DNA from: Pseudomonadota bacterium
GTDB lineage: Bacteria > Pseudomonadota > Gammaproteobacteria > Steroidobacterales > Woeseiaceae
DNA length: 64,000 bases
Assembly (NCBI GenBank): GCA_038531945.1
Contig: JBCBBH010000001.1
Coordinates: 147,456 to 211,455 of the forward strand
Reading direction: 5' to 3'
Positions 1 through 64,000 of the stretch are shown here, piece after piece. Positions within the stretch are counted from its first letter, which is position 1, and every line of letters starts with the position of its first letter. A model generated the notes under the pieces. That model saw only the letters and a list, made by a program, of their open reading frames with translations, made no database searches and had not been told where the DNA came from. A program made the position numbers and the translations under genes.

Positions 1-411
1 ACCACCAACCGCGTACATCCGCCCATCCGGTCCGCGTTGGAAGCTGTACTGAATACCTCCCTTCGCATAGGGGCCGGCGACCGCCAGATGCGCCTGCTCG
101 TGTGCTCGCACTTCACGGTCGCGCGCTTGCAACTCCTCGACTTGTTCGCGCTCCTGGTCGGTCAGGCCATCGACACTTGATGCTTCGCTGGCTTGACGGT
201 CCTCACCAGGCGCAGCATCTGCGCTCGCCGCAGTGCTGGTCTCGGAAACCGGTGCGACGGCATCGCCCACGCGCACAGAATCGCTGACAGAGCCGTTTTC
301 ACCAAACAGCACCGCGGCGTCCTGGCGCAACAGCTCGGCAGGACTTCCTGCCTGGACCCTCTGCGCGCGAGCAGCGACATACACGACCGGATTGAACGAA
401 ATGCTGGTCAT
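1..411 (-). CDS. SprA-related family protein (3' end lies outside the window; start ATG at 411)
   Basis: Minus-strand translation from ATG 411 gives [17 protein letters not shown]...[39 protein letters not shown]. The EQAH...[14 protein letters not shown] motif is typical of the SprA-related family. The ORF runs off the window edge and is not in the ORF track. Confidence 0.4.
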
Positions 412-469
412 CAAATCTCGGGAATATGTAATGTTCCGCAGAGGCTAGCGACAGGCTAGGACGTTCCCT

Positions 470-2176
470 TTAGTGTTTTTTCTCGCGCCGCAGCCCCAGT
501 TGATAGTCGTACAGCGACGGCACATCTTCGAGCTCAACATTCAACAACTCGATGTAGGGTGCCGGCCGGTAGTCAAGTTCGAATTCGCGGTTCCCGTGGA
601 GCCCCACAATACGCGCCATCGGCCCCTCATCGAGACCCTGAAGCGTTACCACCTCGTCTGGATGAGCACCACCCGTGATGCGAACGTTGAGATTCCAGGC
701 CGTATTGAACCCGCCATGACCGGGCTGCCAGTACGGCGCGCCGCTACCATCGAACACTGGTGCTACCGCCCCTGCTTCGGTTTGCATCGCTCGCATGTGC
801 AACGTGACGTCGTCATAGAGGTTCTGATGATTAGCTCCGGCGTGCTGATCGAGGGTGGGCGTCGTAAAGACCTCGGCGTGCTTGTAAACGCATTTCGTGG
901 ACTGCGTGTTAAACGTCAAGGAATGTAAGACCGGGTTTAACACTGCGAGATGCTCAGCGAGCACGTTGTGGACGTTGCCCATATGAACCGCATAGTGCGC
1001 TCTACGATTTCCATCGGACAGAATGTTGCGGAATGTCAGATTGGCACTGGCGTAACTCAGAATGCCGCTATCCGCATTCGTTATACGAACATTACGAACC
1101 CACGAATCAAATGCCGTCGTGAAGTAGATACCGTTGTAGCCGCGTTCCATATGGTGACCAAAGAACGGAGATTCGGGAAACTCTAGATGCAAACCTTCGA
1201 TTCCCACTTCTTCAAGCCCGTCCCAACCTGCAACCTGCGCCGGAATGGTTGCGTTCGCATCGTGCAACAGCGGGTCGGCCAGAGTAACGGTGCGACCGTC
1301 GACGGCCAGTACCCGTGACGTCTGCCGAACCAAGGGACGCTTGGGGAAACTCCAGTGATGCGATCCTGCGCGCTCATAGAAATCGCCATACAGGGACTTG
1401 ACGATTCCCGCATCCGGGCCGGTCGCGTTGATCCACTGCACCTGAACAATTGCTCCAACCGAAACGGCATCCGCTGTAGACAGAGTCACGGTCTGGCTAC
1501 CACGCGTACCGGTCTCGACATTCGCGAGTGCGCGGATCGGTGGGTCGTACTCCACAAGATAGGGCGCAGTTCGAACGCCGGGCTTCTGGATCCAGATGAA
1601 TCCCCCGCTCCACGAATACTCGGAAAAGAAGTCATTGAGGTTTTTGTCGGGCTCAACTTGCCGCTTGTCGAGTTTGCGAATGTAGGTCCTCAACTCATCC
1701 AGCGAATCACTTTGATCGACCTGATTGAGTGGCCGAGGGAAGTGAAGCGTGGTGCCGCCTGCCCCTGAACCGGCGCCCTGCAAGACGAGGTGTGACCTGT
1801 CGATCTTGAGGACGTCCGAGATCCGATAACGACCCGCTGAGAAGCGAACGATGACTGGTCCTGATATCTCCCTCGCTCGGTCGAGCGCTTTCAAAACGGC
1901 CTGGGTATCGTCCACCGAGTCGTCGGAGCGAGCCCCGAAGTCATCCACGTCGATAACCGTCCCGCGACTCTTCGGAAGCGACTCGAGACCATTTCGGTAA
2001 CCCGCATAGGAAAAGTCCGGCAGGAAATTGTCTTGCCTTATTGTCTTTACGGACAATAAGTCTGGAAGCGGTTGCGCCGCATCAACGGCCTGCCATGACG
2101 CCAATCCTGTAAAACCTGACACAATCGCAACAGGAACAAAAAACAGTTTGTTAATCAGGTGCTTATGTATTTTCAT
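470..2176 (-). CDS. secreted pectate-lyase-superfamily (right-handed beta-helix) protein
   Basis: N-terminal signal peptide. Motif IDVDDFGARSDDSVDDTQAVLKALDRA is typical of Pectate_lyase_3-like beta-helix proteins. Repeated NVRITN/ANLTFRN beta-helix rungs. Confidence 0.55.
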   Translation of the reverse strand: MKIHKHLINKLFFVPVAIVSGFTGLASWQAVDAAQPLPDLLSVKTIRQDNFLPDFSYAGYRNGLESLPKSRGTVIDVDDFGARSDDSVDDTQAVLKALDRAREISGPVIVRFSAGRYRISDVLKIDRSHLVLQGAGSGAGGTTLHFPRPLNQVDQSDSLDELRTYIRKLDKRQVEPDKNLNDFFSEYSWSGGFIWIQKPGVRTAPYLVEYDPPIRALANVETGTRGSQTVTLSTADAVSVGAIVQVQWINATGPDAGIVKSLYGDFYERAGSHHWSFPKRPLVRQTSRVLAVDGRTVTLADPLLHDANATIPAQVAGWDGLEEVGIEGLHLEFPESPFFGHHMERGYNGIYFTTAFDSWVRNVRITNADSGILSYASANLTFRNILSDGNRRAHYAVHMGNVHNVLAEHLAVLNPVLHSLTFNTQSTKCVYKHAEVFTTPTLDQHAGANHQNLYDDVTLHMRAMQTEAGAVAPVFDGSGAPYWQPGHGGFNTAWNLNVRITGGAHPDEVVTLQGLDEGPMARIVGLHGNREFELDYRPAPYIELLNVELEDVPSLYDYQLGLRREKKH

Positions 2177-2357
2177 TGGTGTGGGCGAGGATTCTCTTTA
2201 TGGGTATCAACGGTAACTCAGAGGTACGAGTTCGACAATGTCTGTCAGTGAAGTCGTTCCAGGGGTAACGAAATGACCTCTTTGACACCGGTGACATTTT
2301 CCGTATGCTTAATCGTGGGTGGGACAAGTCCAATCCGTTTTGGGTTAATTCAGGTAC

Positions 2358-5297
2358 TTGCCAGGGGGGCAAAAAGTGAAACATCCGCAACGCATCATTG
2401 CGTTCGCCGTATGTGCGGCGACGTTTAATCTATCGACTCCAGCTTTCGCGCAGGACAATGACGAAGGTGCTGAACCTATCGAAGAGTTCATTGTTCAGGG
2501 CATCCGCGGCTCACTCGCGGGCGCGGTAGATCAGAAACGCAACTCTGACACGCTCGTCGAGGTCATTATCGCTGAGGACATCGGCAAACTGCCTGATCAA
2601 AACCTCGCGGAAGTCCTTGAGAACATCACCGGAATTCAAATCACGCGAACCGCGGGCGTCGGTACTGGCGTGCAGATTCGCGGCACGAATGCGAACCGGG
2701 TTGAGTTCAACGGTGTGTCGACGGTCGGTTCCGGTGCTGGCCGGAGCGGCATCAACTTCGAAGACGTCAACCCCGCGATCATCTCGGCGGTAGAGGTCAC
2801 GAAGTCGCCCGACGCCAAAACGATTGAAGGTTCCGTCGGCGGAACGGTCAATTTGAGAACCGTTCGACCGTTGGCGCTGTCAGACACGTTGGGCGCCATT
2901 CGGGTCCAATACGAAGAAAGCAGCCTGACAACCGACGGCAGTCAACCCCGCGTCTCGGGCGCTTTCGGTGACAACTGGTCGACCGATGCCGGCGACTTCG
3001 GCTTCGTGATCAGTGGCAGCTACACAGAACAGGAAGCGGTGTCGTTCCGGCCACGAGCCGACCGCGACACGCGAGTACAGCCCGATGGTTTCCCGAACGA
3101 ATATCTTGGTATCCAGTTCCTGGTTCAGGAACAGGAAAATTTCGATTTCGAAACCACCAACCTCGCGACTACCTTCGAGTGGGCACCGAATGACAGCCTG
3201 AAGTTCAGCTTCGACGCCATCATCAACGAGCAGGAGCGCAGCCAGGACAGCTATCGCCTGCAAGCATCAGGCGTCAGCACGCTGCGCAACATCAGCATTC
3301 CGACCTCGTTCGAAACCGTCGACTTCGGCGTCGGACCAGGACTGTTTGATGCGGCACTGACTGGCTTCCTGGAGCCCGACCTTGCCAACGATGATGATGA
3401 CCCGAACCTGCGCTTCTCGAGCGACACAGGTTCACGAGTCACCGATAGCGCTGTGTTTGCACTGGCGGGTGAGTGGACCGGCGAACGCTGGAGCGCGCGC
3501 GCCGAAATCGCGTCGACCACGTCCGACACGGTGAACCCAAACCTCAGCACGACACTGAATTTCATCAACCCAAACTGTCCGCAAGACGGTACGAGTAATG
3601 ACAACTGTGTACCGTTTGCCTATGACTTGTCGGGTGGTTCATTGGCGTGGGGCATCAACTTCGACTCACCTTTCGCGCCGTCAGTTGCAGATCTCACCAA
3701 TCCGGCCAACGTCGTTCTCGACCAGGTCATTGTCGGACGCAACACGACGGAGAACGAAGAAAACGCTTTCCGTGTAGATTTCGGTTATGAACTCGGTAAC
3801 GACTTCATCGCATCAATCGATTTCGGTCTTCGATACAACCAGTCATCGAGCACGTTCAATGATGTGGAAGACCGAATTGGTGGCTTTAGTCAGCTGGTGG
3901 ATAGCCCGAACGGATTGTTGTTTGAAGAACTTCTGGTCAACGGCCCGAGCAACTACGGCGATGCGGATGGTCGCTCGTTGTTCATTGCGAACTTCCTGCT
4001 GGTCGATCCGAACCGAGCGTTTTCGGATCCGAATGGTGTAATCGACATTCTGCAGAATGCGGTCATCGAGCATGACGCAACACCCGACATTCTGGCACTC
4101 GCTTCAGATCAGGATCAGTTCTATAACGTGGACGAAGACACCACCGCGTTGTACGCCCAGGCAAACTTCGAATACGGCATCTTCCGCGGTAACTTCGGCT
4201 TCCGCTACGTCGATACATCGATCGACTCCACCGCGTTCGGTTTTGCGGATGCGAATGGGGACAGAAGCCTCGTCACAGTCTCTTCGAGCTATGACTTCTT
4301 TCTGCCGCGCATCAACGTCGTTGCGGACATTCGCGATGACATGATCATTCGCTTTGGTGCTGGCCGCGATATTCGCCGCCCGAACTTCAGCGACATCAAC
4401 ACTTCATTCGAATTGGATGATCAGGAAAACTCAGTCATTCGCCAGGGCAACCCGAACCTCCAGCCCGAAGAGGTCAATTCTTACGATCTCGCATTCGAGT
4501 GGTATTTCGCTGAATCGTCAATCGCGAGCGCTGGCATCTTCTACAAACAGCGCACCAATATCTTCGGTGATCTGTTTGATGGTGCCTTGTTGTTTGAGGA
4601 TCCGAGCACAACCAGCGGCCTGGCTCGCGAAACCGATCCAAGCTGCCCTGGCGGCGGTATCTTCAACCCGAACGTCATTCCTAACGTGCTGGGTGACGAT
4701 ATGACGATGGGGCTCTGCGTCGACTTTGAAACGCCAATCAACGATGCAGACACCACCGAGCAGTTTGGTCTGGAATTAGCATTCCAATACAGCCTTGCCG
4801 ACTTCGAGGATCGTCTGGGTTGGGCTTCAGGCTTTGGCGTCATCGCTAACTACACGTGGCAAGAGTTCAACGGTGGCGCTGTCATCGACGAAACCTCTGG
4901 TCGGGGCGCGCAGGTTCTGGGTGAAGGCGTACGGATCCCGCGTGGCCTGCTCGACTTCTCCGAGAACGCCTACAACTTCACGTTGTTCTACGAGAAATAC
5001 GGATTGTCAGCTCGCATGCGCTACACCTGGCGTGAAGGGTTCCGCACGCAGGACTTCGGTGGCGGTGCCAACACCAGCGGCAGTAGTACGTTCAGCTTCC
5101 CGGTCAACACGCTTGATCGAGGTCAGCTAAATGCCAGCATCAACTACGCGATTACTGACAACTTCCTGGTCGAACTTCAAGCGGTCAACATCACCGAAGA
5201 ACGCATCGATCAACGTTGTGTCAGCGAAAGCGGTCCGTTGTGCTTCGTCGGCCTGCCCGATCGCCGAGTTGCACTAGGCGCCAGTTACCGGTTCTGA
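2358..5297 (+). CDS. TonB-dependent outer-membrane receptor
   Basis: Signal peptide and plug domain (DTLVEVIIAEDIGKLPDQNLAEVLENITGIQITR). 979 aa with a C-terminal ...ASYRF aromatic terminus. Confidence 0.9.
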   Translation: MPGGQKVKHPQRIIAFAVCAATFNLSTPAFAQDNDEGAEPIEEFIVQGIRGSLAGAVDQKRNSDTLVEVIIAEDIGKLPDQNLAEVLENITGIQITRTAGVGTGVQIRGTNANRVEFNGVSTVGSGAGRSGINFEDVNPAIISAVEVTKSPDAKTIEGSVGGTVNLRTVRPLALSDTLGAIRVQYEESSLTTDGSQPRVSGAFGDNWSTDAGDFGFVISGSYTEQEAVSFRPRADRDTRVQPDGFPNEYLGIQFLVQEQENFDFETTNLATTFEWAPNDSLKFSFDAIINEQERSQDSYRLQASGVSTLRNISIPTSFETVDFGVGPGLFDAALTGFLEPDLANDDDDPNLRFSSDTGSRVTDSAVFALAGEWTGERWSARAEIASTTSDTVNPNLSTTLNFINPNCPQDGTSNDNCVPFAYDLSGGSLAWGINFDSPFAPSVADLTNPANVVLDQVIVGRNTTENEENAFRVDFGYELGNDFIASIDFGLRYNQSSSTFNDVEDRIGGFSQLVDSPNGLLFEELLVNGPSNYGDADGRSLFIANFLLVDPNRAFSDPNGVIDILQNAVIEHDATPDILALASDQDQFYNVDEDTTALYAQANFEYGIFRGNFGFRYVDTSIDSTAFGFADANGDRSLVTVSSSYDFFLPRINVVADIRDDMIIRFGAGRDIRRPNFSDINTSFELDDQENSVIRQGNPNLQPEEVNSYDLAFEWYFAESSIASAGIFYKQRTNIFGDLFDGALLFEDPSTTSGLARETDPSCPGGGIFNPNVIPNVLGDDMTMGLCVDFETPINDADTTEQFGLELAFQYSLADFEDRLGWASGFGVIANYTWQEFNGGAVIDETSGRGAQVLGEGVRIPRGLLDFSENAYNFTLFYEKYGLSARMRYTWREGFRTQDFGGGANTSGSSTFSFPVNTLDRGQLNASINYAITDNFLVELQAVNITEERIDQRCVSESGPLCFVGLPDRRVALGASYRF

Positions 5298-5338
5298 TCA
5301 ATACACCCCCATCAATGATGGGAGCCGGACAAGGGAAA

Positions 5339-5366
5339 GCCCCGGCCTACACGCCGGGGCTTTTTT
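5339..5366 (+). terminator. rho-independent terminator downstream of the TonB receptor gene
   Basis: GCCCCGGC...GCCGGGGC hairpin followed by TTTTTT. Confidence 0.6.
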
Positions 5367-5669
5367 CTCTCGGATTGAACATGGTTCGCACCGCCGAGTG
5401 CCGGAACAATCTGCGACACCAGCAGTGCTTCCAGAAAGTAGAGCGAAGAAACTTAGATACAGAGTATTCAACCGATAAACATCAAGCCGAAACGTTTGCC
5501 GACGCATGGGGTGACGCGGCTGCAAACTAGCGACGAGTTTCGGAACAGCGTACCATTGACACCGGTGGCAATAGTCAGATGCGAACAACAAGAAAAGACA
5601 ATTCGTACGCATCGATCTCGACATCCGACGCGTTCCAGTTCGGTTGATTCTTGGGGAAGGATTACCTGA

Positions 5670-6533
5670 ATGCCTAGTCTAGAAAACGCAACCAACGTTG
5701 GTCAGCCGCTACCGACTTCGATGGATGACATTTCCAAACGGCTGGTGGCAGCGCGTCGATCCGGGCGCGCGTTACCGGACTTTCCGGGCGAACTACCGAG
5801 CTCCTTGAGCGAAGCGTATGCCGTTCAATCTGCGTCGATTTCGCGTTGGTCGGACGAGGTCGCCGGTTGGAAAGTAGGCGGTGTGCCGCCAGAGTTGCGT
5901 AGTACGCTCGGCGCGCCGCGTCTGGCCGGACCGATCTACCGATCGTCCGTTTTCGACGTTGCGACCAATGAAGAAAAGACGATGCGAATTTTCGATGGAG
6001 GATTCGCAGCCGTGGAAGCGGAATTCGTCATTGAACTTGCCGAAACGATCAAACCGGTTCAGCGAGATTACGCTGACACGACACTCATCGACGTTGTGGC
6101 AGCCATGCACATTGGCGCAGAGATCGCGAGCAGCCCGATGGCTGACATCAACCGCATCGGTCCCATCTGCGTGGTCTGTGATTTCGGCAACAATAACGGC
6201 CTGCTCGTAGGACCGAGCATTCCAGACTGGCACACCCGACCCGCCTCAGAGTTGACCGCACGCGTCTTTGTCGATGATGCACAGGTTGGACAGGCGACCG
6301 CTGAAACCGTCGAAGGGGGACTTTTGCAATCGCTCCGGTTCCTGATCGAGTTGTCCGCACAACGCGGCGTAACCTTGCATGCGGGAAGCTACGTCTCCTG
6401 CGGGGCGTTGACCGGAATTCACGATGTGACCACAGCATCCAAAGCGCATGTGGATTTCGGCGCTTTCGGCGCCTTCGACGTGCGGTTTGAGGCGGTAGGA
6501 GCTGATGCGCACGTAGACTCGGTGATCGGCTAG
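5670..6533 (+). CDS. FAH-family hydratase/decarboxylase (2-keto-4-pentenoate hydratase-like)
   Basis: GWKVGG motif and overall similarity to the MhpD/HpaH hydratase family. RBS GGAAGGA upstream. Confidence 0.5.
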   Translation: MPSLENATNVGQPLPTSMDDISKRLVAARRSGRALPDFPGELPSSLSEAYAVQSASISRWSDEVAGWKVGGVPPELRSTLGAPRLAGPIYRSSVFDVATNEEKTMRIFDGGFAAVEAEFVIELAETIKPVQRDYADTTLIDVVAAMHIGAEIASSPMADINRIGPICVVCDFGNNNGLLVGPSIPDWHTRPASELTARVFVDDAQVGQATAETVEGGLLQSLRFLIELSAQRGVTLHAGSYVSCGALTGIHDVTTASKAHVDFGAFGAFDVRFEAVGADAHVDSVIG

Positions 6534-6544
6534 CGGCATCAGAA

Positions 6545-7639
6545 ATGGCACGCACCAGCCGGAAATCTCAGATCGATTTTGCTGCCGCCGCGCGACGCTG
6601 GGCGGAGACCAATAAAGACGGCCGCAAACCGACGATCAAAGACGTCGCCGAACTTGCGCAAGTGTCGAAAAAGACGGTGTCACGAGTCATCAACAACTCG
6701 CCACTGGTCAACGAAGCGACCCGCAAGGGTATTCAGGCACTGATACAGGACATCGGATACCGACCAGACCCACAAGCGAGAGGTTTGGCTTCGCGCCGCT
6801 CCTATTTGGTCGGCATGATCTCTGACAACCCAACGCCTCAGTATGTCGTCAATATCCAACTCGGGATTCTCGACGTCTTGCGGCAAACCGGCTATGAACT
6901 GGTCGTGCATCCTTGCGACCGCAAAAGCGATACGTTCATTGAAGACGCACGTCGCTTTATCGAGGTCCAGAAACTGTACGGCGTCATCCTGACGCCATCC
7001 GTGTCAGAGGATGAACGTCTCGCCGAAGTACTGCGTGAACTGGGATGCGCGTACATTCGAATTGCTTCGATAGCGATGGACATGGAAAAGCGTATGATCG
7101 TCACCAACGACCGAGTTGGCGGACGAGAAGCTGCCAGACACCTCGCGAAACTGGGCCACAAACGTATTGCAATAGTGGCTGGTCGACGCAGCTTCCGCTC
7201 GTCGCACGAGCGGCGAGCAGGATTTGAGGAAGGTCTTGCAGAGTTCGATATCGCTCTTCCGGATGAGTACGTACTGCAAGGTGACTACACATTCGAGTCG
7301 GGCTTCGCATTGGGTTCGCAGATTTTGGATCTCGACCCTGCTCCAACGGCGGTTTTCGCATCGAACGACGAAATGGCAGCCGGCGTATTGCAGGCAATGC
7401 ACGTCGCAGGCCAAACGCCACCCGACGCTTTGTCGATTGTCGGTTTTGACGATTTCGAAACCGCAACCCGTGTCTGGCCCCGACTGACAACGGCGCGCAC
7501 GCCGGCACGCAAGATCGGGCGGCTTGCAGCGGAGCGGCTGTTCGAATTCAACAATGATAGCGATGGGGTCAGCGGACCGAATCAAACCACACCGCGATTG
7601 ATTGAACGAGACTCCACTCGACGAGCACCAGGAAACTGA
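6545..7639 (+). CDS. LacI-family transcriptional regulator
   Basis: HTH TIKDVAELAQVSKKTVSRVINN followed by a periplasmic-binding-like core. It has an unusual 26-aa N-terminal extension. Confidence 0.85.
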   Translation: MARTSRKSQIDFAAAARRWAETNKDGRKPTIKDVAELAQVSKKTVSRVINNSPLVNEATRKGIQALIQDIGYRPDPQARGLASRRSYLVGMISDNPTPQYVVNIQLGILDVLRQTGYELVVHPCDRKSDTFIEDARRFIEVQKLYGVILTPSVSEDERLAEVLRELGCAYIRIASIAMDMEKRMIVTNDRVGGREAARHLAKLGHKRIAIVAGRRSFRSSHERRAGFEEGLAEFDIALPDEYVLQGDYTFESGFALGSQILDLDPAPTAVFASNDEMAAGVLQAMHVAGQTPPDALSIVGFDDFETATRVWPRLTTARTPARKIGRLAAERLFEFNNDSDGVSGPNQTTPRLIERDSTRRAPGN

Positions 7640-7682
7640 CCGGTCCGGACCACCAGCCACCAATACGGGATAGCGCAGACGG

Positions 7683-8444
7683 ATGAACAACACGATCTTC
7701 AACCTTGATGACAGAGTCGCAATCGTTACCGGTGCCAACACCGGTCTCGGACAAGCCATCGCCGTGGCGCTTGCTGGCGCAGGCGCTGCTGTTGCATTGG
7801 TCGGACGTTCCGCGCCGACCAAAACGGAGAAAATGATCAGCGAACGCGGCGGCAAATCCGCTGTGGTCATGGCCGACCTCAGTACTGCGGAGGTGACACA
7901 ACAAGTCATCCATAAATGTGAACAGGCGTTGGGACCTGTCGATATTCTGGTGAATAACGCCGGAATTATTCGTCGGAACGATGCGCTTGAATTCAGTGTG
8001 TCCGACTGGGATGACGTCATGGCGACCAACCTCAAGGTGCCGTTTTTTCTGGCGCAGGCTGCTGCACAGTCGATGATCAAGGGTCAGCGTGGCGGCAAGA
8101 TCATCAACATTGCATCGCTACTGTCGTTGCAAGGTGGGATTCGCGTCGCGTCGTACACATCGAGCAAGAGCGGGCTTGCCGGTCTGACTCGCTTACTGGC
8201 CAACGAGTGGGCCGCATCGAACATTAACGTCAACGCGATCGTTCCCGGCTATTTTGCAACCAACAACACGCAGGCATTGAGGGAGGATCAGACTCGCAAT
8301 CGACAAATTCTCGAACGGATTCCAGCGGGTCGTTGGGGAGATCCATCCGATCTCGGAGGCGCCGCAGTGTTTCTTGCATCTGCCGCATCCGACTATATTC
8401 ATGGAACGCTGTTGCCCGTCGACGGCGGGTGGCTCGGCAGATGA
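7683..8444 (+). CDS. SDR oxidoreductase, KduD-like (candidate uronate/DEH reductase)
   Basis: VAIVTGANTGLGQAIA Rossmann motif. The N-terminus resembles KduD (2-dehydro-3-deoxy-D-gluconate 5-dehydrogenase). Confidence 0.75.
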   Translation: MNNTIFNLDDRVAIVTGANTGLGQAIAVALAGAGAAVALVGRSAPTKTEKMISERGGKSAVVMADLSTAEVTQQVIHKCEQALGPVDILVNNAGIIRRNDALEFSVSDWDDVMATNLKVPFFLAQAAAQSMIKGQRGGKIINIASLLSLQGGIRVASYTSSKSGLAGLTRLLANEWAASNINVNAIVPGYFATNNTQALREDQTRNRQILERIPAGRWGDPSDLGGAAVFLASAASDYIHGTLLPVDGGWLGR

Positions 8445-9439
8445 TCAACCGACGCACCTTCCTGCTGGCGCCGTTGCTACTGTCGGCCTGTGGCCGACGC
8501 AAGGGTGCACGGCCGTTGTTCGCCGCAGATTCACAGCCTCTGGGTTATCCCACCACGGAGGGGCTACGCGCGATCGACCAGCTGTTGAATGAACGTACCA
8601 ACGGCGAAATGCGAGTTCGTGTGTATCCAGGCGGACAAATGGGGGCCGAAAAAGATACGCTCGAAATCGCCGTGTTCGGCGGACTTGATCTCACGCGCGT
8701 CAATCTGGCTCCTGTTAATTCGATCGTCCCTGAGACCATCGTCTTGGCGTTGCCGTTTCTGTTTCGATCGATCACACATTCAAGAGCCACGTTCGATGGA
8801 CCCATCGGGCGACGCATTCTCGATGCAATGTCGCCGTATGGTTTGCGCGGCATGTGCTACTACGATTCCGGCGCACGCTGCTTTTACAACACGAAACGGC
8901 CGATCGTCACTCCAGACGACATGGCGGGTATGAAAATTCGCGTACCCAAATCCGATATCTACGTGGCAATGATCCAGGCGCTTGGCGCGAATGCGACGCC
9001 CATACCTTATGGTGAGGTCTATCAATCGCTGGTACAGGGCGTGGTGGACGGCGCGGAGAATAACTACCCGTCCTACGAAAGCTCCAGACACTTTGAGACA
9101 GCGCAGAATCTCAGCCTGACACGTCATGTCATGGCTCCGGAACTCGTCGTCGCGTCAGGTCGAAGCTGGGATCGTATGAGTCAGGAAGAGCAAGAACTCT
9201 TGCAAGCCGCCGCGACAGACTCAGTGCCGATCATGCGAGCGATGTGGGACGAACGCGTTGCCGTATCGAAACAGCGAGTCAAGGAAGCTGGCGTTGCGGT
9301 AGTTGAAAATGTCGAGCATGCGGCGTTTGTCGATCGCATGCTGCCGGTCTGGGATCGCTTCGTCACGACCCCCCAAATGCAGAAAACGGTTGATGACATT
9401 ATTCGTGTCGGCGCCGGCCTCGAGGACATCGATGAGTAA
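8441..9439 (+). CDS. dctP: TRAP transporter substrate-binding protein (DctP family), lipoprotein
   Basis: Start re-set to ATG 8441, which overlaps the upstream stop (ATGA). Lipobox LLLSAC. DctP-like fold motifs. Confidence 0.8.
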   Translation: MINRRTFLLAPLLLSACGRRKGARPLFAADSQPLGYPTTEGLRAIDQLLNERTNGEMRVRVYPGGQMGAEKDTLEIAVFGGLDLTRVNLAPVNSIVPETIVLALPFLFRSITHSRATFDGPIGRRILDAMSPYGLRGMCYYDSGARCFYNTKRPIVTPDDMAGMKIRVPKSDIYVAMIQALGANATPIPYGEVYQSLVQGVVDGAENNYPSYESSRHFETAQNLSLTRHVMAPELVVASGRSWDRMSQEEQELLQAAATDSVPIMRAMWDERVAVSKQRVKEAGVAVVENVEHAAFVDRMLPVWDRFVTTPQMQKTVDDIIRVGAGLEDIDE

Positions 9440-9929
9440 TCGACTGAGCAATGCAAGCGCGAGCGTCAGTAATCTTGCGAAGTGGATATCGGGCCTCGGA
9501 CTGCTCGTAATGACCGCCATCATCGGAATGCAGGTGTTTGCACGCTACGTCCTGAACGACAGTCCCGCCTGGGCGGAACAGGCAGCACTACTTCTGATGA
9601 TCTGGTATGTGTTCATCGCTGCCGCGGCCGGCATTCGCGAAGGGTTTCATATCCGAATCGCCGTCTTCGCTGACAACCTTCCCAAGCAACTACGACGAGC
9701 TGTGCGAATCATCGCCCAGTTGGTGGTGATTGTTTTTGGTATCGCAATGGTCGTGTATGGCATCGAACTGACGCAGGAAACCTGGCGTCATGTCATACCC
9801 ACGCTCGGTATCTCGCGGGGTTTTGCGTATATACCCATCGCGGTGTCCGGCGTCATGATCACAGGCTTCGCCATTGAACAACTAGTCGCGGAGATCCGTG
9901 CGAAAGAGGTCACGCCGCAATGGAACTAG
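9432..9929 (+). CDS. dctQ: TRAP transporter small permease (DctQ family)
   Basis: Start re-set to ATG 9432 (MSNRLSN...). Four TM helices. Lies between dctP and dctM. Confidence 0.7.
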   Translation: MSNRLSNASASVSNLAKWISGLGLLVMTAIIGMQVFARYVLNDSPAWAEQAALLLMIWYVFIAAAAGIREGFHIRIAVFADNLPKQLRRAVRIIAQLVVIVFGIAMVVYGIELTQETWRHVIPTLGISRGFAYIPIAVSGVMITGFAIEQLVAEIRAKEVTPQWN

Positions 9930-11200
9930 CAATACTGATTGGCGTGTTACTCGCGCTGTTGGTAATCGGCGTCCCGGTCGCCTTCGCTCTCGGCGCCGCG
10001 TCTTTGGTGACTTTCTACGTGCTCGACATTCCGTTGATCGTCGGATTCCAGCGAATGGCCGCCAGCATGAACATCTTTGCATTAATGGCGATTCCATTCT
10101 TCGTCTTCGCCGGCGACTTGATGCACAGAGCCGGGATCGCGGAGCGCCTAATCCGCGTTGCTGATGCCGCACTCGGACGCACCCGTGGCGGACTCGGTCA
10201 AGTCGACGTCGGCGCATCAATGCTGTTCGGCGCCGTCTCGGGGTCCGCTATCGCGAGTGTCTCCGCCATTGGGTCCACCCTCGGGCCCATGATGCGCGAA
10301 AAAGGTTACGACTCGGACTACGTTGTGAACGTTTCGGCGACGTCCGCTATCACCGGATTGTTGATTCCGCCGTCGCACAACATGATCATCTACGCAGCGG
10401 CTGCTGGCGTCAGTATCTCACTGGCCGACCTGTTTCTCGCGGGGGTTATTCCAGGCGTTTTGACCGGATTGTTGCTCATGGTTGCCGCGTACTTTGTCGC
10501 GGTCAAACGTAACTATCCGCGCGGTGCATTCCCCGGATGGCGTGCGTTTGTCGCCGCATTTGCCGCTGCCATCCCCGGGTTACTTGCGGCGGCGATTATT
10601 GTTGTCGGCGTTTTATCGGGGGTCTTCACACCCACCGAATCCGCGGGTATCGCCGTGGTTTACACGATTCTCGTGGCTTTGTTCGTTTATCGCTCACTCA
10701 CTTGGGAGCGGTTTGTTGCAGCAACAACGGCCTCCGTCAGAACGACGGCGATGGTCATGATCGTGATCGGCGCAGCGGGCGCTTTTGGTTGGTTGCTCGC
10801 GCTGCTCCAGGCTCCCACTCAACTCGCGGATCTGTTGAAAGGAATTACCGAGAATCCGTTGCTGCTATTGCTCCTGATCAATCTCGTCTTGCTGCTGCTC
10901 GGCACGTTTATGGACATGGCGCCGCTGATCATCATCACCACACCAATCTTTCTACCCATGGCAACAGAGCTCGGCATGGACCCGGTTCAGTTCGGCATCA
11001 TGTTGCTCCTGAATCTGGGTATTGGACTCGTCACACCGCCAGTGGGCGCCGTGCTTTTTGTCGGTTGTGCGATCGGGAAGATTCCGATCGAGCAGACGGT
11101 GAAAACAATCTGGCCGTTCTATGGTGCACTCATCGTGGCTTTGATCGCTGTGATTTACCTGCCGGCGCTATCGCTATGGTTACCAGGTTTGCTCGGCTAG
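9920..11200 (+). CDS. dctM: TRAP transporter large permease (DctM family)
   Basis: 426-aa polytopic membrane protein of DctM-type. Its start overlaps the dctQ stop. Confidence 0.85.
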   Translation: MELAILIGVLLALLVIGVPVAFALGAASLVTFYVLDIPLIVGFQRMAASMNIFALMAIPFFVFAGDLMHRAGIAERLIRVADAALGRTRGGLGQVDVGASMLFGAVSGSAIASVSAIGSTLGPMMREKGYDSDYVVNVSATSAITGLLIPPSHNMIIYAAAAGVSISLADLFLAGVIPGVLTGLLLMVAAYFVAVKRNYPRGAFPGWRAFVAAFAAAIPGLLAAAIIVVGVLSGVFTPTESAGIAVVYTILVALFVYRSLTWERFVAATTASVRTTAMVMIVIGAAGAFGWLLALLQAPTQLADLLKGITENPLLLLLLINLVLLLLGTFMDMAPLIIITTPIFLPMATELGMDPVQFGIMLLLNLGIGLVTPPVGAVLFVGCAIGKIPIEQTVKTIWPFYGALIVALIAVIYLPALSLWLPGLLG

Positions 11201-11219
11201 GCTGACGCCCAGCCGATCA

Positions 11220-13457
11220 TCATTCGTAGGTAACGTTGCTAACCTCGTAGCCATCATGATTGGCACGAATCGGCGCTGTCCCGGTCATCGCAAGATCGCG
11301 AATTCGCGTTATCGGCTCCCCATTGGTCAAAAACAACGTCAACGGCGCACTGTCAGACCAGGTTGAATCAGACACCTGAAGGTTCTGTACACCGTGAAAT
11401 GCAAGCGATGCGCCTGACTTGTTTCGCTTCCCGAGCCCAACATTCCGGAACGTGGTTCCCGAGATGTTGACTATCGGTCCGAATGTACTTTCGTCTGTCC
11501 CGCCGCGGTACAAATTGGCAACCGCACCTTGAACATCAAGGAATGCGCTGCCCTCTATCCGAATATTCTCAGCGTTGTAGATTCCAAGATCATCGGTTTC
11601 CTTGTCCAGCGCCAGAATCGAACCCGTGATGTTCGTCATCTGCGTGTTTAAAATTTCGATTCGGTCCGCGAAAGTGCTACGAAACACCTTCAGGAAATCG
11701 AAACTGTGGTTTACATCAAGATCCGTAATTTTACTGTTGCGAATCACCAACGAATAATTCTGGTTCATGGAATACCGGTCGGTGCTGATCACGTTATTAC
11801 CTGCAAGATCTGGTGACTCCGCGCCGTCAATCCAAACGTTATCGAGTTCCAGCGATCCGCCATTGCCGATCACGAAGAACGTCGACTTTTCCGAACGGAT
11901 GACCGGCTTCGGACCGTCGGGTGCAACGATTGAAAGTGGGTGAGAGGCAGTGGCGTACTTGGTTAGGAGGTACTCCCCACCACTATCGAGTACCAACACA
12001 TCACCAGGCTGGCTCGCCTGCATCGCATCGAGCAACGTGTTTGTTCCCGGCGCGACCGATACCTCTGAACCACCACGAAACGCGACGTTAGGTTCGCGCT
12101 TCGGATAAAAATCCGCTCCGGTTGCCTCCTTGTCGACCGGCAGTTTCGCTTCGCCAAATCCTATGCGATCGAGTAACTCCTGATCCGGCACTCGGAGTCC
12201 ATCGGCGTTGACTTGTGCAGAATAAGGCACGCTCGAAAAACCTTCTGCAAACGGTGCTTGCGCCTCTTCGTTCAACAGATTGCCCTGAAAACTGATCCCG
12301 GACACGTCGTCGTAGATTGTGAATGGGTTGAGGTTGGTGCGCGACATGATGATGTTGTCGTGCATCGTGGTTCCGCTCGGAGGCGCAGAGCGCTCTTCAT
12401 CCGACCCGGCACACAACTGGATGTGATCGCTGTCGATCACAATGTTGCTATCGAGCACAGAATCGATCACCGGATCGTAGCGATTGATGGGACCATTCGG
12501 AACACCGTTCATGATGACGAGCGCACCACGAAAGCGATGACCGGTCAGCCCGTACAAATAATTTTTTCGTACGGTCTGATTCTCGTTGATGATGCGAATC
12601 CCGCCCGTGTTCGGTTTTCGATTGCCGATGAAATAATTATTTTCGACAGTAGTGTAGTGCCCGTGGCGCATCGTCAGTGTTCCCTGACTCTCGAAAAACA
12701 CATTGTCGCGAATCTCGTTGCCGCAGGATTTACTTGAGATAATTTCGAGCTCACCGCTGGTACGGTCGAAATAGTTTTCACGAACGATCGTGTTTGAAAA
12801 CTCACGCGAGTAATGACTGGTTCCGATGCGCAGCGTTTCACCGCCATTGGACCCCAGAGTCTGCCGCGGTCCGAAGTAATTGCGTTCGATTATGTGCCCG
12901 TTTTCATGACTCGCTTCGGTGTTCATTTTCACAGCGAGCGTGACCCCACGATTTCCCTTATTCACGAGCGTGTTGTGATCGAATCGATTCTCCCTGCCGT
13001 AGATGGCCACCCAGGTATCCGAGGAATGGCGCTCAGGGTTACTGAAACTGTCGATCACGGTATTTGTGACACGCGAGTGATTCGCCAGCTCGCTTTTCGA
13101 AGTACGAAACGAAATGACTTCGCTGGTCGGCGTGTAACCATCTCGAAAGACGAGATCTGAAACCACGATGTACTCACCGGAAATCGACAGATTAGACTCA
13201 CCCGAAATGACCACGCCACCCGGCGTCTGGGCGGTCAAGTGAACCGGCGACTCTGCCGTACCGCGTGCGCGCAACTCGAGCTCAACATCACGCCAGACGC
13301 CGTCTGCCAAAACAATTTTGTCGCCAGGAGCCAGCTGCCGCGTCGCCATTTCGAACTCATCTATCGAACGCACGAGCGTCCCATCGGTGCGCGCCGCACA
13401 GGCAACGAGCGTTGCGGTCAGTGCAGCAACAATAAATCTGAAAAGTCGGGTAGTCAT
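11220..13457 (-). CDS. secreted right-handed beta-helix polysaccharide lyase (PL6-like candidate alginate lyase)
   Basis: Signal peptide. Many parallel beta-helix rungs (NxxIxxN repeats). The size (745 aa) and the alginate context fit a two-domain PL6 lyase. Confidence 0.45.
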   Translation of the reverse strand: MTTRLFRFIVAALTATLVACAARTDGTLVRSIDEFEMATRQLAPGDKIVLADGVWRDVELELRARGTAESPVHLTAQTPGGVVISGESNLSISGEYIVVSDLVFRDGYTPTSEVISFRTSKSELANHSRVTNTVIDSFSNPERHSSDTWVAIYGRENRFDHNTLVNKGNRGVTLAVKMNTEASHENGHIIERNYFGPRQTLGSNGGETLRIGTSHYSREFSNTIVRENYFDRTSGELEIISSKSCGNEIRDNVFFESQGTLTMRHGHYTTVENNYFIGNRKPNTGGIRIINENQTVRKNYLYGLTGHRFRGALVIMNGVPNGPINRYDPVIDSVLDSNIVIDSDHIQLCAGSDEERSAPPSGTTMHDNIIMSRTNLNPFTIYDDVSGISFQGNLLNEEAQAPFAEGFSSVPYSAQVNADGLRVPDQELLDRIGFGEAKLPVDKEATGADFYPKREPNVAFRGGSEVSVAPGTNTLLDAMQASQPGDVLVLDSGGEYLLTKYATASHPLSIVAPDGPKPVIRSEKSTFFVIGNGGSLELDNVWIDGAESPDLAGNNVISTDRYSMNQNYSLVIRNSKITDLDVNHSFDFLKVFRSTFADRIEILNTQMTNITGSILALDKETDDLGIYNAENIRIEGSAFLDVQGAVANLYRGGTDESTFGPIVNISGTTFRNVGLGKRNKSGASLAFHGVQNLQVSDSTWSDSAPLTLFLTNGEPITRIRDLAMTGTAPIRANHDGYEVSNVTYE

Positions 13458-14215
13458 ACGGATTCGCTCTTGGGAAATACAGTCAGATAACGTTGGCGGC
13501 TCGCCGCCGCCTGGACTCTTAGCGCCTCAACGGCTTTCGCCTCGGACGAGTCGATCATCGAGGTCAGCAAACGCGTAAAGTGTTGCTGCATCGCGGTTCG
13601 GGCCGCCGACGAATCGCGGTTTTTTAACGCATCGTAGATTGCCTGATGTTCCCGACCACGCTCACGCGCCATCGCCTCGGAGCAGACGGCGTCATGCGCG
13701 TCATGCACGTTGGCCAGCTCAACACGCATACGCCAGAGCGACTCGATGGTGTATTGCACAGCCACGTTGCCCGATGCGCCAGCGATAGTCAGGTGAAACT
13801 CGCGGTCGGCCATAAGCGATGCGTCATCACCATCCGCATGGGACTGGGACATGACAGTGACCAGTGACGCGAGGCGATCCAGTGTGGTGTCGGAGATGTT
13901 TCGTGCAGCCAGTGCTGCGGCCTCGGACTCGAACAGCAGCCGCGCTTGTGTCAACTCCAACGCACTGACGGTGGGAATGTCCGCATCATGCCTCGACGCC
14001 GGTTCAGTCACATACGCGCCTGACCCGGGCTTCACAAGGATGTACCCCATCGCCTGGAGGGCGATTTCGGCCTCGCGAACGGTCACGCGACTGACGCCCA
14101 TCTCATCGGCAAGCTCACGCTCACCCGGCAGTCGATCTCCGGGCTGGTAAACCCCGTCGAGAATTTTTCGCTGCAGACGGTCAGCTACAGATTGGTAGAG
14201 TCGAAGGTCAGTCAA
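13454..14215 (-). CDS. GntR-family (FadR/FCD subfamily) transcriptional regulator
   Basis: N-terminal wHTH (GDRLPGERELADEMGVSRVTVREA) plus an FCD domain. Confidence 0.85.
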   Translation of the reverse strand: MTDLRLYQSVADRLQRKILDGVYQPGDRLPGERELADEMGVSRVTVREAEIALQAMGYILVKPGSGAYVTEPASRHDADIPTVSALELTQARLLFESEAAALAARNISDTTLDRLASLVTVMSQSHADGDDASLMADREFHLTIAGASGNVAVQYTIESLWRMRVELANVHDAHDAVCSEAMARERGREHQAIYDALKNRDSSAARTAMQQHFTRLLTSMIDSSEAKAVEALRVQAAASRQRYLTVFPKSESV

Positions 14216-14376
14216 ACGCCCGCTCCCACTAAATTGGTAGGACCAATGCTAACACAATTGATCGAGATTCTGATCTGCTCGCGAACCAGCATTTCTCTGC
14301 GGTGTGTTAGAGGAAAAAGCAGGAATTCACTAATTGGCCTGTTCAATTTTCGTCGATTGATCTGTACAGTTAGCGC

Positions 14377-16692
14377 ATGGGGATCATGGGCGAAATGGCG
14401 GCAATTGGAATGCGGATCGCTGCGATTTCACGTCGCTGTATCCTCGGCGGTAAGTCGTGCGTGATCGGCGCCCTATTGCTGATCACGCATGCCGCGCATG
14501 CTGCCTCCGCGAGCCACCCACGCCTTGTCCTGACCGAGGAAGGCGTACAGAACATTCGCGCGTCACTGGGCTCAGTCCCGCTGTTTGATACAACGCTCGC
14601 TCGTGTCCAGGCAGAGGTCGACGCTGCGATCGCCGAAGGCATCGATACGCCAATACCGAGGGACTTGTCGGGTGGCTATACGCATGAACGCCACAAACGA
14701 AACTTTTTGTTGATGCCGAAAGCAGGCGCGCTGTATCAAATCCTCGATGATGAGCGTTACGCGATCTATCTTCGGGATATGTTGATGCAGTACGAAGCGT
14801 TGTATCCGACGCTGCCACTGCATCCGCAGGAACGCTCGTACGCACGCGGCAGACTTTTTTGGCAATGCCTGAACGACGCGAACTGGTTGCTCTACGCCAG
14901 TCAGGGCTACGACGCAATCCATGACTGGCTGTCCGAGGAAGAGCGTCAGCGGTTGGAAACCAATCTGTTTCGCCCTTTCGCCGATTTTCTGTCGGTTGAA
15001 AACCCTCAGTTCTTCAATCGGGTGCACAATCACAGCACTTGGGGCGTGGCCGCTGTTGGAATGATTGGCTTGGTCATGGACGACGACGAACTTGTGGAAC
15101 GCGCACTCTACGGGCTAAGCAGTCAGAATATGGACGCTTCCGCGCGCGACAACGACGGCGGCTTTATCCGCGCGGAAGGACAAGCAGTCGGTTTCCTCGC
15201 CAACCTCAATGAACCTTTCTCGCCGGCCGGTTACTACACCGAGGGGCCGTACTACCAGCGCTACGCGATGTATCCCTTTCTGATGTTTGCGCAGAGCCTG
15301 AACAACGCGAGGCCGGAACTTGGAATACTGGAATACAAAGACGGCGTCTTGTTGAAAGCGATCGACGCAATGCTCCAGCTCACTGACGCCGACGGTGAGT
15401 TTTTCCCGCTGAATGATGCGCAAAAGGGCATGTCCTTTTTGACCGGCTCGGTGGTCACCGCAGTCGATATCGCCTATCACGTCGGTAGTCACGACGCTCG
15501 TTTGCTGGACATCGCCCAACGACAAGGTGTCGTTACGCTCGATGACGCAGGATTCGCCGTCGCGAAGGCAATTGATGACGGAAAAACCCGGCCTTTCGAC
15601 AAGCGCAGTATCAATTTGTCGGATGGTACAAACGGTGATCAAGGCGGTGTTGCTATTCTGCGCACCGATACAGAATCGCTGACGCTCGTGTTCAAGTACA
15701 CCGCGCAGGGACTCAGTCACGGACACTACGACAAGTTGTCGTTTTCGCTATTCGCAGACGGGCACGAAGTCATTCAAGACTACGGTATGGCTCGCTTCGT
15801 CAATGTCGGTCAGAAAGGCGGTGGCAACTACCTCCCGGAAAACACGAGTTGGGCGAAGCAGACCGTCGCTCACAACACGGTCACGCGAAACCAGACGTCG
15901 CACTTCGACGGCAAGTATGAAATCGGCAGTGCGCACCATTCCGAGCTCGCTTTTTTCGATATTTCCAATAGTGCCGTGCAAGTGGTCAGTGCGGTTGAAC
16001 GGAACGCGTACCCCAACACGGTGCTCCGACGCACGATGGCGCTGTTGCAAGGCTCGCGTTTCGACAATCCACTGGTTCTCGATGTGTTTCGCGTAGAGAC
16101 GGACGAGCCCGCTCAGTTCGATCTGCCGTTTTGGTATGTCGGTCAGCCGTTGGGAAGTGGCGACACGGTATCCGTGAGGCCTGTCCAGCCACCAGAAATT
16201 CTCGGATCATCTGCGGGCTATCAACACTTGTACGCGCTGGCGCAAGGAAAACCATCAAGGCCGTTCTCGAGATTTCAGTGGTTATCCGAAGGCCGTTTTT
16301 TCACACTGACAACGGATAACGCGGCAAACGATACCTGGCTGCATACCCAGCTCGGCGCGAACGACCCCGAGTTCAACCTGCGACCCGATCGTGCGGTGAT
16401 GCTTCGACGAGCGGCCGCCGGGGATCACGTGTTTGCATCCGCGATCGAAATGCATGGCGCATACAGCACCGTTTCGGAACTAACGGTTGACCCGCAAGGC
16501 CAGCTCGATTCGGTCGAGGTGATTCATGCCAGCGCGCGCACCACCGTTATCGAACTGAAAGATATTGAAGGGCGATCCAGTCTCTTTATTGTTGCTAACA
16601 CAGACACCGAAGAAGATACGCAATACGAGCTGACGATCAACGATCAAACGTTCCGCTGGAGCGGTCCTTATCACTACATTGAACTAGAATAG
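14377..16692 (+). CDS. heparinase II/III-like (PL17-type) oligoalginate lyase
   Basis: N-terminal alginate-lyase alpha-barrel region (NRVHNHSTWG) followed by a heparinase II/III-like C-terminus (LSHGHYDKLSF). Signal peptide. The true start may lie a few codons downstream. Confidence 0.65.
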   Translation: MGIMGEMAAIGMRIAAISRRCILGGKSCVIGALLLITHAAHAASASHPRLVLTEEGVQNIRASLGSVPLFDTTLARVQAEVDAAIAEGIDTPIPRDLSGGYTHERHKRNFLLMPKAGALYQILDDERYAIYLRDMLMQYEALYPTLPLHPQERSYARGRLFWQCLNDANWLLYASQGYDAIHDWLSEEERQRLETNLFRPFADFLSVENPQFFNRVHNHSTWGVAAVGMIGLVMDDDELVERALYGLSSQNMDASARDNDGGFIRAEGQAVGFLANLNEPFSPAGYYTEGPYYQRYAMYPFLMFAQSLNNARPELGILEYKDGVLLKAIDAMLQLTDADGEFFPLNDAQKGMSFLTGSVVTAVDIAYHVGSHDARLLDIAQRQGVVTLDDAGFAVAKAIDDGKTRPFDKRSINLSDGTNGDQGGVAILRTDTESLTLVFKYTAQGLSHGHYDKLSFSLFADGHEVIQDYGMARFVNVGQKGGGNYLPENTSWAKQTVAHNTVTRNQTSHFDGKYEIGSAHHSELAFFDISNSAVQVVSAVERNAYPNTVLRRTMALLQGSRFDNPLVLDVFRVETDEPAQFDLPFWYVGQPLGSGDTVSVRPVQPPEILGSSAGYQHLYALAQGKPSRPFSRFQWLSEGRFFTLTTDNAANDTWLHTQLGANDPEFNLRPDRAVMLRRAAAGDHVFASAIEMHGAYSTVSELTVDPQGQLDSVEVIHASARTTVIELKDIEGRSSLFIVANTDTEEDTQYELTINDQTFRWSGPYHYIELE

Positions 16693-16710
16693 ATCCACAG
16701 GGGAAAAACT

Positions 16711-17466
16711 ATGAAAACATTGGAAGGAAAAGTCGCGATCGTTACCGGTGGCGCACGTGATATCGGTCGCGCCGTATCAGAGCAACTTGCTGCGGGAGGC
16801 GCGAAAGTTGTTGTCAATTACTTCAGCAACCCGGCGGCGGGTAATGAGACGGTCGCCGCCATCGAGGCCGCCGGTGGGACCGCAATCGCGGTCGCAGGCG
16901 ACATGACAAAGAAGGCGGATGTCGACAATCTTGTCGCCAAGACTCGTGAGGCCTTTGGGGACACCATCGATATCCTCGTTAACGTGGTCGGGGGCCTGGT
17001 CGCACGCAAGGGCCTCGCGGAACTGGACGATGAATTTTTCGATCGACTCATGCGCTTGAATGTCACGAGCACCTTCCTGACCACGCACGCCATCGCGCCC
17101 CACATGGGTGAAGGCAGCGCCATCGTAAACTTCTCATCACAAGCCGGGCGCGACGGTGGCGGACCAGGGGCTGCCGTTTATGCTGCATCGAAGGGCGCGG
17201 TGATGACGTTTACTCGAGCAATGTCGAAAGAGCTCGGACCATCCGGAATCCGAGTCAACTGCGTATGCCCCGGTATGATTGCCACAACCTTCCATGACAC
17301 ATTCACCAAAGATGAAGTCCGGAAGAACGTCGCGAATGCAACGCCATTGCGTCGCGAAGGTCAGGCATCCGAGGTCGCAGACCTGGTCGTGTATCTGGCA
17401 TCACCGAAGTCGAGCTTCATGACCGGGACCAGCGTCGACATCAACGGCGGGTTGTTCTTCTCGTAA
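16711..17466 (+). CDS. SDR-family oxidoreductase (FabG-like; second candidate DEH/uronate reductase)
   Basis: VAIVTGGARDIG Rossmann motif. Catalytic YxxxK region (YAASKGAV). Confidence 0.8.
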   Translation: MKTLEGKVAIVTGGARDIGRAVSEQLAAGGAKVVVNYFSNPAAGNETVAAIEAAGGTAIAVAGDMTKKADVDNLVAKTREAFGDTIDILVNVVGGLVARKGLAELDDEFFDRLMRLNVTSTFLTTHAIAPHMGEGSAIVNFSSQAGRDGGGPGAAVYAASKGAVMTFTRAMSKELGPSGIRVNCVCPGMIATTFHDTFTKDEVRKNVANATPLRREGQASEVADLVVYLASPKSSFMTGTSVDINGGLFFS

Positions 17467-17482
17467 ACGGCAGTCAATCGAT

Positions 17483-18391
17483 ATGGCGCGAATCAGTTTA
17501 TTCGGTGAACCACTTTTGGAGCTGGCGGGTACGCGCGCAGGTGTTGTGCTTGGACCCGCCACACTCGGCGTCGCCGGAGACACGCTCAACACTGCGGTGT
17601 ACCTCGCGCGACTCGGTCACGAAGTAAACTACATCACCGCGTTGGGCACCGACACTTACTCGGATGCCCTGATCGAGCAACTCGAAGCGGAAGGCGTGTC
17701 AACCGGGAACATCGCACAGCATCCCTCTCGCGTTCCCGGACTTTACGCGATCCGAACGGATGAGAACGGCGAGCGCTATTTTACGTACTGGCGCGACCAG
17801 TCCGCCGCACGCGACTTCTTCTCGCTGCCGGATGCAGGCGAGAAATTTGCATCCGCTATGGACGGAGACCTTTTCTATTTCAGCGGTATCTCGCTTGCGA
17901 TTCTTTCGACAGATCATCGTAGTCTGCTGCTCAACATCGCGCGCCAATGCACCTCTCGGGGTGTGCGCGTCGCTTTTGATGGCAACTACCGACCGTACGG
18001 CTGGCAGTCCAGGGAAGCGGCGAGAGACTGCCTGAACGCTGTCGGCGGAATCGCGGACGTAGTGCTGCCCACCAGCGAGGATGACGACAAACTCTTCGGT
18101 GATGCGCCGCCTATTGAGCATGCGCGACGCTGGAAAGCACTCGGTGTCGATACGGTCATCGTCAAGAACGGCCCGGACGGCGCGTGGGTGCTCAGCGGAT
18201 CGAACGACCCGACTCATGTCCCGGTGGACGAGGTCATCCAACCCATCGACACAACTGGCGCGGGCGATAGCTTCAATGCGGCCTGCCTTTCCGGCCTGCT
18301 CGAGGGACAATCGCCAGCCGATGCGGCGGCCCATGGCAACCGGTTAGCCGGACAAGTGATCCAGCATCGAGGTGCCTTGATTCCCAGGTAA
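17483..18391 (+). CDS. kdgK: 2-dehydro-3-deoxygluconokinase (PfkB family)
   Basis: PfkB ribokinase-like motifs (DTTGAGDSFNAA near the C-terminus). Its position in a uronate locus. Confidence 0.8.
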   Translation: MARISLFGEPLLELAGTRAGVVLGPATLGVAGDTLNTAVYLARLGHEVNYITALGTDTYSDALIEQLEAEGVSTGNIAQHPSRVPGLYAIRTDENGERYFTYWRDQSAARDFFSLPDAGEKFASAMDGDLFYFSGISLAILSTDHRSLLLNIARQCTSRGVRVAFDGNYRPYGWQSREAARDCLNAVGGIADVVLPTSEDDDKLFGDAPPIEHARRWKALGVDTVIVKNGPDGAWVLSGSNDPTHVPVDEVIQPIDTTGAGDSFNAACLSGLLEGQSPADAAAHGNRLAGQVIQHRGALIPR

Positions 18392-18495
18392 GACGTCGAC
18401 GCTGAACGACCTAACCAATCTCACGCTCTGGTCTTACCAATTTGCAAACCGTGCTACTATCAATTCGTTATCTGTGAGTTACGAGAACGCACGGC

Positions 18496-19254
18496 ATGCC
18501 GAATGACAAGCGCCTATACAGAAACGTCAAGGCGCGGATAGAAGAACAAATCGCTAACGGCGAGTATTCAGCGGGTTCCAGACTGCCGCCGGAGCGCGAG
18601 TTAGCAGAGCGTTTCGGAGTCAGCAGACCCACCATTCGTGAAGCCATGATTGCGCTGGAAGCACTGGGTCGCGTTGACATCAAGACCGGCTCAGGCGTCT
18701 ACGTGCGCGACATCGCTCAGCCAACCGACAATCTGGATGCTCGAATCAGCGCATTCGAGCTTACCGAAGCGCGCGCACTCATCGAAGGTGAGGCTGCTGC
18801 ACTGGCAGCGACTATGATCACGGACGAGCAACTCAAGCAGCTCGAGGCTGTCATGTTCGATATGGTCGATGAAACCGAAGACGGAGAGTTGCTCTCCGAG
18901 TTCGCGGACCAGAAATTCCACCGACTGATTTCGGAAGCGACCCGCAACACGATGATGATCAGCGTGTTCGATAAGCTCTGGTATATCCGTGATCACTCGC
19001 CCGAGGTGCACGCGGCTTACCAAGCGATCTGCGAGGACGACCCGCAATCTCGAGTGGACGAACATGTTGAGATTCTTGATGCCCTCAAGTGTCGCGACCC
19101 GAAAGCCGCCCGAGAAGCGATGCACAATCATTTCGGGCGAATTCTGAACAAGCTCATCGCCGCCGATGAGCAAGCCCAGTTCGATAGAATTCGGCGCAAG
19201 ACCCAAGAGAGCCGCGAACGCTTTTCACTTGGCCATCTTTCGACAGCACCTTAA
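18496..19254 (+). CDS. GntR-family (FadR/FCD) transcriptional regulator
   Basis: wHTH (SRLPPERELAERFGVSRPTIREA) plus an FCD domain. Confidence 0.85.
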   Translation: MPNDKRLYRNVKARIEEQIANGEYSAGSRLPPERELAERFGVSRPTIREAMIALEALGRVDIKTGSGVYVRDIAQPTDNLDARISAFELTEARALIEGEAAALAATMITDEQLKQLEAVMFDMVDETEDGELLSEFADQKFHRLISEATRNTMMISVFDKLWYIRDHSPEVHAAYQAICEDDPQSRVDEHVEILDALKCRDPKAAREAMHNHFGRILNKLIAADEQAQFDRIRRKTQESRERFSLGHLSTAP

Positions 19255-19277
19255 AGCTGTACTTGTCACCACAGCGC

Positions 19278-20222
19278 CTACTGATTCGACTTCACTTTGC
19301 TGATCGAAAAGTTCGCGAAACGCACGACCTCTTCGTCCGGTCGCAGATTGTCTCTATCGAGTATTGATCGATAAATCCCCCACTTTGGACGAACAAAATG
19401 GCCGGCGGTTGTACCACGCCACAGATCAAGATCCCCCGCATCGATATCGAAAATCACCGCGTCATCGCGTAAGCGTTTGACGATCACTCTCAGGGATCCC
19501 GTATCGGAAAAGGTCGCTCGGCAATAAGCTGTCAGCCATTCACCCTCAATCTCTGACCAATCTGATCGCTGCAGGACTTGACGCTCCGGCGGCGAGCTGT
19601 GACGGACTTCGATGCCATCTTCGCCGCGTCGTTTAGAACCCGAAATTGTCAGGATTGGTTGGCTATCATCACCACCCACCGCTTTCAATTGGAACAAGTG
19701 CGTGAAGCGGCGCGACACCGTCATGCCGTGATCAATCTTGAACTTCCAACGAAAAACTAATGTCTCCCCTTCGAAGCCTTTGACGGCATCTTCAGAACTA
19801 CTGTAAGTCTTGATCTCATTTCGCTGCCGATCCGATTTGTCGCGACGATCGCGATCTATATCGTCGTCACGATGAATAACAAAAACAAAATGCGGGCCAA
19901 CCTCGGGGTCAGAGTCTTCGTAAATATGCGCGGCGCCTGGGTGGTTGATCGAGTACAAGTCGGGCGCCTCGATGGATCGCTTGCCACCGAAGGCTCGAAT
20001 CAAATCGTAGGCATCCTTGCCCTGCCCTGCGCCGTCCGCATCCAAACGCCGTTCGCTCACCACAACGAACGCGGGCGTTTTTGTCGCGGATTCGGATTCT
20101 TCGTGCGTCTCCAAGAAATCGCCGGGAGCGGTCGAACGATTCACAGGGTCAGCGCTGCATGCAACAACAATCAATACTGCTGCAACCCATCCGATCTGCT
20201 TCTGCATAACGCTCACTGACAA
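19278..20222 (-). CDS. secreted protein, possibly a concanavalin-like (PL7-like) lyase
   Basis: Signal peptide. Loose matches to the PL7 R-x-E-L / Q-x-H / K-x-G-x-Y pattern (QRNEIK, THLFQLK, PKWGIY). Weak. Confidence 0.3.
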   Translation of the reverse strand: MSVSVMQKQIGWVAAVLIVVACSADPVNRSTAPGDFLETHEESESATKTPAFVVVSERRLDADGAGQGKDAYDLIRAFGGKRSIEAPDLYSINHPGAAHIYEDSDPEVGPHFVFVIHRDDDIDRDRRDKSDRQRNEIKTYSSSEDAVKGFEGETLVFRWKFKIDHGMTVSRRFTHLFQLKAVGGDDSQPILTISGSKRRGEDGIEVRHSSPPERQVLQRSDWSEIEGEWLTAYCRATFSDTGSLRVIVKRLRDDAVIFDIDAGDLDLWRGTTAGHFVRPKWGIYRSILDRDNLRPDEEVVRFANFSISKVKSNQ

Positions 20223-20302
20223 CTGTCCGCTTCACCAAGAATCATCTCAGCCGACGATACGCAACCAAAAGCCCCCAGCGCCACGGGGTATTGCTTGTGG
20301 TG

Positions 20303-21673
20303 CTAGCCTGTCGCCGCAGAAGGTCGCCGCCGACGTCGACGTCGTTTCTTGGCAGCGGTCGGCTTAGCGTGGGTCGCCTGCGAACGCGACCCTGACTTCG
20401 AAGCTGCGGCGGGTTTGCCGTTGGACTTTCGTCGCCTGCGCGGATTCTTCTTCGCCGAATTCTCGTTATTTGAACTCGGCGCGTTTCGTGACTGTCGGCT
20501 CGGACGACCGCCGCGCTTCGCAGGTGCCGCCTTCACGTTTGGATCGGGCTCGAAACCCTCGACAATCTGCTGCTCGATGTATGAGCCCAGGAGCTTCTCA
20601 ATGTCGCGAAACAGCTTGGTGTCGTCGACACAGACCAACGACGCCGCGTAGCCGTCCTCTCCCGCTCTTGCGGTCCGTCCGATCCGATGCACGTAGTCTT
20701 CGGGAACAGACGGAAGATCGTAATTCACGACGTACGGCAATTTATCGATATCCAGCCCGCGCGCCGCAATATCAGTCGCGACCAATACTCTGATTTCGCC
20801 CGACTTGAATCCTTGCAGTGCTCGCGTACGAGCGCCCTGCGACTTGTTGCCGTGAATCGCGGAGGCGTCGATACCCTCTTCAGTGAGTTGACGTGCGAGT
20901 CGATTCGCACCGTGTTTGGTGCGCGTAAAGACCAGCACCTGCCGCCAGTTACCGGAGCCGATCAGGTATGCCAACATTTCGCGCTTGCGCGCTTTATCAA
21001 CCGGATGCGCCACTTGGGTGACGCGTTCAGCGGTTGTATTGCGCGGTGCGATTTCGATCTCGACCGGCTGATTGAGAATCGTCGATGAGAGATTCAGGAT
21101 GTCCTTCGAAAAGGTTGCTGAGAACAAGAGATTCTGTCGCTGGTTCGGCAGGATCTTCAAGATCTTCCGGATATCGCGAATGAACCCCATGTCCAGCATG
21201 CGGTCCGCTTCGTCAAGAACGAGCATCTCTACATGCGAAAGGTCAATAGTATTCTGACCGACGTGATCCAGTAGTCGCCCTGGCGTCGCGACAACAATAT
21301 CAACACCGCTGCGAAGCTTTGCGATTTGCGGACGAATGCTGACACCGCCAAAAATCTGCATCGACTTTAGTGGCAGGTTCGCGCCGTAGGCTTTGACGCT
21401 CTCACTGACCTGAATTGCCAGCTCTCGCGTAGGCACCAGAATCAAGGCGCGAATCTGTCGCTTTCCTCGACCTGGCTTGCTGTTGAGTTGCTGCAGTAAC
21501 GGCAGAGTAAAACCGGCGGTCTTGCCGGTGCCGGTTTGTGCGCTGGCCAAAATATCTCGACCGTCAAGTACCGCTGGAATCGCAGCTGCCTGGATCGGTG
21601 TCGCCTCGCGGTAGCCTTGTGATTCGACCGCGCGCAACAATTCAGCCGACAGGCTGAGTTCTTCAAATAACAC
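20303..21673 (-). CDS. DEAD-box ATP-dependent RNA helicase (RhlE-like) with a basic C-terminal tail
   Basis: Q-motif, [12 protein letters not shown] (VLDEADRM), SAT and HRIGRTAR motifs. Start re-set to GTG 21673, which is preceded by a GGAGA RBS. The track's 56-aa N-terminal extension is not helicase-like. Confidence 0.85.
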
Positions 21674-21885
21674 TGGGAGTTTCTCCGAGTCGTCTGAACG
21701 TCGCTGCAAACCATGGGGTCGCTCAGCGCGTTTCGGTCCAGACTTTGGATTGATTATGCGATCTGGCGGACTGCCAGAATCGTCGTGTGTCGACCGAAGG
21801 ACACAAAAGATAAAGAGAGGATACCAGATAAGGCGATGTGGCAAGGGATTGATTGCGTCAACTGTGATCGGCTGCCGCCGGGCTA

Positions 21886-23379
21886 ATGCTCGGATGCCTG
21901 AGTCTCAACGGTGTAAATCAAAAGCGCTTCGAGCGTTTGTGCGCTGAGTGGCGCGGTGCCGGTATACTTACGCGCGTGAAAAGTTTGTTACACCCTCAAC
22001 GCACCTTGCTTTCGTGTTGTGCAGCACTACTGCTCCTTCTGATTGGCCTGCCTACCGTCGCGCATTCACAGTGGCCGCAACAAAGCTGCAGCTTACGTCA
22101 CCGTATTCCGGTCACCATCACAGCGACTGCAGGCACACATTCAAGTGAAACTCGTATCGATTTAACCAGCACTGACTTCCCGATCGAATATGCGTTCTCG
22201 AGTGATGGCGAAGATGTACGAGTATTCCGATCCGATGACTCGACCCCTGTCGACTTCGTTGTCGCAGGGTGGGACGCCATAGCGCGAACCGCGACGATCT
22301 ACACCCGTCTACCACCCATCGCCAGTGGCGGTTCAGAGTTGATCTATATCTATTTTGGCGATGAGTCGTTGGCAGCAGCCGACAGTCCGTTCGCGGTTTT
22401 TCCGGATGCGGGTGTGCGACTTCGCAGTCGCGTTTCGACGGCAGATCCAACGAGTGCGGCTAGCGGGTTAGCCGCGTTTGAAGCGGCGACCACCGACGTC
22501 GATGATTCGGTGCGACCCACGGTGACTGGGTTGCGCAACCGAGATCTGGGTGGATCCAATGGCAATTTCGGTTGGTGCATCAGCGCGGTGTTGAATGTCA
22601 CACCCGCCACCACGGGCACATGGGACTTCCGTTACGGCGCGGACTTCGGCCGGGGTGGACATCTGTACGTCAGTGGACAGGCGCTCGAAGAAGACTGGAA
22701 CGACGATCTTTGGTGGTCGGGTAACTATGCGAACACTGGCGAAACCCTTGAGGGCAGCATCACGTTGGCGCCCGGCTGGCATCGCTACGAAGCACTTGGC
22801 TTCGAAGGGTGCTGCGACGGACGTGTCGGATTTCAGGCGCGCCCGCCAGGTGGTACATGGCAAGACCTGGGCTCCAGTAACTTTGCGCTCCGAGGGGCCC
22901 AGTGCATCAACGTCGATGTGAACACAAGCATCGCGCCAAGTGAGAGCTGCACTACCAACCTATCGCTGACGAAAACCGTGAGCGTCGATGCGACAAGTGA
23001 GTCCGAGTACAACATTCCCGGCAGTATCGTGCGCTACGACATTCTCGTCGAGAACCTCGGGCAGCGCATTGATCCGACGACGCTCGTCTTAACCGATGCA
23101 TTCCCTGACGAAGTTGCATTGCTGGTTGCCGGCAGCGGTGTGTTTGAGTTCGCCGATGGCGCTGAACCATCCGGTATTGGTTTCTCTTACGGCGGCCCGA
23201 ATAGCACGACCGACAGCGTCGAATTCTCCACGGATGGCATTAACTTCGGCTACATTCCAAGCGCCCCGTCTGATCCAGCGGTCACTCATATTCGCTTCCG
23301 CCCGACTGGCGCATTCAATCCGCGCAGCGGCTCGGCAACACCGAGCTTCACCATCAGCGTCCTCGGGGTCGTGCAGTAG
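21886..23379 (+). CDS. secreted protein with a PA14-like domain
   Basis: Signal peptide ([14 protein letters not shown]). PA14-like stretch [22 protein letters not shown]...[15 protein letters not shown]. The start is uncertain. Confidence 0.4.
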
Positions 23380-23388
23380 CGAATTCTC

Positions 23389-23805
23389 ATGGCGCGTTCG
23401 AAAAGACAAGAGACGCAGGGAAACGGCATCGCCGCACGTATTCGAACAGCTCGCGAACGTGCGCAACTCGAGCCCACTGAACTTCGAGAAGCGCTAGCGG
23501 CACTCGGGCTCGATGTTTCGAAAACGGGATTGCACCGTCTGGAAACCCAAGACCCCAAGAACCCGAATTTGTCGTTGATCGAAGCGATTGCGAGCATCAC
23601 GAACGTCTCCCCAAGCTGGATTCTGTTTGGCGAAGGCGCAACCACTAAGCCAGACGAATTCGGACAAGCCATCCGAAGTCGCGTTGTCGATACGATCGAG
23701 TTACTCGTCGGTGCACTCGATCTCACCACGCGTCAAGAATCGACAATTAACAACTGGATGAAATCCGTTCGCGAGTCTAAACCCACCAAGCTCAGAAAAC
23801 CCTGA
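23389..23805 (+). CDS. XRE/Cro-type HTH transcriptional regulator
   Basis: HTH region IAARIRTARERAQLEPTELREALAALGLDVSKTGLHRLE. Confidence 0.6.
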   Translation: MARSKRQETQGNGIAARIRTARERAQLEPTELREALAALGLDVSKTGLHRLETQDPKNPNLSLIEAIASITNVSPSWILFGEGATTKPDEFGQAIRSRVVDTIELLVGALDLTTRQESTINNWMKSVRESKPTKLRKP

Positions 23806-23849
23806 ATGTGAACGCGTTCCGTTTTTCGGAACAAATGTTCATTTTTCTG

Positions 23850-23877
23850 TTGACAGCGTTTTAAAGCTGCGTATACT
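23850..23877 (+). promoter_or_regulatory. near-consensus sigma70 promoter (TTGACA, 16-nt spacer, TATACT)
   Basis: TTGACA at 23850-23855 and TATACT at 23872-23877. The predicted TSS at about 23884 sits 2-3 nt before an ATG. Confidence 0.6.
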
Positions 23878-23886
23878 CCCCGCCCC

Positions 23887-24057
23887 ATGATGATAGTCAA
23901 ACAACAACTCGGTCTCGGCACCACCGCTGGCAGTCATTGGCATACACCCGCCAATACCGCCGGGGTCGGCGACGTACGCCTGCTCTCGATGCAAGCGTAT
24001 CCAGCCGTCAACCGTTTTGATTTGCGCTCCACGATTTGTGGGGAACGTATGACCTAG
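23887..24057 (+). CDS. candidate leaderless small ORF (56 aa) or small-RNA body
   Basis: The ATG lies immediately after the promoter, with no SD. It translates as MMIVKQQLGLGTTAGSHWHTPANTAGVGDVRLLSMQAYPAVNRFDLRSTICGERMT. It is below the track threshold. A terminator follows at 24123. Confidence 0.3.
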   Translation: MMIVKQQLGLGTTAGSHWHTPANTAGVGDVRLLSMQAYPAVNRFDLRSTICGERMT

Positions 24058-24122
24058 CCTCCCAGAAATTTTTCCTGGAAGGCTCGACACACGGACCTTC
24101 CAGGGAAAACTCCAAGTAGAGA

Positions 24123-24157
24123 CCCCGGTCGGTTCGTTAGAACCACCGGGGTTTTTT
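24123..24157 (+). terminator. strong rho-independent terminator
   Basis: CCCCGGTCGGTTC-GTTA-GAACCACCGGGG hairpin followed by TTTTTT. A second 9-bp hairpin lies at 24072-24104. Confidence 0.7.
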
Positions 24158-24281
24158 ATTGCCTCCGGTTTTTGCTCTTTAACAATGTGGATTGTTCAGA
24201 CGTTGGGGGCGGAGTCTTTATGGGAAAGACTGCGATCTACAGACCCGTCGTGCGCTTATGCGCCCGCCCCAAGCGTTTTTG

Positions 24282-24358
24282 GCTAACGTAGCTCAATGTG
24301 GCAGAGCAGCTGTCTTGTAAACAGCCGGTTGTGAGTTCAACCCTCACCGTTAGCTCCA
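24282..24358 (+). tRNA. tRNA-Thr(TGT)
   Basis: Full cloverleaf folded by hand. Acceptor GCTAACG/CGTTAGC, D arm TAGCTC..GAGC, anticodon loop CTTGTAA, T loop TTCAACC, CCA encoded. Confidence 0.8.
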
Positions 24359-24363
24359 TTTAT

Positions 24364-24448
24364 GGAGAGGCAATCATTGGCGAGAATAGCCGGCTGTAAC
24401 CCGGTGGTCCTTATGGCCTTGTAGGTTCAATTCCTACCCTCTCCACCA
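24364..24448 (+). tRNA. tRNA-Tyr(GTA), long variable arm
   Basis: Acceptor GGAGAGG/CCTCTCC, anticodon loop CTGTAAC, long variable arm, T arm GTAGG-TTCAATT-CCTAC, CCA. The D arm is atypical. Confidence 0.65.
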
Positions 24449-24450
24449 AC

Positions 24451-24522
24451 GGATCGGTAGCTGAGACAGAATAGCGGCTGGCTGAAGACCAGCAGACGAT
24501 GGTGCGACTCCATCCCGATCCA
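24451..24522 (+). tRNA. non-canonical tRNA-like gene, anticodon GAA (Phe-like)
   Basis: Perfect 7-bp acceptor GGATCGG/CCGATCC. Anticodon stem-loop GCTGG-CTGAAGA-CCAGC. The D loop lacks G18G19 (AGACAGAA) and the T loop is TGCGACT, so T54-Psi55-C56 is absent. No encoded CCA. Confidence 0.45.
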
Positions 24523-24526
24523 CCGT

Positions 24527-24602
24527 TGCCGTGTAGCTCAACAGGTAGAGCAGCCGACTGTTACTCAGTTTGTTGATGGTTCAAATCCATCCATGGCAGC
24601 CA
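24527..24602 (+). tRNA. tRNA-Asn(GTT)-like
   Basis: Acceptor TGCCGTG/CATGGCA with disc G and CCA. Canonical D and T arms. Anticodon loop CTGTTAC with C37 and one C-A mismatch in the anticodon stem. Confidence 0.55.
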
Positions 24603-24606
24603 CCCC

Positions 24607-24682
24607 GGGGGATTAGCTCAACGGGTAGAGCACCTCGTTTGCAACGAAAAGGCTCTCGGTTCAAATCCGAGATCCTCCACCA
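24607..24682 (+). tRNA. tRNA-Ala(TGC)-like (G3:U70 present)
   Basis: Acceptor GGGGGAT/ATCCTCC with a G3-U70 wobble. Canonical D and T arms. Anticodon loop TTTGCAA, but the anticodon stem has two C-A mismatches at its base. Confidence 0.5.
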
Positions 24683-25152
24683 AATTTCGAGTCATCGGTA
24701 TTACCGAGGCTCTTGATAGCGGCCTGGCGCTGCTAACCGTCGGTAACGGCGGGAAAGGAACGCACCCATGGCGTTTCGCCGAGACTTGAGTTTCGGTCAC
24801 TCCAGGCAAGTTCGGCCTCCGGTTGTTCTCGGCACTGTCGGGAATAGCGGCCAAGCGATACGCGGAAGTAGCGTGACTGACGCACCGGCAATGTCGGGAA
24901 TGCGGGTCCGTGAAAGAACACGTGGTGGTGCAACCCGCGACACCAATATCGTCAACCGTGAGAGGTAACGAATAGTGCAGTTCAGTGCGAGCCTTGCAGG
25001 CAAGTGCGACTGTGCAGAAGGCGAGGGTTCTGGTGGTCAGCCAGCGTCCTTTTCATCGGTCAAGTAGCCGGCAGGTGAACGACATTCGGCGTGTTGTATT
25101 TCGTCGCCCAAAAGGTGGCGAAGCGACTGAGGCGCGCACGTCGCAGTGGGAT

Positions 25153-25223
25153 TGTGATTTAGCTCAATGGCAGAGCGATTGCCCAGCAAGCAATAGGTGC
25201 AGGTTCGACTCCTGTGTTCACGA
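25153..25223 (+). tRNA. non-canonical tRNA-like gene (anticodon loop CCAGCAA, C33, A34-G35-C36)
   Basis: Canonical D arm (TAGCTCAATGGCAGAGC) and T arm (GCAGG-TTCGACT-CCTGT). Perfect anticodon stem ATTGC/GCAAT. The loop carries C33 and A34. The acceptor has one mismatch. No CCA. Confidence 0.35.
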
Positions 25224-25579
25224 CTAACGTCAAACGCAAAGACGCGCCTCGGTACGCCGTCGAAAATGGCTTAAGGCCGGAGTCTACGGACAATCCGGCG
25301 GTTGGATCAGCCGCAAGTTGATCGGACCTTGGCAGCAAGCCGCACGGTCGGGAAGCCCCCGTTTGGAGCCCGCAAGGCTCACGGTACGCAAGCTGCTGAC
25401 TAGACGTGTACTACAAGTGCATCGCCGCACTTCAAAAAAGGCAGTCATGGTCTTCGACTGTCGAGTTGGCTTCGGCCAATCGGCAGTGGACAAGCACGCA
25501 ACGAGTGTCACGCACGGCATTCGGTACTCGTGCGAACGGAGGACTACAAAGCGCCTAGTCTCAGCGCTTTTCCTTTTCC

Positions 25580-25655
25580 GCCACGATAGCTCAATCGGAA
25601 GAGCATCGGATTGTCGATCCGAAAGATGTCGGTTCGAGTCCGATCCGTGGCGCCA
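25580..25655 (+). tRNA. tRNA-Asp(GTC)
   Basis: Cloverleaf folds cleanly. Anticodon loop TTGTCGA, T loop TTCGAGT, CCA. One A-C mismatch at 7-66. Confidence 0.8.
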
Positions 25656-25661
25656 TTCTTC

Positions 25662-25737
25662 GATCCTGTGGGCTAACGGTTAGGCCACCAGACTTTCAAT
25701 CTGGGGATTGCGAGTTCGAGTCTCGCCAGGATCACCA
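25662..25737 (+). tRNA. tRNA-Glu(TTC)
   Basis: Acceptor GATCCTG/CAGGATC, anticodon loop CTTTCAA, T arm GCGAG-TTCGAGT-CTCGC, CCA. Confidence 0.8.
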
Positions 25738-25739
25738 AA

Positions 25740-25866
25740 TGACCAGTAGCTCAGCGGGTAGAGCACACGCCTGATATGCGTGAGGTCGCACGTTCAACGC
25801 CAGGCAGGATGCCTCAGTGCCGCGTAGCACAGGACGTGCGAGAGCGGCCCGTCGCCTGGTCAACCA
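25740..25866 (+). tRNA. split/interrupted tRNA-Ile(GAT)-like gene (about 68-nt insertion replacing the T arm)
   Basis: The 5' half is canonical: acceptor TGACCAG, D arm, and anticodon arm CACGC-CTGATAT-GCGTG plus variable AGGTC. The matching 3' acceptor CTGGTCA-A-CCA is found only at 25856-25866. The intervening 25788-25855 forms three hairpins rather than a T arm. Confidence 0.35.
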
Positions 25867-25872
25867 AACACT

Positions 25873-25949
25873 CTGCGTGTAGCCAAACTGGATAAGGCCC
25901 CTGACTTCGAATCAGGAGATTGAGAGTTCGAGTCCCTCCGCGCAGGCCA
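25873..25949 (+). tRNA. tRNA-Arg(TCG)
   Basis: Acceptor CTGCGTG/CGCGCAG, anticodon loop CTTCGAA, T loop TTCGAGT, CCA. One mismatch in the T stem. Confidence 0.7.
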
Positions 25950-25955
25950 AACACT

Positions 25956-26033
25956 CTGGGAGTAGCTCAGCCTGGTCAGAGCACTTGCCTTGGAAGCAAG
26001 GGGTCGCTGGTTCAAGTCCAGCCTTCCAGACCA
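25956..26033 (+). tRNA. tRNA-Pro(TGG)
   Basis: Acceptor CTGGGAG/CTTCCAG, anticodon stem-loop CTTGC-CTTGGAA-GCAAG, T arm GCTGG-TTCAAGT-CCAGC, CCA. Confidence 0.8.
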
Positions 26034-26058
26034 ACGTTTCGAAACCGGAGCGCTACAA

Positions 26059-26146
26059 GGAGACTCGCATGGCTGGCGTGCTTATCGGTCTTGAAAACCG
26101 TGATGTCCTGACGGGCGTGGGGGTTCGATCCCCACAGTCTCCGCCA
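26059..26146 (+). tRNA. tRNA-Ser(TGA), long variable arm
   Basis: Acceptor GGAGACT/AGTCTCC, anticodon CGGT-CTTGAAA-ACCG, long variable arm, T loop TTCGATC, CCA. Position 8 is C and the D arm is atypical. Confidence 0.65.
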
Positions 26147-26152
26147 ATCGAT

Positions 26153-26230
26153 GGTGTATCTAGCTTAATCGGCAAAAGCTCCGGGCCGTGACCCCGGGAG
26201 ATATCGGTTCGAGTCCGATGATTCACCCCA
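26153..26230 (+). tRNA. tRNA-His(GTG) with G-1 and C73, anticodon loop CCGTGAC (C33)
   Basis: G-1 is present and the discriminator is C, the His identity set. Anticodon stem CCGGG/CCCGG. The loop has C at position 33 instead of the near-universal U. One T-T mismatch in the acceptor. Confidence 0.6.
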
Positions 26231-26236
26231 ATTCAT

Positions 26237-26328
26237 GGAGATGTGGCCGAGTGGCTTAAGGCACTCGTTTGCTAAACGAGAGAGGGCTCGAAAGTCCTTC
26301 CCAGGTTCGAATCCTGGCATCTCCGCCA
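26237..26328 (+). tRNA. tRNA-Ser(GCT), long variable arm
   Basis: Acceptor GGAGATG/CATCTCC, D arm TGGCCGAGTGGCTTAAGGCA, anticodon CTCGT-TTGCTAA-ACGAG, long variable arm, T loop TTCGAAT, CCA. Confidence 0.8.
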
Positions 26329-26337
26329 TTTGTCTAT

Positions 26338-26408
26338 TGAGAGGGAGGCGGTCTCAGACGAGAGTCATAACCTCGTTGTCGTCGGTTCGAATCCGACCCT
26401 CTCGACCA
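26338..26408 (+). tRNA. tRNA-like gene with CAT anticodon and truncated D arm (71 nt)
   Basis: Acceptor TGAGAGG/CCTCTCG with A and CCA. T arm GTCGG-TTCGAAT-CCGAC. Anticodon loop GTCATAA. Only about 14 nt are available for the D region. Confidence 0.4.
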
Positions 26409-26477
26409 TTACTTTCTAGCTCAGCCGGCATAACGTCGCTCTCGCAGAGAGGCAGTCGGCGAGAAAATCGAACAACT

Positions 26478-26555
26478 ACGGCTATAGCTCAGCGGAAAAA
26501 GAGCGCGACCGTGCGAAGGTCGAGGACGGAGGTTCAAATCCTTCTAGCCGTGCCA
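26478..26555 (+). tRNA. tRNA-Arg(GCG)
   Basis: Perfect acceptor ACGGCTA/TAGCCGT, D arm TAGCTC..GAGC, anticodon CGACC-GTGCGAA-GGTCG, T loop TTCAAAT, CCA. Confidence 0.65.
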
Positions 26556-26561
26556 AACCAT

Positions 26562-26636
26562 TCAGCGATCGTCTAACCGGTAGGACACCAGACTTTGACT
26601 CTGGAAGTAGAGGTTCGATTCCTCTTCGCTGAGCCA
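26562..26636 (+). tRNA. tRNA-Gln(TTG)
   Basis: Perfect acceptor TCAGCGA/TCGCTGA, anticodon CCAGA-CTTTGAC-TCTGG, T arm AGAGG-TTCGATT-CCTCT, CCA. Confidence 0.8.
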
Positions 26637-26641
26637 ACAAC

Positions 26642-26715
26642 AGGTCGCTCTTCTAACGGCAAGATAACGGATTCCAAACCCGTGAATCGGTGTTCGACTC
26701 ACCGGCGGCCTGCCA
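26642..26715 (+). tRNA. tRNA-Trp(CCA)
   Basis: Acceptor AGGTCGC/GCGGCCT, anticodon loop TTCCAAA, T arm CGGTG-TTCGACT-CACCG, CCA. Confidence 0.75.
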
Positions 26716-26721
26716 ACAACT

Positions 26722-26796
26722 GATGCTGTGGTCAAATGGCAAAGGCGCGAGGTTGCAACCCTCGAGATGACAGTTCAACTCTGTCCAGCATCTCCA
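26722..26796 (+). tRNA. tRNA-Cys(GCA)
   Basis: Perfect acceptor GATGCTG/CAGCATC, anticodon CGAGG-TTGCAAC-CCTCG, T arm GACAG-TTCAACT-CTGTC, CCA. Confidence 0.8.
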
Positions 26797-26885
26797 CGGC
26801 CAGACACAGCGAGTAGTTCAAACATCGGACGCTCCGTCGACGAATCGATTTATGAGATAGCGGCCAGAAAAGGCTTTCTTGAAGC

Positions 26886-29228
26886 TTACCGCACACCCAA
26901 TGGCGTGAACTCGTATCGCTCAGAAACTGCGCATCGCTGCAATGATCGCGTGACGACGACGCCGGACGATATGAAATTCACCGTGATGTCGCGATGGTCG
27001 ATTGCACCCTGAAACGATCCTTGTGCGGACTCAATGATCAGTACCTGCTTGGAATCATCGTAGTGCAATTGGGTGACTCGACGTTCACCGCGGCGCCACG
27101 CCTCAGTACGGTCATCGTCTTCGATCAGACGAAAGTGACCATTGGCTCCGGTGTACACGTCTATCACTAACTTCGACTTGTCGATAAAGGCAGTGGTGAG
27201 TGCGTACTCTCGTTTCGGAATGATGGCACCAGCACGGACGTAAAGCGGCATGGCGTTGTTCTCTTGGGTAAGTACTTGCTCGCCATCGAGAAGGTCGCCA
27301 CCACCGAGTGGATACCAGCCACCGTTTGGAAGCCAGACGCTGGTGTGGCTTTGATCGACAACCGGTGCAACAAGAATGCTGGGGCCGAACATAAACTGAA
27401 GATCGCGCTTCCAAGCAGATTCACTGTCAGGAAACTCGAGTAACATCGGCCTTGCGATAGGCAGGCCGGTGTCGGCAGCCTCATGCGCCACCGAATACAG
27501 ATAGGGCATCAACTCATAACGCAGTCGCCCATAGCGGTGTGCTGCAGCAACGCTCGATTCACTGCGATCAAGAGGCCAGCGCGACTGACCCATACCGTGC
27601 GGTTTCCAAATGGGTGCGAACGCACCAAGCGCCATCGCCCACCGTTGATATAGCGATTCGTCGGGACCGCTGCCTTGGTCCCAATCGAAAAAGCCGCCGG
27701 CATCATGCCCCCAAAACGGGAAGCCAGCGAGACCGGCCAATTGCATCGCACGGATCTGCGACGCCATATCGTCGTCGTTGGGTTTAATATCACCGCTCCA
27801 TAGCGTCGCATAGCGTTGGGCGCCCGCGGTCATGCCGCGCACCCATACGAAAGGTCGATTGATGATCGGTGACCGATCCCAACCCTCTGCCACGAGCGCT
27901 TTGGCGATCAAAAAAAACCAGTAGTTCCGCATCTCGGCTGAACTGCGCCCATTGGCAAGCACGATGTCTTTCGGTGCCGCGCCCTGCTCGTCGAACTCGT
28001 CGATCCAAAGCGCATCACCCGGGAAGTTGAGAGCGGGATTTAGTGATTTCTCGTAAAACACCTGCCAGAACCAGCGACGAAAGTCCGGGTTCGTCAAATC
28101 CGGCGCACTTTCCGGAAACTCGATATTGTCGATCGTCGGAAGATTAAACGACGAAGTCCAGCCGTCCGAGAAACGTGCGATGCAGCGGTTGAAGTCGATC
28201 GTTGAGACCAACCCATTGCCTTCCAGCCATGTTGCCCAGGCGACAGGATCTGGGTAGCGAGTTCGGTCCCATTCGATTTTCGACTCACAACGCTTGCCGC
28301 CCGCCGCGCGCCACCGGTTATCGTTGACCACGTGATCCAACGGCAGTCCCGCAATACGGTGCGATTGGATCTTGTCTTTCCACCACGCTTCATCGGAAGG
28401 CGTATCAGAGTTGTGATCGTGACCCTTGTCCGACAGCTGCAGGCCGAACATCGACTTCATTGGCAGGCGTGGACGGCCCGTCAATTGTGTATAGCGATCG
28501 ACTACTGCCTTCAACGAAGGTCCCGCGATGAACACATAGTCCATCTGTCCGGTAAACCCGTGGGTGTCAATCGCGATGCTGTAGTCCCCATCCGCATTCA
28601 ATGCAAATCGGTTAGGGAACGTACTGTTGAGAAAGACGCCGTAGCCGCGACTCGATAGATAAAAGGGAACGATTAGCGGTGCCTGCTCGACGGGTTCGCT
28701 GCCATAGTTGCGCTCTACGATGGAACCCGAAAGATCTAGCCGATCCGCGCGCGCGAAATAGCCGTGGCCCAGACCGGTGAAGCGCTCGCCGTCCACGGGC
28801 ACGAATCGAACACCGCGTTCGTCGCCTGCTCGGTACGAGCCCATTTTTTCTTGCAGAATCGGTGTGGTGCTTTGTGCGGTCTCGAATGAGACTGCTAGCG
28901 TTTCGCGATCGATCACCACTTTGAGTTCACTCGATTGCAGTACCACTGTATCGCTGTTAGTTGCGACATCAACACTGCTCGTCCAATCGTGTGACTCGAT
29001 CATCTCGTAATAGCTATCCGGCAGAAACGCCTCGCCGTCGTGGGCGGTTTGCAGACGTACCATTGCGTCGCCGAACCACAATATTCTGAGGGTGCGCGAA
29101 CCATCTGGCGACTCGACATAGAACGCACGAGAGTCGGTATGGAACTGGGACGCTGCACAGCCGCACAGGACTAAGACGGCAGTGGCGAGCAGGCTGAGTT
29201 TCACTTGTGTTTTTGTCGGCACGTTCAT
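26886..29228 (-). CDS. glycoside hydrolase family 31 (alpha-glucosidase/alpha-xylosidase-like) lipoprotein
   Basis: GH31-like core with a candidate nucleophile region (ALWIDEFDE). Start re-set to ATG 29228 (MNVPTKTQ...LVLCGCAAS lipobox). The track's 39-aa extension overlaps the neighbouring gene. Confidence 0.7.
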   Translation of the reverse strand: MNVPTKTQVKLSLLATAVLVLCGCAASQFHTDSRAFYVESPDGSRTLRILWFGDAMVRLQTAHDGEAFLPDSYYEMIESHDWTSSVDVATNSDTVVLQSSELKVVIDRETLAVSFETAQSTTPILQEKMGSYRAGDERGVRFVPVDGERFTGLGHGYFARADRLDLSGSIVERNYGSEPVEQAPLIVPFYLSSRGYGVFLNSTFPNRFALNADGDYSIAIDTHGFTGQMDYVFIAGPSLKAVVDRYTQLTGRPRLPMKSMFGLQLSDKGHDHNSDTPSDEAWWKDKIQSHRIAGLPLDHVVNDNRWRAAGGKRCESKIEWDRTRYPDPVAWATWLEGNGLVSTIDFNRCIARFSDGWTSSFNLPTIDNIEFPESAPDLTNPDFRRWFWQVFYEKSLNPALNFPGDALWIDEFDEQGAAPKDIVLANGRSSAEMRNYWFFLIAKALVAEGWDRSPIINRPFVWVRGMTAGAQRYATLWSGDIKPNDDDMASQIRAMQLAGLAGFPFWGHDAGGFFDWDQGSGPDESLYQRWAMALGAFAPIWKPHGMGQSRWPLDRSESSVAAAHRYGRLRYELMPYLYSVAHEAADTGLPIARPMLLEFPDSESAWKRDLQFMFGPSILVAPVVDQSHTSVWLPNGGWYPLGGGDLLDGEQVLTQENNAMPLYVRAGAIIPKREYALTTAFIDKSKLVIDVYTGANGHFRLIEDDDRTEAWRRGERRVTQLHYDDSKQVLIIESAQGSFQGAIDHRDITVNFISSGVVVTRSLQRCAVSERYEFTPLGVR

Positions 29229-29242
29229 ACTCAGGTGTTCGG

Positions 29243-29974
29243 CTAGTTCGAGAAACCCCAAAGACCAATGTTGTCGAATTGAACACGCTTCGGCAGTTGC
29301 AGCAGGAAAAGCACCGCAGCGGCAAGGTCTTCGGTTTGCAACCAACCCGGTGTCATCTCATCCGCAACTTTGGGCTTTGGCACTTGCACAAGACCTGGGC
29401 ACAAGCTGTGAACCTTGATGCCGAATTCGCGGACTTCTTCCTGCAAGGCGAGTCCGAAACCAAGAACGCCGAACTTCGCGGCGCAGTAAGGCGCTGCCTC
29501 GGCGTAACCATTCTTGGCCGCTTGCGACGCGATATTGATGATGAAGCCGCTCCGGTTCGCCTGCATGGTCGGCAGCACCGCCTGACTCATAAGGAACGTA
29601 CCTTTGGTACAGGTCTCAAGTACGAGATCCCAGTTGGCCTCGGGACAATCGATGACCTTATCGGTCACACCGAGTCCCGAATTGTTGATCAAGAAATCAA
29701 CGCCGCGGTATTGAGCGAGTGTCTCTTCGACGATCGCTTGAACCTGCGCTTTGACACGCACGTCGGCAGCGACTCCGATGCAGTTCGACTCAAACTCATC
29801 GTTGAGTTCCGCCGCAGTTTCGGTGAGCAGGTCTGCACGTCGCGATGTGATCACCACGTCGACACCGCTCGCCATCAGGCCCCGAGTAATCGCCAGGCCG
29901 ATACCCGAGGCACCACCCGTGACAATGGCCGTTTTCCCTCGCAAATCGCTTGAGGAAGCAGTCAGTTCATTCAT
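29243..29974 (-). CDS. SDR-family oxidoreductase
   Basis: KTAIVTGGASGIGLAI Rossmann motif. Start re-set to the internal ATG 29974. The track start 30094 would run into the tRNA-Lys gene. Confidence 0.75.
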   Translation of the reverse strand: MNELTASSSDLRGKTAIVTGGASGIGLAITRGLMASGVDVVITSRRADLLTETAAELNDEFESNCIGVAADVRVKAQVQAIVEETLAQYRGVDFLINNSGLGVTDKVIDCPEANWDLVLETCTKGTFLMSQAVLPTMQANRSGFIINIASQAAKNGYAEAAPYCAAKFGVLGFGLALQEEVREFGIKVHSLCPGLVQVPKPKVADEMTPGWLQTEDLAAAVLFLLQLPKRVQFDNIGLWGFSN

Positions 29975-30013
29975 GGCTCGGCAGTATAGATCAGGTCTGC
30001 TTGATGCATCATC

Positions 30014-30089
30014 GAATCGATAGCTCAATCGGCAGAGCACCCGGCTCTTACCCGGGAGGTTGTGAGGTCGGAACTCACTCGATTCACCA
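30014..30089 (+). tRNA. tRNA-Lys(CTT), T loop GTCGGAA (non-canonical T54)
   Basis: Perfect acceptor GAATCGA/TCGATTC with A and CCA. Anticodon CCCGG-CTCTTAC-CCGGG. T stem GTGAG/CTCAC, but the loop starts with G rather than T. Confidence 0.6.
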
Positions 30090-30095
30090 AACAAT

Positions 30096-30170
30096 AGCCC
30101 GATAGCTCAGCAGTAGAGCACCGCTCTCACAAAGCGGAGGTCGGTGGTGCAACCCCACCTCGGGCGACCA
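30096..30170 (+). tRNA. non-canonical tRNA-like gene, anticodon CAC (Val-like)
   Basis: Anticodon CCGCT-CTCACAA-AGCGG. The D loop AGCAGTA lacks GG and the T loop is TGCAACC, the same co-variation as in the Phe-like gene at 24451. A1-G72 mismatch. CCA encoded. Confidence 0.45.
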
Positions 30171-30307
30171 CTTTTGACGCAATTCCGTCATACCGAGGTC
30201 TGAATTGTCGCCAAGTTCTGCGGACCGGGTTCTTTGAATTCCCGACTGGCGCGCAACGCTAACCATCGCCGCGCGTGTACCGAACGAAACGGCATTCTCA
30301 CCGCCAC

Positions 30308-30384
30308 TGGAAATTAGCTCAGATGGGTAGAGCATACGACTCATAATCGTACGGTCGCAGGTTCAACTCCTGCATTTCCCACCA
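30308..30384 (+). tRNA. tRNA-Met or tRNA-Ile2 (CAT)
   Basis: Anticodon TACGA-CTCATAA-TCGTA. Canonical D and T arms. The 1-72 pair is a T-C mismatch. CCA. Confidence 0.7.
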
Positions 30385-30681
30385 CTGGCTTCCACAGCCA
30401 TCCTGGCGAAAAGAACGAGAGTTCTGCGGTTCGAATCCGCCCTTGCAGAGAGATTCTGCACCACCGCGACTGTGTCCAGCGAACGGCAATGCGAGCTTGC
30501 TCGCGTTGTCTGACGCAGCAACCGGTTCGCCGGTCGCCGTGCTGGTCCGTACGCCGAACCGATTCCCGAAACGACGCCGGACTGTGTGCGCTCGCACTCG
30601 CGTCGTGTGTCGAATCGCGTCTCGGTTCCGCCTACGCACCACCGGCTGCCCGCGCACGGGTTGTGGACACAGCCGCACCCA

Positions 30682-31269
30682 TCAAAAATCCGCGCCTGAC
30701 TTCAGCGTAAACACCACAGAAATCTCAAGTTGGTTGTTGCGCTTCTCGGGCGTTGCGAGAAGCGCGAATTGACCAAGTGCTTGAGAGCGAGCGATGTCCC
30801 GTTCAGAAAGCAGAGAGTCGTCGGCAAGAAAGACCTTCGGCGCCCATTGGTTTCCGTACTCTTCGGATACCAATGTGAAGTGAATATGGGCGGCCTCGCG
30901 GCCGAGATGGTCCGCAGCCGGACGGATGGTTTGGAACACAAACTCACCGCATTCGTCTGTGATCGCCCAACCTTGCAATCGCCACATCGTGAGCTCGCGA
31001 TCGTTTCGGCCCAGTTCGAAACCTTCAGCGTCGCGATGATAGGAATGCACGACGACGTTGGGTGCGACTTCGCCAACAGGCGTAAAGACTGTCCCGCGCA
31101 CTACAAGCGGCTCACCCGGCTCATCGGGCGAACCAATCCGCGACACCGATGACAATGGAACACTCTTTGCCGCAATCGCTTCGTGCCAAGCGCGAAGCCA
31201 GGCTGGATCAACGTCGCCGGCAACAGAAGCGCCGCTCCATAGCGCTGCGCAAAGAACCCAATATTTCAT
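30682..31269 (-). CDS. secreted intradiol ring-cleavage dioxygenase-like protein
   Basis: Signal peptide. AAHIHF iron-ligand-like motif. Size and pattern resemble small protocatechuate-dioxygenase-like lipoproteins. Confidence 0.4.
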   Translation of the reverse strand: MKYWVLCAALWSGASVAGDVDPAWLRAWHEAIAAKSVPLSSVSRIGSPDEPGEPLVVRGTVFTPVGEVAPNVVVHSYHRDAEGFELGRNDRELTMWRLQGWAITDECGEFVFQTIRPAADHLGREAAHIHFTLVSEEYGNQWAPKVFLADDSLLSERDIARSQALGQFALLATPEKRNNQLEISVVFTLKSGADF

Positions 31270-31357
31270 CCACGACCCTCAGTTGGACTTCACTTCCTGT
31301 TAGATAGTAGATCGGACTGAGAGGTTTAACTCACTGACCAACAAAGGAGGTGCTTTG

Positions 31358-32644
31358 ATGGCTCACTCATCGAGCCAGGCCAGTCGCGTAGCCGACTGGG
31401 TACGAAATCGCAACGAGCAAGCACTGGCTTTGGCGCGTCGCGAGAACAAACGCATGTTTCCGACTACAGAAACATACAACGATAACAACCAAGGAGAACG
31501 CAACATGTTTTACATGAAGTTCAACGTGCGCAAGCACGAGCGTGCACTCCTGTTCCGCGACGGCGATTTCGTCAAGTTCCTTGAGCCTGGCGTGCACCGT
31601 TTCGTGACGGTTTTGCACAAGTACACGGTCGAATCGTTCGACATCACGGTACCGCTATTCGCACACCGGCTGCAGGACTTCCTGGTGGAGTCCTACGCAG
31701 AGGATGTCGCTCGCTACTTCGACGTAGTGACGACCGATGCCAATGAGATCGCCATCGTCTACCACGACGAGCGTGTCACGCTGATCATGGCTCCAGCCAC
31801 GCGCCATCTCTTCACGAAGGGTGTGCGCAAGATTCGCGTCGAGCGCTTTGCGATCACCGGTGATGTCGACGTCGACGCCCGTTTGGCCAAGCGCCTGTTG
31901 ACGGGCGACGACCGAACGTTGCAGGCGATCGCTGAGAAGGCGATCTACGCGCGCATCGTGTCGGACGGCCACGTGGGCTTGCTCTACGTGGATGGTGAAT
32001 TGAAGCGCTCACTGGCACCGGGTTACCACGCGTTTTTCGCGGTGGAGCGCGATGTCGAGGTGAAGTGCTTCGATACGCGTGTGCAGACGCTGGAAGTCTC
32101 CGGCCAGGAAATCCTGACCAAGGACAAGGTGGCTGTGCGCATCAACCTGACTGCAACCTACCAGTACGCCGATGTGGAAGCGGCTGTGCGTGCTGCGAAG
32201 GACCCGCTGGATCACCTGTACAAGGAAGTGCAGTTCGGTTTGCGCGGTGCGGTCGGTACCCGAACGCTGGATGCTTTGCTTGAAGACAAGACGGTCATCG
32301 ACACGTCGGTGGCACGTCATCTCGATGAGCACTTCGAAGCAATGGGTATCACGGTGAAGTCCGTTGGCGTGAAGGACATCATCCTGCCGGGTGACATGAA
32401 GATGTTGCTGGGTCAGGTGGTGGAGGCCGAAAAGGCCGCGCAGGCCAACGTGATTCGCCGTCGCGAAGAGACCAACGCGACCCGTTCACTTCTGAACACC
32501 GCGAAGGTCATGGAGACGAACGCTGTGGCGTTGCGTCTCAAGGAGCTCGAGACGCTCGAGAAGATCACCGACAAGATCGGCAACATCTCGGTTTACGGCG
32601 GCCTCGATGCCGTGTTGAACGACCTGGTTCGCATGAAGCAGTGA
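31358..32644 (+). CDS. SPFH/Band-7 (stomatin/flotillin-like) domain protein
   Basis: Band-7 core (ILTKDKVAVRINLTATYQ...KDIILPGDMK...EAEKAAQANVIRRREETNA). ATG 31358 has an AGGAGG RBS. A second possible start, ATG 31505, also has an AGGAG RBS. Confidence 0.8.
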   Translation: MAHSSSQASRVADWVRNRNEQALALARRENKRMFPTTETYNDNNQGERNMFYMKFNVRKHERALLFRDGDFVKFLEPGVHRFVTVLHKYTVESFDITVPLFAHRLQDFLVESYAEDVARYFDVVTTDANEIAIVYHDERVTLIMAPATRHLFTKGVRKIRVERFAITGDVDVDARLAKRLLTGDDRTLQAIAEKAIYARIVSDGHVGLLYVDGELKRSLAPGYHAFFAVERDVEVKCFDTRVQTLEVSGQEILTKDKVAVRINLTATYQYADVEAAVRAAKDPLDHLYKEVQFGLRGAVGTRTLDALLEDKTVIDTSVARHLDEHFEAMGITVKSVGVKDIILPGDMKMLLGQVVEAEKAAQANVIRRREETNATRSLLNTAKVMETNAVALRLKELETLEKITDKIGNISVYGGLDAVLNDLVRMKQ

Positions 32645-32728
32645 GTTCGACCAACCGGCGAGAGGTCAGGTGCAAGGCCTGGCCTCTCGCCATCTATTCG
32701 CCTTCGGTGTACCGAAGGCAATCCCAAC

Positions 32729-32804
32729 GGTGAATGTAGCTTAATGGCAAAGCCCCAGGCCGTGACCCTGGAAGATGCCGGTTCGACCCCGGTGGTTCAC
32801 CCCA
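32729..32804 (+). tRNA. tRNA-His(GTG) with G-1/C73, anticodon loop CCGTGAC (C33), second copy
   Basis: G-1 plus discriminator C. Anticodon stem CCAGG/CCTGG with the same C33-containing loop as the His gene at 26153. One G-G mismatch at 7-66. Confidence 0.55.
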
Positions 32805-32810
32805 AACACT

Positions 32811-32888
32811 AGCCGTCTGAAGGGAATTGGCATACCTACCTGTCTTAGAAACAGGTGCTTCTCGGTTCGACTCCGAGGGCGGCTACCA
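32811..32888 (+). tRNA. Leu-anticodon (TAG) tRNA with short variable arm (class-I-like)
   Basis: Leu-type D loop (GGAATTGGCA) and A73. Perfect anticodon stem CCTGT/ACAGG with loop CTTAGAA. It has a 5-nt variable loop in place of the long arm that all bacterial tRNA-Leu normally carry. Confidence 0.55.
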
Positions 32889-32943
32889 ATTTTTCTGGGC
32901 AGAGCTGACTGGGCGTCTTCAGGGCGTGGTACCAATGGCGTGA

Positions 32944-34032
32944 ATGCCTACTCCTTGGGTTCACTCTCGTCTTTATTCGTGGCCGATACGCACGCACAAT
33001 CAGGTAGGGTGCATTGAGTCGAGCATCGGAATTAGCAGACGGCGAATAGTTGTGACCACACGAACTCGAAACGTTCTCCTGTTCGGCCTACTCGTTGTGG
33101 TCGGAATCGCAATGGTCAAGATACGAAATCCGAGCGTCGACCTCGCTGTTGATCGACAAGATATCGGCAGCACTGTATCCGCGGAGGAAATCCCAAAACC
33201 AGGGGCGATAACAACTCTGGCCGACGCGCCCGGCGATGCGTTCGCTGATGCCGCAGCTTCAGCGGTCGCTACCGTCCCTGACGAGACCTGCGTCCGAGCC
33301 AAGGACGTGGAGATGCTGCTCTTGAGTTCCAGTGAGCCGCAGCGAATTCAAAACCTGATGTCCTACGGAGAGTGGTTCAACGACTACGCCGGCGTCGATG
33401 AAGCAACACTCGAATCACTTGCTGATCAACTCGACACCAAGGCGATGATCGTCCTTGGGACTCAAGCCGAGTTTCGTGCCATCGGTAGGGACCCTGCACT
33501 GGCGGTCGAGAAACTCAACGGAAGTGCCGTGAGAGAGAATGTCCAAAACAATGCCTTTGACGCTTGGTTGCGAGACCGAGAACGTATCGATGCCCATCGA
33601 AAAGATGTCGAAGCAGCTCGCGACTGGTATTACCAAGCTGCACTCCTTGGCGATCTCGGCGCTCTCCCTTTTCTTGGTGACGTACAGCTGGCGTTAGAAG
33701 AAACACCCGTAAGTCTCGGTTGGATTAGCCAAGAGGACTTCGATCAACTCCCTCGGCAGGCGCAAAACCCTAATGAGGTGCGTGGCGCTTATGGTGTGGC
33801 GGCTACTCGAATCGCTCCGAACGCCGGTACTGGATACGCTGGTTTACTACAGGGAATCTACGAGATATCGCTTACGCATAAGCCGTTCGCGGACGCGTTA
33901 GCGGAACAGTACAAACGCGACCGCGCCGATCTCGGCCTGCCACCGCTTGAGGTTCCACCGGCTGAGATTTCTCTGGATGAGTTAAGAGACCTTGCGGCAC
34001 GGCTCTGTCCTGGCGAAGAAGATTTCCTCTGA
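32944..34032 (+). CDS. hypothetical membrane-anchored protein
   Basis: N-terminal TM segment (VLLFGLLVVVGIAMV) and an acidic/helical C-terminal domain. No recognisable family. The start is uncertain. Confidence 0.4.
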   Translation: MPTPWVHSRLYSWPIRTHNQVGCIESSIGISRRRIVVTTRTRNVLLFGLLVVVGIAMVKIRNPSVDLAVDRQDIGSTVSAEEIPKPGAITTLADAPGDAFADAAASAVATVPDETCVRAKDVEMLLLSSSEPQRIQNLMSYGEWFNDYAGVDEATLESLADQLDTKAMIVLGTQAEFRAIGRDPALAVEKLNGSAVRENVQNNAFDAWLRDRERIDAHRKDVEAARDWYYQAALLGDLGALPFLGDVQLALEETPVSLGWISQEDFDQLPRQAQNPNEVRGAYGVAATRIAPNAGTGYAGLLQGIYEISLTHKPFADALAEQYKRDRADLGLPPLEVPPAEISLDELRDLAARLCPGEEDFL

Positions 34033-34090
34033 CCAACAGTCTTGGTCAACACCATGATCGAGCTTGGCTCGACAAATGGCCTCAACCAAA

Positions 34091-34167
34091 GCGCAGCTGA
34101 CGGGAAAGGCATACCTGGATAGCTCAAACCTATTCGTTTCCCCGTTCGAATCGGGGGCTGCGCACCA
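34091..34167 (+). tRNA. Leu-anticodon (CAA) tRNA-like gene with short variable arm, 45 nt upstream of the HNH-RtcB operon
   Basis: Perfect acceptor GCGCAGC/GCTGCGC with A73 and CCA. T arm CCCCG-TTCGAAT-CGGGG. Anticodon GATAG-CTCAAAC-CTATT. The D region TGACGGGAAAGGCATACCT is paralogous to that of the TAG Leu-like gene. 5-nt variable loop. Confidence 0.5.
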
Positions 34168-34211
34168 ACTCCCTCTGAACAATCCACATTGTTGAAGTCG
34201 TGAGAAGAACG

Positions 34212-34799
34212 ATGATGGAACAAATTTTGAAACTCGATGTGGGCGGAAGACCGATTGGTTGGATCACCCAGGAACAAGGCGCGCTGCTGTATTGCAGAGA
34301 TCAAGTCGCGTGGGAAGCCGGCGACCAGACGATCGTGTTACGCGGTGGATTCTCGCGTGTGACGGGACACCGTTCGATGTTGACGATCAACAGTATCGTC
34401 GCGACCACGAGCATCGACCAGTCGGCAGACAACTGGGCCGGCGGAACGGCGCTGACGAACGCGGCACTGTTCCGACGGGATCAGTACCTGTGCTTGTACT
34501 GCGGTGGATCGTTCAGCCGATCCGCGTTGACGCGAGATCACATCGTTCCGGTTTCGCGCGGCGGTGAGGACTGCTGGGAAAACGTTGTGACCGCGTGTCG
34601 CGCCTGCAATCAGCGGAAGGCGGATTTTCTGCTAGCCGAGTGCGGCATGTCGTTGCTGGCAACACCGTACGTCCCTAACCGAGCCGAAGGATTGATTTTG
34701 AATAATCGGCGAATTCTTTGCGACCAGATGGCGTTTCTGCAAACGCGCGTCGGTCCGCAAAGTCGAGTCGCTAGGACGAACAAGAGAGAAGAACAATGA
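34212..34799 (+). CDS. HNH endonuclease
   Basis: CLYCGG...TRDHIVPVSRGGEDCWENVVTACRACNQRK is a classic HNH/HNN zinc-finger nuclease motif. Its stop overlaps the rtcB start (ATGA). The track start is GTG 34200 and the ATG is at 34212. Confidence 0.8.
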   Translation: MMEQILKLDVGGRPIGWITQEQGALLYCRDQVAWEAGDQTIVLRGGFSRVTGHRSMLTINSIVATTSIDQSADNWAGGTALTNAALFRRDQYLCLYCGGSFSRSALTRDHIVPVSRGGEDCWENVVTACRACNQRKADFLLAECGMSLLATPYVPNRAEGLILNNRRILCDQMAFLQTRVGPQSRVARTNKREEQ

Positions 34800-36028
34800 A
34801 CAACGTAACGGAAAACTACGACGTCCTGTTTGATGGGGGCGTACCTGTAAAGCTGTGGACGCGTGGCGTCCCAACAGACGAACGCGCACTGGATCAACTG
34901 CGTAAGGCAGCCTCGATGCCGTTTATCTACAAGCACATCGCAGTCATGCCGGATATGCACGTCGGTAAGGGCTCGACCATTGGTTCGGTGATCCCAACCA
35001 AGGGCGCAATCATTCCTGCCGCGGTCGGTGTGGATATCGGTTGCGGCATGATGGCCGTGCGCACGAGTCTTAACGCGTCTGACCTGCCCGACAACCTGTT
35101 CGCGATTCGTTCGGCAATTGAAGCGGCGGTGCCGCACGGTCGGTCGAGCGGTCGCGGGAAGCGGGATAAGGGCTCGTGGGGCGAAGCGCCCGAGGCATCG
35201 TTGGATGCCTGGGGTAGCGGTCTCGCCGCGCGGTTCTCGCAACTGGTAGAGAAGCACCCTCGCCTTGCGAAGACGAACAACTTGAACCACCTGGGAACGC
35301 TCGGAACAGGCAACCACTTCGTTGAAGTGTGCCTGGACGAAGCGCAATCGGTTTGGTTCATGTTGCACTCGGGTTCGCGCGGTGTCGGTAACGCGATCGG
35401 GATGCACTTCATTGCGCTGGCTCAGCGTGAGATGGAGCGCTTCTTCATCCACCTGCCGGATCGGGATCTCGCCTACCTTGCCGAAGGCACCGAACACTTC
35501 GACGACTACGTCGAAGCGGTCGGTTGGGCGCAGGACTTCGCGCTGGCAAATCGTCGCGTGATGATGCTGCACACGATCCGTGCGGTGCGCGATGCGCTTG
35601 CTCGCCACTTCGATGCGGAACTTGAGGCCGTGAACTGTCACCACAACTACGTGGAGCGGGAGCATCACTTCGGTGAGAACGTACTCGTGACGCGCAAGGG
35701 TGCGGTCAAGGCAACGAAGGGTACGATGGGCATTATCCCAGGCTCGATGGGCGCCAAGTCGTTCATTGTGCGCGGACTCGGAAACGAGGAGAGCTTCTGC
35801 TCTTGTTCGCACGGTGCCGGTCGCATCATGTCGCGGACGCAAGCGAAGAAGGCGGTGTCGTTGGCCGAGCACAAGGCGGCGGTGGCGCACGTCGAATGCC
35901 GGGTCGATGCCGATGTTGTGGATGAAACGCCATCCGCGTACAAGGACATCGATGCGGTGATGGCGGCCCAGGATGATCTCGTTGAGATCGTCCACACGCT
36001 ACGCCAGGTCGTTTGCGTGAAGGGCTAA
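34796..36028 (+). CDS. rtcB: RNA-splicing ligase RtcB (3'-phosphate/5'-OH RNA ligase)
   Basis: RtcB family motifs include ...HNYVEREHHFG... and ...CSCSHGAGRIMSR. About 410 aa. Confidence 0.9.
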   Translation: MNNVTENYDVLFDGGVPVKLWTRGVPTDERALDQLRKAASMPFIYKHIAVMPDMHVGKGSTIGSVIPTKGAIIPAAVGVDIGCGMMAVRTSLNASDLPDNLFAIRSAIEAAVPHGRSSGRGKRDKGSWGEAPEASLDAWGSGLAARFSQLVEKHPRLAKTNNLNHLGTLGTGNHFVEVCLDEAQSVWFMLHSGSRGVGNAIGMHFIALAQREMERFFIHLPDRDLAYLAEGTEHFDDYVEAVGWAQDFALANRRVMMLHTIRAVRDALARHFDAELEAVNCHHNYVEREHHFGENVLVTRKGAVKATKGTMGIIPGSMGAKSFIVRGLGNEESFCSCSHGAGRIMSRTQAKKAVSLAEHKAAVAHVECRVDADVVDETPSAYKDIDAVMAAQDDLVEIVHTLRQVVCVKG

Positions 36029-36033
36029 ACCGG

Positions 36034-36078
36034 GTGGCCATTTTCAATTCATTGGAGTTGAGGATGGCCACTTTTTTT
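36034..36078 (+). terminator. rho-independent terminator after rtcB
   Basis: GTGGCCAT...ATGGCCAC hairpin followed by TTTTTTT. Confidence 0.65.
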
Positions 36079-36089
36079 GAGCAAGCACC

Positions 36090-37007
36090 ATGGACACTAA
36101 AGAAGCAAAGGAGATCATTGACTGTCTTGGGCAAGACGCATTGCCGTTCTGGTATTTCCGAGATCGCTATGCGCTCCTGTTGATCAGTATGCTCGGCGAC
36201 TCAGTCTCCAAACAGGAGATTAAAGCGTCCCCGTATGCGCAACTCTTGGACAAAGCGGCCGTGCGTTCCGTTCTTGCACAGTTCCGTGGGCGCGCGGCTC
36301 CCAGTCATGCCTTCGAACTGGAGACGCGCGATGAGCCCGTTTCGTATCCGCTGACGCTGGCACTCTGGGGTGGACACAGCCACTGGTGGGTGCAAACCAC
36401 GCGGCGAGGTTACAGCTTAGTCCTGCAACTCAATTTTCCGATTGAACACAACCGGACCTACCGCAGGCTCATCGATCCCGAAGGTCGAATGCCATTTGTG
36501 TATACGGATCACCCCGTTCGAATCAAACGGTTCGTGACGATGGCTTGGTCTCGGATGGATGTGGACCTCAACACCGGCGAAGTCTTGATTGAAGAGATTC
36601 AATCCGACTGGATGCGCCATTGGCGACACTACCGAGAAGTTGCACGACAGCGTCGACACTGTGTGCCCGTGCGTGGCCTATGCGTTGCTGTCGACAACAT
36701 CATCCAGTATTGCGACACAGAACTCTCTAAACACCAGCACTGGCCGGAAACCATGCTAGCGGCAAGCATCTGGTTCATCCGTTGTCAGCTCGGCATTCGC
36801 CGGATTTTCTATCACACCCACGAATCGGGCGCGGCACTGAAGCGAACGGGTGATCGCAAGCCACCGCGCTCGCTTTACACGAAATTACCTGCGCGGTTTT
36901 GCTTCCGCGAAACGGAGACACGACCTGCCTTCATGCAGCGTGGTGTGCGGACGAACTGCTCGAAGAAGGCGGTGGCCGCTGCTCGGTTCCAGCTGCTCGA
37001 ACTGTAA
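36090..37007 (+). CDS. hypothetical protein (305 aa), downstream of rtcB
   Basis: Long ORF with coding-like composition and no recognisable motifs. The RBS is not obvious. Confidence 0.4.
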   Translation: MDTKEAKEIIDCLGQDALPFWYFRDRYALLLISMLGDSVSKQEIKASPYAQLLDKAAVRSVLAQFRGRAAPSHAFELETRDEPVSYPLTLALWGGHSHWWVQTTRRGYSLVLQLNFPIEHNRTYRRLIDPEGRMPFVYTDHPVRIKRFVTMAWSRMDVDLNTGEVLIEEIQSDWMRHWRHYREVARQRRHCVPVRGLCVAVDNIIQYCDTELSKHQHWPETMLAASIWFIRCQLGIRRIFYHTHESGAALKRTGDRKPPRSLYTKLPARFCFRETETRPAFMQRGVRTNCSKKAVAAARFQLLEL

Positions 37008-37029
37008 TGGTGTCCGCGGAGACCAATCG

Positions 37030-37278
37030 CTAGGGATCGCAGTCTTCGTCTGATTTCGATAGCGGCTTTATGCCGTCTAGGACTTCAGCGATCATCAGTC
37101 GAAACGACCGATCGGATTGCTCTGCTGCCTGCAGAAGTTCCAGTGCTTCTTGTTGTGTCTCGGTATCGACGTCGGCCTGGGAAATGAACCGGATCTGACA
37201 GGTTGGAGGTTGTTGACGCGCTTCACGAAACAACTCTCGGATGCGGCGCCATTGCGCTGTCGTGTTGTCGTCCTGCAT
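37030..37278 (-). CDS. hypothetical small acidic protein
   Basis: 82-aa ORF that is convergent with the upstream gene. No known motif. Confidence 0.25.
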   Translation of the reverse strand: MQDDNTTAQWRRIRELFREARQQPPTCQIRFISQADVDTETQQEALELLQAAEQSDRSFRLMIAEVLDGIKPLSKSDEDCDP

Positions 37279-37358
37279 GAGCGCGTCCCAGTGACTATCC
37301 TTAGCAGTTGAAAAAGACCCGGCCCGACGTCACACGCCGGACCGGGTTCACGCGTGCG

Positions 37359-40300
37359 CTACTGCGATGTCAGCGCGAATACCACCTCGACCGTGGAGTC
37401 ATCAAAAACAATGATGTCGCTGCGTCCATCGCCATCGACGTCTCCCATGAAACGAGGGTTCGCATCGAAGGTAAACCCGCGATTGGAAGAGAACTCCGGC
37501 ACCCACTCGCGAATGGTGCCGAACACGCCTCCCTGTCCAGGGTTCAACGAGTAGTAGACGGCACCCGGTTCGGTCGGTGACAGAGACCCAAACCCGACGA
37601 GGTCTACGTAACCGTCGCCATCAACATCCGCGAAGTAGCGCGGATCTTCGAGCGGCTGCCACCCATCATTGATAGAGAACTGACCTGAGATCGTGCGGAC
37701 CGAACCGATTGGCGTCAGTGCGCCGTTTGGTGCTTCCTCTCTATCGATAGCCGGTGACAAGAGCACATCGTTGTCCGAGAACGCGACAACATCGTCTTGT
37801 CCATCGTTGTTGATATCCACGATGACGCGCGGGTTTTCGTCAACATCCCAAGATGGGCCGACAAACAGTGTGTCGTACGTTGCAGTGTTCGAAAACAATG
37901 GCGGCGTGCGATCTGGTCGTGCCCTCGCCAAGGCGGTTTGGGTAAATCCGAAACCGATAATGTCTTCGAAGCCGTCGCCATTCACATCAGCCAGGAGTCG
38001 CGGTGCACCCTCAGTCCAGCCGCCCGAGTTGGGGCCGAATCGACGGATCGCAAAATTGCCTGGGTCTGGGTCGACGAAACCGGTGCCCGATGCCTGCGCG
38101 ATAATGACGCCGTTATCGCTGAACGCGACGATGTCATCGAGCCCGTCACCGGTCATGTCCGATAGATAGCGCGGGTTATTGCCGAAGTCCGAGTAACCTT
38201 GAGCAGGACTGTAATCCTCGACGCATGGATCGCCGTCACACAACACCGTGAATTGACCGCTACCATCGTTGACCGCGATGTAAACACCATCCGCTCCGAA
38301 CACGACGATATCCAAAGCAGCACTGCCGGATACGTTGGCCAGCACGCGGCGTTGAGCGTCCTTGTCGAAACTCGCTCCGCTGGCGAAGTCTTCGAATTGT
38401 CTTACCGCCGTATCAAAGCCTGCACCATTGGACAAAGCGATGTAGGTGCCATCCGGACCGAACCCAACAATGTCATCGCGCTGGTCACCGTTGACGTCTC
38501 CGATCAAGCGAGTGTCATCGTTCTCGTTCCAGCCGCTGTTAAACGAAATTCCGATATCCGCGGAGAATCGATTTCGAACGCCGACGGTAAAGTTCCGGAA
38601 CTCGGAGGGTGCATCCTCAAGATCTGCGGTCACGGTCACCGTGTACAAACCGTCGTCGGCGTACGTATGCACGACCGGAACCACGATGCTCGGAGTACAT
38701 GGCGAGCACGGCTGCGACTCGAAGTTTGGCGTGCCGTCACCCCAGTCAATGACCAAACGGGTAACCGCACGATCACTGCCCCCGGATGCAACGGCGGAAA
38801 CCGTGCCACCGAAGGTACTCTCCGGACCGAAGAAGGTAGCGGTGATGTCGACACGATCCGGGCCGGTCGGATTTTGATCGGTGTTGTCAGGTTCGCCGTC
38901 TCCATCGGTATCAGCGCGACTCGGGTCGGTACCGCGATTAAACTCCTCAAGGTCGGTCAGCGTGTCGCCGTCGGAATCGCTGTTCAGCGGATCGGAGAAC
39001 ACCTGCCGCACCGCGCCTTCCACTGAGATCGCCCATCCGTCCCGGGTTTCTTCGAAGTCGTTCAGACCGTCACCATCGGTGTCGACGTCTGTCGCCGATG
39101 TGCCCAAAAGAAACTCTTCGCGATCGAACAACTCATCACCATCCTGATCTCGCAAGTAGACCAGCGAAATTCGGTCGCGCGGCATCATGTTCAGATCGTC
39201 GAAATCTGTCGTTGGATCGTCAGCACTCTCGCTACTGGTGAATACATACCAGAACCCGTCGGTGATGCTCATCGTCTCGACACCACGAACACTGTTCACG
39301 GTCTCGCGCGACTGACCGGTCGGAACACCGTTCTCATCCACAATGTCTGTCACCGTCGTCGTGTACGGAATACCGAGGATCGACATCAAGTCTCCCATCG
39401 GCGTACCGATCACCTGATTGTTCACGTCTCGCGGCACGTTGGTCGCCACTTGGTAGCTTTCAGTTGTCCGATCGCCACCCAAGACGTTGGTGTTGGCACC
39501 GTAGTCGATGGTGACCTGCGCGGTTTGTGCAGCGACGTTCATGGAGACCATGCCCCACGTAAGGCCATCCGCCGTCCCGATGTTGGTCATCGAGTAATTC
39601 GTGGCCGTGAACAGCAGTCCGCTTGGGTCTCGCATCAACGCCTCCAGGTTGTCAGCGTTCTCGAAACTTCTTCGAAAGTCCTGTTCGAACGATTGGCCGT
39701 TGGGCAACTCGGTTGCCATGTTCTCCGGGTTTTCAACAACGAGACTGCCGAGCGTCTGCACTGTACCGCGTGCTGTGCGGCGACTCGCACCGATCGTCAG
39801 ATCTTCAAGATTGAAGGTCAGATTCGACGTGTTGGTGACACGAATCCGCGTGGTCAGCGTGCCACCATCGGTGACGCGATTCTGAGAGGACGTGTCATTG
39901 GTCAGTCGGCCGTACTCCTGCCGAGAGTTCGACGCCGACGCGCGTGTCACGGACGTCGATTGCTCTTGCGTCACAGAAGCGGAGACACTGGACTCCGTTC
40001 CTGACTTCGCGGTCCCGCCGATCCCGGTGGGACTGGCCGAAGCACTGGCTTCTGCGTAGACGCGTGTGCTGGCCGACAGCGTTGCGGAGGTTGCCGTGGT
40101 ATCGGATCGCGAGAACGAAGTCTCCTGACCTCTTTCATAACTCGAGGAATACGTTTCGCCAGCAGTACTGCCGGTCGTGTCAATCACGTTGATATCTATT
40201 GACGGATCAGCGATCACCTCGATAGAGACGGATGGCAGATCCGCGATCAACGGGTCGAACCCGCCCTGGTTGGTTTCGCGAAAATCATCAAGCCCATCGC

Positions 40301-40823
40301 CATCGGTGTCCGCAAGTCTCGGAGACGTTCCGATCGCCATTTCCTCGGCATCGGTGAGGCCGTCACCGTCGAAGTCGGTGCTGGAACTGGCAGTGACACA
40401 ATCGATAGTGACGTTCGTGACATCGGCGTTCGCCGTGCCAATTCCGTTGGCAACCGTACACGTCTGGGTGGGATTCGATGGTTGCGTGAGCACCGTCACG
40501 TCGTAGGTCGAACCACTATCGATTTCCGTCGCGAACGTGAATGTACCGTTGGCAGTTACGGGCAGGTTATCGGTCGCATTGTTCTGCAACACGAGTCCAT
40601 CGCCTTCCAAACCACCCACCGTGCCGCCGACCGACACTTGGGTTGTGGGCGTTGGTGTTGGCGTCGGAGTGGGTGTCGGTTGCGATCCACCACCGTCACC
40701 GCCACCACCGCCGCCGCAGGCAGCAATGGCAAGGCTCATTAAGGTCAGCCCTGCGCTTTTTATGATCTTGTATTTCATGGTCTTCTCCGAGCCCGCACCA
40801 GCAGGCGAAAAAAGTGGGTTCAC
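37359..40823 (-). CDS. giant surface lipoprotein with FG-GAP (integrin-alpha-like) and thrombospondin-type-3-like Ca-binding repeats
   Basis: Lipobox LAIAACGG followed by a Gly/Pro-Thr linker. Multiple D-x-D/N-G-D-G-xxD-IV FG-GAP motifs (ADVNGDGFEDIIGFG, GDVDGDGRSDIIVFD, VDINNDGQDDVVAF). Several DTDGDGLxDxEE TSP3-like motifs. Confidence 0.7.
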   Translation of the reverse strand: MNPLFSPAGAGSEKTMKYKIIKSAGLTLMSLAIAACGGGGGGDGGGSQPTPTPTPTPTPTTQVSVGGTVGGLEGDGLVLQNNATDNLPVTANGTFTFATEIDSGSTYDVTVLTQPSNPTQTCTVANGIGTANADVTNVTIDCVTASSSTDFDGDGLTDAEEMAIGTSPRLADTDGDGLDDFRETNQGGFDPLIADLPSVSIEVIADPSIDINVIDTTGSTAGETYSSSYERGQETSFSRSDTTATSATLSASTRVYAEASASASPTGIGGTAKSGTESSVSASVTQEQSTSVTRASASNSRQEYGRLTNDTSSQNRVTDGGTLTTRIRVTNTSNLTFNLEDLTIGASRRTARGTVQTLGSLVVENPENMATELPNGQSFEQDFRRSFENADNLEALMRDPSGLLFTATNYSMTNIGTADGLTWGMVSMNVAAQTAQVTIDYGANTNVLGGDRTTESYQVATNVPRDVNNQVIGTPMGDLMSILGIPYTTTVTDIVDENGVPTGQSRETVNSVRGVETMSITDGFWYVFTSSESADDPTTDFDDLNMMPRDRISLVYLRDQDGDELFDREEFLLGTSATDVDTDGDGLNDFEETRDGWAISVEGAVRQVFSDPLNSDSDGDTLTDLEEFNRGTDPSRADTDGDGEPDNTDQNPTGPDRVDITATFFGPESTFGGTVSAVASGGSDRAVTRLVIDWGDGTPNFESQPCSPCTPSIVVPVVHTYADDGLYTVTVTADLEDAPSEFRNFTVGVRNRFSADIGISFNSGWNENDDTRLIGDVNGDQRDDIVGFGPDGTYIALSNGAGFDTAVRQFEDFASGASFDKDAQRRVLANVSGSAALDIVVFGADGVYIAVNDGSGQFTVLCDGDPCVEDYSPAQGYSDFGNNPRYLSDMTGDGLDDIVAFSDNGVIIAQASGTGFVDPDPGNFAIRRFGPNSGGWTEGAPRLLADVNGDGFEDIIGFGFTQTALARARPDRTPPLFSNTATYDTLFVGPSWDVDENPRVIVDINNDGQDDVVAFSDNDVLLSPAIDREEAPNGALTPIGSVRTISGQFSINDGWQPLEDPRYFADVDGDGYVDLVGFGSLSPTEPGAVYYSLNPGQGGVFGTIREWVPEFSSNRGFTFDANPRFMGDVDGDGRSDIIVFDDSTVEVVFALTSQ

Positions 40824-40923
40824 TCTCTAATGCGAAAAGCGCTCAGAAATCGTTTAAAAAAACCGCAACTCCGGTCGATTGCCATTGGAAACAATGTGTT
40901 ATGTTTGCCTTGGAGGGGAGGCG

Positions 40924-41478
40924 ATGACTGAAAACAGCGACATCACGCAGCTGATTTCTCAATGGCAGGCTGGGGACGAGGCTGCGTTGGAGCAGCTCGC
41001 ACCATTTGTGTATAGCGAACTGAAACGCCTAGCTCGCAGCTATATGAATCGCGAACGGGTCAATCACACGCTGCAAGCCACGGCGTTGGTCAACGAGGCA
41101 TTTCTGCAGTTGGCCGGCACCGATGCGGACTTCGAGAGTCGTTCACACTTTATGGTAGTTGCCGCACGAATGATGCGCCGCACACTGGTGGACCATGCGC
41201 GTGCGCTCCACAGTCAAAAGCGCGGGGGCGGCGAACGCCCCGCCACGCTGCATGAGGATGCTGTTGGCGGCGCCGAACGATCGGATGAGTTGCTCGAGCT
41301 CGACCTCGCACTCGACCGGCTGGCTGGTCATGATCAACAGCTCGCTTCTACAGTGGAGCTAGTCTACTTCGGTGGACTCACGTACGAAGAAGCTGCGGAG
41401 CACCTCGGGCGCTCTCGCTCGTCTGTGTACAACGATCTACAGTTCGCGAAGGCGTGGCTAAGAAGAGAGATCGGGTAA
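40924..41478 (+). CDS. ECF-type RNA polymerase sigma factor
   Basis: N-terminal ITQLISQWQAGDEAALEQLAPFVYSELKRLA is characteristic of an ECF sigma subgroup. A region-4 HTH lies at the C-terminus. Start re-set to ATG 40924 with a GGAGG RBS. Confidence 0.7.
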   Translation: MTENSDITQLISQWQAGDEAALEQLAPFVYSELKRLARSYMNRERVNHTLQATALVNEAFLQLAGTDADFESRSHFMVVAARMMRRTLVDHARALHSQKRGGGERPATLHEDAVGGAERSDELLELDLALDRLAGHDQQLASTVELVYFGGLTYEEAAEHLGRSRSSVYNDLQFAKAWLRREIG

Positions 41479-41568
41479 CGCTAGACATAAAGTCGATATG
41501 AAGTGGTGCGCTGCAAATGCCACTACAATCATTAGGGTTGTTCCACGAATTCATTTCCACTATTTATT

Positions 41569-42684
41569 ATGGCGAATACACAGTCCGCTAACCGCCCACT
41601 TGCGCCCTTCCTGCGCCGATGCGCGCTCATATTGCTCATTACCTGCTTTGCTGCAGGTTGCGCCGGCTACAAACCCACATTGGGAGGTCCGGAAGAGCGC
41701 CCCGAGACTGTTTTGTTGGTTCCTATGCCAACCGGAAGTGCCCTTCCGCTGACAGGCGATGAATCGACACCCTGGCTTTACGTAGGCCCGGCGTTAACCC
41801 CCGCCGACCTGGCGGTGATGGCCGGTCTCAATGCCATTGGTTATGTCTGGGATAAATTCCGGATGAACAAAGCGCAGTCTCGCCTGGCACTGGCAGGGTT
41901 AACGTTGCCGATGCCGGACCCCGAAATGGCACTGGCTAACAATTACCAAACCTACTCGCCTGTAGACATTAAGCTCTACGTGCCGCAAGCCGACGAACTA
42001 GAGCCTATCGAAACCACTGCTGCGACTTTGGCCGCGCGCCACAACACCGACTCGGTGGTTTATCTCTATGTGCAGCCCAGTATCGCCGGAGACCTCGACC
42101 GACATCGCCTGGACGTACGCCAACTCAGTTTCAATCATTGTGATGTGATCACAGAGACTTGCGACAAAGCTATCGAGCGTTGGTTTCATTTTCTCAGCGA
42201 ACGTACTGAGCTCGATGACGTGGAAGTCGAACCGCTCGATGTGGAAAGCGAACGCTCCAGGCTTGAGGCGGCAGAAGCGCAGGCGCTAACCCAGTTTCCA
42301 GAGCAATCGGAGGAAATCACAGCGCGTTATGATCGGTTTCGCAAACGACTCGACAACGAATCGTTTATGCGAGATGTGCAAGCGCTTCGAACTTTGTGGT
42401 CGACATCACGGCTCGATGCTGACTACCAGATTGCGTTCGACGAGTTGTCCGCCGCGATCGCCATGGATTGGGCGCGAACAGAAATCAATCGGTCGCAATC
42501 GGTCTTCGACCGAATGCTGCGATTCACCGTCGCAGAAGGTTACACGGTGGAGAAGCGAGTCCACAGAATTCGTTACAAGGACGGGCGCAGCATGTATCTG
42601 ACGCGGGATGGCGACGTTGTCGTGGCCCCGGGCCTCGCGGCATGGATCCCACGCGAAGGACGTGAAACAGAAGCGGACGACTAG
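41569..42684 (+). CDS. hypothetical lipoprotein
   Basis: Lipobox LITCFAAGC. No recognisable domain. Lies downstream of the ECF sigma factor. Confidence 0.45.
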   Translation: MANTQSANRPLAPFLRRCALILLITCFAAGCAGYKPTLGGPEERPETVLLVPMPTGSALPLTGDESTPWLYVGPALTPADLAVMAGLNAIGYVWDKFRMNKAQSRLALAGLTLPMPDPEMALANNYQTYSPVDIKLYVPQADELEPIETTAATLAARHNTDSVVYLYVQPSIAGDLDRHRLDVRQLSFNHCDVITETCDKAIERWFHFLSERTELDDVEVEPLDVESERSRLEAAEAQALTQFPEQSEEITARYDRFRKRLDNESFMRDVQALRTLWSTSRLDADYQIAFDELSAAIAMDWARTEINRSQSVFDRMLRFTVAEGYTVEKRVHRIRYKDGRSMYLTRDGDVVVAPGLAAWIPREGRETEADD

Positions 42685-43369
42685 ACGTCAGTCGAGTACG
42701 TAGGAACACTACCCTCTAGTGAGAGTGAGTCAAAGCTGTGCATGCCAGGGCGTCCCTGCGGAGTGCTGCGTCGATCGACAACGACGCCGCGCTAAGTGAA
42801 AGCGTCTGCTGTCAGCCGAACGCCGCCACGATGTGCTTTTGTTCAAGCGCTTCGAGGAAGTCAGAGTACGGTTGTTCGCCGAGCATGCGAATCGCCGTGT
42901 CCTGCCAGTTCGCATCCAACCAAACGGCGAGTTCGGTGGCCTCGCTAGCTCGACCTCGGTGAATCAACCCAAGCCGCTCTGAGATCTGGTTTGGTGCCAG
43001 CCAGCGGAACTGTCGATGGCGATGCGTGCGCGCTTCCTCTCGGAAAAAGTTAGGCATTGCGTGCATAGGTGGCTCTCCCTTTTGCAGCCGTATTTACGTT
43101 AGAAAGCCATGCGCCATTCGGCAAGTGACATTTTTATTGCAGTTATTGCATGAATCTGAAACAACAACTTGGCGGAAACACATAACAATCCACTTGAGGA
43201 GAGTTCTATTTTCTCGCCGAAATCCGCGCGTGTTTCTCGGCAACTCTCGCAACCCGTGGGAAGTGGCGGCTTGGCCAGAGATCTTCGTTTGGCCGTCAAT
43301 CTCAAACGGTCGCGCGTTGTCGATAGTGGCTGGTATAGACTGTTGCGATCACTCCAAAAGGAATCTCGC

Positions 43370-43924
43370 ATGAAACTTCATTTTGTTTTGTTCACCACTG
43401 CGTTTTTATGCGCGTCCGTCGCGACTGCGGATGACCACGCGATGACGCTTACGAGCACGGACATCGAGCACGGTAGCTTCATGGATAAGGCGCAGGAGTT
43501 TGCGGGGTTCGGATGCACGGGTGACGACCAGTCACCACAACTTTCCTGGTCAGGTGCACCGGAAGGCACCAAAGCGTTTGCCGTGTTTGCGTATGATCCC
43601 GACGCCCCAACAGGCAGCGGTTGGTGGCACTGGCAGCTCATCAATATCCCAGCAGACGTAACCGGACTTGCGGCTGGAGTCGGCAGCGCAGATTCGGAGG
43701 ATTTGCCAGAAGGCAGTCAGCAGATGAGAAACGATTACGGCAACGCGGCGTTCGGCGGCGCATGCCCACCGCCAGGTGATGGCGCGCATCGTTATCAATT
43801 TACGGTATTCGCTTTGTCGCAGGTGCTCGAGATTCCGGCCGATGCGTCCGCGGCTTTGACCGGTTACATGGTGAACGCGAACAGCCTCGCGTCGGCGACG
43901 ATCGAAGCGCTGTACAAGCGCTAG
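43370..43924 (+). CDS. YbhB/YbcL-family (PEBP / Raf-kinase-inhibitor-like) periplasmic protein
   Basis: Signal peptide. PEBP motifs (FAYDPDAP, GAHRYQFTVFAL). Start re-set to ATG 43370 with an AAGGA RBS. Confidence 0.8.
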   Translation: MKLHFVLFTTAFLCASVATADDHAMTLTSTDIEHGSFMDKAQEFAGFGCTGDDQSPQLSWSGAPEGTKAFAVFAYDPDAPTGSGWWHWQLINIPADVTGLAAGVGSADSEDLPEGSQQMRNDYGNAAFGGACPPPGDGAHRYQFTVFALSQVLEIPADASAALTGYMVNANSLASATIEALYKR

Positions 43925-43945
43925 CCTGAACACAGGACACGCGCA

Positions 43946-44659
43946 ATGAGCATTGTCAGCGAGCGCATCCGATATTCGCACAACGATATTGAGTTCGAGG
44001 GCCATTTCGCCTATGACGATGCAATCGACGGACCGCGTCCGTTGGTCACAGTCAGTCACGCATGGAGCGGCCGCAGTCCATTCGAGAATGAAAAAGCCGA
44101 GAAGCTCGCAGTGATGGGGTACGCGGGCTTCGCGATCGACGCTTATGGTGCAGGCGTACGTGGCACCACACGCGAGGAAAACACAGCATTGATGACGCCG
44201 ATGCTCGACGACCGATCGGAGTTGCTCGAGAGGCTGCGTGCGGGTGTGGCAGCCGGTGCAGCGCATGCGTTTGTCGACGACAGTCGAATTGCAGCCATTG
44301 GGTACTGCTTCGGCGGCCTCTGCGCGCTGGATCTTGCACGCTCAGGCGATCCACTGAGTGGCGTGGCGAGCTTTCATGGATTATTCCAGGCGCCGAATTG
44401 GCCAGTCGCGAATATCAAAGCAAAAGTTCTGGCATTGCACGGCTACGACGATCCGATGGCGACCCCCGACTCGGTGTTGGCGTTGGCGAAAGAGCTCAGT
44501 GACGCCGGCGCCGATTGGCAGCTCGTTGCCTACGGCAACACGAAGCACTCATTCACCAACCCACAGGCCAACGACCCAGCGAACGGGATCGTCTATGACG
44601 CAATCGCTAACGCTCGCAGCTGGCAGGCTTTACAGAATTTTCTGACTGAAATCTTCTGA
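43946..44659 (+). CDS. dienelactone hydrolase family protein
   Basis: DLH-fold motifs (IGYCFGG nucleophile elbow, LHGYDDPM). Confidence 0.8.
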   Translation: MSIVSERIRYSHNDIEFEGHFAYDDAIDGPRPLVTVSHAWSGRSPFENEKAEKLAVMGYAGFAIDAYGAGVRGTTREENTALMTPMLDDRSELLERLRAGVAAGAAHAFVDDSRIAAIGYCFGGLCALDLARSGDPLSGVASFHGLFQAPNWPVANIKAKVLALHGYDDPMATPDSVLALAKELSDAGADWQLVAYGNTKHSFTNPQANDPANGIVYDAIANARSWQALQNFLTEIF

Positions 44660-44873
44660 AGACCGACATAGCCACGGTTGAGGTGTGAACACCGCGGCAG
44701 GGTAGTAAGCGACTGTCGATGGTCTGCGGGCTGTACGTTTGTCAGGCCGCGCGGAATCTGATGTGAGCGAACGAACGCTGCAACGTCGATACCTGCAGCC
44801 TTACTCGCTGACCTCAGGAATATCAACGCGATTGCGTTGGCGACCATCGAAGCGGTGTGCGAGCGCTAGCGGT

Positions 44874-45413
44874 CTAGCCGGATTCACCTTCCAGTGGAAC
44901 ACGCACTGACACCGCCACGATTTCGTACAGCGGACCCGCTTTGAAAGCCCCGGGTTTGCCAGCGTCCTTGCTGAAGTGCTCGGCCTGGGCTTGCGTCAAC
45001 TCGTGGCTCTTGAGCACGCCATGTAACGTCACGGTGCGGCCCGCTATGTTGGTCGGCACAAAAAACTCATAGTCCTTGAACGAAACTCGAACGACATGTT
45101 GACCGTCCTGCGCGACCAGGAAACAACCTTTCTTCTGGCAAACCTGTTTGACCGTGGTCTCTATCTGAACTTCTTGATCGACGAATTCGGGGGCTTTTAC
45201 CATGACATCAGCAAGACTCTGAAGGGAATCTACGGCAGGCATTGGAACCCCAAAAGTCTCATGAGTCGTGGTGACTTCGACCGGATCGGACAAACGTATG
45301 ATGCGCTTCTCGTCCGCGACAAGCGCGCTGCTGCAAAAACCGAATAGCAGGGAAATGCCTGCAAACCGCACGACCTGCGACCATGACTTTCCTCTGTCTC
45401 GTGTTCTGCTCAT
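44874..45413 (-). CDS. hypothetical secreted protein
   Basis: Signal-like N-terminus. No confident family assignment. Confidence 0.35.
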   Translation of the reverse strand: MSRTRDRGKSWSQVVRFAGISLLFGFCSSALVADEKRIIRLSDPVEVTTTHETFGVPMPAVDSLQSLADVMVKAPEFVDQEVQIETTVKQVCQKKGCFLVAQDGQHVVRVSFKDYEFFVPTNIAGRTVTLHGVLKSHELTQAQAEHFSKDAGKPGAFKAGPLYEIVAVSVRVPLEGESG

Positions 45414-45508
45414 CCGTTTTCTCGCTGTGGTGACGGTGTCTTATTGGAGAATACCAGCAACCAAATGGCCAAAGAACACACTGTCCGTCAATGACAGCAA
45501 ACAAAATA

Positions 45509-45537
45509 TTGACATATTTGCACAAACACGCAAATAT
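45509..45537 (+). promoter_or_regulatory. promoter with overlapping ArsR/SmtB-type operator (8-bp inverted repeat ATATTTGC-N8-GCAAATAT)
   Basis: TTGACA at 45509-45514 and AAATAT near 45532-45537. A perfect inverted repeat lies at 45514-45521 / 45530-45537, directly upstream of the arsR-like start at 45544. Confidence 0.5.
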
Positions 45538-45543
45538 AAATAA

Positions 45544-45867
45544 ATGACTACAGACCAGACAGAGTCCCTCGCCAACCTTCTCAAGGCACTGGGAGAGTAC
45601 AACCGACTTTCTATGGTCTATGAGCTGTGCAATTGCCAGGCCCCGCGAAATGCGATGTGTTTGTGCGAATGCTGCAGCGTCGATGCCTCAGTCGCATCGC
45701 GGCACCTCAAAGTGCTCGCGCAGGAAGGCATTGTGAAAATCGAAAAAAAAGGTCGGGAGCGAATTTACTCGCTCAACCGAACCGATATCGCAACAAGATT
45801 GCGGGCCCTCGCGAATCAGATTGAAGCGGAGCCCAGTGTAGAACCCCTTCAGGGAGTGTCGTTATGA
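45544..45867 (+). CDS. ArsR/SmtB-family metal-sensing transcriptional repressor
   Basis: wHTH core with metal-site cysteines (ELCNCQ..., LCECCSVDA). Confidence 0.8.
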   Translation: MTTDQTESLANLLKALGEYNRLSMVYELCNCQAPRNAMCLCECCSVDASVASRHLKVLAQEGIVKIEKKGRERIYSLNRTDIATRLRALANQIEAEPSVEPLQGVSL

Positions 45868-45959
45868 CCGAAGAGAAGAAATGTCCGTGTGAGTGTGGCG
45901 GTGGCCCGTGCTGCAAAGAAGGCACCTGTAAGTGCTGCGCTAAGGACTGCTGCTGCTAG
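45864..45959 (+). CDS. cysteine-rich mini-metallothionein-like peptide (31 aa, 11 Cys), not in the ORF track
   Basis: The ATG overlaps the arsR stop (ATGA). It translates as MTEEKKCPCECGGGPCCKEGTCKCCAKDCCC and is followed by a terminator. Confidence 0.45.
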   Translation: MTEEKKCPCECGGGPCCKEGTCKCCAKDCCC

Positions 45960-46011
45960 CGCCGCGTGAGGTGCTCTCAGTGCGCGCCCTGCGGCACTGA
46001 AAATACACTTC

Positions 46012-46048
46012 GAACGAAATCCCGAAATGCCGCGCATCTCGGGATTTT
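46012..46048. terminator. bidirectional rho-independent terminator
   Basis: TCCCGA...TCGGGA hairpin followed by a T-run. It lies between the convergent metallothionein and EEP genes. Confidence 0.5.
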
Positions 46049-46055
46049 TTATGCG

Positions 46056-47186
46056 TTAGTCGTCGGCAGCCCTTTCAAGCGTCATCACCAACGGCAGGTG
46101 ATCCGACACGCCGCGGCGGCGTTCCAGGTCGAACCGTCGCACCGTGCCGTCCCGTTTGAGTTGCTCGCCGTACTCGTCAGCGATGAACACCCCGCCCTTC
46201 TTCAGTTGCCATGCGACACCCGCCTGTTTCGCGGGTGAGTACAACACCATATCGAGGAACGACCAACTCTTGCCCGTCGACCAGTAATTTGTGCCGATGC
46301 AACCCTCGCAATCGACCTCATGTGCGACCGTCCAGAACGGACGTACGCGATCGTCCATGATGGTCGTATCTTTCATTTCGCGTGCAGGTGTATTGAAGTC
46401 GCCTGCCGCAAACACCGAATGATCCGGCGGCACGTCGGCGCGAAGGGCATTCAGGTGATCATAGGCAATTTCACGAAGCTCAATCGGGTGATACGGCGCT
46501 GGGAAGTGCGCCGAGAATCCGGTCAGACGCTGACCATCGGGCAGTTCAAACGTCGCTTCTAGAATACCGCGCGTGTCATCCGCTCGATCCGGAAAATCCG
46601 ACGCATCGAAATCATGCAACACGGGTTTCCCGACCAATGGCAATCGCGACAAAAATCCGACATCAATACCGCGTATGTCACGCCCTTCAAGTAGCACGAC
46701 CGTCTCGTAGCCCGCTGGTTGAAGATAGTCGTCCGCGAGACGTTTGAGGATGCCGATGTTTTCGACCTCCTGCAAAGCGACAACATCCGGACCACGACCA
46801 TCGTTCACCTGGAGAATCGTCGCTGCGAGTTGGCGCAACTTGAAGTCGACCGCATCCTCGGTCCAATCGAGCTCAAGACACTCCTCTCGCCATTTCGGCA
46901 CTTCTACGGGTTCGCACAACGCAATATGTGCAGTATTCCGCTTCGCGCTGACCGGTAGATATGCGTGATCGCTCTTGCCTGGGTCATCTTTGGCGTCGAA
47001 CAGATTCTCAACGTTGAACGTCATGATGGTCACAACGGGATTGGTCCGCGCATCGTTCGGTTGCGCTCGATCCATCGTGCATGCGCCCAACACAATCGCA
47101 GCGCATCCCAATAGTGTCCGGCTCAATACTTTCCCGACGAGGTTGTCGAAGTTATTATATCGACAAATTTTAGACGTCTTATCCAT
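46056..47186 (-). CDS. endonuclease/exonuclease/phosphatase (EEP) family protein, secreted
   Basis: EEP motifs (TFNVENLFD, DVVALQEVE, SDHLPLV). The signal/lipobox is LLGCAAIVLGAC. The start is probably the internal ATG near 47186. Confidence 0.7.
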   Translation of the reverse strand: MDKTSKICRYNNFDNLVGKVLSRTLLGCAAIVLGACTMDRAQPNDARTNPVVTIMTFNVENLFDAKDDPGKSDHAYLPVSAKRNTAHIALCEPVEVPKWREECLELDWTEDAVDFKLRQLAATILQVNDGRGPDVVALQEVENIGILKRLADDYLQPAGYETVVLLEGRDIRGIDVGFLSRLPLVGKPVLHDFDASDFPDRADDTRGILEATFELPDGQRLTGFSAHFPAPYHPIELREIAYDHLNALRADVPPDHSVFAAGDFNTPAREMKDTTIMDDRVRPFWTVAHEVDCEGCIGTNYWSTGKSWSFLDMVLYSPAKQAGVAWQLKKGGVFIADEYGEQLKRDGTVRRFDLERRRGVSDHLPLVMTLERAADD

Positions 47187-47521
47187 AAGCCACAAAAATA
47201 AATCGCTTGTGTGACTGAGAGATAACTCTCTATATTTATTGATTTTATTCAGCACTCTCGCCCTTTCTTCGACTATGCTGCGCTTGAAATTCAGAATTTA
47301 GGCGTCATTATGGAGTCTGCAGGTAGCCAGTGTTGCATCTGGTTGTCTAAGACAGTCGAATTCTCAATCGATCTTTTCCGCGAAAGACTCGATCGGTAAC
47401 ACCGGTTGCCGATTGTCTGCCCTCACAACTTTGTACTCGCTTCGCCTTTGGCTGGGAACCCGTAGTGCGGGACCGAGTTAATCGGGCGACCACGACATTA
47501 ACTGGATCGAAGGAACGTGAA

Positions 47522-48469
47522 ATGATGAACTCCTCCGCGTTGTTGGCAGAAATGCCGGATATTGCAGCCAGACAACATTTGCATCCACAAGGAACACTGG
47601 ACTGGGTCGGCATGAGCAATGTGCACGTGCCGCTGCACATCTCAGATGGCGGCGACGCGCACCGGGTTGCCGCGAAAGCGCAGATCTACGTGAACCTCGA
47701 AGACCCGCAAGCCAAAGGCATTCACATGTCGAGGCTGTATTTGATGTTGGATGAAAGCGCGGCAACACACGCATTGACCCCTGCAGTTATGAGCGAACTG
47801 CTAGGCGGCATTTTGGATTCACACAACGATTTGAGTTCGCGTGCGTTCATTCAGTTTGATTTTGAACACCTGCTTCGCCGCCCGGCGCTGTTGTCCGACA
47901 ACTCAGGCTGGAACAACTATCCCGTCAAGTTGAAAGGCACGTTCATCGATGGCGAGCTTCGTCTCGAATTGGGCGTGACGGTGCAGTACTCATCGACCTG
48001 CCCTTGCTCTGCCGCGCTGTCACGGCAGATCATCCAGTCGCAATTCGATAAGGACTTCGCCGGCAAGGCAACAGTCTCGGCGGCGGATGTACGCGCTTGG
48101 CTCGGCACCGAAGAAGGCATCGCGGCCACGCCGCATTCGCAACGCAGCGAAGTGCACATTCTGACGCGGCTTGAAGCCGGTGCCGATGAGTTTCCGATCA
48201 CGGATTTGATCAACCAGATCGAAGACACTTTGCAAACGGCGGTACAAACTGCCGTGAAGCGGGAAGACGAGCAGGAATTCGCACGTCGTAATGCCGCGAA
48301 TTTGATGTTCTGCGAGGACGCCGGCCGCCGCGTGCAGAAGGCACTGAACAACGATGGGCGTTTCGCAGACTTCTGGGTACGCGTCGAGCATATGGAAAGC
48401 TTGCACCCGCATGACGCGGTCAGCATCGTGACCAAGGGTGTTGAGAACGGCTACTTGCCTATTCCGTAA
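47522..48469 (+). CDS. folE2: GTP cyclohydrolase FolE2 (type IB / MptA family)
   Basis: FolE2 family signature region (HLHPQGTLDWVGMSNVHVPL...GIHMSRLY). Start re-set to ATG 47522 with an AAGGA RBS. Confidence 0.85.
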   Translation: MMNSSALLAEMPDIAARQHLHPQGTLDWVGMSNVHVPLHISDGGDAHRVAAKAQIYVNLEDPQAKGIHMSRLYLMLDESAATHALTPAVMSELLGGILDSHNDLSSRAFIQFDFEHLLRRPALLSDNSGWNNYPVKLKGTFIDGELRLELGVTVQYSSTCPCSAALSRQIIQSQFDKDFAGKATVSAADVRAWLGTEEGIAATPHSQRSEVHILTRLEAGADEFPITDLINQIEDTLQTAVQTAVKREDEQEFARRNAANLMFCEDAGRRVQKALNNDGRFADFWVRVEHMESLHPHDAVSIVTKGVENGYLPIP

Positions 48470-48492
48470 GCTCTCAGCATCGATCAGATCGA

Positions 48493-48529
48493 GCGGCACA
48501 CGACGTGATTCGTGTGCCGCTTTTTTTTT
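48493..48529 (+). terminator. rho-independent terminator after folE2
   Basis: GCGGCACACG...CGTGTGCCGC hairpin followed by T9. Confidence 0.7.
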
Positions 48530-48767
48530 GCGTCAGGTTTGACTGAATCCCAGAGCTCGAAACTTGTCGCGATCTCATGAAGCGCATCACGCACATTGCG
48601 ACCAGGTATCTAACTCGAAGTTAGATGTCGAATACATCGACTAAAGCGCGATCGCGTTAGGCATCGGTTGTCAGTCCTCTGCCATAAAAACGCTTTCGAA
48701 ATCGCTGCGAATGGACAGCCCAATAATCTGAAAGATATGTTATAACATTGCGCCTTTTCTGGCGTTA

Positions 48768-49919
48768 TTGCTTGCCATGACCACAAGTTTGCAAAACCAA
48801 CTGGATCCCGATTTTGTATTCGATGTGGTGGTCGTCGGAGCTGGTGCCGCGGGGATCGGGGTAGCGGTCGCGTTGAGACATGCGGGTATCGAGAAATTTA
48901 TTGTGTTGGAGCGTGATCGAGTGGGTTCCTCGTTTGCGAATTGGCCAGCGGAAACGCGCTTTATAACGCCATCCTTTCCAACCAACTCAGTGGGGATGCT
49001 CGACCTGAACTCTGTTGCGATTGGGGTATCGCCCGCCTTCAGTATGGAGGTCGAACACCCAACTGGACCGCACTACGCAGAGCACCTCGGGGCAGTAGCT
49101 GACCATTTTGATTTACCGATCTATGAGCAGACGGAGGTCAACAGCGTTACACGTCAGAATGCCACTTTTGACCTCGATACGAGTGAGGGCACCTTACGAT
49201 CAAAGCATCTGATCTGGGCCGCTGGCGAGTTTCAATTTCCTCGTAAAAATGGCTTTGCTGGCGCTGAGCATTGTCGACACACAGCGACTGTCGCGAGCTA
49301 TGACGACATCGAGGGCGACGATGTCATCGTGATCGGAGGATTTGAAAGCGGGATCGATGCAGCGTATCACCTCGCCTATCGCGGCAAGCGCGTTCGCGTC
49401 TTCGATAGTCGTTGCCCGTGGGAAAGCACGAGCTCAGATCCGAGCATCACACTATCGCCATTTACTTTGGAGCGCTTCCGTGAGCCCGTATTCTCCGAGC
49501 AAGTCTCGCTATTCCCAAACACACCGGTGACTTCAGTTGAGCAAGTCAGTGATGGTTATCACGTCATCGACGGCAATGGCGCTACTCACCGCACGAGCGC
49601 GTCTCCGTTATGGGCTGGTGGCTTCGACGGCGGTCATAGTCAGATTGGAAATTTGTTCGTATCCCGCCCAGATGGCCTGCCCGAATTGAGCGAAAACGAT
49701 GAATCGACACGAACGCCAGGGCTATTTCTTTGCGGGCCTTCGGTGCGACACGATAACCATGTGTTCTGTTTTATTTACAAGTACCGACAACGTTTCGCGG
49801 TCGTTGCCAAAGCCATCGCAAACTCGCTGGACGTACCTGCAGAGGGACTGAAGGAATACCGCGTATGGGGAATGTATCTCGACGATCTCTCTTGTTGTGG
49901 AGGTGAATGTGTATGTTAA
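48768..49919 (+). CDS. FAD/NAD(P)-binding oxidoreductase (flavin monooxygenase-like)
   Basis: N-terminal dinucleotide-binding motif FDVVVVGAGAAGIGVA and a second GG motif (VIVIGGFESG). Cys-rich C-terminus. Confidence 0.7.
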   Translation: MLAMTTSLQNQLDPDFVFDVVVVGAGAAGIGVAVALRHAGIEKFIVLERDRVGSSFANWPAETRFITPSFPTNSVGMLDLNSVAIGVSPAFSMEVEHPTGPHYAEHLGAVADHFDLPIYEQTEVNSVTRQNATFDLDTSEGTLRSKHLIWAAGEFQFPRKNGFAGAEHCRHTATVASYDDIEGDDVIVIGGFESGIDAAYHLAYRGKRVRVFDSRCPWESTSSDPSITLSPFTLERFREPVFSEQVSLFPNTPVTSVEQVSDGYHVIDGNGATHRTSASPLWAGGFDGGHSQIGNLFVSRPDGLPELSENDESTRTPGLFLCGPSVRHDNHVFCFIYKYRQRFAVVAKAIANSLDVPAEGLKEYRVWGMYLDDLSCCGGECVC

Positions 49920-50248
49920 GTGTGAGACACGAAAATGAATGGACCGCGGCCGTACGACGCAAAAGACGAGCGCACATGCTGCGACCCGCTTGGCTAGGCC
50001 AAACGACCGCGAGCGCCTGCTGGATTGCCAGCATGATGCTTTACGGACTTAGCTCCGCGGGAGACTGGTTGCAGCTCACCGCTGCTTCGGCCTGGTTGTT
50101 CGCCAATCTTGCGGAGCTACTCACCGACGCTTCTACAGTTTCAGCACAACAGAGCACAGCGGTAAACCCCGACACAACCTGTATCGGTGATGAGGCGTGA
50201 GCAGTCTGGTACAGTCAGAGAAGCTTTGGTTTCAGGAGTTTTGAAGCG

Positions 50249-50464
50249 ATGATGAAGGGACCGATTCCCACGACTTACGAAGAATGGCGCCACTGCATCA
50301 CAGTGGAATGTGGCATTCCTTTGACGTCGGACTACATCGCCACGCGCCTCGGTGTATGGCGTGAAGAGAAAACCCAGGAAACTCGGCGTTTCCGCGAACT
50401 CTACGGCGATGCGTACTGGCGCACGATCATCAGCTGGTTTGAGCGGGCTGAGAAAGAGGCCTGA
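50249..50464 (+). CDS. hypothetical small protein (71 aa)
   Basis: AGGAG RBS 9 nt upstream. No known motif. Confidence 0.3.
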   Translation: MMKGPIPTTYEEWRHCITVECGIPLTSDYIATRLGVWREEKTQETRRFRELYGDAYWRTIISWFERAEKEA

Positions 50465-50652
50465 AGGCTGCCTTTACTCGAATCGGGCAAATCGCGTCGA
50501 ATCCACCCTAGCAACCTCATCGCTCAGTACCGCTTTTGTTCAGAGTAGCATCACGTATCCTTTTGCGTAGCGAGTGAGATAAAGCCTCGACTGGCGTCAC
50601 TTGTGTAGAACGCCGCACCGGCAAAGTCTCAATTACGCAAAGGGAGATTGCT

Positions 50653-52503
50653 ATGCAGAATAATGAGTCCAGGCGCCAGTCAGCTTACGATGTTCGTGTT
50701 GCTGCTGCACAAGTCGCCAGAGATCGCGTTCATCCGGAACATGTTGCGAACGGAGACGAGCAGAAGTTTCGACGAGACGATAGCGGATCGAACATACCGA
50801 GCTATCTCATCAGTTACACCAAGGGTTTGCCGCACGACCACAAAACCGGCCTCGTGCAAGACCCTGCGCACTTCAATCAATTCGTTCGCGCAATCGACAG
50901 CGGCGACCCCCGTGATTTTGTCGATACGCCACTTGGTTTTGCAGCCAACACAGGGTCTCACCACCTTAACTGCGATGGGCTACAGAAGTATTGGAAATCG
51001 CACAAAGCGAAAAAAAATAACGTCAGTATTCGCGCATGGGAGAGCCAAGGCGCGGGCAATACATTCGATCTGGAGGGGCCGGATGCACAGGCGACGTTTA
51101 TGCCACCAGCACCAGCGCTGGGCAGCGCGGAGCTGACCGCTGAAATGGGCGAGGTCTACGCCCAAGCCCTACTGCGCGATGTGCCGTTTACTGCAATGAG
51201 CCTCGGAACCAACGCGTCCGCTACTGACAAGAACCGCGTCAAGACAATGGTCGACAAACTCAACCAGTTGGACTGGTTCGCCGGCAACGTGGAACCAAAT
51301 GAATTCGAAGCCAGTCGTTTACGCGAGTCGCTGCTACCGCACACCGCGTTTCGTGGTATCACGCCTGGCGATGATGTGGGTCCGTATATTTCGCAATTCC
51401 TCTTAGCCGGCAATCGCGGTATCAACGGCAGAGATGAAGAGCGAAATCGCGCCGATGGCTTGGTGACCTACGGCGCCATCAATATAGACCAACGCGTTCG
51501 TTTCGCGTGCCCCGGTGTCGATTACATGACGACGTGGCCTGAATGGCTGGATGTACAAAACGGCGCGGATTTTCGAGGGTTGGAATCTTACGAGGACAAA
51601 CCCGCGCGTCGATTTATCACTACACCGCGCGACCTGGCTACATATGTGCACTACGACGCTTTGTACGAGGCCTACTTGAATGCGTGCTTGTTCTTGCTGG
51701 CCGAGGGTGTCCCGTTTGATCCAGGCATACCGTTCCAGGCACCGGATGCAAAAGACCACCAACAAGGATTTGCCCATTTTGGAGGGCCGCATATTTTATC
51801 CTTGGTCACCGAGGTGGCGACGCGAGCGCTGAAAGCGGTTCGTTATCAGAAGTTCAATGTGCACCGTCGCGGCCGGCCGGAATTGCTCGGTGGACGCCTG
51901 GAGAAAGCGAGCCACCTCGTTAGTGATGCACCTGAGCTAGGGGAGATGTTCGACGCGTTGCATAGCGTTGGAATTCTGGATCATGTCCGCAAGCACAATA
52001 AAAAACAAAACAAAGGAGAGAAGACCGCCGCGCTCAGAAAAGGCACGTTGCTCTTGCCAATGGCGTTCTGTGAAGGTTCGCCGATGCATCCGGCCTATGG
52101 TGCAGGTCACGCGACGGTGGCCGGCGCCTGCGTGACGATCCTAAAAGCATTTTTCGATCACAAGCGAGTATTGGAGGTCGCTAGCCCGGGTAAGGCGTTT
52201 GTGCCCAACGCGAGTGGTACAAAACTCGTAGAGGTTCCAGTGCTCAAGCCAGCGCCCACACCGACTAACCCCAATGCATCCGCACCTGGAGTTCTGACTG
52301 TCGAGGGTGAACTCAACAAACTCTGCTCAAACATTTCAATCGGCCGAGATTGGGCGGGCGTTCACTATTTCACTGACTATATCGAGTCGGTACGCATGGG
52401 TGAAGAAATCGCAATCGGCATCTTGGAGGAACAAAAGCTGACTTACGGCGAGAACTTCTCTATGACTGTCCCGCTTTTTGACGGCGGTAGCGTTCGCATC
52501 TAA
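50653..52503 (+). CDS. vanadium-dependent haloperoxidase-like / PAP2-superfamily protein
   Basis: Three acid-phosphatase/V-haloperoxidase motifs in order: K-x7-RP (KFNVHRRGRP), P-x-Y-G-A-G-H-A (SPMHPAYGAGHATVAGA), and R-x3-G-x-H-x3-D (GRDWAGVHYFTD). The 616-aa size is typical of bromoperoxidases. Confidence 0.55.
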   Translation: MQNNESRRQSAYDVRVAAAQVARDRVHPEHVANGDEQKFRRDDSGSNIPSYLISYTKGLPHDHKTGLVQDPAHFNQFVRAIDSGDPRDFVDTPLGFAANTGSHHLNCDGLQKYWKSHKAKKNNVSIRAWESQGAGNTFDLEGPDAQATFMPPAPALGSAELTAEMGEVYAQALLRDVPFTAMSLGTNASATDKNRVKTMVDKLNQLDWFAGNVEPNEFEASRLRESLLPHTAFRGITPGDDVGPYISQFLLAGNRGINGRDEERNRADGLVTYGAINIDQRVRFACPGVDYMTTWPEWLDVQNGADFRGLESYEDKPARRFITTPRDLATYVHYDALYEAYLNACLFLLAEGVPFDPGIPFQAPDAKDHQQGFAHFGGPHILSLVTEVATRALKAVRYQKFNVHRRGRPELLGGRLEKASHLVSDAPELGEMFDALHSVGILDHVRKHNKKQNKGEKTAALRKGTLLLPMAFCEGSPMHPAYGAGHATVAGACVTILKAFFDHKRVLEVASPGKAFVPNASGTKLVEVPVLKPAPTPTNPNASAPGVLTVEGELNKLCSNISIGRDWAGVHYFTDYIESVRMGEEIAIGILEEQKLTYGENFSMTVPLFDGGSVRI

Positions 52504-52712
52504 TTTGCAAAAAACTGTAGAGCTCGTTCTCGCGGAAGTGAGAGCGGGCTTTTTTGCGTAGGCGTTTGTCAACAGAGGCGCGCTGAATCGTTCGACTGCC
52601 TACCCGTCTAGTCGGTTTGGTGCTAGGTTGGGGTCTTTGAGCCGAACCAGATGGCGCCACGCCATTACACGCTGGTCTAGATGATCTATTTTGGTGAGCG
52701 ACTAGCCCGACT

Positions 52713-53882
52713 ATGCAGTCCTTTTCATTCAACACCGTACGGACAATTATCAGCGAAACGGGCGCAATTACGCAGATTGCTCGACATTGCAAAAATCTCG
52801 GTATTCGCCGCCCGATAATCGTGACCGACACTGGGATCGTGCAGCTCGGACTATTGTCGGATCTTCAAGGTCACATAAGTGCTTCAGATCTCGAGCCGAT
52901 CGTGTACAGCGACGTCGTTGCGGATCCACCGGAATCGGTCGTGCTTGAGGCCGTGGCAATCGCGCGACGGGAACACGCAGATGGCGTCATCGGTTTCGGC
53001 GGCGGTAGTTCAATGGACACGGCGAAACTCGTCGCGCTAATGGCCAATTCCGATGAAGCACTCGCAGACATCTACGGCGTTGATCAAGTTCGTGGAAAGC
53101 GTCTACCTCTCATCATGATTCCGACGACGGCCGGAACGGGCTCGGAAGTCACAGCGGTCGCTATTGTGACTACCGGTGAGACAACCAAAATGGGTGTGGT
53201 GTCTGCCGAGCTGTTTGCGGACGTCGCGCTGCTCGATGCGTCTCTGACGGTCGGTCTTCCTCCGCACATCACAGCGATGACGGGCGTGGACGCGATGGTG
53301 CATGCGGTCGAGGCATACACCAGCATTCATAAAAAAAATGCGTACACAGATATGCTGGCGACTCAGGCGCTTCGTTTGTTGGCCGCGAATATCGTGACCG
53401 CAACCCACAATGGCAACGATCTCTCTGCCCGTCAGAATATGTTGCTCGGTGCGTGCCTCGCTGGACAAGCGTTTGCGAATGCGCCAGTCGCAGCGGTGCA
53501 CGCCTTGGCTTATCCGCTCGGCGGGCACTACCACTTGCCGCATGGCTTAACGAATTCGCTGGTGTTGCCGAGTGTGCTTGCCTTTAACAGTGAGTGCTGT
53601 GCCAATTGGTATGCCGAACTTGCACCGATCTTTGTTGCAGAAAGCGAGTTAGCTTCAACCGACGACGAACGCGCCCGGCAACTCATTGACTACTTCGTGA
53701 GCCTGATTGCAGAAGTTGGTTTACCCGCTACGCTTGCCGACGCAGACGTGCCGGAGAACGATCTGGATATGCTGGCAAGAGATGCGATGGCGCAACAACG
53801 GTTGCTGATCAATAATCCCCGCCCGGTCACTGAAACTGACGCGCGAGCCATCTACCACAACGCTTACCTCGGAACCGTATGA
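52713..53882 (+). CDS. iron-containing (group III) alcohol dehydrogenase
   Basis: Fe-ADH motifs (GGGSSMDTAK and His-rich metal-site region). Confidence 0.85.
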   Translation: MQSFSFNTVRTIISETGAITQIARHCKNLGIRRPIIVTDTGIVQLGLLSDLQGHISASDLEPIVYSDVVADPPESVVLEAVAIARREHADGVIGFGGGSSMDTAKLVALMANSDEALADIYGVDQVRGKRLPLIMIPTTAGTGSEVTAVAIVTTGETTKMGVVSAELFADVALLDASLTVGLPPHITAMTGVDAMVHAVEAYTSIHKKNAYTDMLATQALRLLAANIVTATHNGNDLSARQNMLLGACLAGQAFANAPVAAVHALAYPLGGHYHLPHGLTNSLVLPSVLAFNSECCANWYAELAPIFVAESELASTDDERARQLIDYFVSLIAEVGLPATLADADVPENDLDMLARDAMAQQRLLINNPRPVTETDARAIYHNAYLGTV

Positions 53883-54331
53883 GCAACGACGAACTTGAAA
53901 GGCAGCGCGCACGCTACGGTTGGTTTGCGCCGATCACTACACGCTGGATGGACAATGACGTGTACGGCCATTTGAACAACGCTCACTACTACTCGTATTT
54001 CGATACGATCGCCAACACGTTTCTGATTCAGAAGTGCGGTCTCGATATTCACGCGGGTGAACATATGGCGTTCGCGGTGCATTCCGAATGCAACTACAAG
54101 GCGAGCCTTGCCTTTCCGGACCAGCTAGAAGGTGGCTTTCGAATCAACCATCTCGGCAACAGTTCGGTGCAGTACGGGATCGGTATCTTCAAAAAGGACG
54201 AACCGCTTGCGGCTGCATACGGCACTTTTACTCATGTGCTGGTCGAACGTAGCAACCAAAGACCGACGCGAATTCCCGACTCGATGCGTGAGCCATTGCA
54301 AACGTTGATGAAAGAGCGGTTCGACACGTAA
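53879..54331 (+). CDS. hotdog-fold acyl-CoA thioesterase (4HBT/YbgC-like)
   Basis: N-terminal WMDNDVYGHLNNAHYYSYFD is typical of 4HBT thioesterases. Overlaps the upstream stop. Confidence 0.75.
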   Translation: MSNDELERQRARYGWFAPITTRWMDNDVYGHLNNAHYYSYFDTIANTFLIQKCGLDIHAGEHMAFAVHSECNYKASLAFPDQLEGGFRINHLGNSSVQYGIGIFKKDEPLAAAYGTFTHVLVERSNQRPTRIPDSMREPLQTLMKERFDT

Positions 54332-54568
54332 GATCAAGCCGCGCGCGTCAGACTGACGTCGACTCAATTAGAAAATCGACCAGCAAGAAAGGACGCCAAT
54401 GACCTTAACCTCCTGCCCGAAAACTGGACCTACCTAAATTAGAAGCTCTGATTGATTCACGTACCCTGACGGTAGGGAAAAGTGGCAGACTCAAGAGGTC
54501 GAAATACACTGGAGAGCAGATTGCGTTTGCGAAGCGTCCTACACGAAATCCCCGATATTTAGCACGCC

Positions 54569-55252
54569 ATGGTCCTTGTTCTCATCCTCGCAATTTTCCT
54601 CGCGGCTTTGTTTCTGCCCGGTTTCTGGGTGCGTCGCGTAATGGCGCGGTATAGCAAACCTGCCGACCGCTATAGCGTTACCGGAGGGGATGCCGCTCGA
54701 CGCCTGCTCGACTTGAATGGTCTGCAAAGCGTCGGCGTCGAAGCAACAGAGTCGGGCGATCATTACTCGCCGCTTGAGAAGATGGTGCGCCTTAGCGCAG
54801 ACAATTTCTCAAGCAAATCACTGACTGCCGTCACCATCGCCGCTCACGAGGTGGGGCATGCCGTGCAAGATGCGATTGGGTATCCCGCCTTGCGTTTGCG
54901 AACACAGCTTGTGCGTTGGGTAGGTCCGATACAGAAGGTTGGCGCTGTCCTGCTGATGGGCGCACCGGTGATTATCGCGGTGACGCGGATTCCATCCGCG
55001 GGCGTGCTGATGGTACTGGGAGGGTTCCTCACGCTAGGTACCGGCGTCCTCGTGCACATGGTGACGTTGCCCACCGAGTTTGATGCGAGCTTTGGCAAGG
55101 CGCTTCCGATGCTCAGAGAGCATGACGTGTTGATTGCGGGCGACGAACGCCACGCCCGTCGCCTCCTGCGTGCCGCGGCGATGACTTACGTTTCGGCGTC
55201 GTTGATGAGCCTACTAAACATCGCGCGTTGGTGGGCCATCCTTCGCCGTTAG
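54569..55252 (+). CDS. YugP-family zinc metallopeptidase (membrane)
   Basis: N-terminal TM helix, HEVGH zinc motif, and C-terminal TM helices. Confidence 0.75.
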   Translation: MVLVLILAIFLAALFLPGFWVRRVMARYSKPADRYSVTGGDAARRLLDLNGLQSVGVEATESGDHYSPLEKMVRLSADNFSSKSLTAVTIAAHEVGHAVQDAIGYPALRLRTQLVRWVGPIQKVGAVLLMGAPVIIAVTRIPSAGVLMVLGGFLTLGTGVLVHMVTLPTEFDASFGKALPMLREHDVLIAGDERHARRLLRAAAMTYVSASLMSLLNIARWWAILRR

Positions 55253-55559
55253 CACTCGCCCTAAACCAAACCGAACAAGCGGATCTCCCAGAAGCTGTAT
55301 CTGCTGCTCAGAGCCAAGACTACCAACTGTCGTCGAGGGTGGATCCATTGACAAGACGGCAAGTGAAACACGCCGCTAGTACAACAGATATGCCCATGGA
55401 CGCGCAGCGCGCTACTTGTACAATTTATCTGATCGGCGAGGCTGTTCGCCCTCGACTCTTGTTCCAGACAAAAAACAACGCGGGGCCTTATCGCTCAGCA
55501 ATAAAAGCCCCGCGCGTAACATCGCAGTCCTACTGCCACGGCACCAATCACAAGAAACG

Positions 55560-56069
55560 CTAGGTGGTTTTGGCTTGAATGAGATGTCGAATCACGTCAA
55601 TGACTTCATTGCCAGCCTGTTCATCGATGTTTTGCCCTTCGATGATAGATCGTTTAAACGAGAAATCGCCCACCCATCCGGAGGCCTCCACCACAGCGAC
55701 AGAGAGGCTCTTGTTCAGGACGTAATAGACAATGCCTGCAAGCACGAGTACCAACGTCAGGATTTTGCTTACTGTGATGGATCCGAGCCCGGCAACGATA
55801 AGGCCTGCTGCAACCTTCCATGGTTTCCCGTAAGCAAAGTAGGCGGATGTCACCGACTTGATTGGGATGACCCTCATCTCTTTGCCTGCCAGTGATGAGT
55901 CGGTGAATTTAATCAGATCTTCTTTGATCTCAACTTCACTGACTGGGTCGATGCCGACCAGTGAGAGAAGCCACGCGATCAGACCTCCCTCTCGTCCAAC
56001 AATTTTGACAAAGTTACCTTGTTCATCAGCTTCACGCTGACAACTCCATTCTTTTATAACGAGTGCCAT
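55560..56069 (-). CDS. hypothetical membrane protein
   Basis: Two or three predicted TM helices. No known motif. Confidence 0.35.
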   Translation of the reverse strand: MALVIKEWSCQREADEQGNFVKIVGREGGLIAWLLSLVGIDPVSEVEIKEDLIKFTDSSLAGKEMRVIPIKSVTSAYFAYGKPWKVAAGLIVAGLGSITVSKILTLVLVLAGIVYYVLNKSLSVAVVEASGWVGDFSFKRSIIEGQNIDEQAGNEVIDVIRHLIQAKTT

Positions 56070-56310
56070 ACTTCACCTCCGCTTGTTGTAGTTTTTTTGT
56101 TCATCTCAACCTTTTCACCGTCGGTCTGCTAATGACCGATCTGCAGACGTATTCTTCACCTTTCTTTGTATGCTCCAATGAAGCAGAGTCTTCGCCGCGT
56201 TATCGGAAGATCAGATATCCGCGCTTCTTAACAAGTTTCATAATCAGTTGGTCGAGGTATCAATATCCGGCCACGCATCACCGCGCGGCCGGATGATCAG
56301 TACTTCACCA

Positions 56311-59300
56311 CTATTGCAGCAGCCTGACTTCGTAGTCGCCGGCGCTACTGTCGCCCAAGGCACCAACTACAATTCTGTACGTGCCGGATTGGCTGACATC
56401 ACATCCGAACACATCAGGACCACAGTCAAATGCCACGGTAGTTCCATCCGTTCTTCGGTTGATCAAACGTCCATTCGGCGCGTACAACCACACTTCTGGC
56501 GTGAATCGATCTCTCGTGTCAGTGATACGAAGCTGGAAAGTGGGATTGGCGGTCTGGTCGAAAATGAAGCTATCGAGGTCACCGATAGTTAAATCACCAG
56601 TTACCGCGCCATTGCTTACCAACGCACCATTCTCGTTGCTATTCGGGACATCCACGAATCGAATCTCGTAGTCACCGACGCTTTGATCACCTAACGCACC
56701 CACAACCAGTCGGTAGGTTCCCGTCTGTGCAATATCACAGCCGAAAACCTGTGGACCGCAATCGAATGCGACCGTAGTCCCATCCGTTCTTCGGTTGATC
56801 AAACTTCCATCCGGCGCATACAACCAAACCTCAGGCGTGAATCGATCCAGCGTATCGATTACGCGAAGATGCAATGCAGTTTCTGCTGTCCCGTTGAATA
56901 CGAACGTATCCAGATCACCGACCGTCAGGTCTCCCGTCACACTACCATCGTTGACCAACGCACCATTCTCGTTGCTGTTCGAGACATCCACGAATCGAAT
57001 CTCGTAGTCACCGACGCTTTGATCACCTAACGCACCCACAACCAGTCGGTAGGTTCCCGTCTGTGCAATATCACAGCCGAAAACCTGTGGACCGCAATCG
57101 AATGCGACCGTAGTCCCATCCGTTCTTCGGTTGATCAAACTTCCATCCGGCGCATACAGCCAGACCTCCGGCGTGAACGTGTCGCTCGTATCCGTTATCC
57201 GGAAATGAACCGCCGACTCTTCGCGAATTGTAAACTCGTATTCATCCAAATCACCCGCCACGTCAACCGAGCCAACAATCAGTACCTCATCAGTCATTGG
57301 TAGTATGGGCGTGACTGTTGTTCCCCCGGTCATCCCACACTGGATATTGGACAAAGGCGAAGTCCCCGCGATCTCGCTGACGCCGGCGACTGCAAAGCAG
57401 TACGTCTGGTTTGGCAACAAACCTTCGACAGCGGCGGATGTTTCGCCTGATGAAGCAACAGCAAATGGCGAACTGCCCGACTCCGTGTCAAAAACCACAT
57501 ATTCAGCATCCACTGGGTAGTTCATCGGAACTGTCCAGTTCAACTGCAACGACGTATCTTCGCTCGAAGGAATGGCGAGCAAAACCGGACTTTCAATGCT
57601 CTGCTCGCTATTCGGTGGTGTTGTGGGTACTGAGCATATGAACCCAGAGTTCTCCGGCACCGGTGACACGCCTCCGTAGATATCCTCGGCCGTCACTGCG
57701 TAGCAGTACTCGCTTCCAACAGTGAGATTCGAGTCAAAAAACTGCGAGTTGGCACTGGTAGCAACTCTTACTGGCAACTCTTCCGATCCAGATTCGAATC
57801 GCCAGACTCCGTACTGAATAACTGAGGTTTCCGGAGGCGCTTGATCCCATGCCACAACGAGTTCGGCTGAGCGGGTCGACGGCGCGACCGAAACGCCTTG
57901 CACTGCGGCTAGTTCCTGGACAGGATCATCCTCCTCACAACCGATTCCGTTTTGCGAAAAAAGCTCGTATTCATTCTCCGCAATGACAAGCTCTTCTCTA
58001 TAGAAAATCAAATCCAAGGAGCCACCAGCAGACCAACGAAACCCACCGTACGTTGAGCGCGAAAATGGGCAGGCCGCATCTGCGTCAAAGATCATCGAGG
58101 CTTCAGCAACAGCCTGCGATTGCAGGAAAGGTCCTGCCAGACCCAGGATGCGCATATTTGCCTGCAGTCCTGGCGCGATAGTCAACGTAAGCGCGCCCTC
58201 GATTTGATCAACATTCTGCACGTCGAATCCCGGCTGCCCTCGATCAAACTCAATGCTGTAGCCAGAACTTCGCCGCCAATGCACGCCAGTCGATATGTTA
58301 CTGAGCGTGGAAACGAGCCGGGGCTCGGCCTGGACATCGAGCGCGAGCTCTGCAGTCACAACCGGCTCAATTTCAAATGTCACAGGTATTGGTCCAGGAA
58401 TCGGAATCGTCCCTGCAATCGGCAGGCGGACTTCCGACATGAACTGTTCACTATCTAGCAGGTTGCCCTCAACGATTAGCTCAATTGTTGACGTGAGATC
58501 CGTCTCTGCGTAAAGACGCCACTCCTCAACTCGCGGTAACAGACCAGCATCGCCAAAAGTAATTGCGAATTCGAATTCGGGATCGATACTGAAACTTCCC
58601 GTCAGTGCAACTAGACTGGATTCAGTTTCCCGAAGAATAAACCTTTCGGAGTCCCCCAAGTCTATTCGGAATACGCCGCCGACGAGTGCCTCGCTACGAC
58701 CGGGTTCTTGTGACGCCGCTGGAGCCGTCAGACTGCGTACAGCAAGTCGCTGCTCGCCGATACTCGAGGCGACTACCGTTCCAGAACGGACAATCTCCGG
58801 AAGCGCAACGTCTTCAGTTTCGAAACGCGTATTACCGCTTGGCAACACCTGACTCGAAATAATTCGGCGCCCAAAAAACACAGGACTTGTCCCTGCGCCG
58901 TTCGCGAGCAAGATAGTGCCGACACCAAAGCCCGAAATGTCAGCTGTCGATTCAAACTCGAGTAGCTGAACGGAGGGTTGAAACCCCAGAATGCTATTGA
59001 CCTGATCAGCCGACAGTGTAACGACGTCGGGCTGATAAACTAGTGGTGCTTCTGAAACTACCGTTGAAAAAATCGCTCGATTGTCATCGAGGAGAATCGT
59101 ACACCTCGTCCCATCTACCGAATCGCAATTCTGCCAGCGAACAAACCGGTTACCGACTTCCGGCGCAACATCAACCGTTACTGTGGTACCGACCGGAAGC
59201 GTCGCGAGGCATTGGCCACTCTGGGATAAGCAGTCCAAAGTTTCGCCTGACTCTAGGCTGTACTGTGCATCACCGAATGTACTGACCAACAACTGAACTT

Positions 59301-59673
59301 GCTGCTGAAGCACCTCAACCGTTCGTTGCACACTTCCTTCGTTGCCAGCGCTATCTTCGGCCCGGTAAGTGAGTGAGTAGACACCAGCAACTGAAGTATC
59401 AACCTCTCCAGTAATAGTGACGCCAACATTTCCGTCTACGTTGTCTTGGGCGGTTGCGCCGTCCTCTCTGTAGATGCCTTCGAACGGCAAAGTAACTGCC
59501 GATTCACCCACCAAGGTAACGACGGGTGGCGTTGTATCAGTATTGCCTGGGGGCGGTGGCGTCGGGCTGTCGCCATCCCCGCCGCCACCTCCGCCGCCAC
59601 ATCCCGCCAAGACAATCGCCGGCAAAGCGAACAAGAGGACTCTTAGCCATTTGCTGTTGGATTTATTTTTCAT
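56311..59673 (-). CDS. giant surface lipoprotein with DUF5011/HYR-like Ig domain and three C-terminal PPC-like repeat domains
   Basis: Lipobox LAGCGG followed by a G-rich and Pro-rich linker. N-terminal DNVDGNVGVTITGEVDTSVAGVYSLTYRAEDSAGN (DUF5011-like). Three near-identical repeats of about 112 aa (GDLTVGDLDTFVFNG...RLVVGALGDQSVGDYEIRFVDV). Confidence 0.65.
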   Translation of the reverse strand: MKNKSNSKWLRVLLFALPAIVLAGCGGGGGGGDGDSPTPPPPGNTDTTPPVVTLVGESAVTLPFEGIYREDGATAQDNVDGNVGVTITGEVDTSVAGVYSLTYRAEDSAGNEGSVQRTVEVLQQQVQLLVSTFGDAQYSLESGETLDCLSQSGQCLATLPVGTTVTVDVAPEVGNRFVRWQNCDSVDGTRCTILLDDNRAIFSTVVSEAPLVYQPDVVTLSADQVNSILGFQPSVQLLEFESTADISGFGVGTILLANGAGTSPVFFGRRIISSQVLPSGNTRFETEDVALPEIVRSGTVVASSIGEQRLAVRSLTAPAASQEPGRSEALVGGVFRIDLGDSERFILRETESSLVALTGSFSIDPEFEFAITFGDAGLLPRVEEWRLYAETDLTSTIELIVEGNLLDSEQFMSEVRLPIAGTIPIPGPIPVTFEIEPVVTAELALDVQAEPRLVSTLSNISTGVHWRRSSGYSIEFDRGQPGFDVQNVDQIEGALTLTIAPGLQANMRILGLAGPFLQSQAVAEASMIFDADAACPFSRSTYGGFRWSAGGSLDLIFYREELVIAENEYELFSQNGIGCEEDDPVQELAAVQGVSVAPSTRSAELVVAWDQAPPETSVIQYGVWRFESGSEELPVRVATSANSQFFDSNLTVGSEYCYAVTAEDIYGGVSPVPENSGFICSVPTTPPNSEQSIESPVLLAIPSSEDTSLQLNWTVPMNYPVDAEYVVFDTESGSSPFAVASSGETSAAVEGLLPNQTYCFAVAGVSEIAGTSPLSNIQCGMTGGTTVTPILPMTDEVLIVGSVDVAGDLDEYEFTIREESAVHFRITDTSDTFTPEVWLYAPDGSLINRRTDGTTVAFDCGPQVFGCDIAQTGTYRLVVGALGDQSVGDYEIRFVDVSNSNENGALVNDGSVTGDLTVGDLDTFVFNGTAETALHLRVIDTLDRFTPEVWLYAPDGSLINRRTDGTTVAFDCGPQVFGCDIAQTGTYRLVVGALGDQSVGDYEIRFVDVPNSNENGALVSNGAVTGDLTIGDLDSFIFDQTANPTFQLRITDTRDRFTPEVWLYAPNGRLINRRTDGTTVAFDCGPDVFGCDVSQSGTYRIVVGALGDSSAGDYEVRLLQ
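56330..57330. repeat. three tandem copies of a 336-bp coding repeat, two nearly identical
   Basis: Long identical DNA stretches begin near 56655 and 56990 (period about 335-336 bp). A third, more diverged copy lies at 56320-56650. Confidence 0.7.
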
Positions 59674-59855
59674 CTTATTCTTCCTTGGTCGTTAGACCAC
59701 TTTTGCCAGACAAGAGGTGCCCGTGCGCTTGGCTGTGGGGCCAGGCGATAGCTGTTTTTGGTTTGGTTTTCGGCAGGCCCTATTGCGAAACAGGGCACCC
59801 ATTTGCCGGTGCGAACACCGCTAGGGTGAACGCACCGACAACCGATGGGTTTGCG

Positions 59856-60629
59856 TCAGTACCGAATTCTCTTCTTTATCCGATCGATCTGTGGGCGTAG
59901 TTGCTGCAGCTCACGTGGATCGAGATAGGTGTACGCTTTGGCGAGCGAGTCGTTGTATACCCCTTGCAGCGTGTCCACCGTGGGATTGAAGATCCCAGCA
60001 TCATTGTAGTGTTGGTTCGATGCGATTGCCGTCGCAGACCATGCGTCTTGTGAAGTTACATTGTATTGCTTTGGGGGGATCTCAACGCTTTTGACCCACA
60101 TCTGTTCGCCAGACTGTGGTTCACGTGCTTTCATCGTCAACTTCCCGGTAATGCGCATGCTGCCGTCAAGCTTGTAGACTGTGGAATTTGGATTGTTGGC
60201 ACCACCAAGAAGACCCGCCAGCGTGGCTTGTTGCCGCCTTTCCATTGAATGCGACTGATCCATGTCGATGTCGATCAGCAACACCAGATCGGCAATCTCT
60301 TTCTCGGAGTAGACGATTTCGTCGTAGGTTTCGTACGGGCCATATACTGTATAGCCCCGAGCCGACAAAACCTCCTCGAAGTCATTTGCCATGCTGCTGC
60401 CGAAGCTAACGTATGGCTCGACTCCAGAACCCTCGAAGTCAGAAGCATATGACGGGTTCACGAGAATAATCTTCATTCCAGCATTTCCGGCGCTGGCTGT
60501 TGCCGGAGGAACGTAATCAAAAGACGCAGGCTTCAGTGGTTCCTTTGGTGCTTGCTCTGGTAAGGCGCAACCAACAATGTTGAGTGTTGCGAACAAAACC
60601 AGTCCGATCGTTGTTTTTCTAAGGCTCAT
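59856..60629 (-). CDS. hypothetical lipoprotein
   Basis: Lipobox LNIVGCA. No known domain. Confidence 0.4.
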   Translation of the reverse strand: MSLRKTTIGLVLFATLNIVGCALPEQAPKEPLKPASFDYVPPATASAGNAGMKIILVNPSYASDFEGSGVEPYVSFGSSMANDFEEVLSARGYTVYGPYETYDEIVYSEKEIADLVLLIDIDMDQSHSMERRQQATLAGLLGGANNPNSTVYKLDGSMRITGKLTMKAREPQSGEQMWVKSVEIPPKQYNVTSQDAWSATAIASNQHYNDAGIFNPTVDTLQGVYNDSLAKAYTYLDPRELQQLRPQIDRIKKRIRY

Positions 60630-61025
60630 TTCTTCTTCATCTCCCTGATGAGTAATCGCCGTTAAATTTTTTTCGTTGCAAATTCAGCTGCAGCGTTTCG
60701 GCGAGGATCGAGTCTCCTCCCCTAACTCTGAACTGAACCTGAATCGTTGGTTGGCAATGTCTGAGAAACCCTGGCGTCATCGCGAAGCGCTTTTTCTTCT
60801 TTGATTAGGCGTACGAATCCCCACTACCCCCGATGCCAAGGTACAAAGATCAAAGATGGCACTCCAGTGGAGAATTGGTGCCGAACAAATGCCAAAACGG
60901 CACAATTTGCACTGCCATTGCACATCAATTGCACATGACTGGCGAAACAGGAAGCGGCTGCGTATTCTGGACTCGCGGTAAGGGGAACACACTCACGTGC
61001 TAAGGACTGGATCGGAGGGGTTCAC

Positions 61026-61886
61026 TTGCAGAACAGTGATTTGTGGTCGCGACGAAAAGACGACGTAAAGCTGTACACATCGAAAGAGAAACGCGCATTA
61101 ATCGAGCGACTTTTGGAATTGAGAGACGGTGTCAGCTGGACTGCCGTTTACAGTAATAGGGAGGTCGCCGCCCAAATACCCAGTCGTCGAACTCTGTACC
61201 GAATCTTCGAGGATCCGGTGAATTGTCACATTCGAGACTCCACGGCTCGCCAGATCGAACGGCTGCTGACTATTGCGGAGCACGGCGAGAGCAACGCAGA
61301 AACCCACCATGAACTCGTGCCACGCTCGTACTCCATCTTGAGGCGCTTGATGGGCTTGTCGGAGCGTTCCGGCGCACGGTTTCTCGAAAAATTCCAAGGG
61401 TGTTACAAGTGCGTCCGGATGACGACTGCGACAAGTCAGATCCTGGTGACGCATTTGAGGATCGAAGAGATCGTCCCTGGAATCCCAGCGTTCAGTCATA
61501 TTGAGACTATTCCCGATGAAGCCTCACAGATCCCCGGACGAGGTCGTCGGGTGCTAACGCACGAAGGCGTGATTCTGGCGCGTGGCAGACGAGCCACTTT
61601 TTTGTCGCCCAGCGGGAGCCTACGCCAGATGACCTGCATTATCTCAGCGAATCTGACGCGCCCAGCCTTCAGCGGCCTGTTGATGTCAGTCGATGCAAAG
61701 CATGAACTTCCGTTTGCTGCTCGCGTTTTCCTGACTTGGGTACCCGACATCGAGGAAAGCGAGGTTATTCACCATCCCGACTACGGCCTCTTCTCCCCCG
61801 ATGACTCGCACTACTCGGCATACGTTCCTTATATCAGCAACGCTATTAGTCCCGACTCTGTTCTCGTACCGGAAACTGACGTCTAG
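61026..61886 (+). CDS. hypothetical protein
   Basis: 286-aa ORF with no recognisable motif. Confidence 0.3.
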   Translation: MQNSDLWSRRKDDVKLYTSKEKRALIERLLELRDGVSWTAVYSNREVAAQIPSRRTLYRIFEDPVNCHIRDSTARQIERLLTIAEHGESNAETHHELVPRSYSILRRLMGLSERSGARFLEKFQGCYKCVRMTTATSQILVTHLRIEEIVPGIPAFSHIETIPDEASQIPGRGRRVLTHEGVILARGRRATFLSPSGSLRQMTCIISANLTRPAFSGLLMSVDAKHELPFAARVFLTWVPDIEESEVIHHPDYGLFSPDDSHYSAYVPYISNAISPDSVLVPETDV

Positions 61887-62056
61887 GATCAACCGCGGCT
61901 CTGTTGTATCGGGAGTGGTCTTTGGTGCTGCTATCAGGACCGTCCGTTTGCAACGCTGACTTAGGTCGGTGTCTAACTTTGATTGCACTTTCCCGTTTGC
62001 CGTTTGCGATCTTTGTCTTGGACTTTGCAATGCCATCACGACATCATGGGTAATCG

Positions 62057-63229
62057 GTGAATCGGGAAGCGATCTGCGGGCACATGGATAACGAATACGA
62101 GTACACACCGCGGGAAGTAGCACCCGACCCGAAACGCGAACTTCGTTTTGGAGACGGCAAGATCGGTGCGCTGCTTTCTCTGAGTCTCGGGATACTCAGT
62201 GTATTGGCTGTGCTGGCCTACCGCTACCCGTCGTATCTGACCACGACTGAGCTACGGCAGGTCTACGATGCGGAGTCGTTGCAGGTGCTTTTGAAGTACG
62301 GCATGTACACGTCGTTATTGTTCGGCTTCTTGACGTTCGTTTTGAACCGCGGGCGCTACCGAAAGATGGGTGGTGCAGGCATCGCGTTCACACTGATCGG
62401 TTTCTTACTCGGTGGTTACAACATTCCCGTCGGATCGGTCGAACCTCGTGCGCTATCGCTGGGTATCGACTGGTTGATCCTGGCGCTGCTCGGATCCATC
62501 GTTGTATTCATGACCTTAGAGAAATTGTTTCCTAAGTACCGCAACCAGGTCATCCTCCGCCCCGAGTGGGATATCGATCTGTTCTATTTCTGTTTTAACC
62601 ACCTTGCGATCTCGGCCATTATTCTTTTCGGCAACTATCACGCGAGTCACTTCGATTGGGCTGTGAGCGCGGACGTACAAGCGTTCATTCAATCAACGTC
62701 GCTCTGGCTGCAGTTCGCCGTGATCGTCATCTGCGCCGATTTCGTTTTGTACTGGGAGCATCGGCTGTACCACGAGGTCAAGGCGCTGTGGCCGATCCAT
62801 GCGGTGCACCATTCTGTTGAGACTTTGGATTGGCTGGCCGGTTCTCGCGGTCACTTTATCCAAGTGTTCTCGGAACGTGCGATGGTCATGATCCCGTTGT
62901 ACTTGCTTGGCGCTGACCCGGCCGCGCTGAACGCCTACGTCGTGTTTGCCGCACTTCAGGCCATTCTCATTCACTGCAACTTGTCTTTCTCCTTCGGACC
63001 GCTGCGCTACATCTTCGTCACGCCGCAATTCCACCATTGGCACCACAGCTCCGAAGCACCAGCGATCGACACAAACTACTCCGCACACCTGGTGCTCTTC
63101 GATTGGTTATTCGGCACTTATCACATGCCCGATAAACACTGGCCAGCGGAATACGGTACGACAAAAAAACTACCCCGATCGGTGTGGGGGCAGTTGATGT
63201 ATCCGTTGAGGGGTTTGAGAGAGGAGTAG
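62057..63229 (+). CDS. fatty-acid hydroxylase / sterol desaturase family membrane protein
   Basis: Histidine boxes HEVKALWPIHAVHHS and FHHWHHS, with several TM helices. GTG start. Confidence 0.7.
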   Translation: MNREAICGHMDNEYEYTPREVAPDPKRELRFGDGKIGALLSLSLGILSVLAVLAYRYPSYLTTTELRQVYDAESLQVLLKYGMYTSLLFGFLTFVLNRGRYRKMGGAGIAFTLIGFLLGGYNIPVGSVEPRALSLGIDWLILALLGSIVVFMTLEKLFPKYRNQVILRPEWDIDLFYFCFNHLAISAIILFGNYHASHFDWAVSADVQAFIQSTSLWLQFAVIVICADFVLYWEHRLYHEVKALWPIHAVHHSVETLDWLAGSRGHFIQVFSERAMVMIPLYLLGADPAALNAYVVFAALQAILIHCNLSFSFGPLRYIFVTPQFHHWHHSSEAPAIDTNYSAHLVLFDWLFGTYHMPDKHWPAEYGTTKKLPRSVWGQLMYPLRGLREE

Positions 63230-63266
63230 GCTTTTACGGGCCGAGCAGCGACTGGACGGAATCACG

Positions 63267-63998
63267 TTAAGCTCTGCCCAGCAAGTCTTGCTCAATCTCG
63301 TCCGCCCACACCATTGTTTCGCCACGACGCAGTCTCGCCTCACGAATAAGCCCAAGATTCTTAGCCGTAGTCTCGGGCATCCATCCCTCACTCCCGATTT
63401 CTGGCACCATTTTGGTTAAGTATTGTCGCGCGCGTCCTTCATCCTTCGCGAGCACGGCCAGCTCGAGCTGGGTAGCGTAGTCCCAATAGTCGGCATTCTC
63501 ACCATCGGTTCTGCGATCAACCGAGTATTGAACGACGGGAAGAAGTCGATCTTTCTCAGGATCAGGAGGATCGGAAAGCTCCATCAGCGTAACGGCGTTT
63601 ATGCCGGGGTACGCATCCCGCCAATCCGTCTCAAATCCTCGCTTATAGGCATCGATTGCCTTGTTGAGAAACGCAGATGCCATCGTCTGATCACCCTGAG
63701 CTTGGGCAGTCTGCCATTGATCCTTGTAGACCCGGCCCAAAATCCCATACGTTTCACTACTAGGCCCATGACGTTCTAATACGCATTTGAGAGTTTGCTC
63801 CGCGTCAGCATGACGTCCATCTCGATTCAGTGCAAAGCCATACTGCTCCTGAATCATCACCTGACGTCGAAACGGCTCCGACATGGCTTCCACCAACGCA
63901 ATCATTTCTTTCCAGCCACTCTTTGCTCGATAAGAAAGCAGTAGGTCGACCAGCACTCCGAGCTCGACATCTACCAGCGGTCCGAGCTCCTGCTCCAC
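63267..63998 (-). CDS. tetratricopeptide-repeat protein (5' end probably beyond the window edge)
   Basis: TPR-like helical repeats. The ORF begins 2 nt from the window end, so the true N-terminus probably lies outside the window. Confidence 0.5.
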   Translation of the reverse strand: MEQELGPLVDVELGVLVDLLLSYRAKSGWKEMIALVEAMSEPFRRQVMIQEQYGFALNRDGRHADAEQTLKCVLERHGPSSETYGILGRVYKDQWQTAQAQGDQTMASAFLNKAIDAYKRGFETDWRDAYPGINAVTLMELSDPPDPEKDRLLPVVQYSVDRRTDGENADYWDYATQLELAVLAKDEGRARQYLTKMVPEIGSEGWMPETTAKNLGLIREARLRRGETMVWADEIEQDLLGRA

Positions 63999-64000
63999 TG

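Follow-up and report, generated by a model that had tools for sequence, protein, structure and literature searches.

A tRNA gene array with an internal GOLLD RNA beside HNH and RtcB genes in a Pseudomonadota contig: a candidate accessory tRNA operon

Bacterial L-arrays spread horizontally, have a conserved HNH neighbour and an rtcB gene in their neighbourhood, and are induced by translational stress (PMC8421152); they have been reported from all classes of Proteobacteria (PMC8421152, PMC10272220). In Anabaena, where translational stress induces the array together with rtcB, the repressor TrcR controls the trn operon, rtcB, a slipin (SPFH) gene and HNH genes (PMC10272220). A mycobacterial cluster of 32 tRNA genes holds a GOLLD RNA with a pseudo-tRNA, plus an HNH gene, and another mycobacterial tRNA cluster carries a short-loop Leu(TAG) (PMC6582537). 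GOLLD is typically a feature of phages and prophages, where it lies close to tRNA islands (PMC12286853).

Within the window (the whole 64-kb stretch of DNA that was analysed) we found a tRNA array with GOLLD beside an RNA-repair ligase gene, and the same island architecture in six other Pseudomonadota metagenome islands (loci L167/L168, L169-L171, L172, L173, L174 and L175; Table 1). This locus is a proteobacterial case of a known class and not unprecedented. An earlier note on this DNA had known of no described example, which does not stand, as tRNA array units and L-arrays have been described (PMC4758250, PMC8421152), as have arrays with GOLLD and HNH (PMC6582537). We favour, with a probability of about 0.6, the reading that horizontal transfer brought in the region as an accessory tRNA operon, one belonging to the 'tRNA array unit' or 'L-array' class, with an inducible backup as its working model.

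Table 1. Positions of the island's features within the window.
Feature	Position	Strand	Evidence or remark
XRE/cI-type helix-turn-helix regulator, 138 aa	23389-23805	+	Island left edge; Pfam HTH_3/HTH_31; PHROG transcriptional repressors
Sigma-70-type promoter, TTGACA-N16-TATACT	23850-23877	+	11/12 matches; present in all seven islands
Conserved small ORF, 56 aa	23887-24057	+	Open in window, L167 (56 aa) and L169 (59 aa)
Intrinsic terminator hairpin and U-run	24123-24156	+	Between small ORF and array; sequence reading; conserved in L167, L169, L173
Inverted repeat, left arm, CTTTAACAATGTGGATTGTTCAGA, 24 nt	24177-24200	.	Core ACAAT-N4-ATTGT palindromic
tRNA-Thr(tgt), Tyr(gta), Phe(gaa), Asn(gtt), Ala(tgc)	24282-24682	+	ARAGORN, Rfam; spacers 2-5 nt
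GOLLD RNA, ~870 nt	24717-25567	+	5' domain 24717-25083; Rfam-matched part 25084-25567
tRNA-like module in GOLLD linker	25153-25224	+	ARAGORN 'Ala(agc)'; without G3:U70, without CCA
tRNA-Asp(gtc), Glu(ttc)	25580-25737	+	ARAGORN, Rfam
tRNA-Ile(GAT)-like gene	25740-25866	+	~55-nt insertion in place of T arm; Rfam, fold
tRNA-Arg(tcg), Pro(tgg), Ser(tga), His(gtg), Ser(gct)	25873-26328	+	ARAGORN, Rfam
CAT-anticodon tRNA-like gene	26337-26410	+	Reduced D arm, ACCA end; sequence reading, folds
tRNA remnant	26411-26477	+	Sequence reading, folds
tRNA-Arg(gcg), Gln(ttg), Trp(cca), Cys(gca)	26478-26796	+	ARAGORN, Rfam
tRNA-Lys(ctt), Val(cac), 137-nt gap, Met(cat)	30014-30384	+	Satellite block; ARAGORN, Rfam
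SPFH/Band-7 (slipin-like) protein	31355-32644	+	Pfam Band_7, 9e-29
Second tRNA-His(gtg), short-arm tRNA-Leu(tag)	32730-32888	+	Satellite block; ARAGORN
ORF362, predicted membrane-anchored protein	32944-34032	+	Specific to this window's island
Short-arm tRNA-Leu(caa)	34091-34167	+	Final tRNA of array; ARAGORN
Inverted repeat, right arm, TCTGAACAATCCACATTGTTGAAG	34174-34197	.	Directly ahead of HNH start; pairs with left arm
HNH endonuclease, about 195-199 aa	34200-34799	+	Pfam HNH/HNH_5; 4-nt overlap with rtcB
RtcB RNA 3'-phosphate ligase, 410 aa	34796-36028	+	Pfam RtcB, 6e-127
Strong terminator 3' of rtcB	36032-36073
ORF305, conserved	36090-37007	+	GNAT-like (acyl-CoA N-acyltransferase) fold core

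Gene content of the array and its GOLLD RNA

ARAGORN called 23 tRNA genes in the window, all on the plus strand and all within 24282-34167, with 17 in the main block (24282-26796) and three, two and one in satellites at 30014-30384, 32730-32888 and 34091-34167. With two further, degenerate tRNA-like genes, the Ile-GAT gene with its T-arm insertion and a Met-CAT gene whose D arm is reduced, the main block reaches the 'about 19' members previously reported; the six satellites claimed alongside them were likewise recovered. Rfam matched 21 of the 23 as tRNA (37-70 bits); Ser(tga) at 26059-26146 was matched only as tRNA-Sec, at a sub-threshold 37 bits, and Leu(caa) had no Rfam match, while the CAT-like gene and the adjoining remnant were called by neither program. 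The described spacing of 2-6 nt holds as short distances between most neighbours (2-8 nt) but not at the larger gaps of 470+355, 60, 25 and 67 nt. Coverage is as claimed, with 18-19 amino acids represented, Gly missing and Ile present only as a disrupted gene; His has two genes, and one Arg tRNA has an unusual GCG anticodon.

This broad coverage and the mostly good tRNA scores are what might be expected of the organism's main housekeeping tRNA operon. Against that reading, no Gly tRNA is present, yet the window's genes show normal use of Gly codons; intact Ile, a canonical initiator and an AGR-Arg decoder are also missing, most families have a single anticodon, and the array can therefore not be the sole tRNA source. 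Both tRNA-Leu genes (77-78 nt) have a short variable loop. To our knowledge, a long variable arm is universal in bacterial cytoplasmic tRNA-Leu. With the patchy, island-like distribution added to these gaps and the short-arm Leu, we regard a main housekeeping operon as effectively refuted. The proposal of an alternative, supernumerary tRNA set is supported by the array's gaps and by its membership of an island family, a status that would follow from what the array lacks rather than from a count of housekeeping genes.

The 470+355-nt gaps proved to be a single GOLLD RNA, which the earlier note had overlooked along with the HNH, RtcB, SPFH and HTH genes. It matched the full RF02032 model (1-416) with a score of 131.6 bits (E 3e-36), short of the gathering score of 150. 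Across 888 nt the region shares 79.6% identity with that of L169, nhmmer recovered full-length homologues in L173-L175 (E 1e-219 to 1e-229), and a six-sequence alignment contained compensatory changes at 92 of 274 predicted pairs; the window's GOLLD had no detectable sequence similarity to plasmid or phage records. Its tRNA-like module keeps the cloverleaf with a different anticodon in each island (agc, tga, cgt, ctt, gtt and cgc).

Three blocks of unrelated or extra genes break up the array in the window. Minus-strand GH31 and SDR genes stand between the main block and the Lys-Val-Met satellite, whose AACAAT spacer matches the main-block type. The second His gene is 82% identical to the first, with compensatory stem changes; Leu(tag) is 90-91% identical to a Leu(cag) gene of L169, and the orthologue of Leu(caa) is the final gene ahead of HNH in L167, L173, L175 and L166. 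Interruption by minus-strand genes (GH31, SDR and a dioxygenase) makes a single precursor impossible, so that the satellites need promoters of their own; our promoter search found none for these blocks. ORF362 had no match in Pfam, PHROG, NCBIfam or PADLOC, and neither the other islands nor viral contigs contained a homologue.

Non-canonical tRNAs and signs of selection

About half of the members are non-canonical, as had been noticed earlier, with deviations confirmed in Leu, Phe, Val, Lys, Tyr, Ser(tga) and Trp. Besides the short-arm Leu genes, G18 is missing from the Phe and Val tRNAs, which carry G55 instead of the usual base; Lys shows G54/G58, C8 goes with a weak D arm in both Tyr and Ser(tga), and the Trp score is 39 bits. 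One could read the array as a decaying, functionless relic of an old transfer in which such members are pseudogenes, and several observations point that way: the Ile gene is disrupted, tRNA remnants are present, unrelated genes split the array, several members have low Rfam scores, and Gly, Lys(ttt), Val(tac) and Arg(tct) have been lost relative to L175. The Ile gene itself is probably a pseudogene; Rfam scored it at 28.8 bits over 25740-25807, it shares 83% identity with the intact Ile(gat) of L167 in its 5' half, and its fold retains a perfect 7-bp acceptor stem and ACCA.

The pattern of substitution argues against general decay. Orthologous tRNAs differ between islands mainly by compensatory stem changes, with 83 compensatory, 19 one-sided pair-keeping and 12 disruptive changes relative to L167, and 94, 13 and 18, respectively, relative to L169, a compensatory excess over disruptive changes of roughly 5-7 to 1. 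CCA is encoded in 126 of 139 island tRNAs, and identity elements are kept (G3:U70 in Ala, G-1/C73 in His, U73 in Cys and A73 in Leu). The odd features are seen again in other islands (short-arm tRNA-Leu, A18/G55, A54/U58), with a short arm in 15 of 16 island Leu genes, and they covary: G55 is confined to tRNAs without the D-loop GG (6/6 versus 0/130), and the 54:58 pair is TA in 124, AT in 11 and GG in 3 island tRNAs. This recurrence and covariation indicates selected traits rather than decay, and by sequence comparison the unusual elbow and variable-arm features are family traits of real, selected tRNAs; with most odd features conserved, non-canonical does not mean degenerate here. The inverted-repeat arms, moreover, are intact at 23 of 24 positions. 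We therefore consider a functionless relic improbable, although the window's own copy, with its weak or disrupted members (Ile, the CAT-like gene, the remnants, Ser(tga), Tyr and Trp), may be on its way to decay.

The island family and its conserved genes

The conserved parts of the islands are the XRE-type HTH gene; the promoter, 56-aa ORF and terminator; the array with GOLLD; SPFH; tRNA-Leu; and the HNH, RtcB and GNAT-fold genes. The window's tRNA order is common to L167 and L175, with flanking genes that differ between loci: Thr-Tyr-Phe-Asn-Ala is identical in both, and the Ser-His-Ser and Arg(gcg)-Gln-Trp-Cys blocks are collinear with L167 8176-8448 and 9253-9541, respectively. At the left edge, the HTH regulator shares 59-69% identity with its positional counterparts in L167, L169 and L172-L175. 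The small ORF, also recovered by tblastn in L167 and L175, differs in length by an in-frame 9-nt indel and ends in ...GE(P/R)MT* in the window, L167 and L169. A repeat search found the two inverted-repeat arms, complementary at 23 of 24 positions, to bracket the array; they hold the only exact ACAATN4ATTGT sites in the 64 kb, and a pair with within-island covariation is also present in L167, L169 and L172-L174, which makes six islands including the window.

The protein genes are similarly conserved. The SPFH protein is 61-72% identical to Band_7 genes within islands L169 and L172-L174, and in nine metagenome loci a homologue is found immediately upstream of RtcB. Among more than 1300 HNH homologues, a tRNA array was present at all seven independent loci with enough flank, with GOLLD full-length in six and as a fragment in L172. 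At 65-72% identity, HNH is conserved to a degree unusual in a selfish homing endonuclease, which may point to a different role. In L172-L175, the slot after HNH is occupied by a different RtcB paralogue (469 aa, 26-30% identical).

Several of these features would also suit cargo of a phage or mobile element (a prophage or ICE remnant), with the tRNAs and GOLLD serving the element, during infection, through codon supply or escape from host anticodon nucleases, and not the bacterium. GOLLD is itself phage-typical, the regulator is cI/XRE-like, the L167 island adjoins DpdA, NAD-ligase, RecA and helicase-methylase genes, and the IMG/VR contigs L015 and L034 combine a tRNA array with an RtcB 64-66% identical and a GOLLD that contains a tRNA; an anti-nuclease hypothesis for phage tRNAs has also been published (PMC10264068). 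Searches for integrase, capsid, tail and terminase genes, however, found none within the 64 kb, megablast and blastn against 50,697 phage records returned no match, and IMG/VR contains no close relatives of HNH, ORF305 or ORF362. The islands of L169, L174 and L175 lie on chromosomal contigs of 0.75-2 Mb in metabolic-gene surroundings, and the protein genes are conserved. We thus hold phage or mobile-element cargo to be unlikely, if the most serious of the alternatives. The distribution of the island is patchy and, as far as these comparisons indicate, horizontal among marine-type Pseudomonadota.

Working model and relation to known systems

Under the accessory-operon reading, the most likely function, by analogy, would be an inducible reserve of tRNAs linked to tRNA repair. 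The island comprises some 20-25 co-oriented tRNA genes, mostly with encoded CCA and 2-8-nt spacers, which the adjacent HTH regulator would normally keep low, on the analogy of the Anabaena trn operon and TrcR regulon, perhaps through the two palindromic ACAAT-N4-ATTGT sites before the array and before HNH-rtcB. Impaired translation or tRNA damage (toxins, anticodon nucleases or phage attack) would lead to transcription of the array as poly-tRNA precursors, to be trimmed by RNase P and 3' exonucleases into a structurally divergent spare tRNA for nearly every amino acid, while RtcB would religate cleaved tRNAs. The window's array is a partly eroded and rearranged version, with Gly lost, Ile disrupted and one or two remnants. 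Protection against tRNA-targeting nucleases is a plausible candidate role, to which the neighbouring RtcB ligase and the recruitment of two different RtcB paralogues to the same slot lend support.

Phage tRNA clusters (T4, T5, cluster C1 mycobacteriophages, L015 and L034) resemble the window in their dense one-per-amino-acid arrays and homing-endonuclease neighbours; some have GOLLD and RtcB, and they have been proposed to counter defences that cleave tRNA (PMC10264068, PMC11464382), whereas the window's island is chromosomal, has its own regulator and lacks phage genes. The tRNA array units of Acidithiobacillus, compared here by description, are likewise Gram-negative and horizontally acquired, with at least 20 tRNA genes at no fewer than 2 per kb; linkage to GOLLD or RtcB is not reported for them (PMC4758250). 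The mycobacterial array units (the M. aubagnense 32-tRNA cluster and M. abscessus M24) share GOLLD inside the array, flanked by tRNA genes on either side, a pseudo-tRNA inside GOLLD (PMC6582537, PMC5966550), HNH in the cluster, and tRNAs structurally unlike the housekeeping ones, including a short-variable-loop Leu(TAG); they differ in being actinobacterial and often borne on plasmids or prophages, and RtcB, SPFH and HTH linkage is not reported for them. L-arrays such as the trn operon of Anabaena sp. PCC 7120 are, like the window's, long, co-oriented and non-periodic with about one tRNA per amino acid, distributed patchily and horizontally, with HNH next to the array and rtcB nearby. The parts of the Anabaena stress regulon (trn operon, HNH, rtcB and slipin/SPFH) are physically linked in the window. 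Because the regulator here is an adjacent XRE-type HTH protein, where Anabaena has the distant RHH protein TrcR, the regulatory analogy extends to function only. Relative to the Anabaena operon the window adds GOLLD inside the array, a bracketing 24-nt inverted repeat, a conserved GNAT-fold protein and a small leader ORF.

Divergent tRNA genes of the array

ARAGORN called 23 tRNA genes in the 64-kb window. All of them run on the + strand within 24282-34167, which confirms the dense tRNA cluster proposed in the earlier note, whose count of about 19 for the main block is reached by adding two degenerate genes to the 17 called there. Across the 9.89 kb the density is 2.3 genes per kb, rising to 6.8 per kb in the main block. 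Twenty of the genes reached the Rfam gathering score (37-70 bits), the Trp gene was recovered at 39 bits in a sensitive scan, the sole Rfam match of Ser(tga) was a sub-threshold one to the tRNA-Sec model, and Leu(caa) (34091-34167) had no Rfam match, though called by ARAGORN. Spacers within blocks measure 2-8 nt and often read AACACT, AACAAT or AACCAT directly 3' of the encoded CCA. Related six-nucleotide post-CCA spacers occur in the main block and the satellites alike, a likeness consistent with one ancestral array, and the common spacer type is perhaps a shared processing signal. After 25949, 26555, 26636, 26715, 30089 and 32804 the spacers comprise AACACT (twice), AACAAT, AACCAT, ACAACT and ACAAC. 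The closest pair inside the array, His1/His2, shares 82% identity, and every other pair shares 72% or less.

The array contains no Gly tRNA gene, as previously claimed; at a relaxed ARAGORN threshold, the minus-strand and intra-SPFH "Gly" candidates overlapped real genes and were rejected as spurious. The array alone is unable to support translation, which is indirect evidence that its genes would be supernumerary to a housekeeping set. Several other candidates were discarded: tRNA-Sec for 26059-26146, since its anticodon is UGA (Ser) and not UCA; an initiator assignment for Met(cat) at 30308, which has the 1:72 mismatch but not the three anticodon-stem G:C pairs; weak Rfam YrlA matches (25-29 bits) overlapping true tRNAs; Plastid-ycf2 and psbI matches that are antisense echoes of tRNAs; and mir and His-leader matches with E of 0.05 or worse.

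Table. Positions of the island's features in the window
Feature	Position	Strand	Basis or remark
XRE-type HTH gene	23389-23805		Pfam
Sigma-70-type promoter	23850-23877		drives conserved 56-59-aa ORF
Hairpin and intrinsic terminator	24123-24156		3' of small ORF
Inverted repeat (24 nt), two arms	24177-24200 / 34174-34197		23/24 complementary
Main tRNA block	24282-26796	+	17 tRNA genes (ARAGORN)
Degenerate Ile-like gene	25740-25866		perfect acceptor stem and ACCA, canonical D arm, GAU anticodon arm
Degenerate CAT-anticodon gene	26337-26410		reduced D arm
Satellite tRNA block	30014-30384	+	3 tRNA genes (ARAGORN)
Satellite tRNA block	32730-32888	+	2 tRNA genes (ARAGORN)
Satellite tRNA block	34091-34167	+	1 tRNA gene (ARAGORN)
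SPFH/Band-7 gene	31355-32644		Pfam
HNH endonuclease	34200-34799		4-nt overlap with rtcB
RtcB RNA ligase	34796-36028		PF01139, 6e-127; strong terminator at end
ORF305	36090-37007		fold search

Reading each ARAGORN structure showed that the deviations from tRNA rules listed in the earlier note are real. Both tRNA-Leu are 77-78 nt long with a variable loop of 4-5 nt; the norm in bacterial tRNA-Leu is a long variable arm. Phe and Val carry A18 instead of G18 and G55 instead of U55, Lys combines G54 with G58, C8 and weak D stems occur together in Tyr and Ser(tga), Trp has stem mismatches, one Arg gene bears a GCG anticodon, and His is present twice. Many established tRNA identity elements remain intact all the same, namely G3:U70 in Ala(tgc), G-1/C73 in His, U1:A72/G73 in Gln, C1:G72/A73 in Pro, U73 in Cys and A73 in both Leu.

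Orthologous tRNAs of the sister islands allowed these features to be compared across the family. Against the metagenome locus L167, 18 orthologous pairs gave 306 stem pairs, with 192 unchanged, 83 changed on both sides and still pairing, 19 changed on one side and still pairing, and 12 unpaired; against L169 the corresponding numbers were 96, 94, 13 and 18, and the ratio of compensatory to disruptive changes is large, although ARAGORN structure calls favor pairing somewhat. His1 and His2 of the window also differ by compensatory changes. Among 139 tRNAs surveyed across seven islands, 126 encode CCA, 15 of the 16 tRNA-Leu have the short arm, and the 54:58 pair is T:A in 124, A:T in 11 and G:G in 3, while G55 occurs only in tRNAs without the D-loop GG (6/6 vs 0/130; Fisher p = 9e-9, the cases not all being independent). 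Because the non-canonical elbow features are conserved and covary across islands, they are family traits and not random decay. This copy seems truly eroded in the Ile-like gene, which has a ~55-nt insertion in place of the T arm, and in the CAT-like gene and the remnants. Collectively, conserved covariation at two tertiary pairs, 18:55 and 54:58, together with the short-arm tRNA-Leu, shows that the arrays encode deliberately different, structurally coherent tRNAs, which bears on the evasion of tRNA-targeting immunity and toxins by cells or mobile elements.

The embedded GOLLD RNA and the array boundaries

GOLLD is among the largest bacterial non-coding RNAs. One such RNA, missed in the first reading, accounts for both large gaps in the array (24683-25152 and 25225-25579). 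The full RF02032 model (1-416) aligned at 25084-25567 with few non-canonical pairs and a score of 131.6 bits (E 3e-36), which is under the Rfam gathering threshold of 150 bits yet far beyond chance; the copies in sister islands reach 130-133 bits, and those of phages, on the IMG/VR viral contigs L015 and L034, reach 192 and 213 bits. The segment 24717-25586 is 79.6% identical to its L169 counterpart over 888 nt, and a profile built from three copies found full-length homologues in L173-L175 (E 1e-219 to 1e-229). RNAalifold predicted 274 pairs from a six-sequence alignment, 92 of them with compensatory changes and with the 5' domain included, pairs and counts both coming from that one alignment. 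The RNA is conserved over about 870 nt (>800 nt) with tRNA genes on both sides, and its full-length form is fixed between spare tRNA genes here and in at least five sister islands, offering a concrete setting in which to study GOLLD function outside phages.

The tRNA-like module at 25153-25224, called as "tRNA-Ala(agc)", sits in an unpaired linker of the RF02032 model. Its cloverleaf is maintained through covariation across islands while the anticodon is different in each (agc, tga, cgt, ctt, gtt, cgc) and CCA is often missing, and this pattern of sequence change argues for a structural role rather than decoding.

Upstream of the array, the small ORF, hairpin and terminator form a conserved leader that might act as an attenuator sensing translation. 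The leader shows no obvious alternative pairing that would serve as an antiterminator. The size difference of the small ORF among islands is an in-frame indel. Two hairpins were seen in this region: a 9-bp one ahead of the terminator at 24078-24110 (CCTGGAAGG...CCTTCCAGG), and one 3' of the left repeat arm within 24201-24281 (AGTCTTT...AAAGACT), which covaries in L167 as AGCCTTT...AAAGGCT.

The inverted repeat encloses the whole array, and its two arms are the only exact ACAATN4ATTGT sites in the window. The pair also occurs in five other islands, and within each island the non-palindromic centre and flank covary between the arms. As conserved genes lie outside both arms, the arms are not element ends; they could be twin operators for the HTH protein, a long-range precursor-RNA helix, or recombination sites.

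Island architecture and horizontal spread

The protein genes beside the tRNAs, encoding the HTH regulator, SPFH, HNH, RtcB and ORF305, had been missed in the first reading, and among them the HNH protein, with more than 1300 homologues, proved the decisive anchor. Every HNH-homologue locus with enough flank has the island (L167/L168, L169-L171, L172, L173, L174 and L175), always with HNH at the 3' end of the array. The common order starts with the HTH gene, the conserved promoter and small ORF, and an array of 6-25 tRNA genes holding a ~870-nt GOLLD homologue with its tRNA-like module. Band_7 often comes next, then tRNA-Leu gene(s) and HNH, in most cases followed by RtcB and an ORF305 homologue. 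In L174, as in L175, nothing interrupts the array, and the L175 copy runs contiguously through 3.7 kb: Thr-Tyr-Phe-Asn-Ala-[GOLLD]-Asp-Ile-Pro-Gly-Ser-His-Ser-Arg-Lys-Gly-Val-Arg(gcg)-Gln-Trp-Cys-Arg-Leu(tag)-Leu(caa)-HNH-RtcB. The window has this backbone, rearranged and with three interruptions (GH31 and SDR; dioxygenase and SPFH; and ORF362, a predicted membrane-anchored protein specific to the window). Seven loci place the island in differing gene neighborhoods, and L166 and L176 are near-identical fragments from the window's own lineage. Since the flanking genes are different at every locus and three loci lie on contigs of 0.75-2 Mb, the island is chromosomal, patchy and horizontally spread.

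On nine unrelated metagenome contigs that lack a tRNA array (L104, L107, L117, L120, L121, L122, L124, L137 and L156), an SPFH/Band-7 homologue (44-62% identity) precedes RtcB by 22-149 nt, which makes SPFH-RtcB a conserved gene pair independent of such arrays; the window separates the two by 2.15 kb, with three tRNAs, ORF362 and HNH between them. The RtcB that follows HNH in L172-L175 (about 10580-12030) is another paralogue, of 469 aa vs the window's 410 aa and 26-30% identical to it. The presence of two distinct paralogues in one slot suggests that RNA ligases were recruited independently to the position 3' of HNH. Of the components of the Rtc RNA repair operon of E. coli and Salmonella (rtcBA with the sigma-54 activator RtcR), RtcB is present, and the scanned neighbors showed no RtcA or RtcR domain. 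PADLOC gave no defence-system match other than generic HNH and helicase similarity. ORF305 has no sequence relative in the PDB, and the fold search alone, which pointed to a GNAT-like fold, was informative. Its homologues (P0146, P0208, P0222) carry the source names Woeseiaceae, Acaryochloris thomasi (a cyanobacterium) and Desulfopila, so this GNAT-fold protein is not confined to the Pseudomonadota that host the island; to judge by its nearest named relatives, the window may come from a Woeseiaceae-like gammaproteobacterium.

At 7 of the 80 best IMG/VR RtcB loci at least four tRNAs lie within 10 kb; two of these seven, L015 and L034, combine an 18-19-tRNA array, GOLLD (192-213 bits) with an embedded tRNA, and RtcB. 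The window has none of the structural, packaging or integration genes of a prophage or phage tRNA cluster by Pfam and PHROG, its ORFs being only metabolic, regulatory and surface-related, and megablast with 20 kb around the array returned nothing useful from GenBank phages or PLSDB plasmids. A distant blastn search of phages and plasmids with the GOLLD region gave only a 56-nt chance match, and HNH, ORF305 and ORF362 retrieved nothing relevant from viral contigs. RtcB relatives are numerous at 60-75% identity, and with a best metagenome match of 75% none is close; on genome contigs, GH31 relatives reach 66-68% identity at most, with no tRNAs nearby and no common synteny. The wider window is an ordinary Gram-negative chromosome, with an alginate/heparinase utilisation locus, a TonB receptor, a TRAP transporter and an ECF sigma factor.

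The polysaccharide (alginate/heparinase-type) utilisation locus spans 470-18391, and its genes encode a pectate-lyase-like protein, a TonB-dependent receptor, LacI and GntR regulators, DctP and DctM (TRAP), chondroitinase-B-like and heparinase II/III-like lyases, an SDR and a PfkB kinase. A RhlE-type DEAD-box RNA helicase (20303-21844, - strand) lies 2.4 kb upstream of the island, and another DEAD helicase lies 3' of the L172 island (13725-15035); their proximity to both islands may be coincidence. At 37359-41478 a 1154-aa FG-GAP/PKD/TSP3 surface protein adjoins a PF07638-type ECF sigma factor, and a related FG-GAP gene is the right-hand neighbor in L176 also. On the 67.8-kb contig of L167, a helicase-methyltransferase and a DUF1643 protein precede the island, and DpdA (7-deazaguanine DNA modification), an NAD-dependent DNA ligase and RecA follow it (10663-15585); this most complete array copy may lie in a mobile-element or phage-like context. 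Another pairing of an RNA-repair gene with tRNA genes occurs in L132 (JADMIO010820015.1, 7182-14608), where RtcB, five tRNAs, HNH, a Y-RNA-like YrlA (76 bits, above the gathering score) and SPFH are clustered. In IMG/VR, L012 has a group I intron (7388-7578, 61.5 bits) beside a phage tRNA-His, and L078 has a permuted tmRNA (3391-3587, 74.6 bits) within a phage tRNA array that also bears RtcB.

Proposed function and known systems

The explanation with the best support is that the island would work as an inducible operon of backup tRNAs, coupled to the repair of RNA, a functional model to which we assign a confidence of about 0.5-0.6. The operon would have been acquired horizontally and then partly eroded in this genome, and its accessory tRNA set is plausibly linked to tRNA damage. 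We consider it unlikely that the island is a self-contained tRNA-pool replacement and repair module in which GOLLD acts with the array tRNAs and RtcB. If so, GOLLD might scaffold, protect or release the spare tRNAs, or sequester tRNA nucleases; the re-engineered elbow (A18:G55, A54:U58, G54:G58) and short-arm Leu would let the array tRNAs evade nucleases or modification enzymes that recognize a canonical elbow; and the inverted repeat would fold into a long-range helix for processing of the poly-tRNA precursor that it surrounds, of the kind that surrounds the precursor in rRNA operons.

The accessory tRNA set put forward in the earlier note is supported; its supposed lack of precedent is not, as tRNA array units, L-arrays and mycobacterial GOLLD arrays have already been described, and the region very probably belongs to the tRNA array unit/L-array class. 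A tRNA array unit is defined by at least 20 tRNA genes at no fewer than 2 per kb (Tran et al. 2016, PMC4758250); the region holds 23 genes at 2.3 per kb overall, the compact block alone, with 17 (19 with the degenerate genes), falling just below 20. L-arrays are long, co-oriented, non-periodic and patchy, with a conserved neighboring HNH gene (Santamaria-Gomez et al. 2021, PMC8421152), and the tRNA genes here likewise run in one direction with short spacers, are non-periodic and patchy, and have HNH as neighbor.

The GOLLD structure has been solved as a 14-mer nanocage, and the RNA tends to lie near tRNA islands (PMC12286853); size, tRNA neighborhood, linker tRNA and a conserved multi-helix 3' domain with covariation all match the class (Rfam RF02032) here. 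Mycobacteria carry GOLLD inside tRNA arrays with an internal pseudo-tRNA and an HNH gene, and a short-loop tRNA-Leu(TAG) is described from mycobacteria too (PMC6582537); this island resembles them in each of these respects. No paper mentioning GOLLD and RtcB together was found in the literature searched, and the neighbors of GOLLD here encode a ligase for RNA repair, an HNH nuclease, an SPFH protein and a regulator dedicated to the island. What appears to be undescribed is the architecture of the proteobacterial island, its linkage of GOLLD, RtcB, SPFH, HNH and GNAT, the inverted repeat that brackets the array, and the covariation at the tRNA elbow. That accessory tRNAs evade tRNA-cleaving defences is an idea published for phages (PMC10264068). 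The L-array of Anabaena, normally silent, responds to translation inhibitors by induction and aids survival, with rtcB and an HNH gene co-regulated (PMC8421152), and a slipin (SPFH) gene is likewise under the control of the repressor TrcR (PMC10272220). Whereas rtcB, HNH and slipin are co-regulated with the array in the Anabaena regulon, the same components are physically linked here, extending the idea of a translational-stress tRNA operon to Proteobacteria.

Follow-up and report, generated by a model that had tools for sequence, protein, structure and literature searches.

The tRNA-Phe(GAA) and tRNA-Val(CAC) genes of a 23-gene tRNA array, located in the 64,000-nucleotide stretch of DNA analysed here (the window), carry A at position 18 and G at position 55, and comparison of tRNA sequences within and beyond the array showed that the canonical G18-U55 combination is replaced by a covarying A18-G55 combination. 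As this replacement covaries, the 18-55 contact is probably kept in another form. With a probability that we put at about 0.8, both genes, as parts of an accessory chromosomal array, encode functional elongator tRNAs that would use an alternative but equivalent contact between D-loop and T-loop, and rather than being two odd tRNA-like genes they are ordinary members of a widespread and recognizable A18-G55 covariant class of functional tRNAs.

All 23 tRNA genes of the array lie on the + strand with intra-block spacers of 2-7 nt, most of them with an encoded CCA, and the Rfam tRNA model (RF00005) recovered most of the genes detected by ARAGORN. A tally of some 20 tRNA genes or more, with varied isotypes, a common strand and gaps of a few bases, is among the hallmarks of an accessory tRNA array, and all of this was found here. 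ARAGORN and Rfam also reproduced the positions initially given for the Phe-like and Val-like genes. The relevant features of the region are as follows.

23850..23877, + strand: sigma-70-like promoter match TTGACA-16-TATACT, 11/12 (consensus match only)
24282..34167, + strand: tRNA array, 23 genes in four blocks (ARAGORN), 19 amino acids (without Gly and Ile)
24451..24522, + strand: tRNA-Phe(GAA) (ARAGORN; Rfam RF00005, 60.4 bits)
24464..24471, + strand: D-loop of tRNA-Phe, AGACAGAA, in the CM alignment A14 G15 A16 C17 A18 (24468) G19 (24469) A20 A21
24503..24509, + strand: T-loop of tRNA-Phe, TGCGACT, that is T54 G55 (24504) C56 (24505) G57 A58 C59 T60
30096..30167, to 30170 with the encoded CCA, + strand: tRNA-Val(CAC) (ARAGORN; Rfam RF00005, 59.1 bits)
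30109..30115, + strand: D-loop of tRNA-Val, AGCAGTA, in the CM alignment A14 G15 C16 A18 (30112) G19 (30113) T20 A21
30148..30154, + strand: T-loop of tRNA-Val, TGCAACC, that is T54 G55 (30149) C56 (30150) A57 A58 C59 C60
34200-34799, + strand: HNH endonuclease gene, directly downstream of the last tRNA
34796-36028, + strand: RtcB RNA ligase gene (Pfam E = 6e-127), its reading frame overlapping the HNH gene

The promoter match, which precedes the first tRNA gene by ∼400 nt, is a candidate for the promoter of the array. A helix-turn-helix protein gene was found upstream of the array and an SPFH protein gene inside it, and the neighbouring genes encode a glycoside hydrolase, an SDR, a dioxygenase and the SPFH, HNH and RtcB proteins, the last two of which may form an array-linked tRNA damage/repair module. 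Comparison of 37 ORFs with Pfam and PHROG assigned a TonB-dependent receptor, polysaccharide lyases, GH31, SDRs, an ECF sigma factor and similar proteins to the wider window, and detected no integrase and no virion or phage structural genes in it. The GC content is ∼56% along the whole window. A phage origin of the window was considered and rejected, as a BLAST search of the array against phage genomes returned single-tRNA-sized matches only and integrase and virion genes were missing; a plasmid origin was likewise discarded, the likeness to Priestia and other plasmids being at the tRNA level only. The window is thus treated as chromosomal, and the array as an accessory tRNA island in it, possibly one that is little used.

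Both genes belong to the tRNA family RF00005 by full-length scores above the gathering score of 29: their 60.4 and 59.1 bits are in the range of the neighbouring tRNAs, and all 71 positions of the model (1-71) are covered. Infernal, used to align both genes to this model, placed A18, G19, U54, G55 and C56 at high posterior probability in Phe and Val. The initial annotation had rightly recognized that neither D-loop contains a GG, and these are the sole two such loops among the 23 of the array; the D-loop numbering is alignment-based, the loops having no other G-G, and the choice between 16/17 and 18 is not provable from sequence. It had gone on to propose that both G18 and G19 were lost, which the CM alignment contradicted by placing A under the consensus G18 and G under the consensus G19 in both genes. 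Likewise, TGC had been read correctly in both T-loops but was taken to replace T54-Psi55-C56 as a whole, whereas TGC represents T54 G55 C56, so that the sole change is that of U55 to G, with T54 and C56 retained. From this numbering, together with A18 and G19, it follows that the G19-C56 pair is intact in Phe and Val, so that only one of the two tertiary pairs held to be missing is affected, and that the buried 18-55 contact would be exchanged and not deleted. C56 was kept in 263 of 263 G55 tRNAs among the matches listed. The two genes thus present G19 and C56 of the canonical elbow set G18, G19, U55 and C56, with A18 and G55 instead of the other two. The absence of a D-loop GG at 18-19 and the presence of G55 are both confined to the same two of the 23 array tRNAs, for which the probability by chance is 1/253; the remaining 21 have U55, C56 and a GG in the D-loop.

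Phe and Val share with a canonical bacterial elongator tRNA (RF00005) the full cloverleaf, U8, A14, G15-C48, U33, T54-A58, G19-C56, a 7-nt T-loop and A73, and they differ from it in having A at 18 and G at 55. Psi55 is formed by TruB and Gm18 by TrmH; from the known chemistry of these enzymes, A18 and G55 make both modifications impossible on the variant tRNAs. The cloverleaf of tRNA-Phe consists of the acceptor stem GGATCGG/CCGATCC, the D-stem GCTG/TAGC, the anticodon loop CTGAAGA, the T-stem GATGG/CCATC and the discriminator A. The acceptor and anticodon helices, initially described as well paired in both genes, are so in Phe, and also in Val save for A1-G72 (30096, 30166) at the top of the acceptor stem, where 1:72 was marked as a non-standard pair. 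In L072, a Woeseiaceae (Gammaproteobacteria) MAG and the closest relative among the matches listed, the tRNA-Val orthologue has T1-G72. At the 3' end of tRNA-Phe, A73 is followed by CC at 24523-24524 and then by G (24522-24526), leaving the CCA incomplete, unlike in the L072 orthologue where the full CCA is encoded. Either A1-G72 in Val or the CC-only end in Phe could reduce activity. The anticodon loop of tRNA-Phe (24482-24488) carries G37, as do the array homologues. A37 is usual in bacterial tRNA-Phe, and it was also seen in the variant tRNAs of Pelagibacter.

Beyond the window, a pattern requiring an AG D-loop and a TGC T-loop matched 20 viral contigs, and a slightly wider loop pattern, applied to one genome per species, matched at least 119 loci. 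All tRNAs in the 139 loci listed and in the window were then parsed (905 tRNAs), and coupling was counted in the 767 among them which did not match the search pattern and whose loops were thus unselected. Since A-G is not a standard pair for helix-pair counting, 18:55 was tested by contingency tables. Among the matches listed, 592 of these 767 tRNAs combined GG with U55 and 115 combined AG with G55, while AG occurred with U55 in five and GG with G55 in four, all of the latter reading ..AGG..; the resulting 18 × 55 table (115/5/10/637) gave a Fisher p = 1.3e-117. Mixed states were likewise few when unique sequences were considered, with eight unique AG+U55 tRNAs among the matches listed. A cleaner view was provided by a loop-blind metagenome scan, in which the anticodon arm of the window tRNA-Phe served as the query and both loops were left free. 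Together with the window and L072, the tRNA-Phe homologues comprised eight with AG+TGC, 15 with GG+TTC, two with GG+CTC and none with a mixed state. The homologues include near-isogenic pairs of tRNA-Phe genes, such as L174 and L171, whose D- and T-loops differ at positions 18 and 55 alone: L174 has the D-loop region AGATGGTG with the T-loop TTCGAGC (longer excerpts GCTGAGATGGTGTAGC ... GCGGATTCGAGCGCCGC), and L171 has AGATAGTG with TGCGAGC (longer excerpts GCTGAGATAGTGTAGC ... GCGGATGCGAGCACCGC). With hundreds of tRNAs from bacteria and phages showing this coupled exchange, it represents an alternative design that works, as opposed to decay.

The gene order Thr(tgt)-Tyr-Phe-Asn-Ala(tgc)...Asp-Glu...Pro-His-Lys(ctt)-Val is common to L072 and the window, and so is the SPFH gene. 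The tRNA-Phe of L072 is 88% identical to the window gene and keeps A18 G19 and TGC, with compensatory differences between the two at 2:71 (G-C to A-T) and 13:22 (G-T to C-G); its tRNA-Val has the anticodon TAC and the D-loop ACCGAGAA, and again keeps A18 G19 and TGC. The variant tRNA-Phe was also found, with compensatory stem changes, in the syntenic, Woeseiaceae-like arrays L143, L145, L149 and L162, while in the syntenic array L168 tRNA-Phe is canonical with GG and U55, once more not mixed. Unconstrained drift in orthologues, which had been named at the outset as the sign of pseudogenes, was not seen. Covariation bore out the conservation of the fold, as 15 of 21 cloverleaf pairs showed double compensatory changes in a set of 11 variant tRNA-Phe sequences of unrelated origin. 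Compensatory changes in relatives thus indicate that the cloverleaf of a tRNA (RF00005) is being maintained. Selection for an altered elbow, as originally suggested, therefore has to be divided: conservation in orthologues and covariation argue that the coupling is selected, whereas no evidence was obtained for an altered function and an equivalent elbow is indicated.

Other tRNAs of the same family of arrays depart from the canonical elbow in different ways. The window tRNA-Lys(CTT), at 30014-30089 on the + strand, has the T-loop GTCGGAA, in which G54 and G58 replace the T54-A58 reverse-Hoogsteen pair. The orthologous Lys(ctt) genes have G54 T-loops as well, GTCGGTA in L072 (5137-5212) and L168 and GTCGATA in L145, and the G54 T-loops GTCGAGA and GTCGGTA occur in Thr(tgt) of related arrays, the Lys(ctt)/Thr(tgt) cases being located in L145, L162 and L168. 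Comparison of these sequences makes the G54 T-loop the second conserved way in which T-loops of these arrays deviate from the canonical form. The 19:56 pair was also found to covary in array tRNAs, D-loops of the type ..GA.. being accompanied by TTT (A19-U56) in nine unique cases and D-loops of the type ..GC.. by the T-loop TTG (C19-G56) in about five. Such swaps are located in L072 (4268-4343 and 7664-7737), in Arg(acg) of L005/L015, in Ala(tgc) of L134, L143, L145 and L168, in Ile(gat) of L149 and in Gln/Ser/Gly genes of L152, L153, L156, L157, L158 and L164.

The two genes, initially called independent, are no isolated pair of events. They belong to a class that extends over at least 19 isotypes, many bacterial phyla and phages, with 216 unique G55 tRNAs in 19 isotypes among the matches listed. 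A variant tRNA-Ile(GAT) exists as a single chromosomal gene in Endomicrobia, Elusimicrobiota and Omnitrophota, and in a complete Endomicrobiaceae chromosome it is placed between the 16S and 23S rRNA genes. Likewise, a variant tRNA-Met(CAT) is a single chromosomal gene in Saccharibacteria and other Patescibacteria, and variant tRNA-His and tRNA-Phe are single genes in Pelagibacterales, including the isolates HIMB114, HIMB109, HIMB1517 and CODY6. Arrays with the variant were found in Myxococcota, Gemmatimonadaceae, Verrucomicrobiota, Acidobacteriota and others, with one to all of the tRNAs of an array affected; L104 (7/7) and L087 (9/12) are wholly or nearly wholly variant. Among viruses, Acinetobacter phage Acj9, which is T4-like and in culture, has an annotated tRNA-Phe of the variant type with the D-loop AGACAGAT and the T-loop TGCAATT, and the 20 viral contigs carry mostly initiator-like tRNA-Met, besides one tRNA-Phe and one tRNA-Ile. 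The phage initiator-like tRNA-Met show C1 opposite A72 and three G-C pairs (GGG/CCC) at the base of the anticodon stem; this family (L003-L016 and L018-L020, IMG/VR) is A18/G55 throughout, with the D-loop AGYAGAA and the T-loop TGCGACT. The occurrence of the variant in single genes, arrays and phages, including the tRNA-Ile of an rRNA operon, suggests that the variant elbow is compatible with normal translation, and as the class spans at least 19 isotypes, many phyla and phages and includes housekeeping tRNAs, there is no evidence for a functionally altered elbow. The class comprises tRNAs, in some lineages apparently essential, which are obliged to work without Psi55 and Gm18.

A structural precedent for such a contact is available from other RNAs. 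In the canonical tRNA elbow, G18 is inserted between 57 and 58 and hydrogen-bonded to Psi55, while G19-C56 provides an exposed flat face for the ribosome, RNase P, T-boxes and many proteins; for cytoplasmic tRNA, G18 is described as conserved and Psi55 as universally conserved (PMC4810234). The T-loops of FMN and cobalamin riboswitches, in contrast, are of the type UGNRA, mostly UGNAA, the intercalating base is an adenosine in 99.96% of FMN riboswitches, and in the env8 structure two hydrogen bonds connect the intercalated adenosine with the G at position 2 along its sugar edge; tRNA is singled out as the exception among T-loops owing to its U at position 2 (bioRxiv 10.1101/2022.12.26.521914). 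TGCGA-CT of Phe and TGCAA-CC of Val are loops of the UGNRA type, with U1, G2, R4, A5 and two trailing nucleotides. With the riboswitch T-loops (env8, PDB 4FRG) they have in common the U-G-N-R-A sequence, the U-A reverse-Hoogsteen closure and two bulged nucleotides, as well as a partner-loop adenosine which could intercalate and contact the position-2 G at its sugar edge. Unlike in the riboswitches, the loop stands in a tRNA context, with a geometry deduced for tRNA by analogy, and C56 (position 3) is still Watson-Crick paired with G19. Across the 216 unique variants among the matches listed, T54, G55 and C56 are invariant, R57 is present in 100% and A58 is invariant save for a rare G. A57 was found in 56% of variants versus 17% of canonical tRNAs (G57 83%) among the matches listed, a shift in line with the UGNAA consensus.

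By analogy with the riboswitches, A18 would intercalate between the purine at 57 and A58 and hydrogen-bond to the sugar edge of G55, so that a riboswitch-type contact would be formed inside a tRNA, with the outer G19-C56 platform unchanged and the L-shape preserved. Presumably, Phe and Val would be part of the array transcript, from which RNase P and 3' nucleases would trim them; PheRS and ValRS would charge them, in keeping with the anticodons GAA and CAC and the discriminator A73, before their use on the ribosome. With such a contact, the general UGNRA-plus-adenosine solution known from other RNAs would be open to the tRNA elbow as well.

Three other explanations were weighed against functional elongator tRNAs with an equivalent contact. 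The least probable of them, and one to which we give hardly any credence, is that the two genes are decaying pseudogenes in a redundant array and that the D- and T-loop changes are unrelated random substitutions. The accessory appearance of the array, the 1:72 mismatch in Val and the incomplete CCA in Phe could be read in this way, but decay is contradicted by CM scores of ∼60 bits that equal those of neighbouring tRNAs, by the coincidence of the two changes in the window and their covariation across the loci among the matches listed, and by orthologues which conserve both changes along with compensatory stem changes. A special purpose off the ribosome, either a cell-wall role like that of the Staphylococcus tRNA-Gly or service as decoys for tRNA-targeting toxins, is very unlikely, if slightly less so than decay. 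The non-proteinogenic tRNA-Gly of S. aureus and S. epidermidis, which functions in cell-wall synthesis, also lacks the D-loop G18-G19 and has U18U19 or C18U19 instead (PMC4574755); it is therefore, like Phe and Val, a natural bacterial departure from G18-G19, and the unusual A1-G72 of tRNA-Val might be taken as a further pointer in this direction. However, the staphylococcal tRNAs have G19 replaced too, whereas Phe and Val keep G19 and C56 and belong to a class including housekeeping translational tRNAs, with the A18/G55 elbow present in translation-bound tRNAs such as the rRNA-operon tRNA-Ile and the tRNA-His and tRNA-Phe of streamlined genomes. Neither the replacement of both G18 and G19 nor a link to cell-wall genes, which characterize the non-proteinogenic tRNAs, was observed, and no cell-wall, Fem-type or natural-product genes were found adjacent to the array. 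The staphylococcal analogy was rejected because G19 is lost as well in those tRNAs and because the variant serves as an rRNA-operon tRNA-Ile.

The third explanation is compatible with functional tRNAs and an equivalent contact and concerns the cause of the exchange. It holds that A18-G55, together with the other elbow variants of the array family, was selected in phages and mobile tRNA arrays as an adaptive 'stealth' elbow, from which the U55/Psi55 and G18 needed by T-loop-directed nucleases or host modification enzymes are gone and in which the G19-C56 platform for translation is kept. We consider it improbable, yet clearly ahead of the two preceding explanations. Arrays and phages are indeed rich in the variant, loci with at least eight tRNAs holding 132 of the 216 unique variants among the matches listed; it occurs in the phage initiator-like tRNAs and in phage Acj9, and some arrays are almost entirely variant. 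The G54 T-loops of Lys(ctt)/Thr(tgt) and the 19:56 swaps add further T-loop oddities to the array family, and the HNH nuclease and RtcB genes just downstream of the array suggest a setting of tRNA damage and repair. If this explanation held, A18-G55, the G54 T-loops and the A19-U56 and C19-G56 swaps would be spread by phages and mobile arrays, and the tRNAs of arrays and phages would be resistant to, or independent of, host factors such as toxins and modifying or chaperone enzymes. This explanation is weakened by the fixation of the variant in housekeeping tRNAs of lineages both free-living and symbiotic, for which escape from defence is no obvious driver, and by its presence in just two of the 23 tRNAs of the window array. 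In arrays retrieved with the loops left free, G55 occurred in only ∼5 of ∼330 tRNAs other than Phe; no nuclease or enzyme discriminating the A18-G55 pair was identified.

In the full texts searched, among which only a minority of subscription journals are represented, we found no description of a natural A18-G55 pair in tRNA, although U55G appears in a few tRNA papers. A18-G55 is thus a new or at least little-documented tRNA variant, which curators of tRNA databases may well have seen. For annotation, tRNA genes with A18 and G55 are not to be flagged as pseudogenes. As a natural double mutant, the A18/G55 tRNAs also lend themselves to probing the roles of the 18-55 contact and of TruB in folding and translocation.

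Two further elements were detected in the first part of the array.

25084..25567, + strand: GOLLD-like RNA (Rfam RF02032, 131.6 bits, E = 2.9e-35; gathering score of 150 not reached)
25740-25807, + strand: weak tRNA-like match (28.8 bits against the gathering score of 29), between tRNA-Glu and tRNA-Arg

The GOLLD-like RNA, in which tRNA-Ala(AGC) is embedded (25153-25224), is part of the context of the array and not of the elbow variant. GOLLD RNAs are reported to occur close to tRNA islands and to harbour tRNAs within the linker (bioRxiv 10.1101/2024.12.08.627333), and the present combination agrees with this association in a setting that is chromosome-like and gammaproteobacterial. With the GOLLD-containing accessory arrays of phages, prophages and Mycobacterium, the window shares some 20 closely set tRNAs and a GOLLD-like RNA with an embedded tRNA; it differs from them in its chromosome-like location among polysaccharide-utilization genes, in showing neither an integrase nor phage structural genes, and in a GOLLD score below the gathering score. 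The weak match at 25740-25807 may be a degenerate 24th tRNA of the array.

Follow-up and report, generated by a model that had tools for sequence, protein, structure and literature searches.

A tRNA-Ile(GAU) gene carrying a 50-nt insertion in its T loop, probably a disrupted member of a decaying tRNA array

We analyzed a stretch of DNA of 64,000 nucleotides (hereafter the window) and found at 25740-25866 a tRNA-Ile(GAU) gene that is interrupted by a 50-nt insert in the T loop; the acceptor, D and anticodon arms are intact as read from the sequence. On balance, we regard this gene as disrupted and probably non-functional, a member of a decaying array of tRNA genes. Most likely it is a disabled tRNA copy and not a new kind of intron. 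The evidence comes from the anatomy of the gene, an allele in a sister strain that delimits the insert, the state of the surrounding array, and the predicted folds of the element.

The interrupted gene and its allele in a sister strain

The gene is flanked by tRNA-Glu(TTC) on one side and tRNA-Arg(TCG) on the other, and its parts are arranged in colinear order: 5' acceptor strand, D arm, anticodon arm, T-stem 5' strand, insert, T-stem 3' strand, 3' acceptor strand and CCA (Table 1). An earlier note on this DNA had proposed an interrupted tRNA-Ile(GAT) that is otherwise a normal array member, and this proposal was borne out. As that note had stated, the 5' acceptor strand, D arm, anticodon arm with its CTGATAT loop and variable loop are canonical, and the 3' acceptor strand CTGGTCA is exactly complementary to TGACCAG and is followed by A-CCA; all of these can be read from the sequence. 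The AACACT spacer behind the gene is indeed common to other array tRNAs, namely tRNA-Arg(TCG) and the second tRNA-His, and CCAAACACT, which bears the spacer, is located at 25864, 25947 and 32802.

tRNA search programs did not recognize the gene. ARAGORN made no call, relaxed or intron settings included. The Rfam tRNA model RF00005 gave 28.8 bits against a cut-off of 29; this score was reached by forcing a poor T arm, and the match covered 25740-25807 only. A 5-bp T stem, a 7-nt T loop directly before the 3' acceptor strand and a score above threshold, which define a canonical bacterial tRNA, are not found in this gene.

The T arm itself is in place. According to the earlier note, a 68-nt insert (25788-25855) had replaced it, but the T-stem 5' strand GCACG and the 7-nt loop TTCAACG are both present at 25788-25799. 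They align with AGGTCGCAGGTTCAA, a sequence in canonical phage tRNA-Ile and in the array's own tRNA-Met; likewise, AGGTCGCACGTTCAA matches the variable loop, T-stem 5' strand and T loop of these two genes. TTCAACG, rightly described as T-loop-like, is by these alignments the T loop, a retained part of the T arm that lies outside the insert proper.

Table 1. Features of the interrupted tRNA-Ile gene and of its surroundings (positions in the window)
Feature	Position	Strand	Evidence
GOLLD RNA, embedded in the array	~24683-25567		Rfam full-length alignment, 131.6 bits, E = 7e-36
5' acceptor strand TGACCAG, first pair U1-A72	25740..25746	+	sequence; perfect pairing with 25856-25862; acceptor stem of covariance model R1
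D arm GCTC-AGCGGGTA-GAGC	25749..25764	+	sequence; Rfam tRNA alignment
Anticodon arm CACGC-CTGATAT-GCGTG, anticodon GAT at 25773-25775	25766..25782	+	sequence; Rfam tRNA alignment
Variable loop AGGTC	25783..25787	+	sequence; aligned to the variable loop of canonical tRNA-Ile/Met genes
T-stem 5' strand GCACG and 7-nt T loop TTCAACG (retained part of the T arm)	25788..25799	+	alignment to AGGTCGCAGGTTCAA
50-nt insert in the T loop, between tRNA positions 60 and 61	25800..25849	+	delimited by comparison with L088
T-stem 3' strand CGTCGC, damaged, extra C at 25853 (CGTGC in L088)	25850..25855	+	pairwise alignment; cmsearch alignment; ARAGORN drawing
3' acceptor strand CTGGTCA (25856-62), discriminator A and encoded CCA (A-CCA, 25863-66)	25856..25866	+	sequence; inverted 7-mer TGACCAG/CTGGTCA
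AACACT spacer before tRNA-Arg(TCG)	25867..25872	+	also after tRNA-Arg(TCG) and the second tRNA-His
Degenerate tRNA-like remnants	26338-26477
Overlapping HNH-RtcB gene pair, after the array	34200-36028
RtcB, 9 kb downstream of tRNA-Ile	34796-36028		PF01139, E = 6e-127

Close relatives were represented by three independent assemblies, reached through protein neighbours. One of them, L088 (GCA_039814565.1), is an independent MAG from another sample; its array is 99.3% identical to that of the window over 2.8 kb, and its flanking genes are about 95.7% identical. L088 carries the element at L088:11672-11797 with two differences from the window: T25825, a position within a hairpin loop, is G, and C25853 is missing. 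L088 thus reads GCGGCC, CGTGC and CTGGTCA-ACCA in direct succession, with the complement of GCACG directly adjoining the acceptor strand, as in any tRNA. This arrangement indicates that the ancestor was a normal tRNA-Ile with a single 50-nt T-loop insertion after TTCAACG. By this comparison the insert proper is 50 nt (25800-25849) instead of 68 nt; its exact placement is uncertain by up to 3 nt, since there is a GCC on either flank.

We removed the 50 nt in silico from both alleles. ARAGORN called a 76-nt tRNA-Ile(gat) with a perfect cloverleaf from L088, which also gives the identity of the anticodon; the window allele yielded 77 nt with a broken T stem. The extra C25853 of the window allele is best read as a second, later lesion. 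Both allele differences lie in or beside the insert, and the tRNA body is unchanged between the window and L088. Since full alleles of the element number two (window and L088), covariation is uninformative either way.

L085, an ENA contig with a coverage of 1.9x, is identical to the window over 25485-25829 and so contains the left junction and the start of the insert. Its last 44 nt diverge from the window at 25830, have 36% GC and gave no matches. This tail is probably chimeric, and we set it aside as an alternative allele. The element with the 50-nt insert is retained in two or three strains.

The tRNA array and its island

The interrupted gene lies in an array of 23 tRNA genes called by ARAGORN (24282-34167), all on the + strand and with encoded CCA, at about 2.3 per kb. 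In number and density, this agrees with the definition of a long tRNA array (L-array), which sets minima of 20 tRNA genes and 2 genes per kb (PMC4758250). The called tRNAs serve every amino acid except Ile and Gly, and ARAGORN found no other tRNA-Ile in the array. The score of the GOLLD RNA is under Rfam's 150-bit cut-off; tRNA-Ala(AGC) lies within its linker. That GOLLD occurs close to tRNA islands and has tRNAs in its linker has been described before (PMC12286853). GH31 and SDR genes are found inside the island on the opposite strand, and an overlapping HNH-RtcB gene pair follows the array.

The island is absent beside the orthologous CCXG gene in 72-78% relatives, and in a synteny search the GH31 and CCXG neighbours were found in 70-78% relatives without the array. 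Judged from this absence, and from the 99.3% identity of the array with L088 against 95.7% in the flanks, the array is island-like and horizontally acquired. The remainder of the window has the character of a Gram-negative chromosome, with a TonB-dependent receptor, alginate and heparinase-type lyases and a TRAP transporter. Among named organisms, Woeseiaceae MAGs are the nearest relatives, and the host is marine.

Within the lineage, the array is in flux. The array of L085 is without the Phe and Asn genes. In L088, tRNA-Glu(TTC) contains a 71-nt hairpin-forming insert inside the anticodon, which is absent from the window and L085. This 71-nt block is an orphan, with no matches in close relatives, IMG/VR, phages or plasmids, and it resembles the 50-nt block weakly. 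L-arrays are known for horizontal transfer, frequent insertions, duplications and deletions, pseudogenes and linkage to rtcB (PMC8421152; PMC4758250).

Fold of the element and explanations of the insert

Inside the insert, there is a hairpin AGGCA-GGA-TGCCT (25802-25814) and a nested GCCGC...GCGGC stem (25819-25848); in addition, ACGTGCGA of the insert (25834-25841) is complementary to TCGCACGT (25786-25793). Folding, which the earlier note had suggested as a check for the insert, gave an MFE of -52.4 kcal/mol for the whole element; this is within the range of shuffled sequences, 11 of 200 being as good (z = -1.71). The three hairpins of that note are accordingly predictions only, and the third (GCG/CGC, 25844-55) is lost in L088.

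With the acceptor, D and anticodon arms enforced, the window allele folded at -50.0 kcal/mol with a 10-bp helix between 25786-95 and 25832-41. On its 25786-95 side, this helix takes in the last bases of the variable loop together with the T-stem 5' strand and the TTC that opens the T loop. For the L088 allele, a fold with the canonical T stem and a free T loop, in which the insert forms two self-contained hairpins, had -48.0 kcal/mol against an MFE of -51.7. The ensemble probability in this allele was about 0.9 for the internal 10-bp helix and about 0.004 for the canonical T stem. The cloverleaf-compatible fold is only 2.4-3.7 kcal/mol over the MFE, and tertiary contacts are outside the model.

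We read the history of the gene as follows. The comparison of the alleles shows that a genuine tRNA-Ile(GAU) gene, a member of a horizontally acquired long array, received one 50-nt insertion into the T loop (between positions 60 and 61) in the ancestor of the window strain and its sisters, with the four tRNA stems spared; in the window allele, the further 1-nt insertion C25853 damaged the T-stem 3' strand. The array transcript may still be cut at the flanking tRNAs to give a tRNA-like RNA of about 127 nt. In this RNA, the T-stem 5' strand and the three first bases of the T loop would be captured by the predicted 10-bp helix, so that no normal T loop or elbow would form, and the RNA would be unfit for normal use by RNase P, EF-Tu and the ribosome. 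With the RNA unfit as a substrate, the gene would be a pseudogene or at best a crippled copy within a decaying array that is not essential. A rare, small insertion or a template switch may have produced the insert. Such events seem to befall this array readily, given that tRNA-Glu next door carries an independent insert of 71 nt in L088.

Several lines of evidence agree with this course. The tRNA body and both halves of the T stem are present, as expected of a former tRNA-Ile. Misfolding is suggested by the ensemble values (0.9 against 0.004) and by the rejection of the gene by ARAGORN and Rfam. Decay is seen in the remnants at 26338-26477, the gene losses of L085, the disruption of tRNA-Glu in L088 and the absence of the island from 72-78% relatives. 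Nor is there a sign of a known functional element or of structural constraint: the insert matched no RNA family, the fold z was -1.7, and the allele differences are confined to the insert and its surroundings.

Other observations speak against a pseudogene. Every stem was spared by the insertion. It lies after position 58-60, the one place in the T loop at which, as in T-loop motifs of other RNAs, extra nucleotides are structurally tolerated, and an insertion at such a tolerated site counts against mere disruption. The insert of the L088 allele can form a self-contained two-hairpin unit, with the cloverleaf fold near the MFE. With no other tRNA-Ile in the array, selection on the array as a set would lead one to expect a working Ile member. 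RtcB, which joins 2',3'-cyclic phosphate and 5'-OH ends, is encoded 9 kb downstream. Finally, this small array has taken up insertions in tRNA loops twice and independently, a hint of a directed process instead of random decay.

As the source of the insert, a small non-autonomous mobile element of the MITE, REP or REPIN type would be compatible with a pseudogene; we consider this origin possible but unlikely. The 71-nt block shows presence/absence polymorphism between arrays that are 99.3% identical, each block is rich in GC, forms hairpins and is flanked by a short direct repeat (GCC...GCC and TT...TT), and short motifs are common to both (GATGCC, GTGCC-T-C). However, no second copy of either block was found in the 64-kb window, about 100 kb of close relatives, IMG/VR, phages or plasmids; for the 50-nt insert, the window was searched with up to 3 mismatches and with blastn-short. 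There are no terminal inverted repeats on the insert, and the window shows no enrichment of the insert's hairpin motif GGCA-N-TGCC. Duplication of the gene's own tRNA sequence was also considered and rejected: shared k-mers, direct or inverted, were not above dinucleotide shuffles (p 0.15-0.7), and the best local alignments of the insert with the array tRNAs were within the null.

No homologue of the element was found outside its own species-level lineage in any of the collections searched. Pattern scans of IMG/VR and searches of GTDB genomes gave none for the insert, and BLAST against INPHARED phages and PLSDB plasmids matched tRNA exons only. A JGI metagenome search returned L085 as the one partial relative and, besides it, three tRNA-Ile genes of the ordinary type. 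Covariance model R1, run on 80 phage RtcB loci, found canonical tRNAs only; its two long matches were an ordinary tRNA-Lys and the YrlA-like module of phage contig L017. In this contig we came by chance upon a true YrlA/Ro60/RtcB module, which looks quite different. YrlA, or bacterial Y RNA, was rejected as the identity of the element in the window: the match had 28.8 bits against 69 bits for RF02553 and was spurious, running from the end of tRNA-Glu into the start of tRNA-Ile, and no TROVE (Ro60) protein was found among the window ORFs scanned.

A second explanation is that the RNA functions without splicing, as a tRNA-like molecule with an extra two-hairpin elbow domain and a non-translational role, for instance that of a decoy for a nuclease that targets tRNAs, or that of a partner for GOLLD or another factor of the island. 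The authors of a study on Anabaena brought up sponge or decoy functions of array tRNAs (PMC8421152). The four stems, G53-C61 and the T-loop sequence TTCAA are all kept, as are normal array spacing and the encoded CCA, and the element persists in two or three strains. At the site of the insert, extra strands are tolerated in T-loop motifs, which also counts for such a role. Nonetheless, the only two allele changes hit the insert region and one of them breaks a stem, the predicted fold prefers the helix in which the T loop is lost, its energy does not surpass that of shuffled sequences, and homologues are confined to the species-level lineage in the collections searched. We therefore judge an unspliced functional RNA rather improbable. 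For the engineered decoy suggested in the earlier note, we found no support; the element is present in environmental MAGs from different samples, within a natural island associated with GOLLD and RtcB.

A third explanation is an intervening sequence at the RNA level: the 50-nt module (and the 71-nt module of L088) would be cut out and the ends rejoined by the RtcB of the island into a working tRNA. The cutting agent would be an endonuclease or self-cleavage, with the exon ends held together by the T or anticodon stem. Deletion of 50 nt gives a perfect tRNA-Ile in L088, deletion of the 71 nt from L088 gives the tRNA-Glu of the window, each insert is situated in a loop with an intact closing stem and folds by itself, and RtcB, with its overlapping HNH gene, belongs to the island. 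In Anabaena, RtcB and long tRNA arrays are under common regulation (PMC8421152), and in animals hairpin-forming inserts are excised in an RtcB-dependent manner, known as SOS splicing (PMC12779559); both reports count for removal at the RNA level.

The searches for an intron gave a different picture. At the gathering threshold in the window, and at E <= 10 in 25650-25950 and L088:11510-11810, Rfam assigned no family to the insert; the matches near it at E <= 10 were tRNA, YrlA and a weak minus-strand Bacillaceae-1 (E 0.08-1.7) only. A group I intron, the object of another check suggested in the earlier note, was rejected because there was no Intron_gpI match at E <= 10, the insert has 50 nt compared to more than about 200 nt, and it is located in the T loop, not in the anticodon loop. 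Neither a group II intron (the window and L088 regions) nor a self-cleaving ribozyme (HDV-like/theta, hammerhead, twister, pistol, hatchet) was matched at E <= 10; since covariance models are unable to score pseudoknots, a very divergent ribozyme might escape them. An HDV-like P1/P2 pseudoknot drawn by hand (GCACGT/ACGTGC with CCAGGC/GCCTGG) competes with the acceptor stem and was dropped as unsupported. Permuted or split gene structures, the former also proposed in the earlier note, are contradicted by the colinear order of the parts.

We also looked for a bulge-helix-bulge (BHB) motif, in which two 3-nt bulges bear the splice sites and a 4-bp helix lies between them. In manual inspection and in the predicted folds, no h-B-H-B-h' register was found at the junctions, and by inspection this held for the junction pairs of both inserts. 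An RtcB-type ligase is present in the island (PF01139), but no splicing endonuclease (EndA/Sen) was seen among the scanned ORFs of the 64-kb window, and to our knowledge no bacterial tRNA-splicing endonuclease has been described. The two inserts are without a common junction motif and are only weakly similar. Moreover, tRNA repair already explains RtcB beside tRNA arrays. The product spliced from the window allele would still have a defective T stem owing to the extra C, which argues against purifying selection on that product. Thus, the term intervening sequence applies to the insert in a descriptive sense, at the DNA level; the RNA-level sense is opposed by the missing intron, ribozyme and BHB matches and by the extra lesion in the T stem. 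Removal from the RNA seems to us distinctly improbable. Even less credence can be given to the broader idea that both blocks represent an undescribed class of short hairpin-forming intervening sequences that colonize tRNA loops in GOLLD/RtcB islands and are removed endonucleolytically, with ligation by RtcB. The extra C, together with allele differences that surround the insert and leave the tRNA body unchanged, counts against function of either the spliced or the unspliced RNA.

Finally, an assembly or consensus artefact, in which all or part of the insert would come from a chimeric join, is hardly conceivable: the source is a MAG, L085 departs from the window inside the insert at 25830, and C25853, as a single base, could be a consensus error, but the whole element with both junctions is present in the independent MAG L088, the left junction recurs in the third assembly L085, the 3' acceptor strand pairs perfectly with the 5' strand, and the likelier chimera is L085 itself (tail of 36% GC without matches, contig coverage of 1.9x).

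Implications and comparison with known systems

If the gene is a disrupted copy, it provides a tidy example of array decay, in which insertion into a loop was followed by a lesion in a stem, beside GOLLD and RtcB. tRNAs of this kind are silently missed by gene finders, so that the array looks as if it had no tRNA-Ile. Removal of the inserts at the RNA level would matter much more, as a case of protein-dependent tRNA splicing in bacteria comparable to archaeal or SOS splicing; we know of no such splicing in bacteria, and what bacterial RtcB acts upon in nature is so far poorly defined. The two tRNA-Ile alleles, one with and one without an intact T stem, and the polymorphism of tRNA-Glu constitute a directly testable system.

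Like the group I introns of tRNA-Leu(UAA), tRNA-fMet, tRNA-Ile(CAU) and tRNA-Arg(CCU), the insert interrupts a loop of a colinear gene, and its removal restores a perfect tRNA. Group I tRNA introns, however, are located in the anticodon loop, exceed about 200 nt and have a P1-P9 core, whereas the insert described here has 50 nt, lies in the T loop and gave no Intron_gpI match. Archaeal non-canonical tRNA introns, some of them in the T arm, are similar in being short blocks outside the anticodon loop, with RtcB nearby. They are cut by EndA at the bulge-helix-bulge and joined by RtcB; in contrast, we are dealing with a bacterial host, no BHB, no splicing endonuclease seen and a CCA encoded by the gene. 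Intervening sequences of 23S rRNA resemble the inserts in being strain-variable, hairpin-forming blocks of tens of nucleotides at a helix tip or loop of a stable RNA. They are cut by RNase III at long duplexes and are not rejoined, whereas the insert stems here have only 4-5 bp, and a tRNA cut in the T loop or anticodon, unlike the rRNA, would need religation.

The surroundings of the gene are similar to those of GOLLD islands in phages, prophages and Mycobacterium, in which a linker tRNA, a tRNA island and a nearby HNH gene are found (PMC12286853; PMC6582537). In the GOLLD-island literature that we searched, there was no interrupted tRNA of such a kind, and the GOLLD described here is below the 150-bit cut-off. 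A close parallel is with L-arrays such as the trn operon of Anabaena sp. PCC 7120, which contain more than 20 tRNA genes on one strand in an island-like setting with rtcB nearby, undergo frequent insertions and deletions and include some non-functional members (PMC8421152; PMC4758250). Unlike the trn operon, the array reported here belongs to a marine gammaproteobacterium-like MAG and contains a GOLLD RNA. Pseudogenes are known in tRNA arrays, but a clean 50-nt insertion in the T loop that keeps the stems intact, in place of truncation or decay by point mutations, and that leaves a perfect tRNA upon removal, is an unusual form of decay.

History and content of the tRNA array

We compared the tRNA array (24282-34167) with that of L088, a sister-strain metagenome-assembled genome (GCA_039814565.1), and with the further loci L001, L091 and L092. 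The array is 99.3% identical in the two strains and their flanking genes about 95.7%; relatives at 72-78% identity carry the same locus without the tRNA array. Higher identity in the array than in its flanks, together with the empty locus in these relatives, indicates that the array is an island acquired or exchanged recently. No tRNA-Gly gene was found in 24282-34167. GH31 and SDR genes are embedded in the array (see the table), and the HTH gene, promoter and terminator-like hairpin preceding it (23389-24165) may form its regulated leader.

Features of the island and of related loci (window positions unless prefixed)
Feature	Position	Strand	Remark
HTH regulator gene	23389-23805		upstream of tRNA array
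Near-consensus sigma-70 promoter	23850-23877		TTGACA-16-TATACT; 3' of HTH gene
Terminator-like hairpin and T run	about 24125-24165		immediately 5' of first tRNA of array
GOLLD RNA (RF02032)	24683-25567	+	Rfam match 25084-25567
tRNA-Ala(AGC)	25153-25224		in GOLLD linker
tRNA-like remnants (two, uncalled)	26338-26408; 26409-26477		between tRNA-Ser(GCT) and tRNA-Arg(GCG)
GH31 and SDR genes	26886-30094	minus	in tRNA array
HNH endonuclease gene	34200-34799	+	downstream end of island
RtcB RNA ligase gene	34796-36028	+	5' start overlapped by HNH gene
tRNA-Glu(TTC) with insert	L088:11523-11669		homologue of 25662-25737
L085 contig	L085:1-1418		ENA ERZ1740070
Tandem YrlA-like (Y RNA-like) modules, TROVE/Ro60-vWA, RtcB	L017:8210-11251		IMGVR_UViG_3300044960_000921

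GOLLD RNA and the partial relative

The GOLLD match covers the full 416-position model at 131.6 bits (E = 7e-36), under the RF02032 gathering score of 150 bits. The upstream 470 nt probably represent the variable 5' domain; L088 has exactly the same sequence there, and the partial relative L085 shares about 90% of it. L085 is a mosaic relative to the window, with about 90% identity up to 25484 and 100% from there to 25829; the 44 nt at its end have 36% GC and matched nothing. Genes for tRNA-Phe and tRNA-Asn are missing from L085, and the anticodon loop of its GOLLD-embedded tRNA is CTCCAAA, versus CCAGCAA in the window.

Insert in tRNA-Glu and tRNA-like remnants

In L088, the anticodon of tRNA-Glu(TTC) is interrupted by a 71-nt hairpin-forming insert (CTT[T]|GATTCGC...CTCGGT|TCAA), which is absent from the window and L085. 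ARAGORN (-i) reported the interrupted gene as tRNA-Glu i(34,71), and it scored 50.8 bits with the Rfam tRNA model. No further copies of the 71-nt block were found in the window, close relatives, IMG/VR or phage and plasmid collections.

Both tRNA-like remnants are identical between the window and L088. In the first, the acceptor reads TGAGAGG/CCTCTCG-ACCA, the T arm is good (GTCGG-TTCGAAT-CCGAC), the anticodon is CAT in a loose anticodon arm, and a proper D arm is missing; the second is reduced to TAGCTCAGCCGG alone.

RtcB and its phage relatives

Relatives of the RtcB gene product are common in IMG/VR phage contigs (60-67% identity), and many adjoin tRNA arrays. The phage contig L017 carries YrlA-like modules, which at first reading resemble permuted or split tRNA genes. 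They score 43.1 and 27.1 bits with Rfam, both under the cut-off, and a TROVE/Ro60-vWA gene and RtcB lie directly downstream.

Follow-up and report, generated by a model that had tools for sequence, protein, structure and literature searches.

The window analysed here, a stretch of 64,000 nucleotides of a bacterial chromosome, holds a long tRNA array on the plus strand (24282..34167) that includes two tRNA-His(GUG) genes with C at position 33 of the anticodon loop. ARAGORN makes 23 calls in the array, all on one strand, and 17 of them are crowded into 24282-26796. Over 9,886 bp this amounts to about 2.3 calls per kb, the make-up of an L-array as defined by at least 20 tRNA genes at no fewer than 2 per kb on a single strand. 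An encoded 3' CCA or CC ends 22 of the 23 calls, the exception being a tRNA-like insert (25153-25224) in a GOLLD RNA, which has neither, and the first base is other than G in many of the array tRNAs. Neither a tRNA-Gly nor an intact tRNA-Ile is found among the 23 calls, and many needed anticodons are missing, with odd ones such as Arg(GCG) present; thus another set of tRNAs must exist elsewhere in the genome. The tRNA-Arg(GCG) gene itself (26478-26555, plus strand) combines an anticodon that is unusual in bacteria with G at position 32, in the loop GUGCGAA. A decayed tRNA-Ile(GAU)-like pseudogene with a broken T arm lies between tRNA-Glu and tRNA-Arg (25740..25807, plus strand) and scores 28.8 bits with the Rfam tRNA covariance model, slightly short of its gathering score of 29. 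Short A-rich spacers follow the encoded CCA at several places in 24282-34167 (AACACT twice, AACCAT, ACAACA, ACAACT and AACAAT), and the junction CCCCAAACA also occurs 3' of tRNA-His in relatives from metagenomes. This recurring spacer may be a processing signal.

Between the tRNA genes of the array lie genes for a GH31 protein, an SDR protein, a dioxygenase and an SPFH protein, and an unknown ORF. The SPFH/Band-7 gene (31355..32644, plus strand; Pfam PF01145, 9e-29) stands directly upstream of the second tRNA-His gene. The order of SPFH followed by tRNA-His is kept in a 2.7-kb contig from a related MAG (L075; JBCAZH010000174.1, Pseudomonadota bacterium J06563_6), which is about 97% identical across the SPFH, tRNA-His and tRNA-Leu genes. 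On the 3' side of the array lie an HNH endonuclease gene of the HNH_5 type (34200..34799, plus strand; Pfam PF14279, 8.7e-16) and a gene for an RtcB RNA ligase of the 3'-phosphate/5'-OH tRNA repair family (34796..36028, plus strand; phrog_1075, 7e-144; NCBIfam RtcB), the end of the first overlapping the start of the second by 4 nt. Relatives of this RtcB occur on 409 viral contigs, the best 80 of these being about 59-67% identical, and some of the viral relatives adjoin tRNA arrays and GOLLD-like RNAs (L121, L140). HNH_5 genes adjoin tRNA-His genes with C33 in two further loci (L095 and L031), and HNH genes are also present in mycobacterial (PMC6582537), Anabaena and phage arrays.

A GOLLD-type large RNA of a short form, 484 nt in length, lies within the array (25084..25567, plus strand; RF02032, 131.6 bits, E = 2e-36). 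The match spans the full model (1-416), yet it does not reach the gathering score of 150. With that cut-off, Rfam finds no GOLLD in 18 related loci, and an nhmmer search with the GOLLD of the window finds seven clear homologues in related gammaproteobacterial arrays (E = 1e-58 to 1e-102). The setting in a tRNA island and the tRNA in a variable linker are those of GOLLD RNAs, in which linker tRNAs are a known feature (PMC12286853). The insert, called by ARAGORN as Ala-AGC (25153..25224, plus strand), ends in CTA in place of CCA, and its acceptor stem is weak and mismatched. Its D and T arms are conserved across the homologues (L107, L066, L035, L237, L059, L007, L024). The loop is CCAGCAA in the window, with C33 at 25184, and CTCCAAA, an 8-nt loop, CTGATAA, CTCGAAA, TTGATGT or CTCTTAA in the homologues. 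Between close relatives the apparent anticodon thus varies among AGC, CCA, an 8-nt CCAA loop, GAU, CGA and CUU. Most of the relatives' inserts have U33, and three of them keep the 3' CCA. Judged by this comparison, the insert of the window is probably a degenerate or purely structural tRNA-like domain. The first-pass annotation had grouped this element with the two tRNA-His genes as a third instance of C33; the loop and its C33 are as it described them, and the grouping does not hold, because the loop of the insert is hypervariable and its C33 is unrelated to that of tRNA-His.

Among the chromosomal genes of the window are those for a TonB-dependent receptor, LacI, a TRAP transporter, alginate and heparinase-type lyases, GH31, an ECF sigma factor, RhlE and FolE2. 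Upstream of the array, window positions 1-20000 carry the TonB receptor, LacI, TRAP DctM, an SDR protein, a PfkB kinase and GntR regulators, together with chondroitinase-B-like and heparinase II/III-alginate lyases; these genes probably make up a cluster for the utilisation of alginate/uronate. The possibility that the region is a phage genome was rejected, as 24-35 kb has no megablast match in INPHARED and the genes on either side are those of ordinary bacterial metabolism. A BLAST search of the array against plasmids and phages likewise returned nothing beyond generic tRNA similarity. The distribution of related tRNA-His genes and arrays is patchy and horizontal, over at least six phyla and viral contigs, and homologues of the GOLLD RNA together with the array are found in several gammaproteobacterial MAGs. 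The combination of GOLLD, HNH and array matches mycobacterial clusters (PMC6582537) and L-arrays (PMC8421152) and is therefore of the published type. The array is thus a known, horizontally transferred long array module (GOLLD, HNH and RtcB) on a bacterial chromosome.

Two tRNA-His genes with C33

Few nucleotides in biology are as conserved as U33, which is normally left alone in tRNA engineering. In the array it is present as T33 in all 20 of the true tRNA genes other than the two for tRNA-His, as read from the sequence. The first tRNA-His(GUG) gene, His#1, occupies 26153..26230 (plus strand; ARAGORN 26154-26230 plus G-1 at 26153; Rfam tRNA 53.6 bits) and the second, His#2, 32729..32804 (plus strand; ARAGORN 32730-32804 plus G-1 at 32729; Rfam tRNA 47.5 bits). 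Both fold into a cloverleaf with the GUG anticodon in a 7-nt loop, a result on which ARAGORN, Rfam and covariation agree. Both also contain the bacterial HisRS identity set, with the G at 26153 or 32729 as G-1 opposite C73, and both end in CAC-C-CCA, that is, C73 followed by an encoded CCA. The two genes are 81% identical, and each has a single mismatch in its acceptor stem, U4:U69 in His#1 and G7:G66 in His#2.

The anticodon loop is identical in the two genes, C32-C33-G34-U35-G36-A37-C38 (CCGUGAC). Position 33, at which a canonical elongator tRNA has the U of the U-turn, is C in both (26187 in His#1, 32761 in His#2). In the alignment to the Rfam tRNA model this C falls in the column of the consensus U33, and its posterior probability there is maximal. 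The anticodon arms are CCGGG-CCGTGAC-CCCGG and CCAGG-CCGTGAC-CCTGG, and pair 29:41 is G-C in His#1 and A-U in His#2. Seventeen distinct C33 arms were collected from relatives. In these, the canonical 5-bp anticodon stem is paired in 97.6% of cases and four of the five pairs show compensatory (double) changes; the third pair, 29:41, is A-U in eight arms, G-C in six, C-G in two and U-A in one. Control registers slid by 1-3 columns pair in merely 20-58% of cases. RNAalifold likewise recovered the cloverleaf from 18 full-length C33 tRNA-His sequences, with compensatory changes in 14 of 19 pairs. The first-pass annotation, which had read G-1, C73 and the CCGTGAC loop with C33 in both genes, was therefore correct on each of these points. 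It had also raised an alternative fold with U at position 33 and better covariation as the way in which its reading might fail; such folds are ruled out by the slid-register control.

The same evidence bears on whether the genes could be pseudogene relics, or C33 a sequencing or assembly artefact. In favour of a relic or artefact are the acceptor-stem mismatch in each gene and the presence in the same array of a decayed tRNA and the degenerate GOLLD insert. Against it, the Rfam scores are well above threshold, and the four stems, G-1, C73, CCA and the invariants of the T and D loops are intact. The tRNA-His on JBCAZH010000174.1, an independently assembled MAG contig, is identical to His#2, and the CCGUGAC loop recurs in dozens of independent assemblies, with compensatory substitutions that imply continued selection for the fold. 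We regard a relic or artefact as very improbable.

Descent and independent origins of C33

Genomes, one per species, were scanned with the pattern GGCCGTGACCC-N10-11-GGTTCGA, in which C33 is fixed. The scan returned 106 loci, about 27 of which are true tRNA-His genes with the CCGUGAC loop. Nearly all of these lie in dense arrays, with 5-29 tRNAs per 8 kb, and they come from Gamma- and Betaproteobacteria, Myxococcota, Planctomycetota, Elusimicrobia and Actinomycetota. In total, at least 30 tRNA-His genes besides the two of the window have this loop; they come from many phyla and almost all are array-borne; two that seem to stand alone adjoin HNH_5 genes and lie at the edge of the retrieved sequence. 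One dense array with a C33 tRNA-His, in the Elusimicrobia MAG JACQPK010000336.1, also has a gene for a bacterial RNase P RNA inside it (L047 1477-1803, minus strand; 121.6 bits). In IMG/VR, a looser C33 pattern (N10-12) gave 2 true matches and the U33 version about 32, mostly from phage arrays, which indicates that C33 is the minority and derived form of the array/phage-type loop C-Y-GUGAC.

A metagenome scan anchored on the D arm and T loop left position 33 free; it is small, and it is the sole sample there that is unbiased at this position. It yielded 10 tRNA-His genes with C33 and 9 with U33. Those at least 0.76 identical to either gene of the window all have C33, and those at or below 0.75 all have U33. 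New compensatory stems also appear among these relatives (CCACG/CGTGG and CCGCG/CGCGG). In viral contigs a position-33-free pattern found four genes, all with U33 and none from the window's clade, and loci anchored on viral RtcB gave three tRNA-His genes, all with U33, a number too small to use. By this split, C33 is inherited, and fixed, in the clade to which the tRNA-His genes of the window belong. The comparison with relatives that the first-pass annotation had proposed thus gave a clear outcome, close tRNA-His genes having C33 and distant ones U33. Its view that the same change had recurred in paralogs is not borne out, as His#1 and His#2 both go back to a single C33 lineage and inherited the C from it. 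Its further suggestion of a functional variant rather than an error stands as far as error is concerned, given intact genes, clade-wide fixation of C33 and compensating stems.

Outside the window's clade, U33-to-C has, on comparison of the tRNA sequences, arisen independently several times. When 56 unique tRNA-His sequences of the array type are placed on a neighbour-joining tree, position 33 has to change state about nine times, a noisy estimate as the sequences are of 76 nt. One C33 gene (L031) is 86% identical to a U33 gene (L220), and another (L004) has the same acceptor stem as the U33 tRNA-His of Streptomyces phage Shaeky. The tRNA-His of Mycobacterium phage BackyardAgain (MT818416.1 92094-92167; L249 3033-3106) has C33 and differs from that of its aligned cluster-C relatives QBert and ArcherS7 at position 33 only; by BLAST, 157 cluster-C phage records are about one base away from it. 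The C33 of BackyardAgain is either one half of a near-isogenic U33/C33 pair that exists in nature or the result of a sequencing error. The cluster-C mycobacteriophages were also considered as a large C33 group, an idea that was dropped because only BackyardAgain has C33, QBert and ArcherS7 having U33.

C33 extends to other array tRNAs. In a survey of array loci L001-L257 (e.g. L007, L009, L047, L049, L083, L208 and L216), 51 of 985 unique non-His array tRNAs have C33 (5.2%) and one has a purine at position 33. The isotypes concerned are chiefly Val(UAC/GAC), Gly(GCC), Ile(GAU) and Glu, with Asn also represented. Since C33 is found at about 5% over many isotypes, it is not specific to tRNA-His. 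C33 and U33 array tRNAs have a canonical T loop at similar rates (92% and 90%), and their stem mismatches are similar. Other positions regarded as universal deviate as well, U54 in 5% of array tRNAs, U55 in 2.6% and A58 in 2.9%, which fits a relaxed constraint and implies that part of C33 reflects general relaxation. A C33 tRNA-Tyr was also observed on a plasmid of M. intracellulare.

Queuosine, nucleases and drift as possible accounts of C33

The account that we prefer, with modest confidence, is that C33 is a lineage-fixed, tolerated pyrimidine swap in a functional accessory tRNA-His, and that loss of the Tgt determinant is its likely effect. Both genes would be intact accessory tRNA-His isodecoders of a horizontally acquired, phage-type array module. 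On this account one array-type tRNA-His lineage with the ancestral loop C-U-G-U-G-A-C gave rise to both, and a U33-to-C transition occurred and became fixed. The C33 tRNA-His presumably retains charging by HisRS through G-1:C73 and presumably still decodes CAY codons. Since array tRNAs put up with C at position 33 and almost never with a purine, any pyrimidine there seems to suffice for the anticodon loop to work. As background, L-array tRNAs of Anabaena are aminoacylated and polysome-associated (PMC8421152). The Anabaena array, pCC7120delta, was considered as experimental support for C33 and set aside, as its tRNA-His has U33; with U33 throughout, that array is silent on C33.

The predicted effect on Tgt follows from the requirement of the E. 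coli enzyme for U33-G34-U35, as Nakanishi 1994 is cited for it in PMC1635277. Both tRNA-His genes depart from the determinant so quoted, their loop having C33-G34-U35. Taken in that form, the determinant would be removed by C33, and G34 is predicted to be unmodified and to lack queuosine. This is the firmest prediction that C33 allows from the gene sequences and the cited determinant. A G34 without queuosine would, if that determinant applies, set the array tRNA-His chemically apart from the host tRNA-His. Queuosine avoidance was rejected as a general cause of C33. In this array the remaining Tgt substrates (the tRNAs for Tyr, Asn and Asp) keep U33-G34-U35, and C33 is otherwise found mostly in tRNAs on which Tgt does not act, such as those for Val, Gly, Ile and Glu, so that avoidance of queuosine cannot account for C33 in general.

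A possible account, though one to which we give distinctly less credence than to a tolerated swap, is that array C33 has been selected to hide the tRNAs from host anticodon-loop enzymes, either Tgt or a tRNase. The tRNase would be of an undescribed type, dependent on U33 or cutting the 32/33 bond. The class so hidden would consist of this tRNA-His clade plus about 5% of other array tRNAs, which would translate without U33.

The proposal of the first-pass annotation, nuclease evasion, is narrower, and we consider it unlikely. It would have an anticodon-loop nuclease of the host, a phage or a competitor deplete the host tRNA-His, and the array copy with C33 resist and sustain translation. The nuclease would have to require U33 or to cut the 32/33 or the 33/34 bond, with RtcB mending the cuts that remain. 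No nuclease specific for tRNA-His is known to us to require U33. PADLOC and NCBIfam recognised no defence or toxin system around the array, and a nearby "helicase" is RhlE. An RtcB repair ligase does lie 2 kb downstream, C33 is clade-fixed with several independent origins, and the pyrimidines of the loop outside the anticodon are all C (C32, C33 and C38). Arrays and phage tRNAs have been proposed to serve anti-defence, with substitutions in the anticodon loop (PMC10264068, PMC12803027), and the CdiA-CT toxin of EC536 cuts exactly the 32/33 bond (PMC11724271). However, colicin E5, which has tRNA-His among its targets and needs only YGU, a pyrimidine 5' of GU, cuts U33C minihelices like the wild type (PMC1635277), and cleavage by the K. 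lactis gamma-toxin is unaffected by U33C (PMC2275089). C33 is, moreover, spread over many isotypes (about 5%) and not focused on known nuclease targets. Nuclease evasion by C33 is thus plausible in outline only.

We give about the same low weight to nearly neutral drift, by which array tRNAs that are rarely used and weakly constrained would acquire a C33 that still decodes and becomes fixed without benefit. This would suit the patchiness of C33, of which about 5% is found, scattered across many isoacceptors, in four samples with different anchors, and the comparable deviation at U54, U55 and A58. It would also suit the singleton U33C of BackyardAgain, with U33 in two aligned relatives and 157 records about one base different, and the outright pseudogenes that arrays hold (25740-25807 here; 3 of 26 in Anabaena, PMC8421152). 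In contrast, no reversion of C33 is seen in a clade whose members differ by up to about 24% and whose stems show compensatory changes. Position 33 is strongly filtered for pyrimidines, with 83 C against 1 purine, and C33 tRNAs are no more degenerate than U33 tRNAs. A test of drift has low statistical power, given the small size of the sample in which position 33 was left free.

C-to-U editing of tRNA takes place elsewhere, at archaeal C8 and in trypanosomal and organellar anticodon loops, but restoration of U33 in the mature tRNA by deamination after transcription has a negligible probability here, given that no deaminase gene is seen in the island and that we know of no bacterial or phage tRNA C33 deaminase.

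The C33 difference may be selected, as insulation from host anticodon-loop enzymes, or merely tolerated. If it is functional, the genes would represent a class of elongator tRNAs of bacteria and mobile elements in which C33 has arisen several times and been fixed in nature, and a pyrimidine at position 33 would be sufficient in vivo. If it is merely tolerated, C33 would serve as a gauge of relaxed selection on array tRNAs. Natural U33/C33 allele pairs are available for experiment, for example BackyardAgain as compared to QBert and ArcherS7. They offer a handle on the purpose of phage and array tRNAs, be it insulation from host modification and cleavage enzymes or redundancy.

Relation to known systems

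Arrays, GOLLD inserts and HNH and RtcB companions of these kinds have been described before. What appears to be undescribed is the tRNA-His clade with C33, together with the C33 frequency of roughly 5% among array tRNAs: full-text searching of the literature turned up no account of C33 in tRNAs of phages or arrays, and position 33 goes unmentioned in key papers on arrays, GOLLD and phage tRNAs (e.g. PMC6582537, PMC10264068, PMC12803027).

The GOLLD RNA of the window resembles those published (Behra 2019, PMC6582537; Kretsch 2025, PMC12286853) in its place in the middle of an array, beside HNH, and in its tRNA-like or pseudo-tRNA insert. It differs in being a 484-nt form with a score below gathering, in an insert loop that varies between close relatives and in the loss of CCA. 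Phage tRNAs that have been proposed to escape nucleases (van den Berg 2023, PMC10264068) are similar to the tRNA-His genes described here in that they are borne on a mobile element and their loop departs from the cellular consensus while the anticodon and identity elements are kept. U33 and tRNA-His are not discussed in that study, however, and by published substrates U33C is still sensitive to colicin E5 and the gamma-toxin.

Published long tRNA arrays, like that of the window, exceed 20 tRNA genes and 2 per kb, all on a single strand, with atypical sequences and a presumably supernumerary role; they occur in scattered species of many phyla, and HNH endonuclease genes lie inside or beside them. 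The array of the window differs in being interrupted by metabolic genes, in carrying RtcB and in its C33 tRNAs, all tRNAs of the Anabaena array having U33. A further parallel is found in eukaryotes, where the cytoplasmic initiator tRNA-Met carries C33, which may help to discriminate against elongation. That tRNA is likewise a natural and functional C33 class, whereas the genes of the window are elongators of a bacterium or mobile element.
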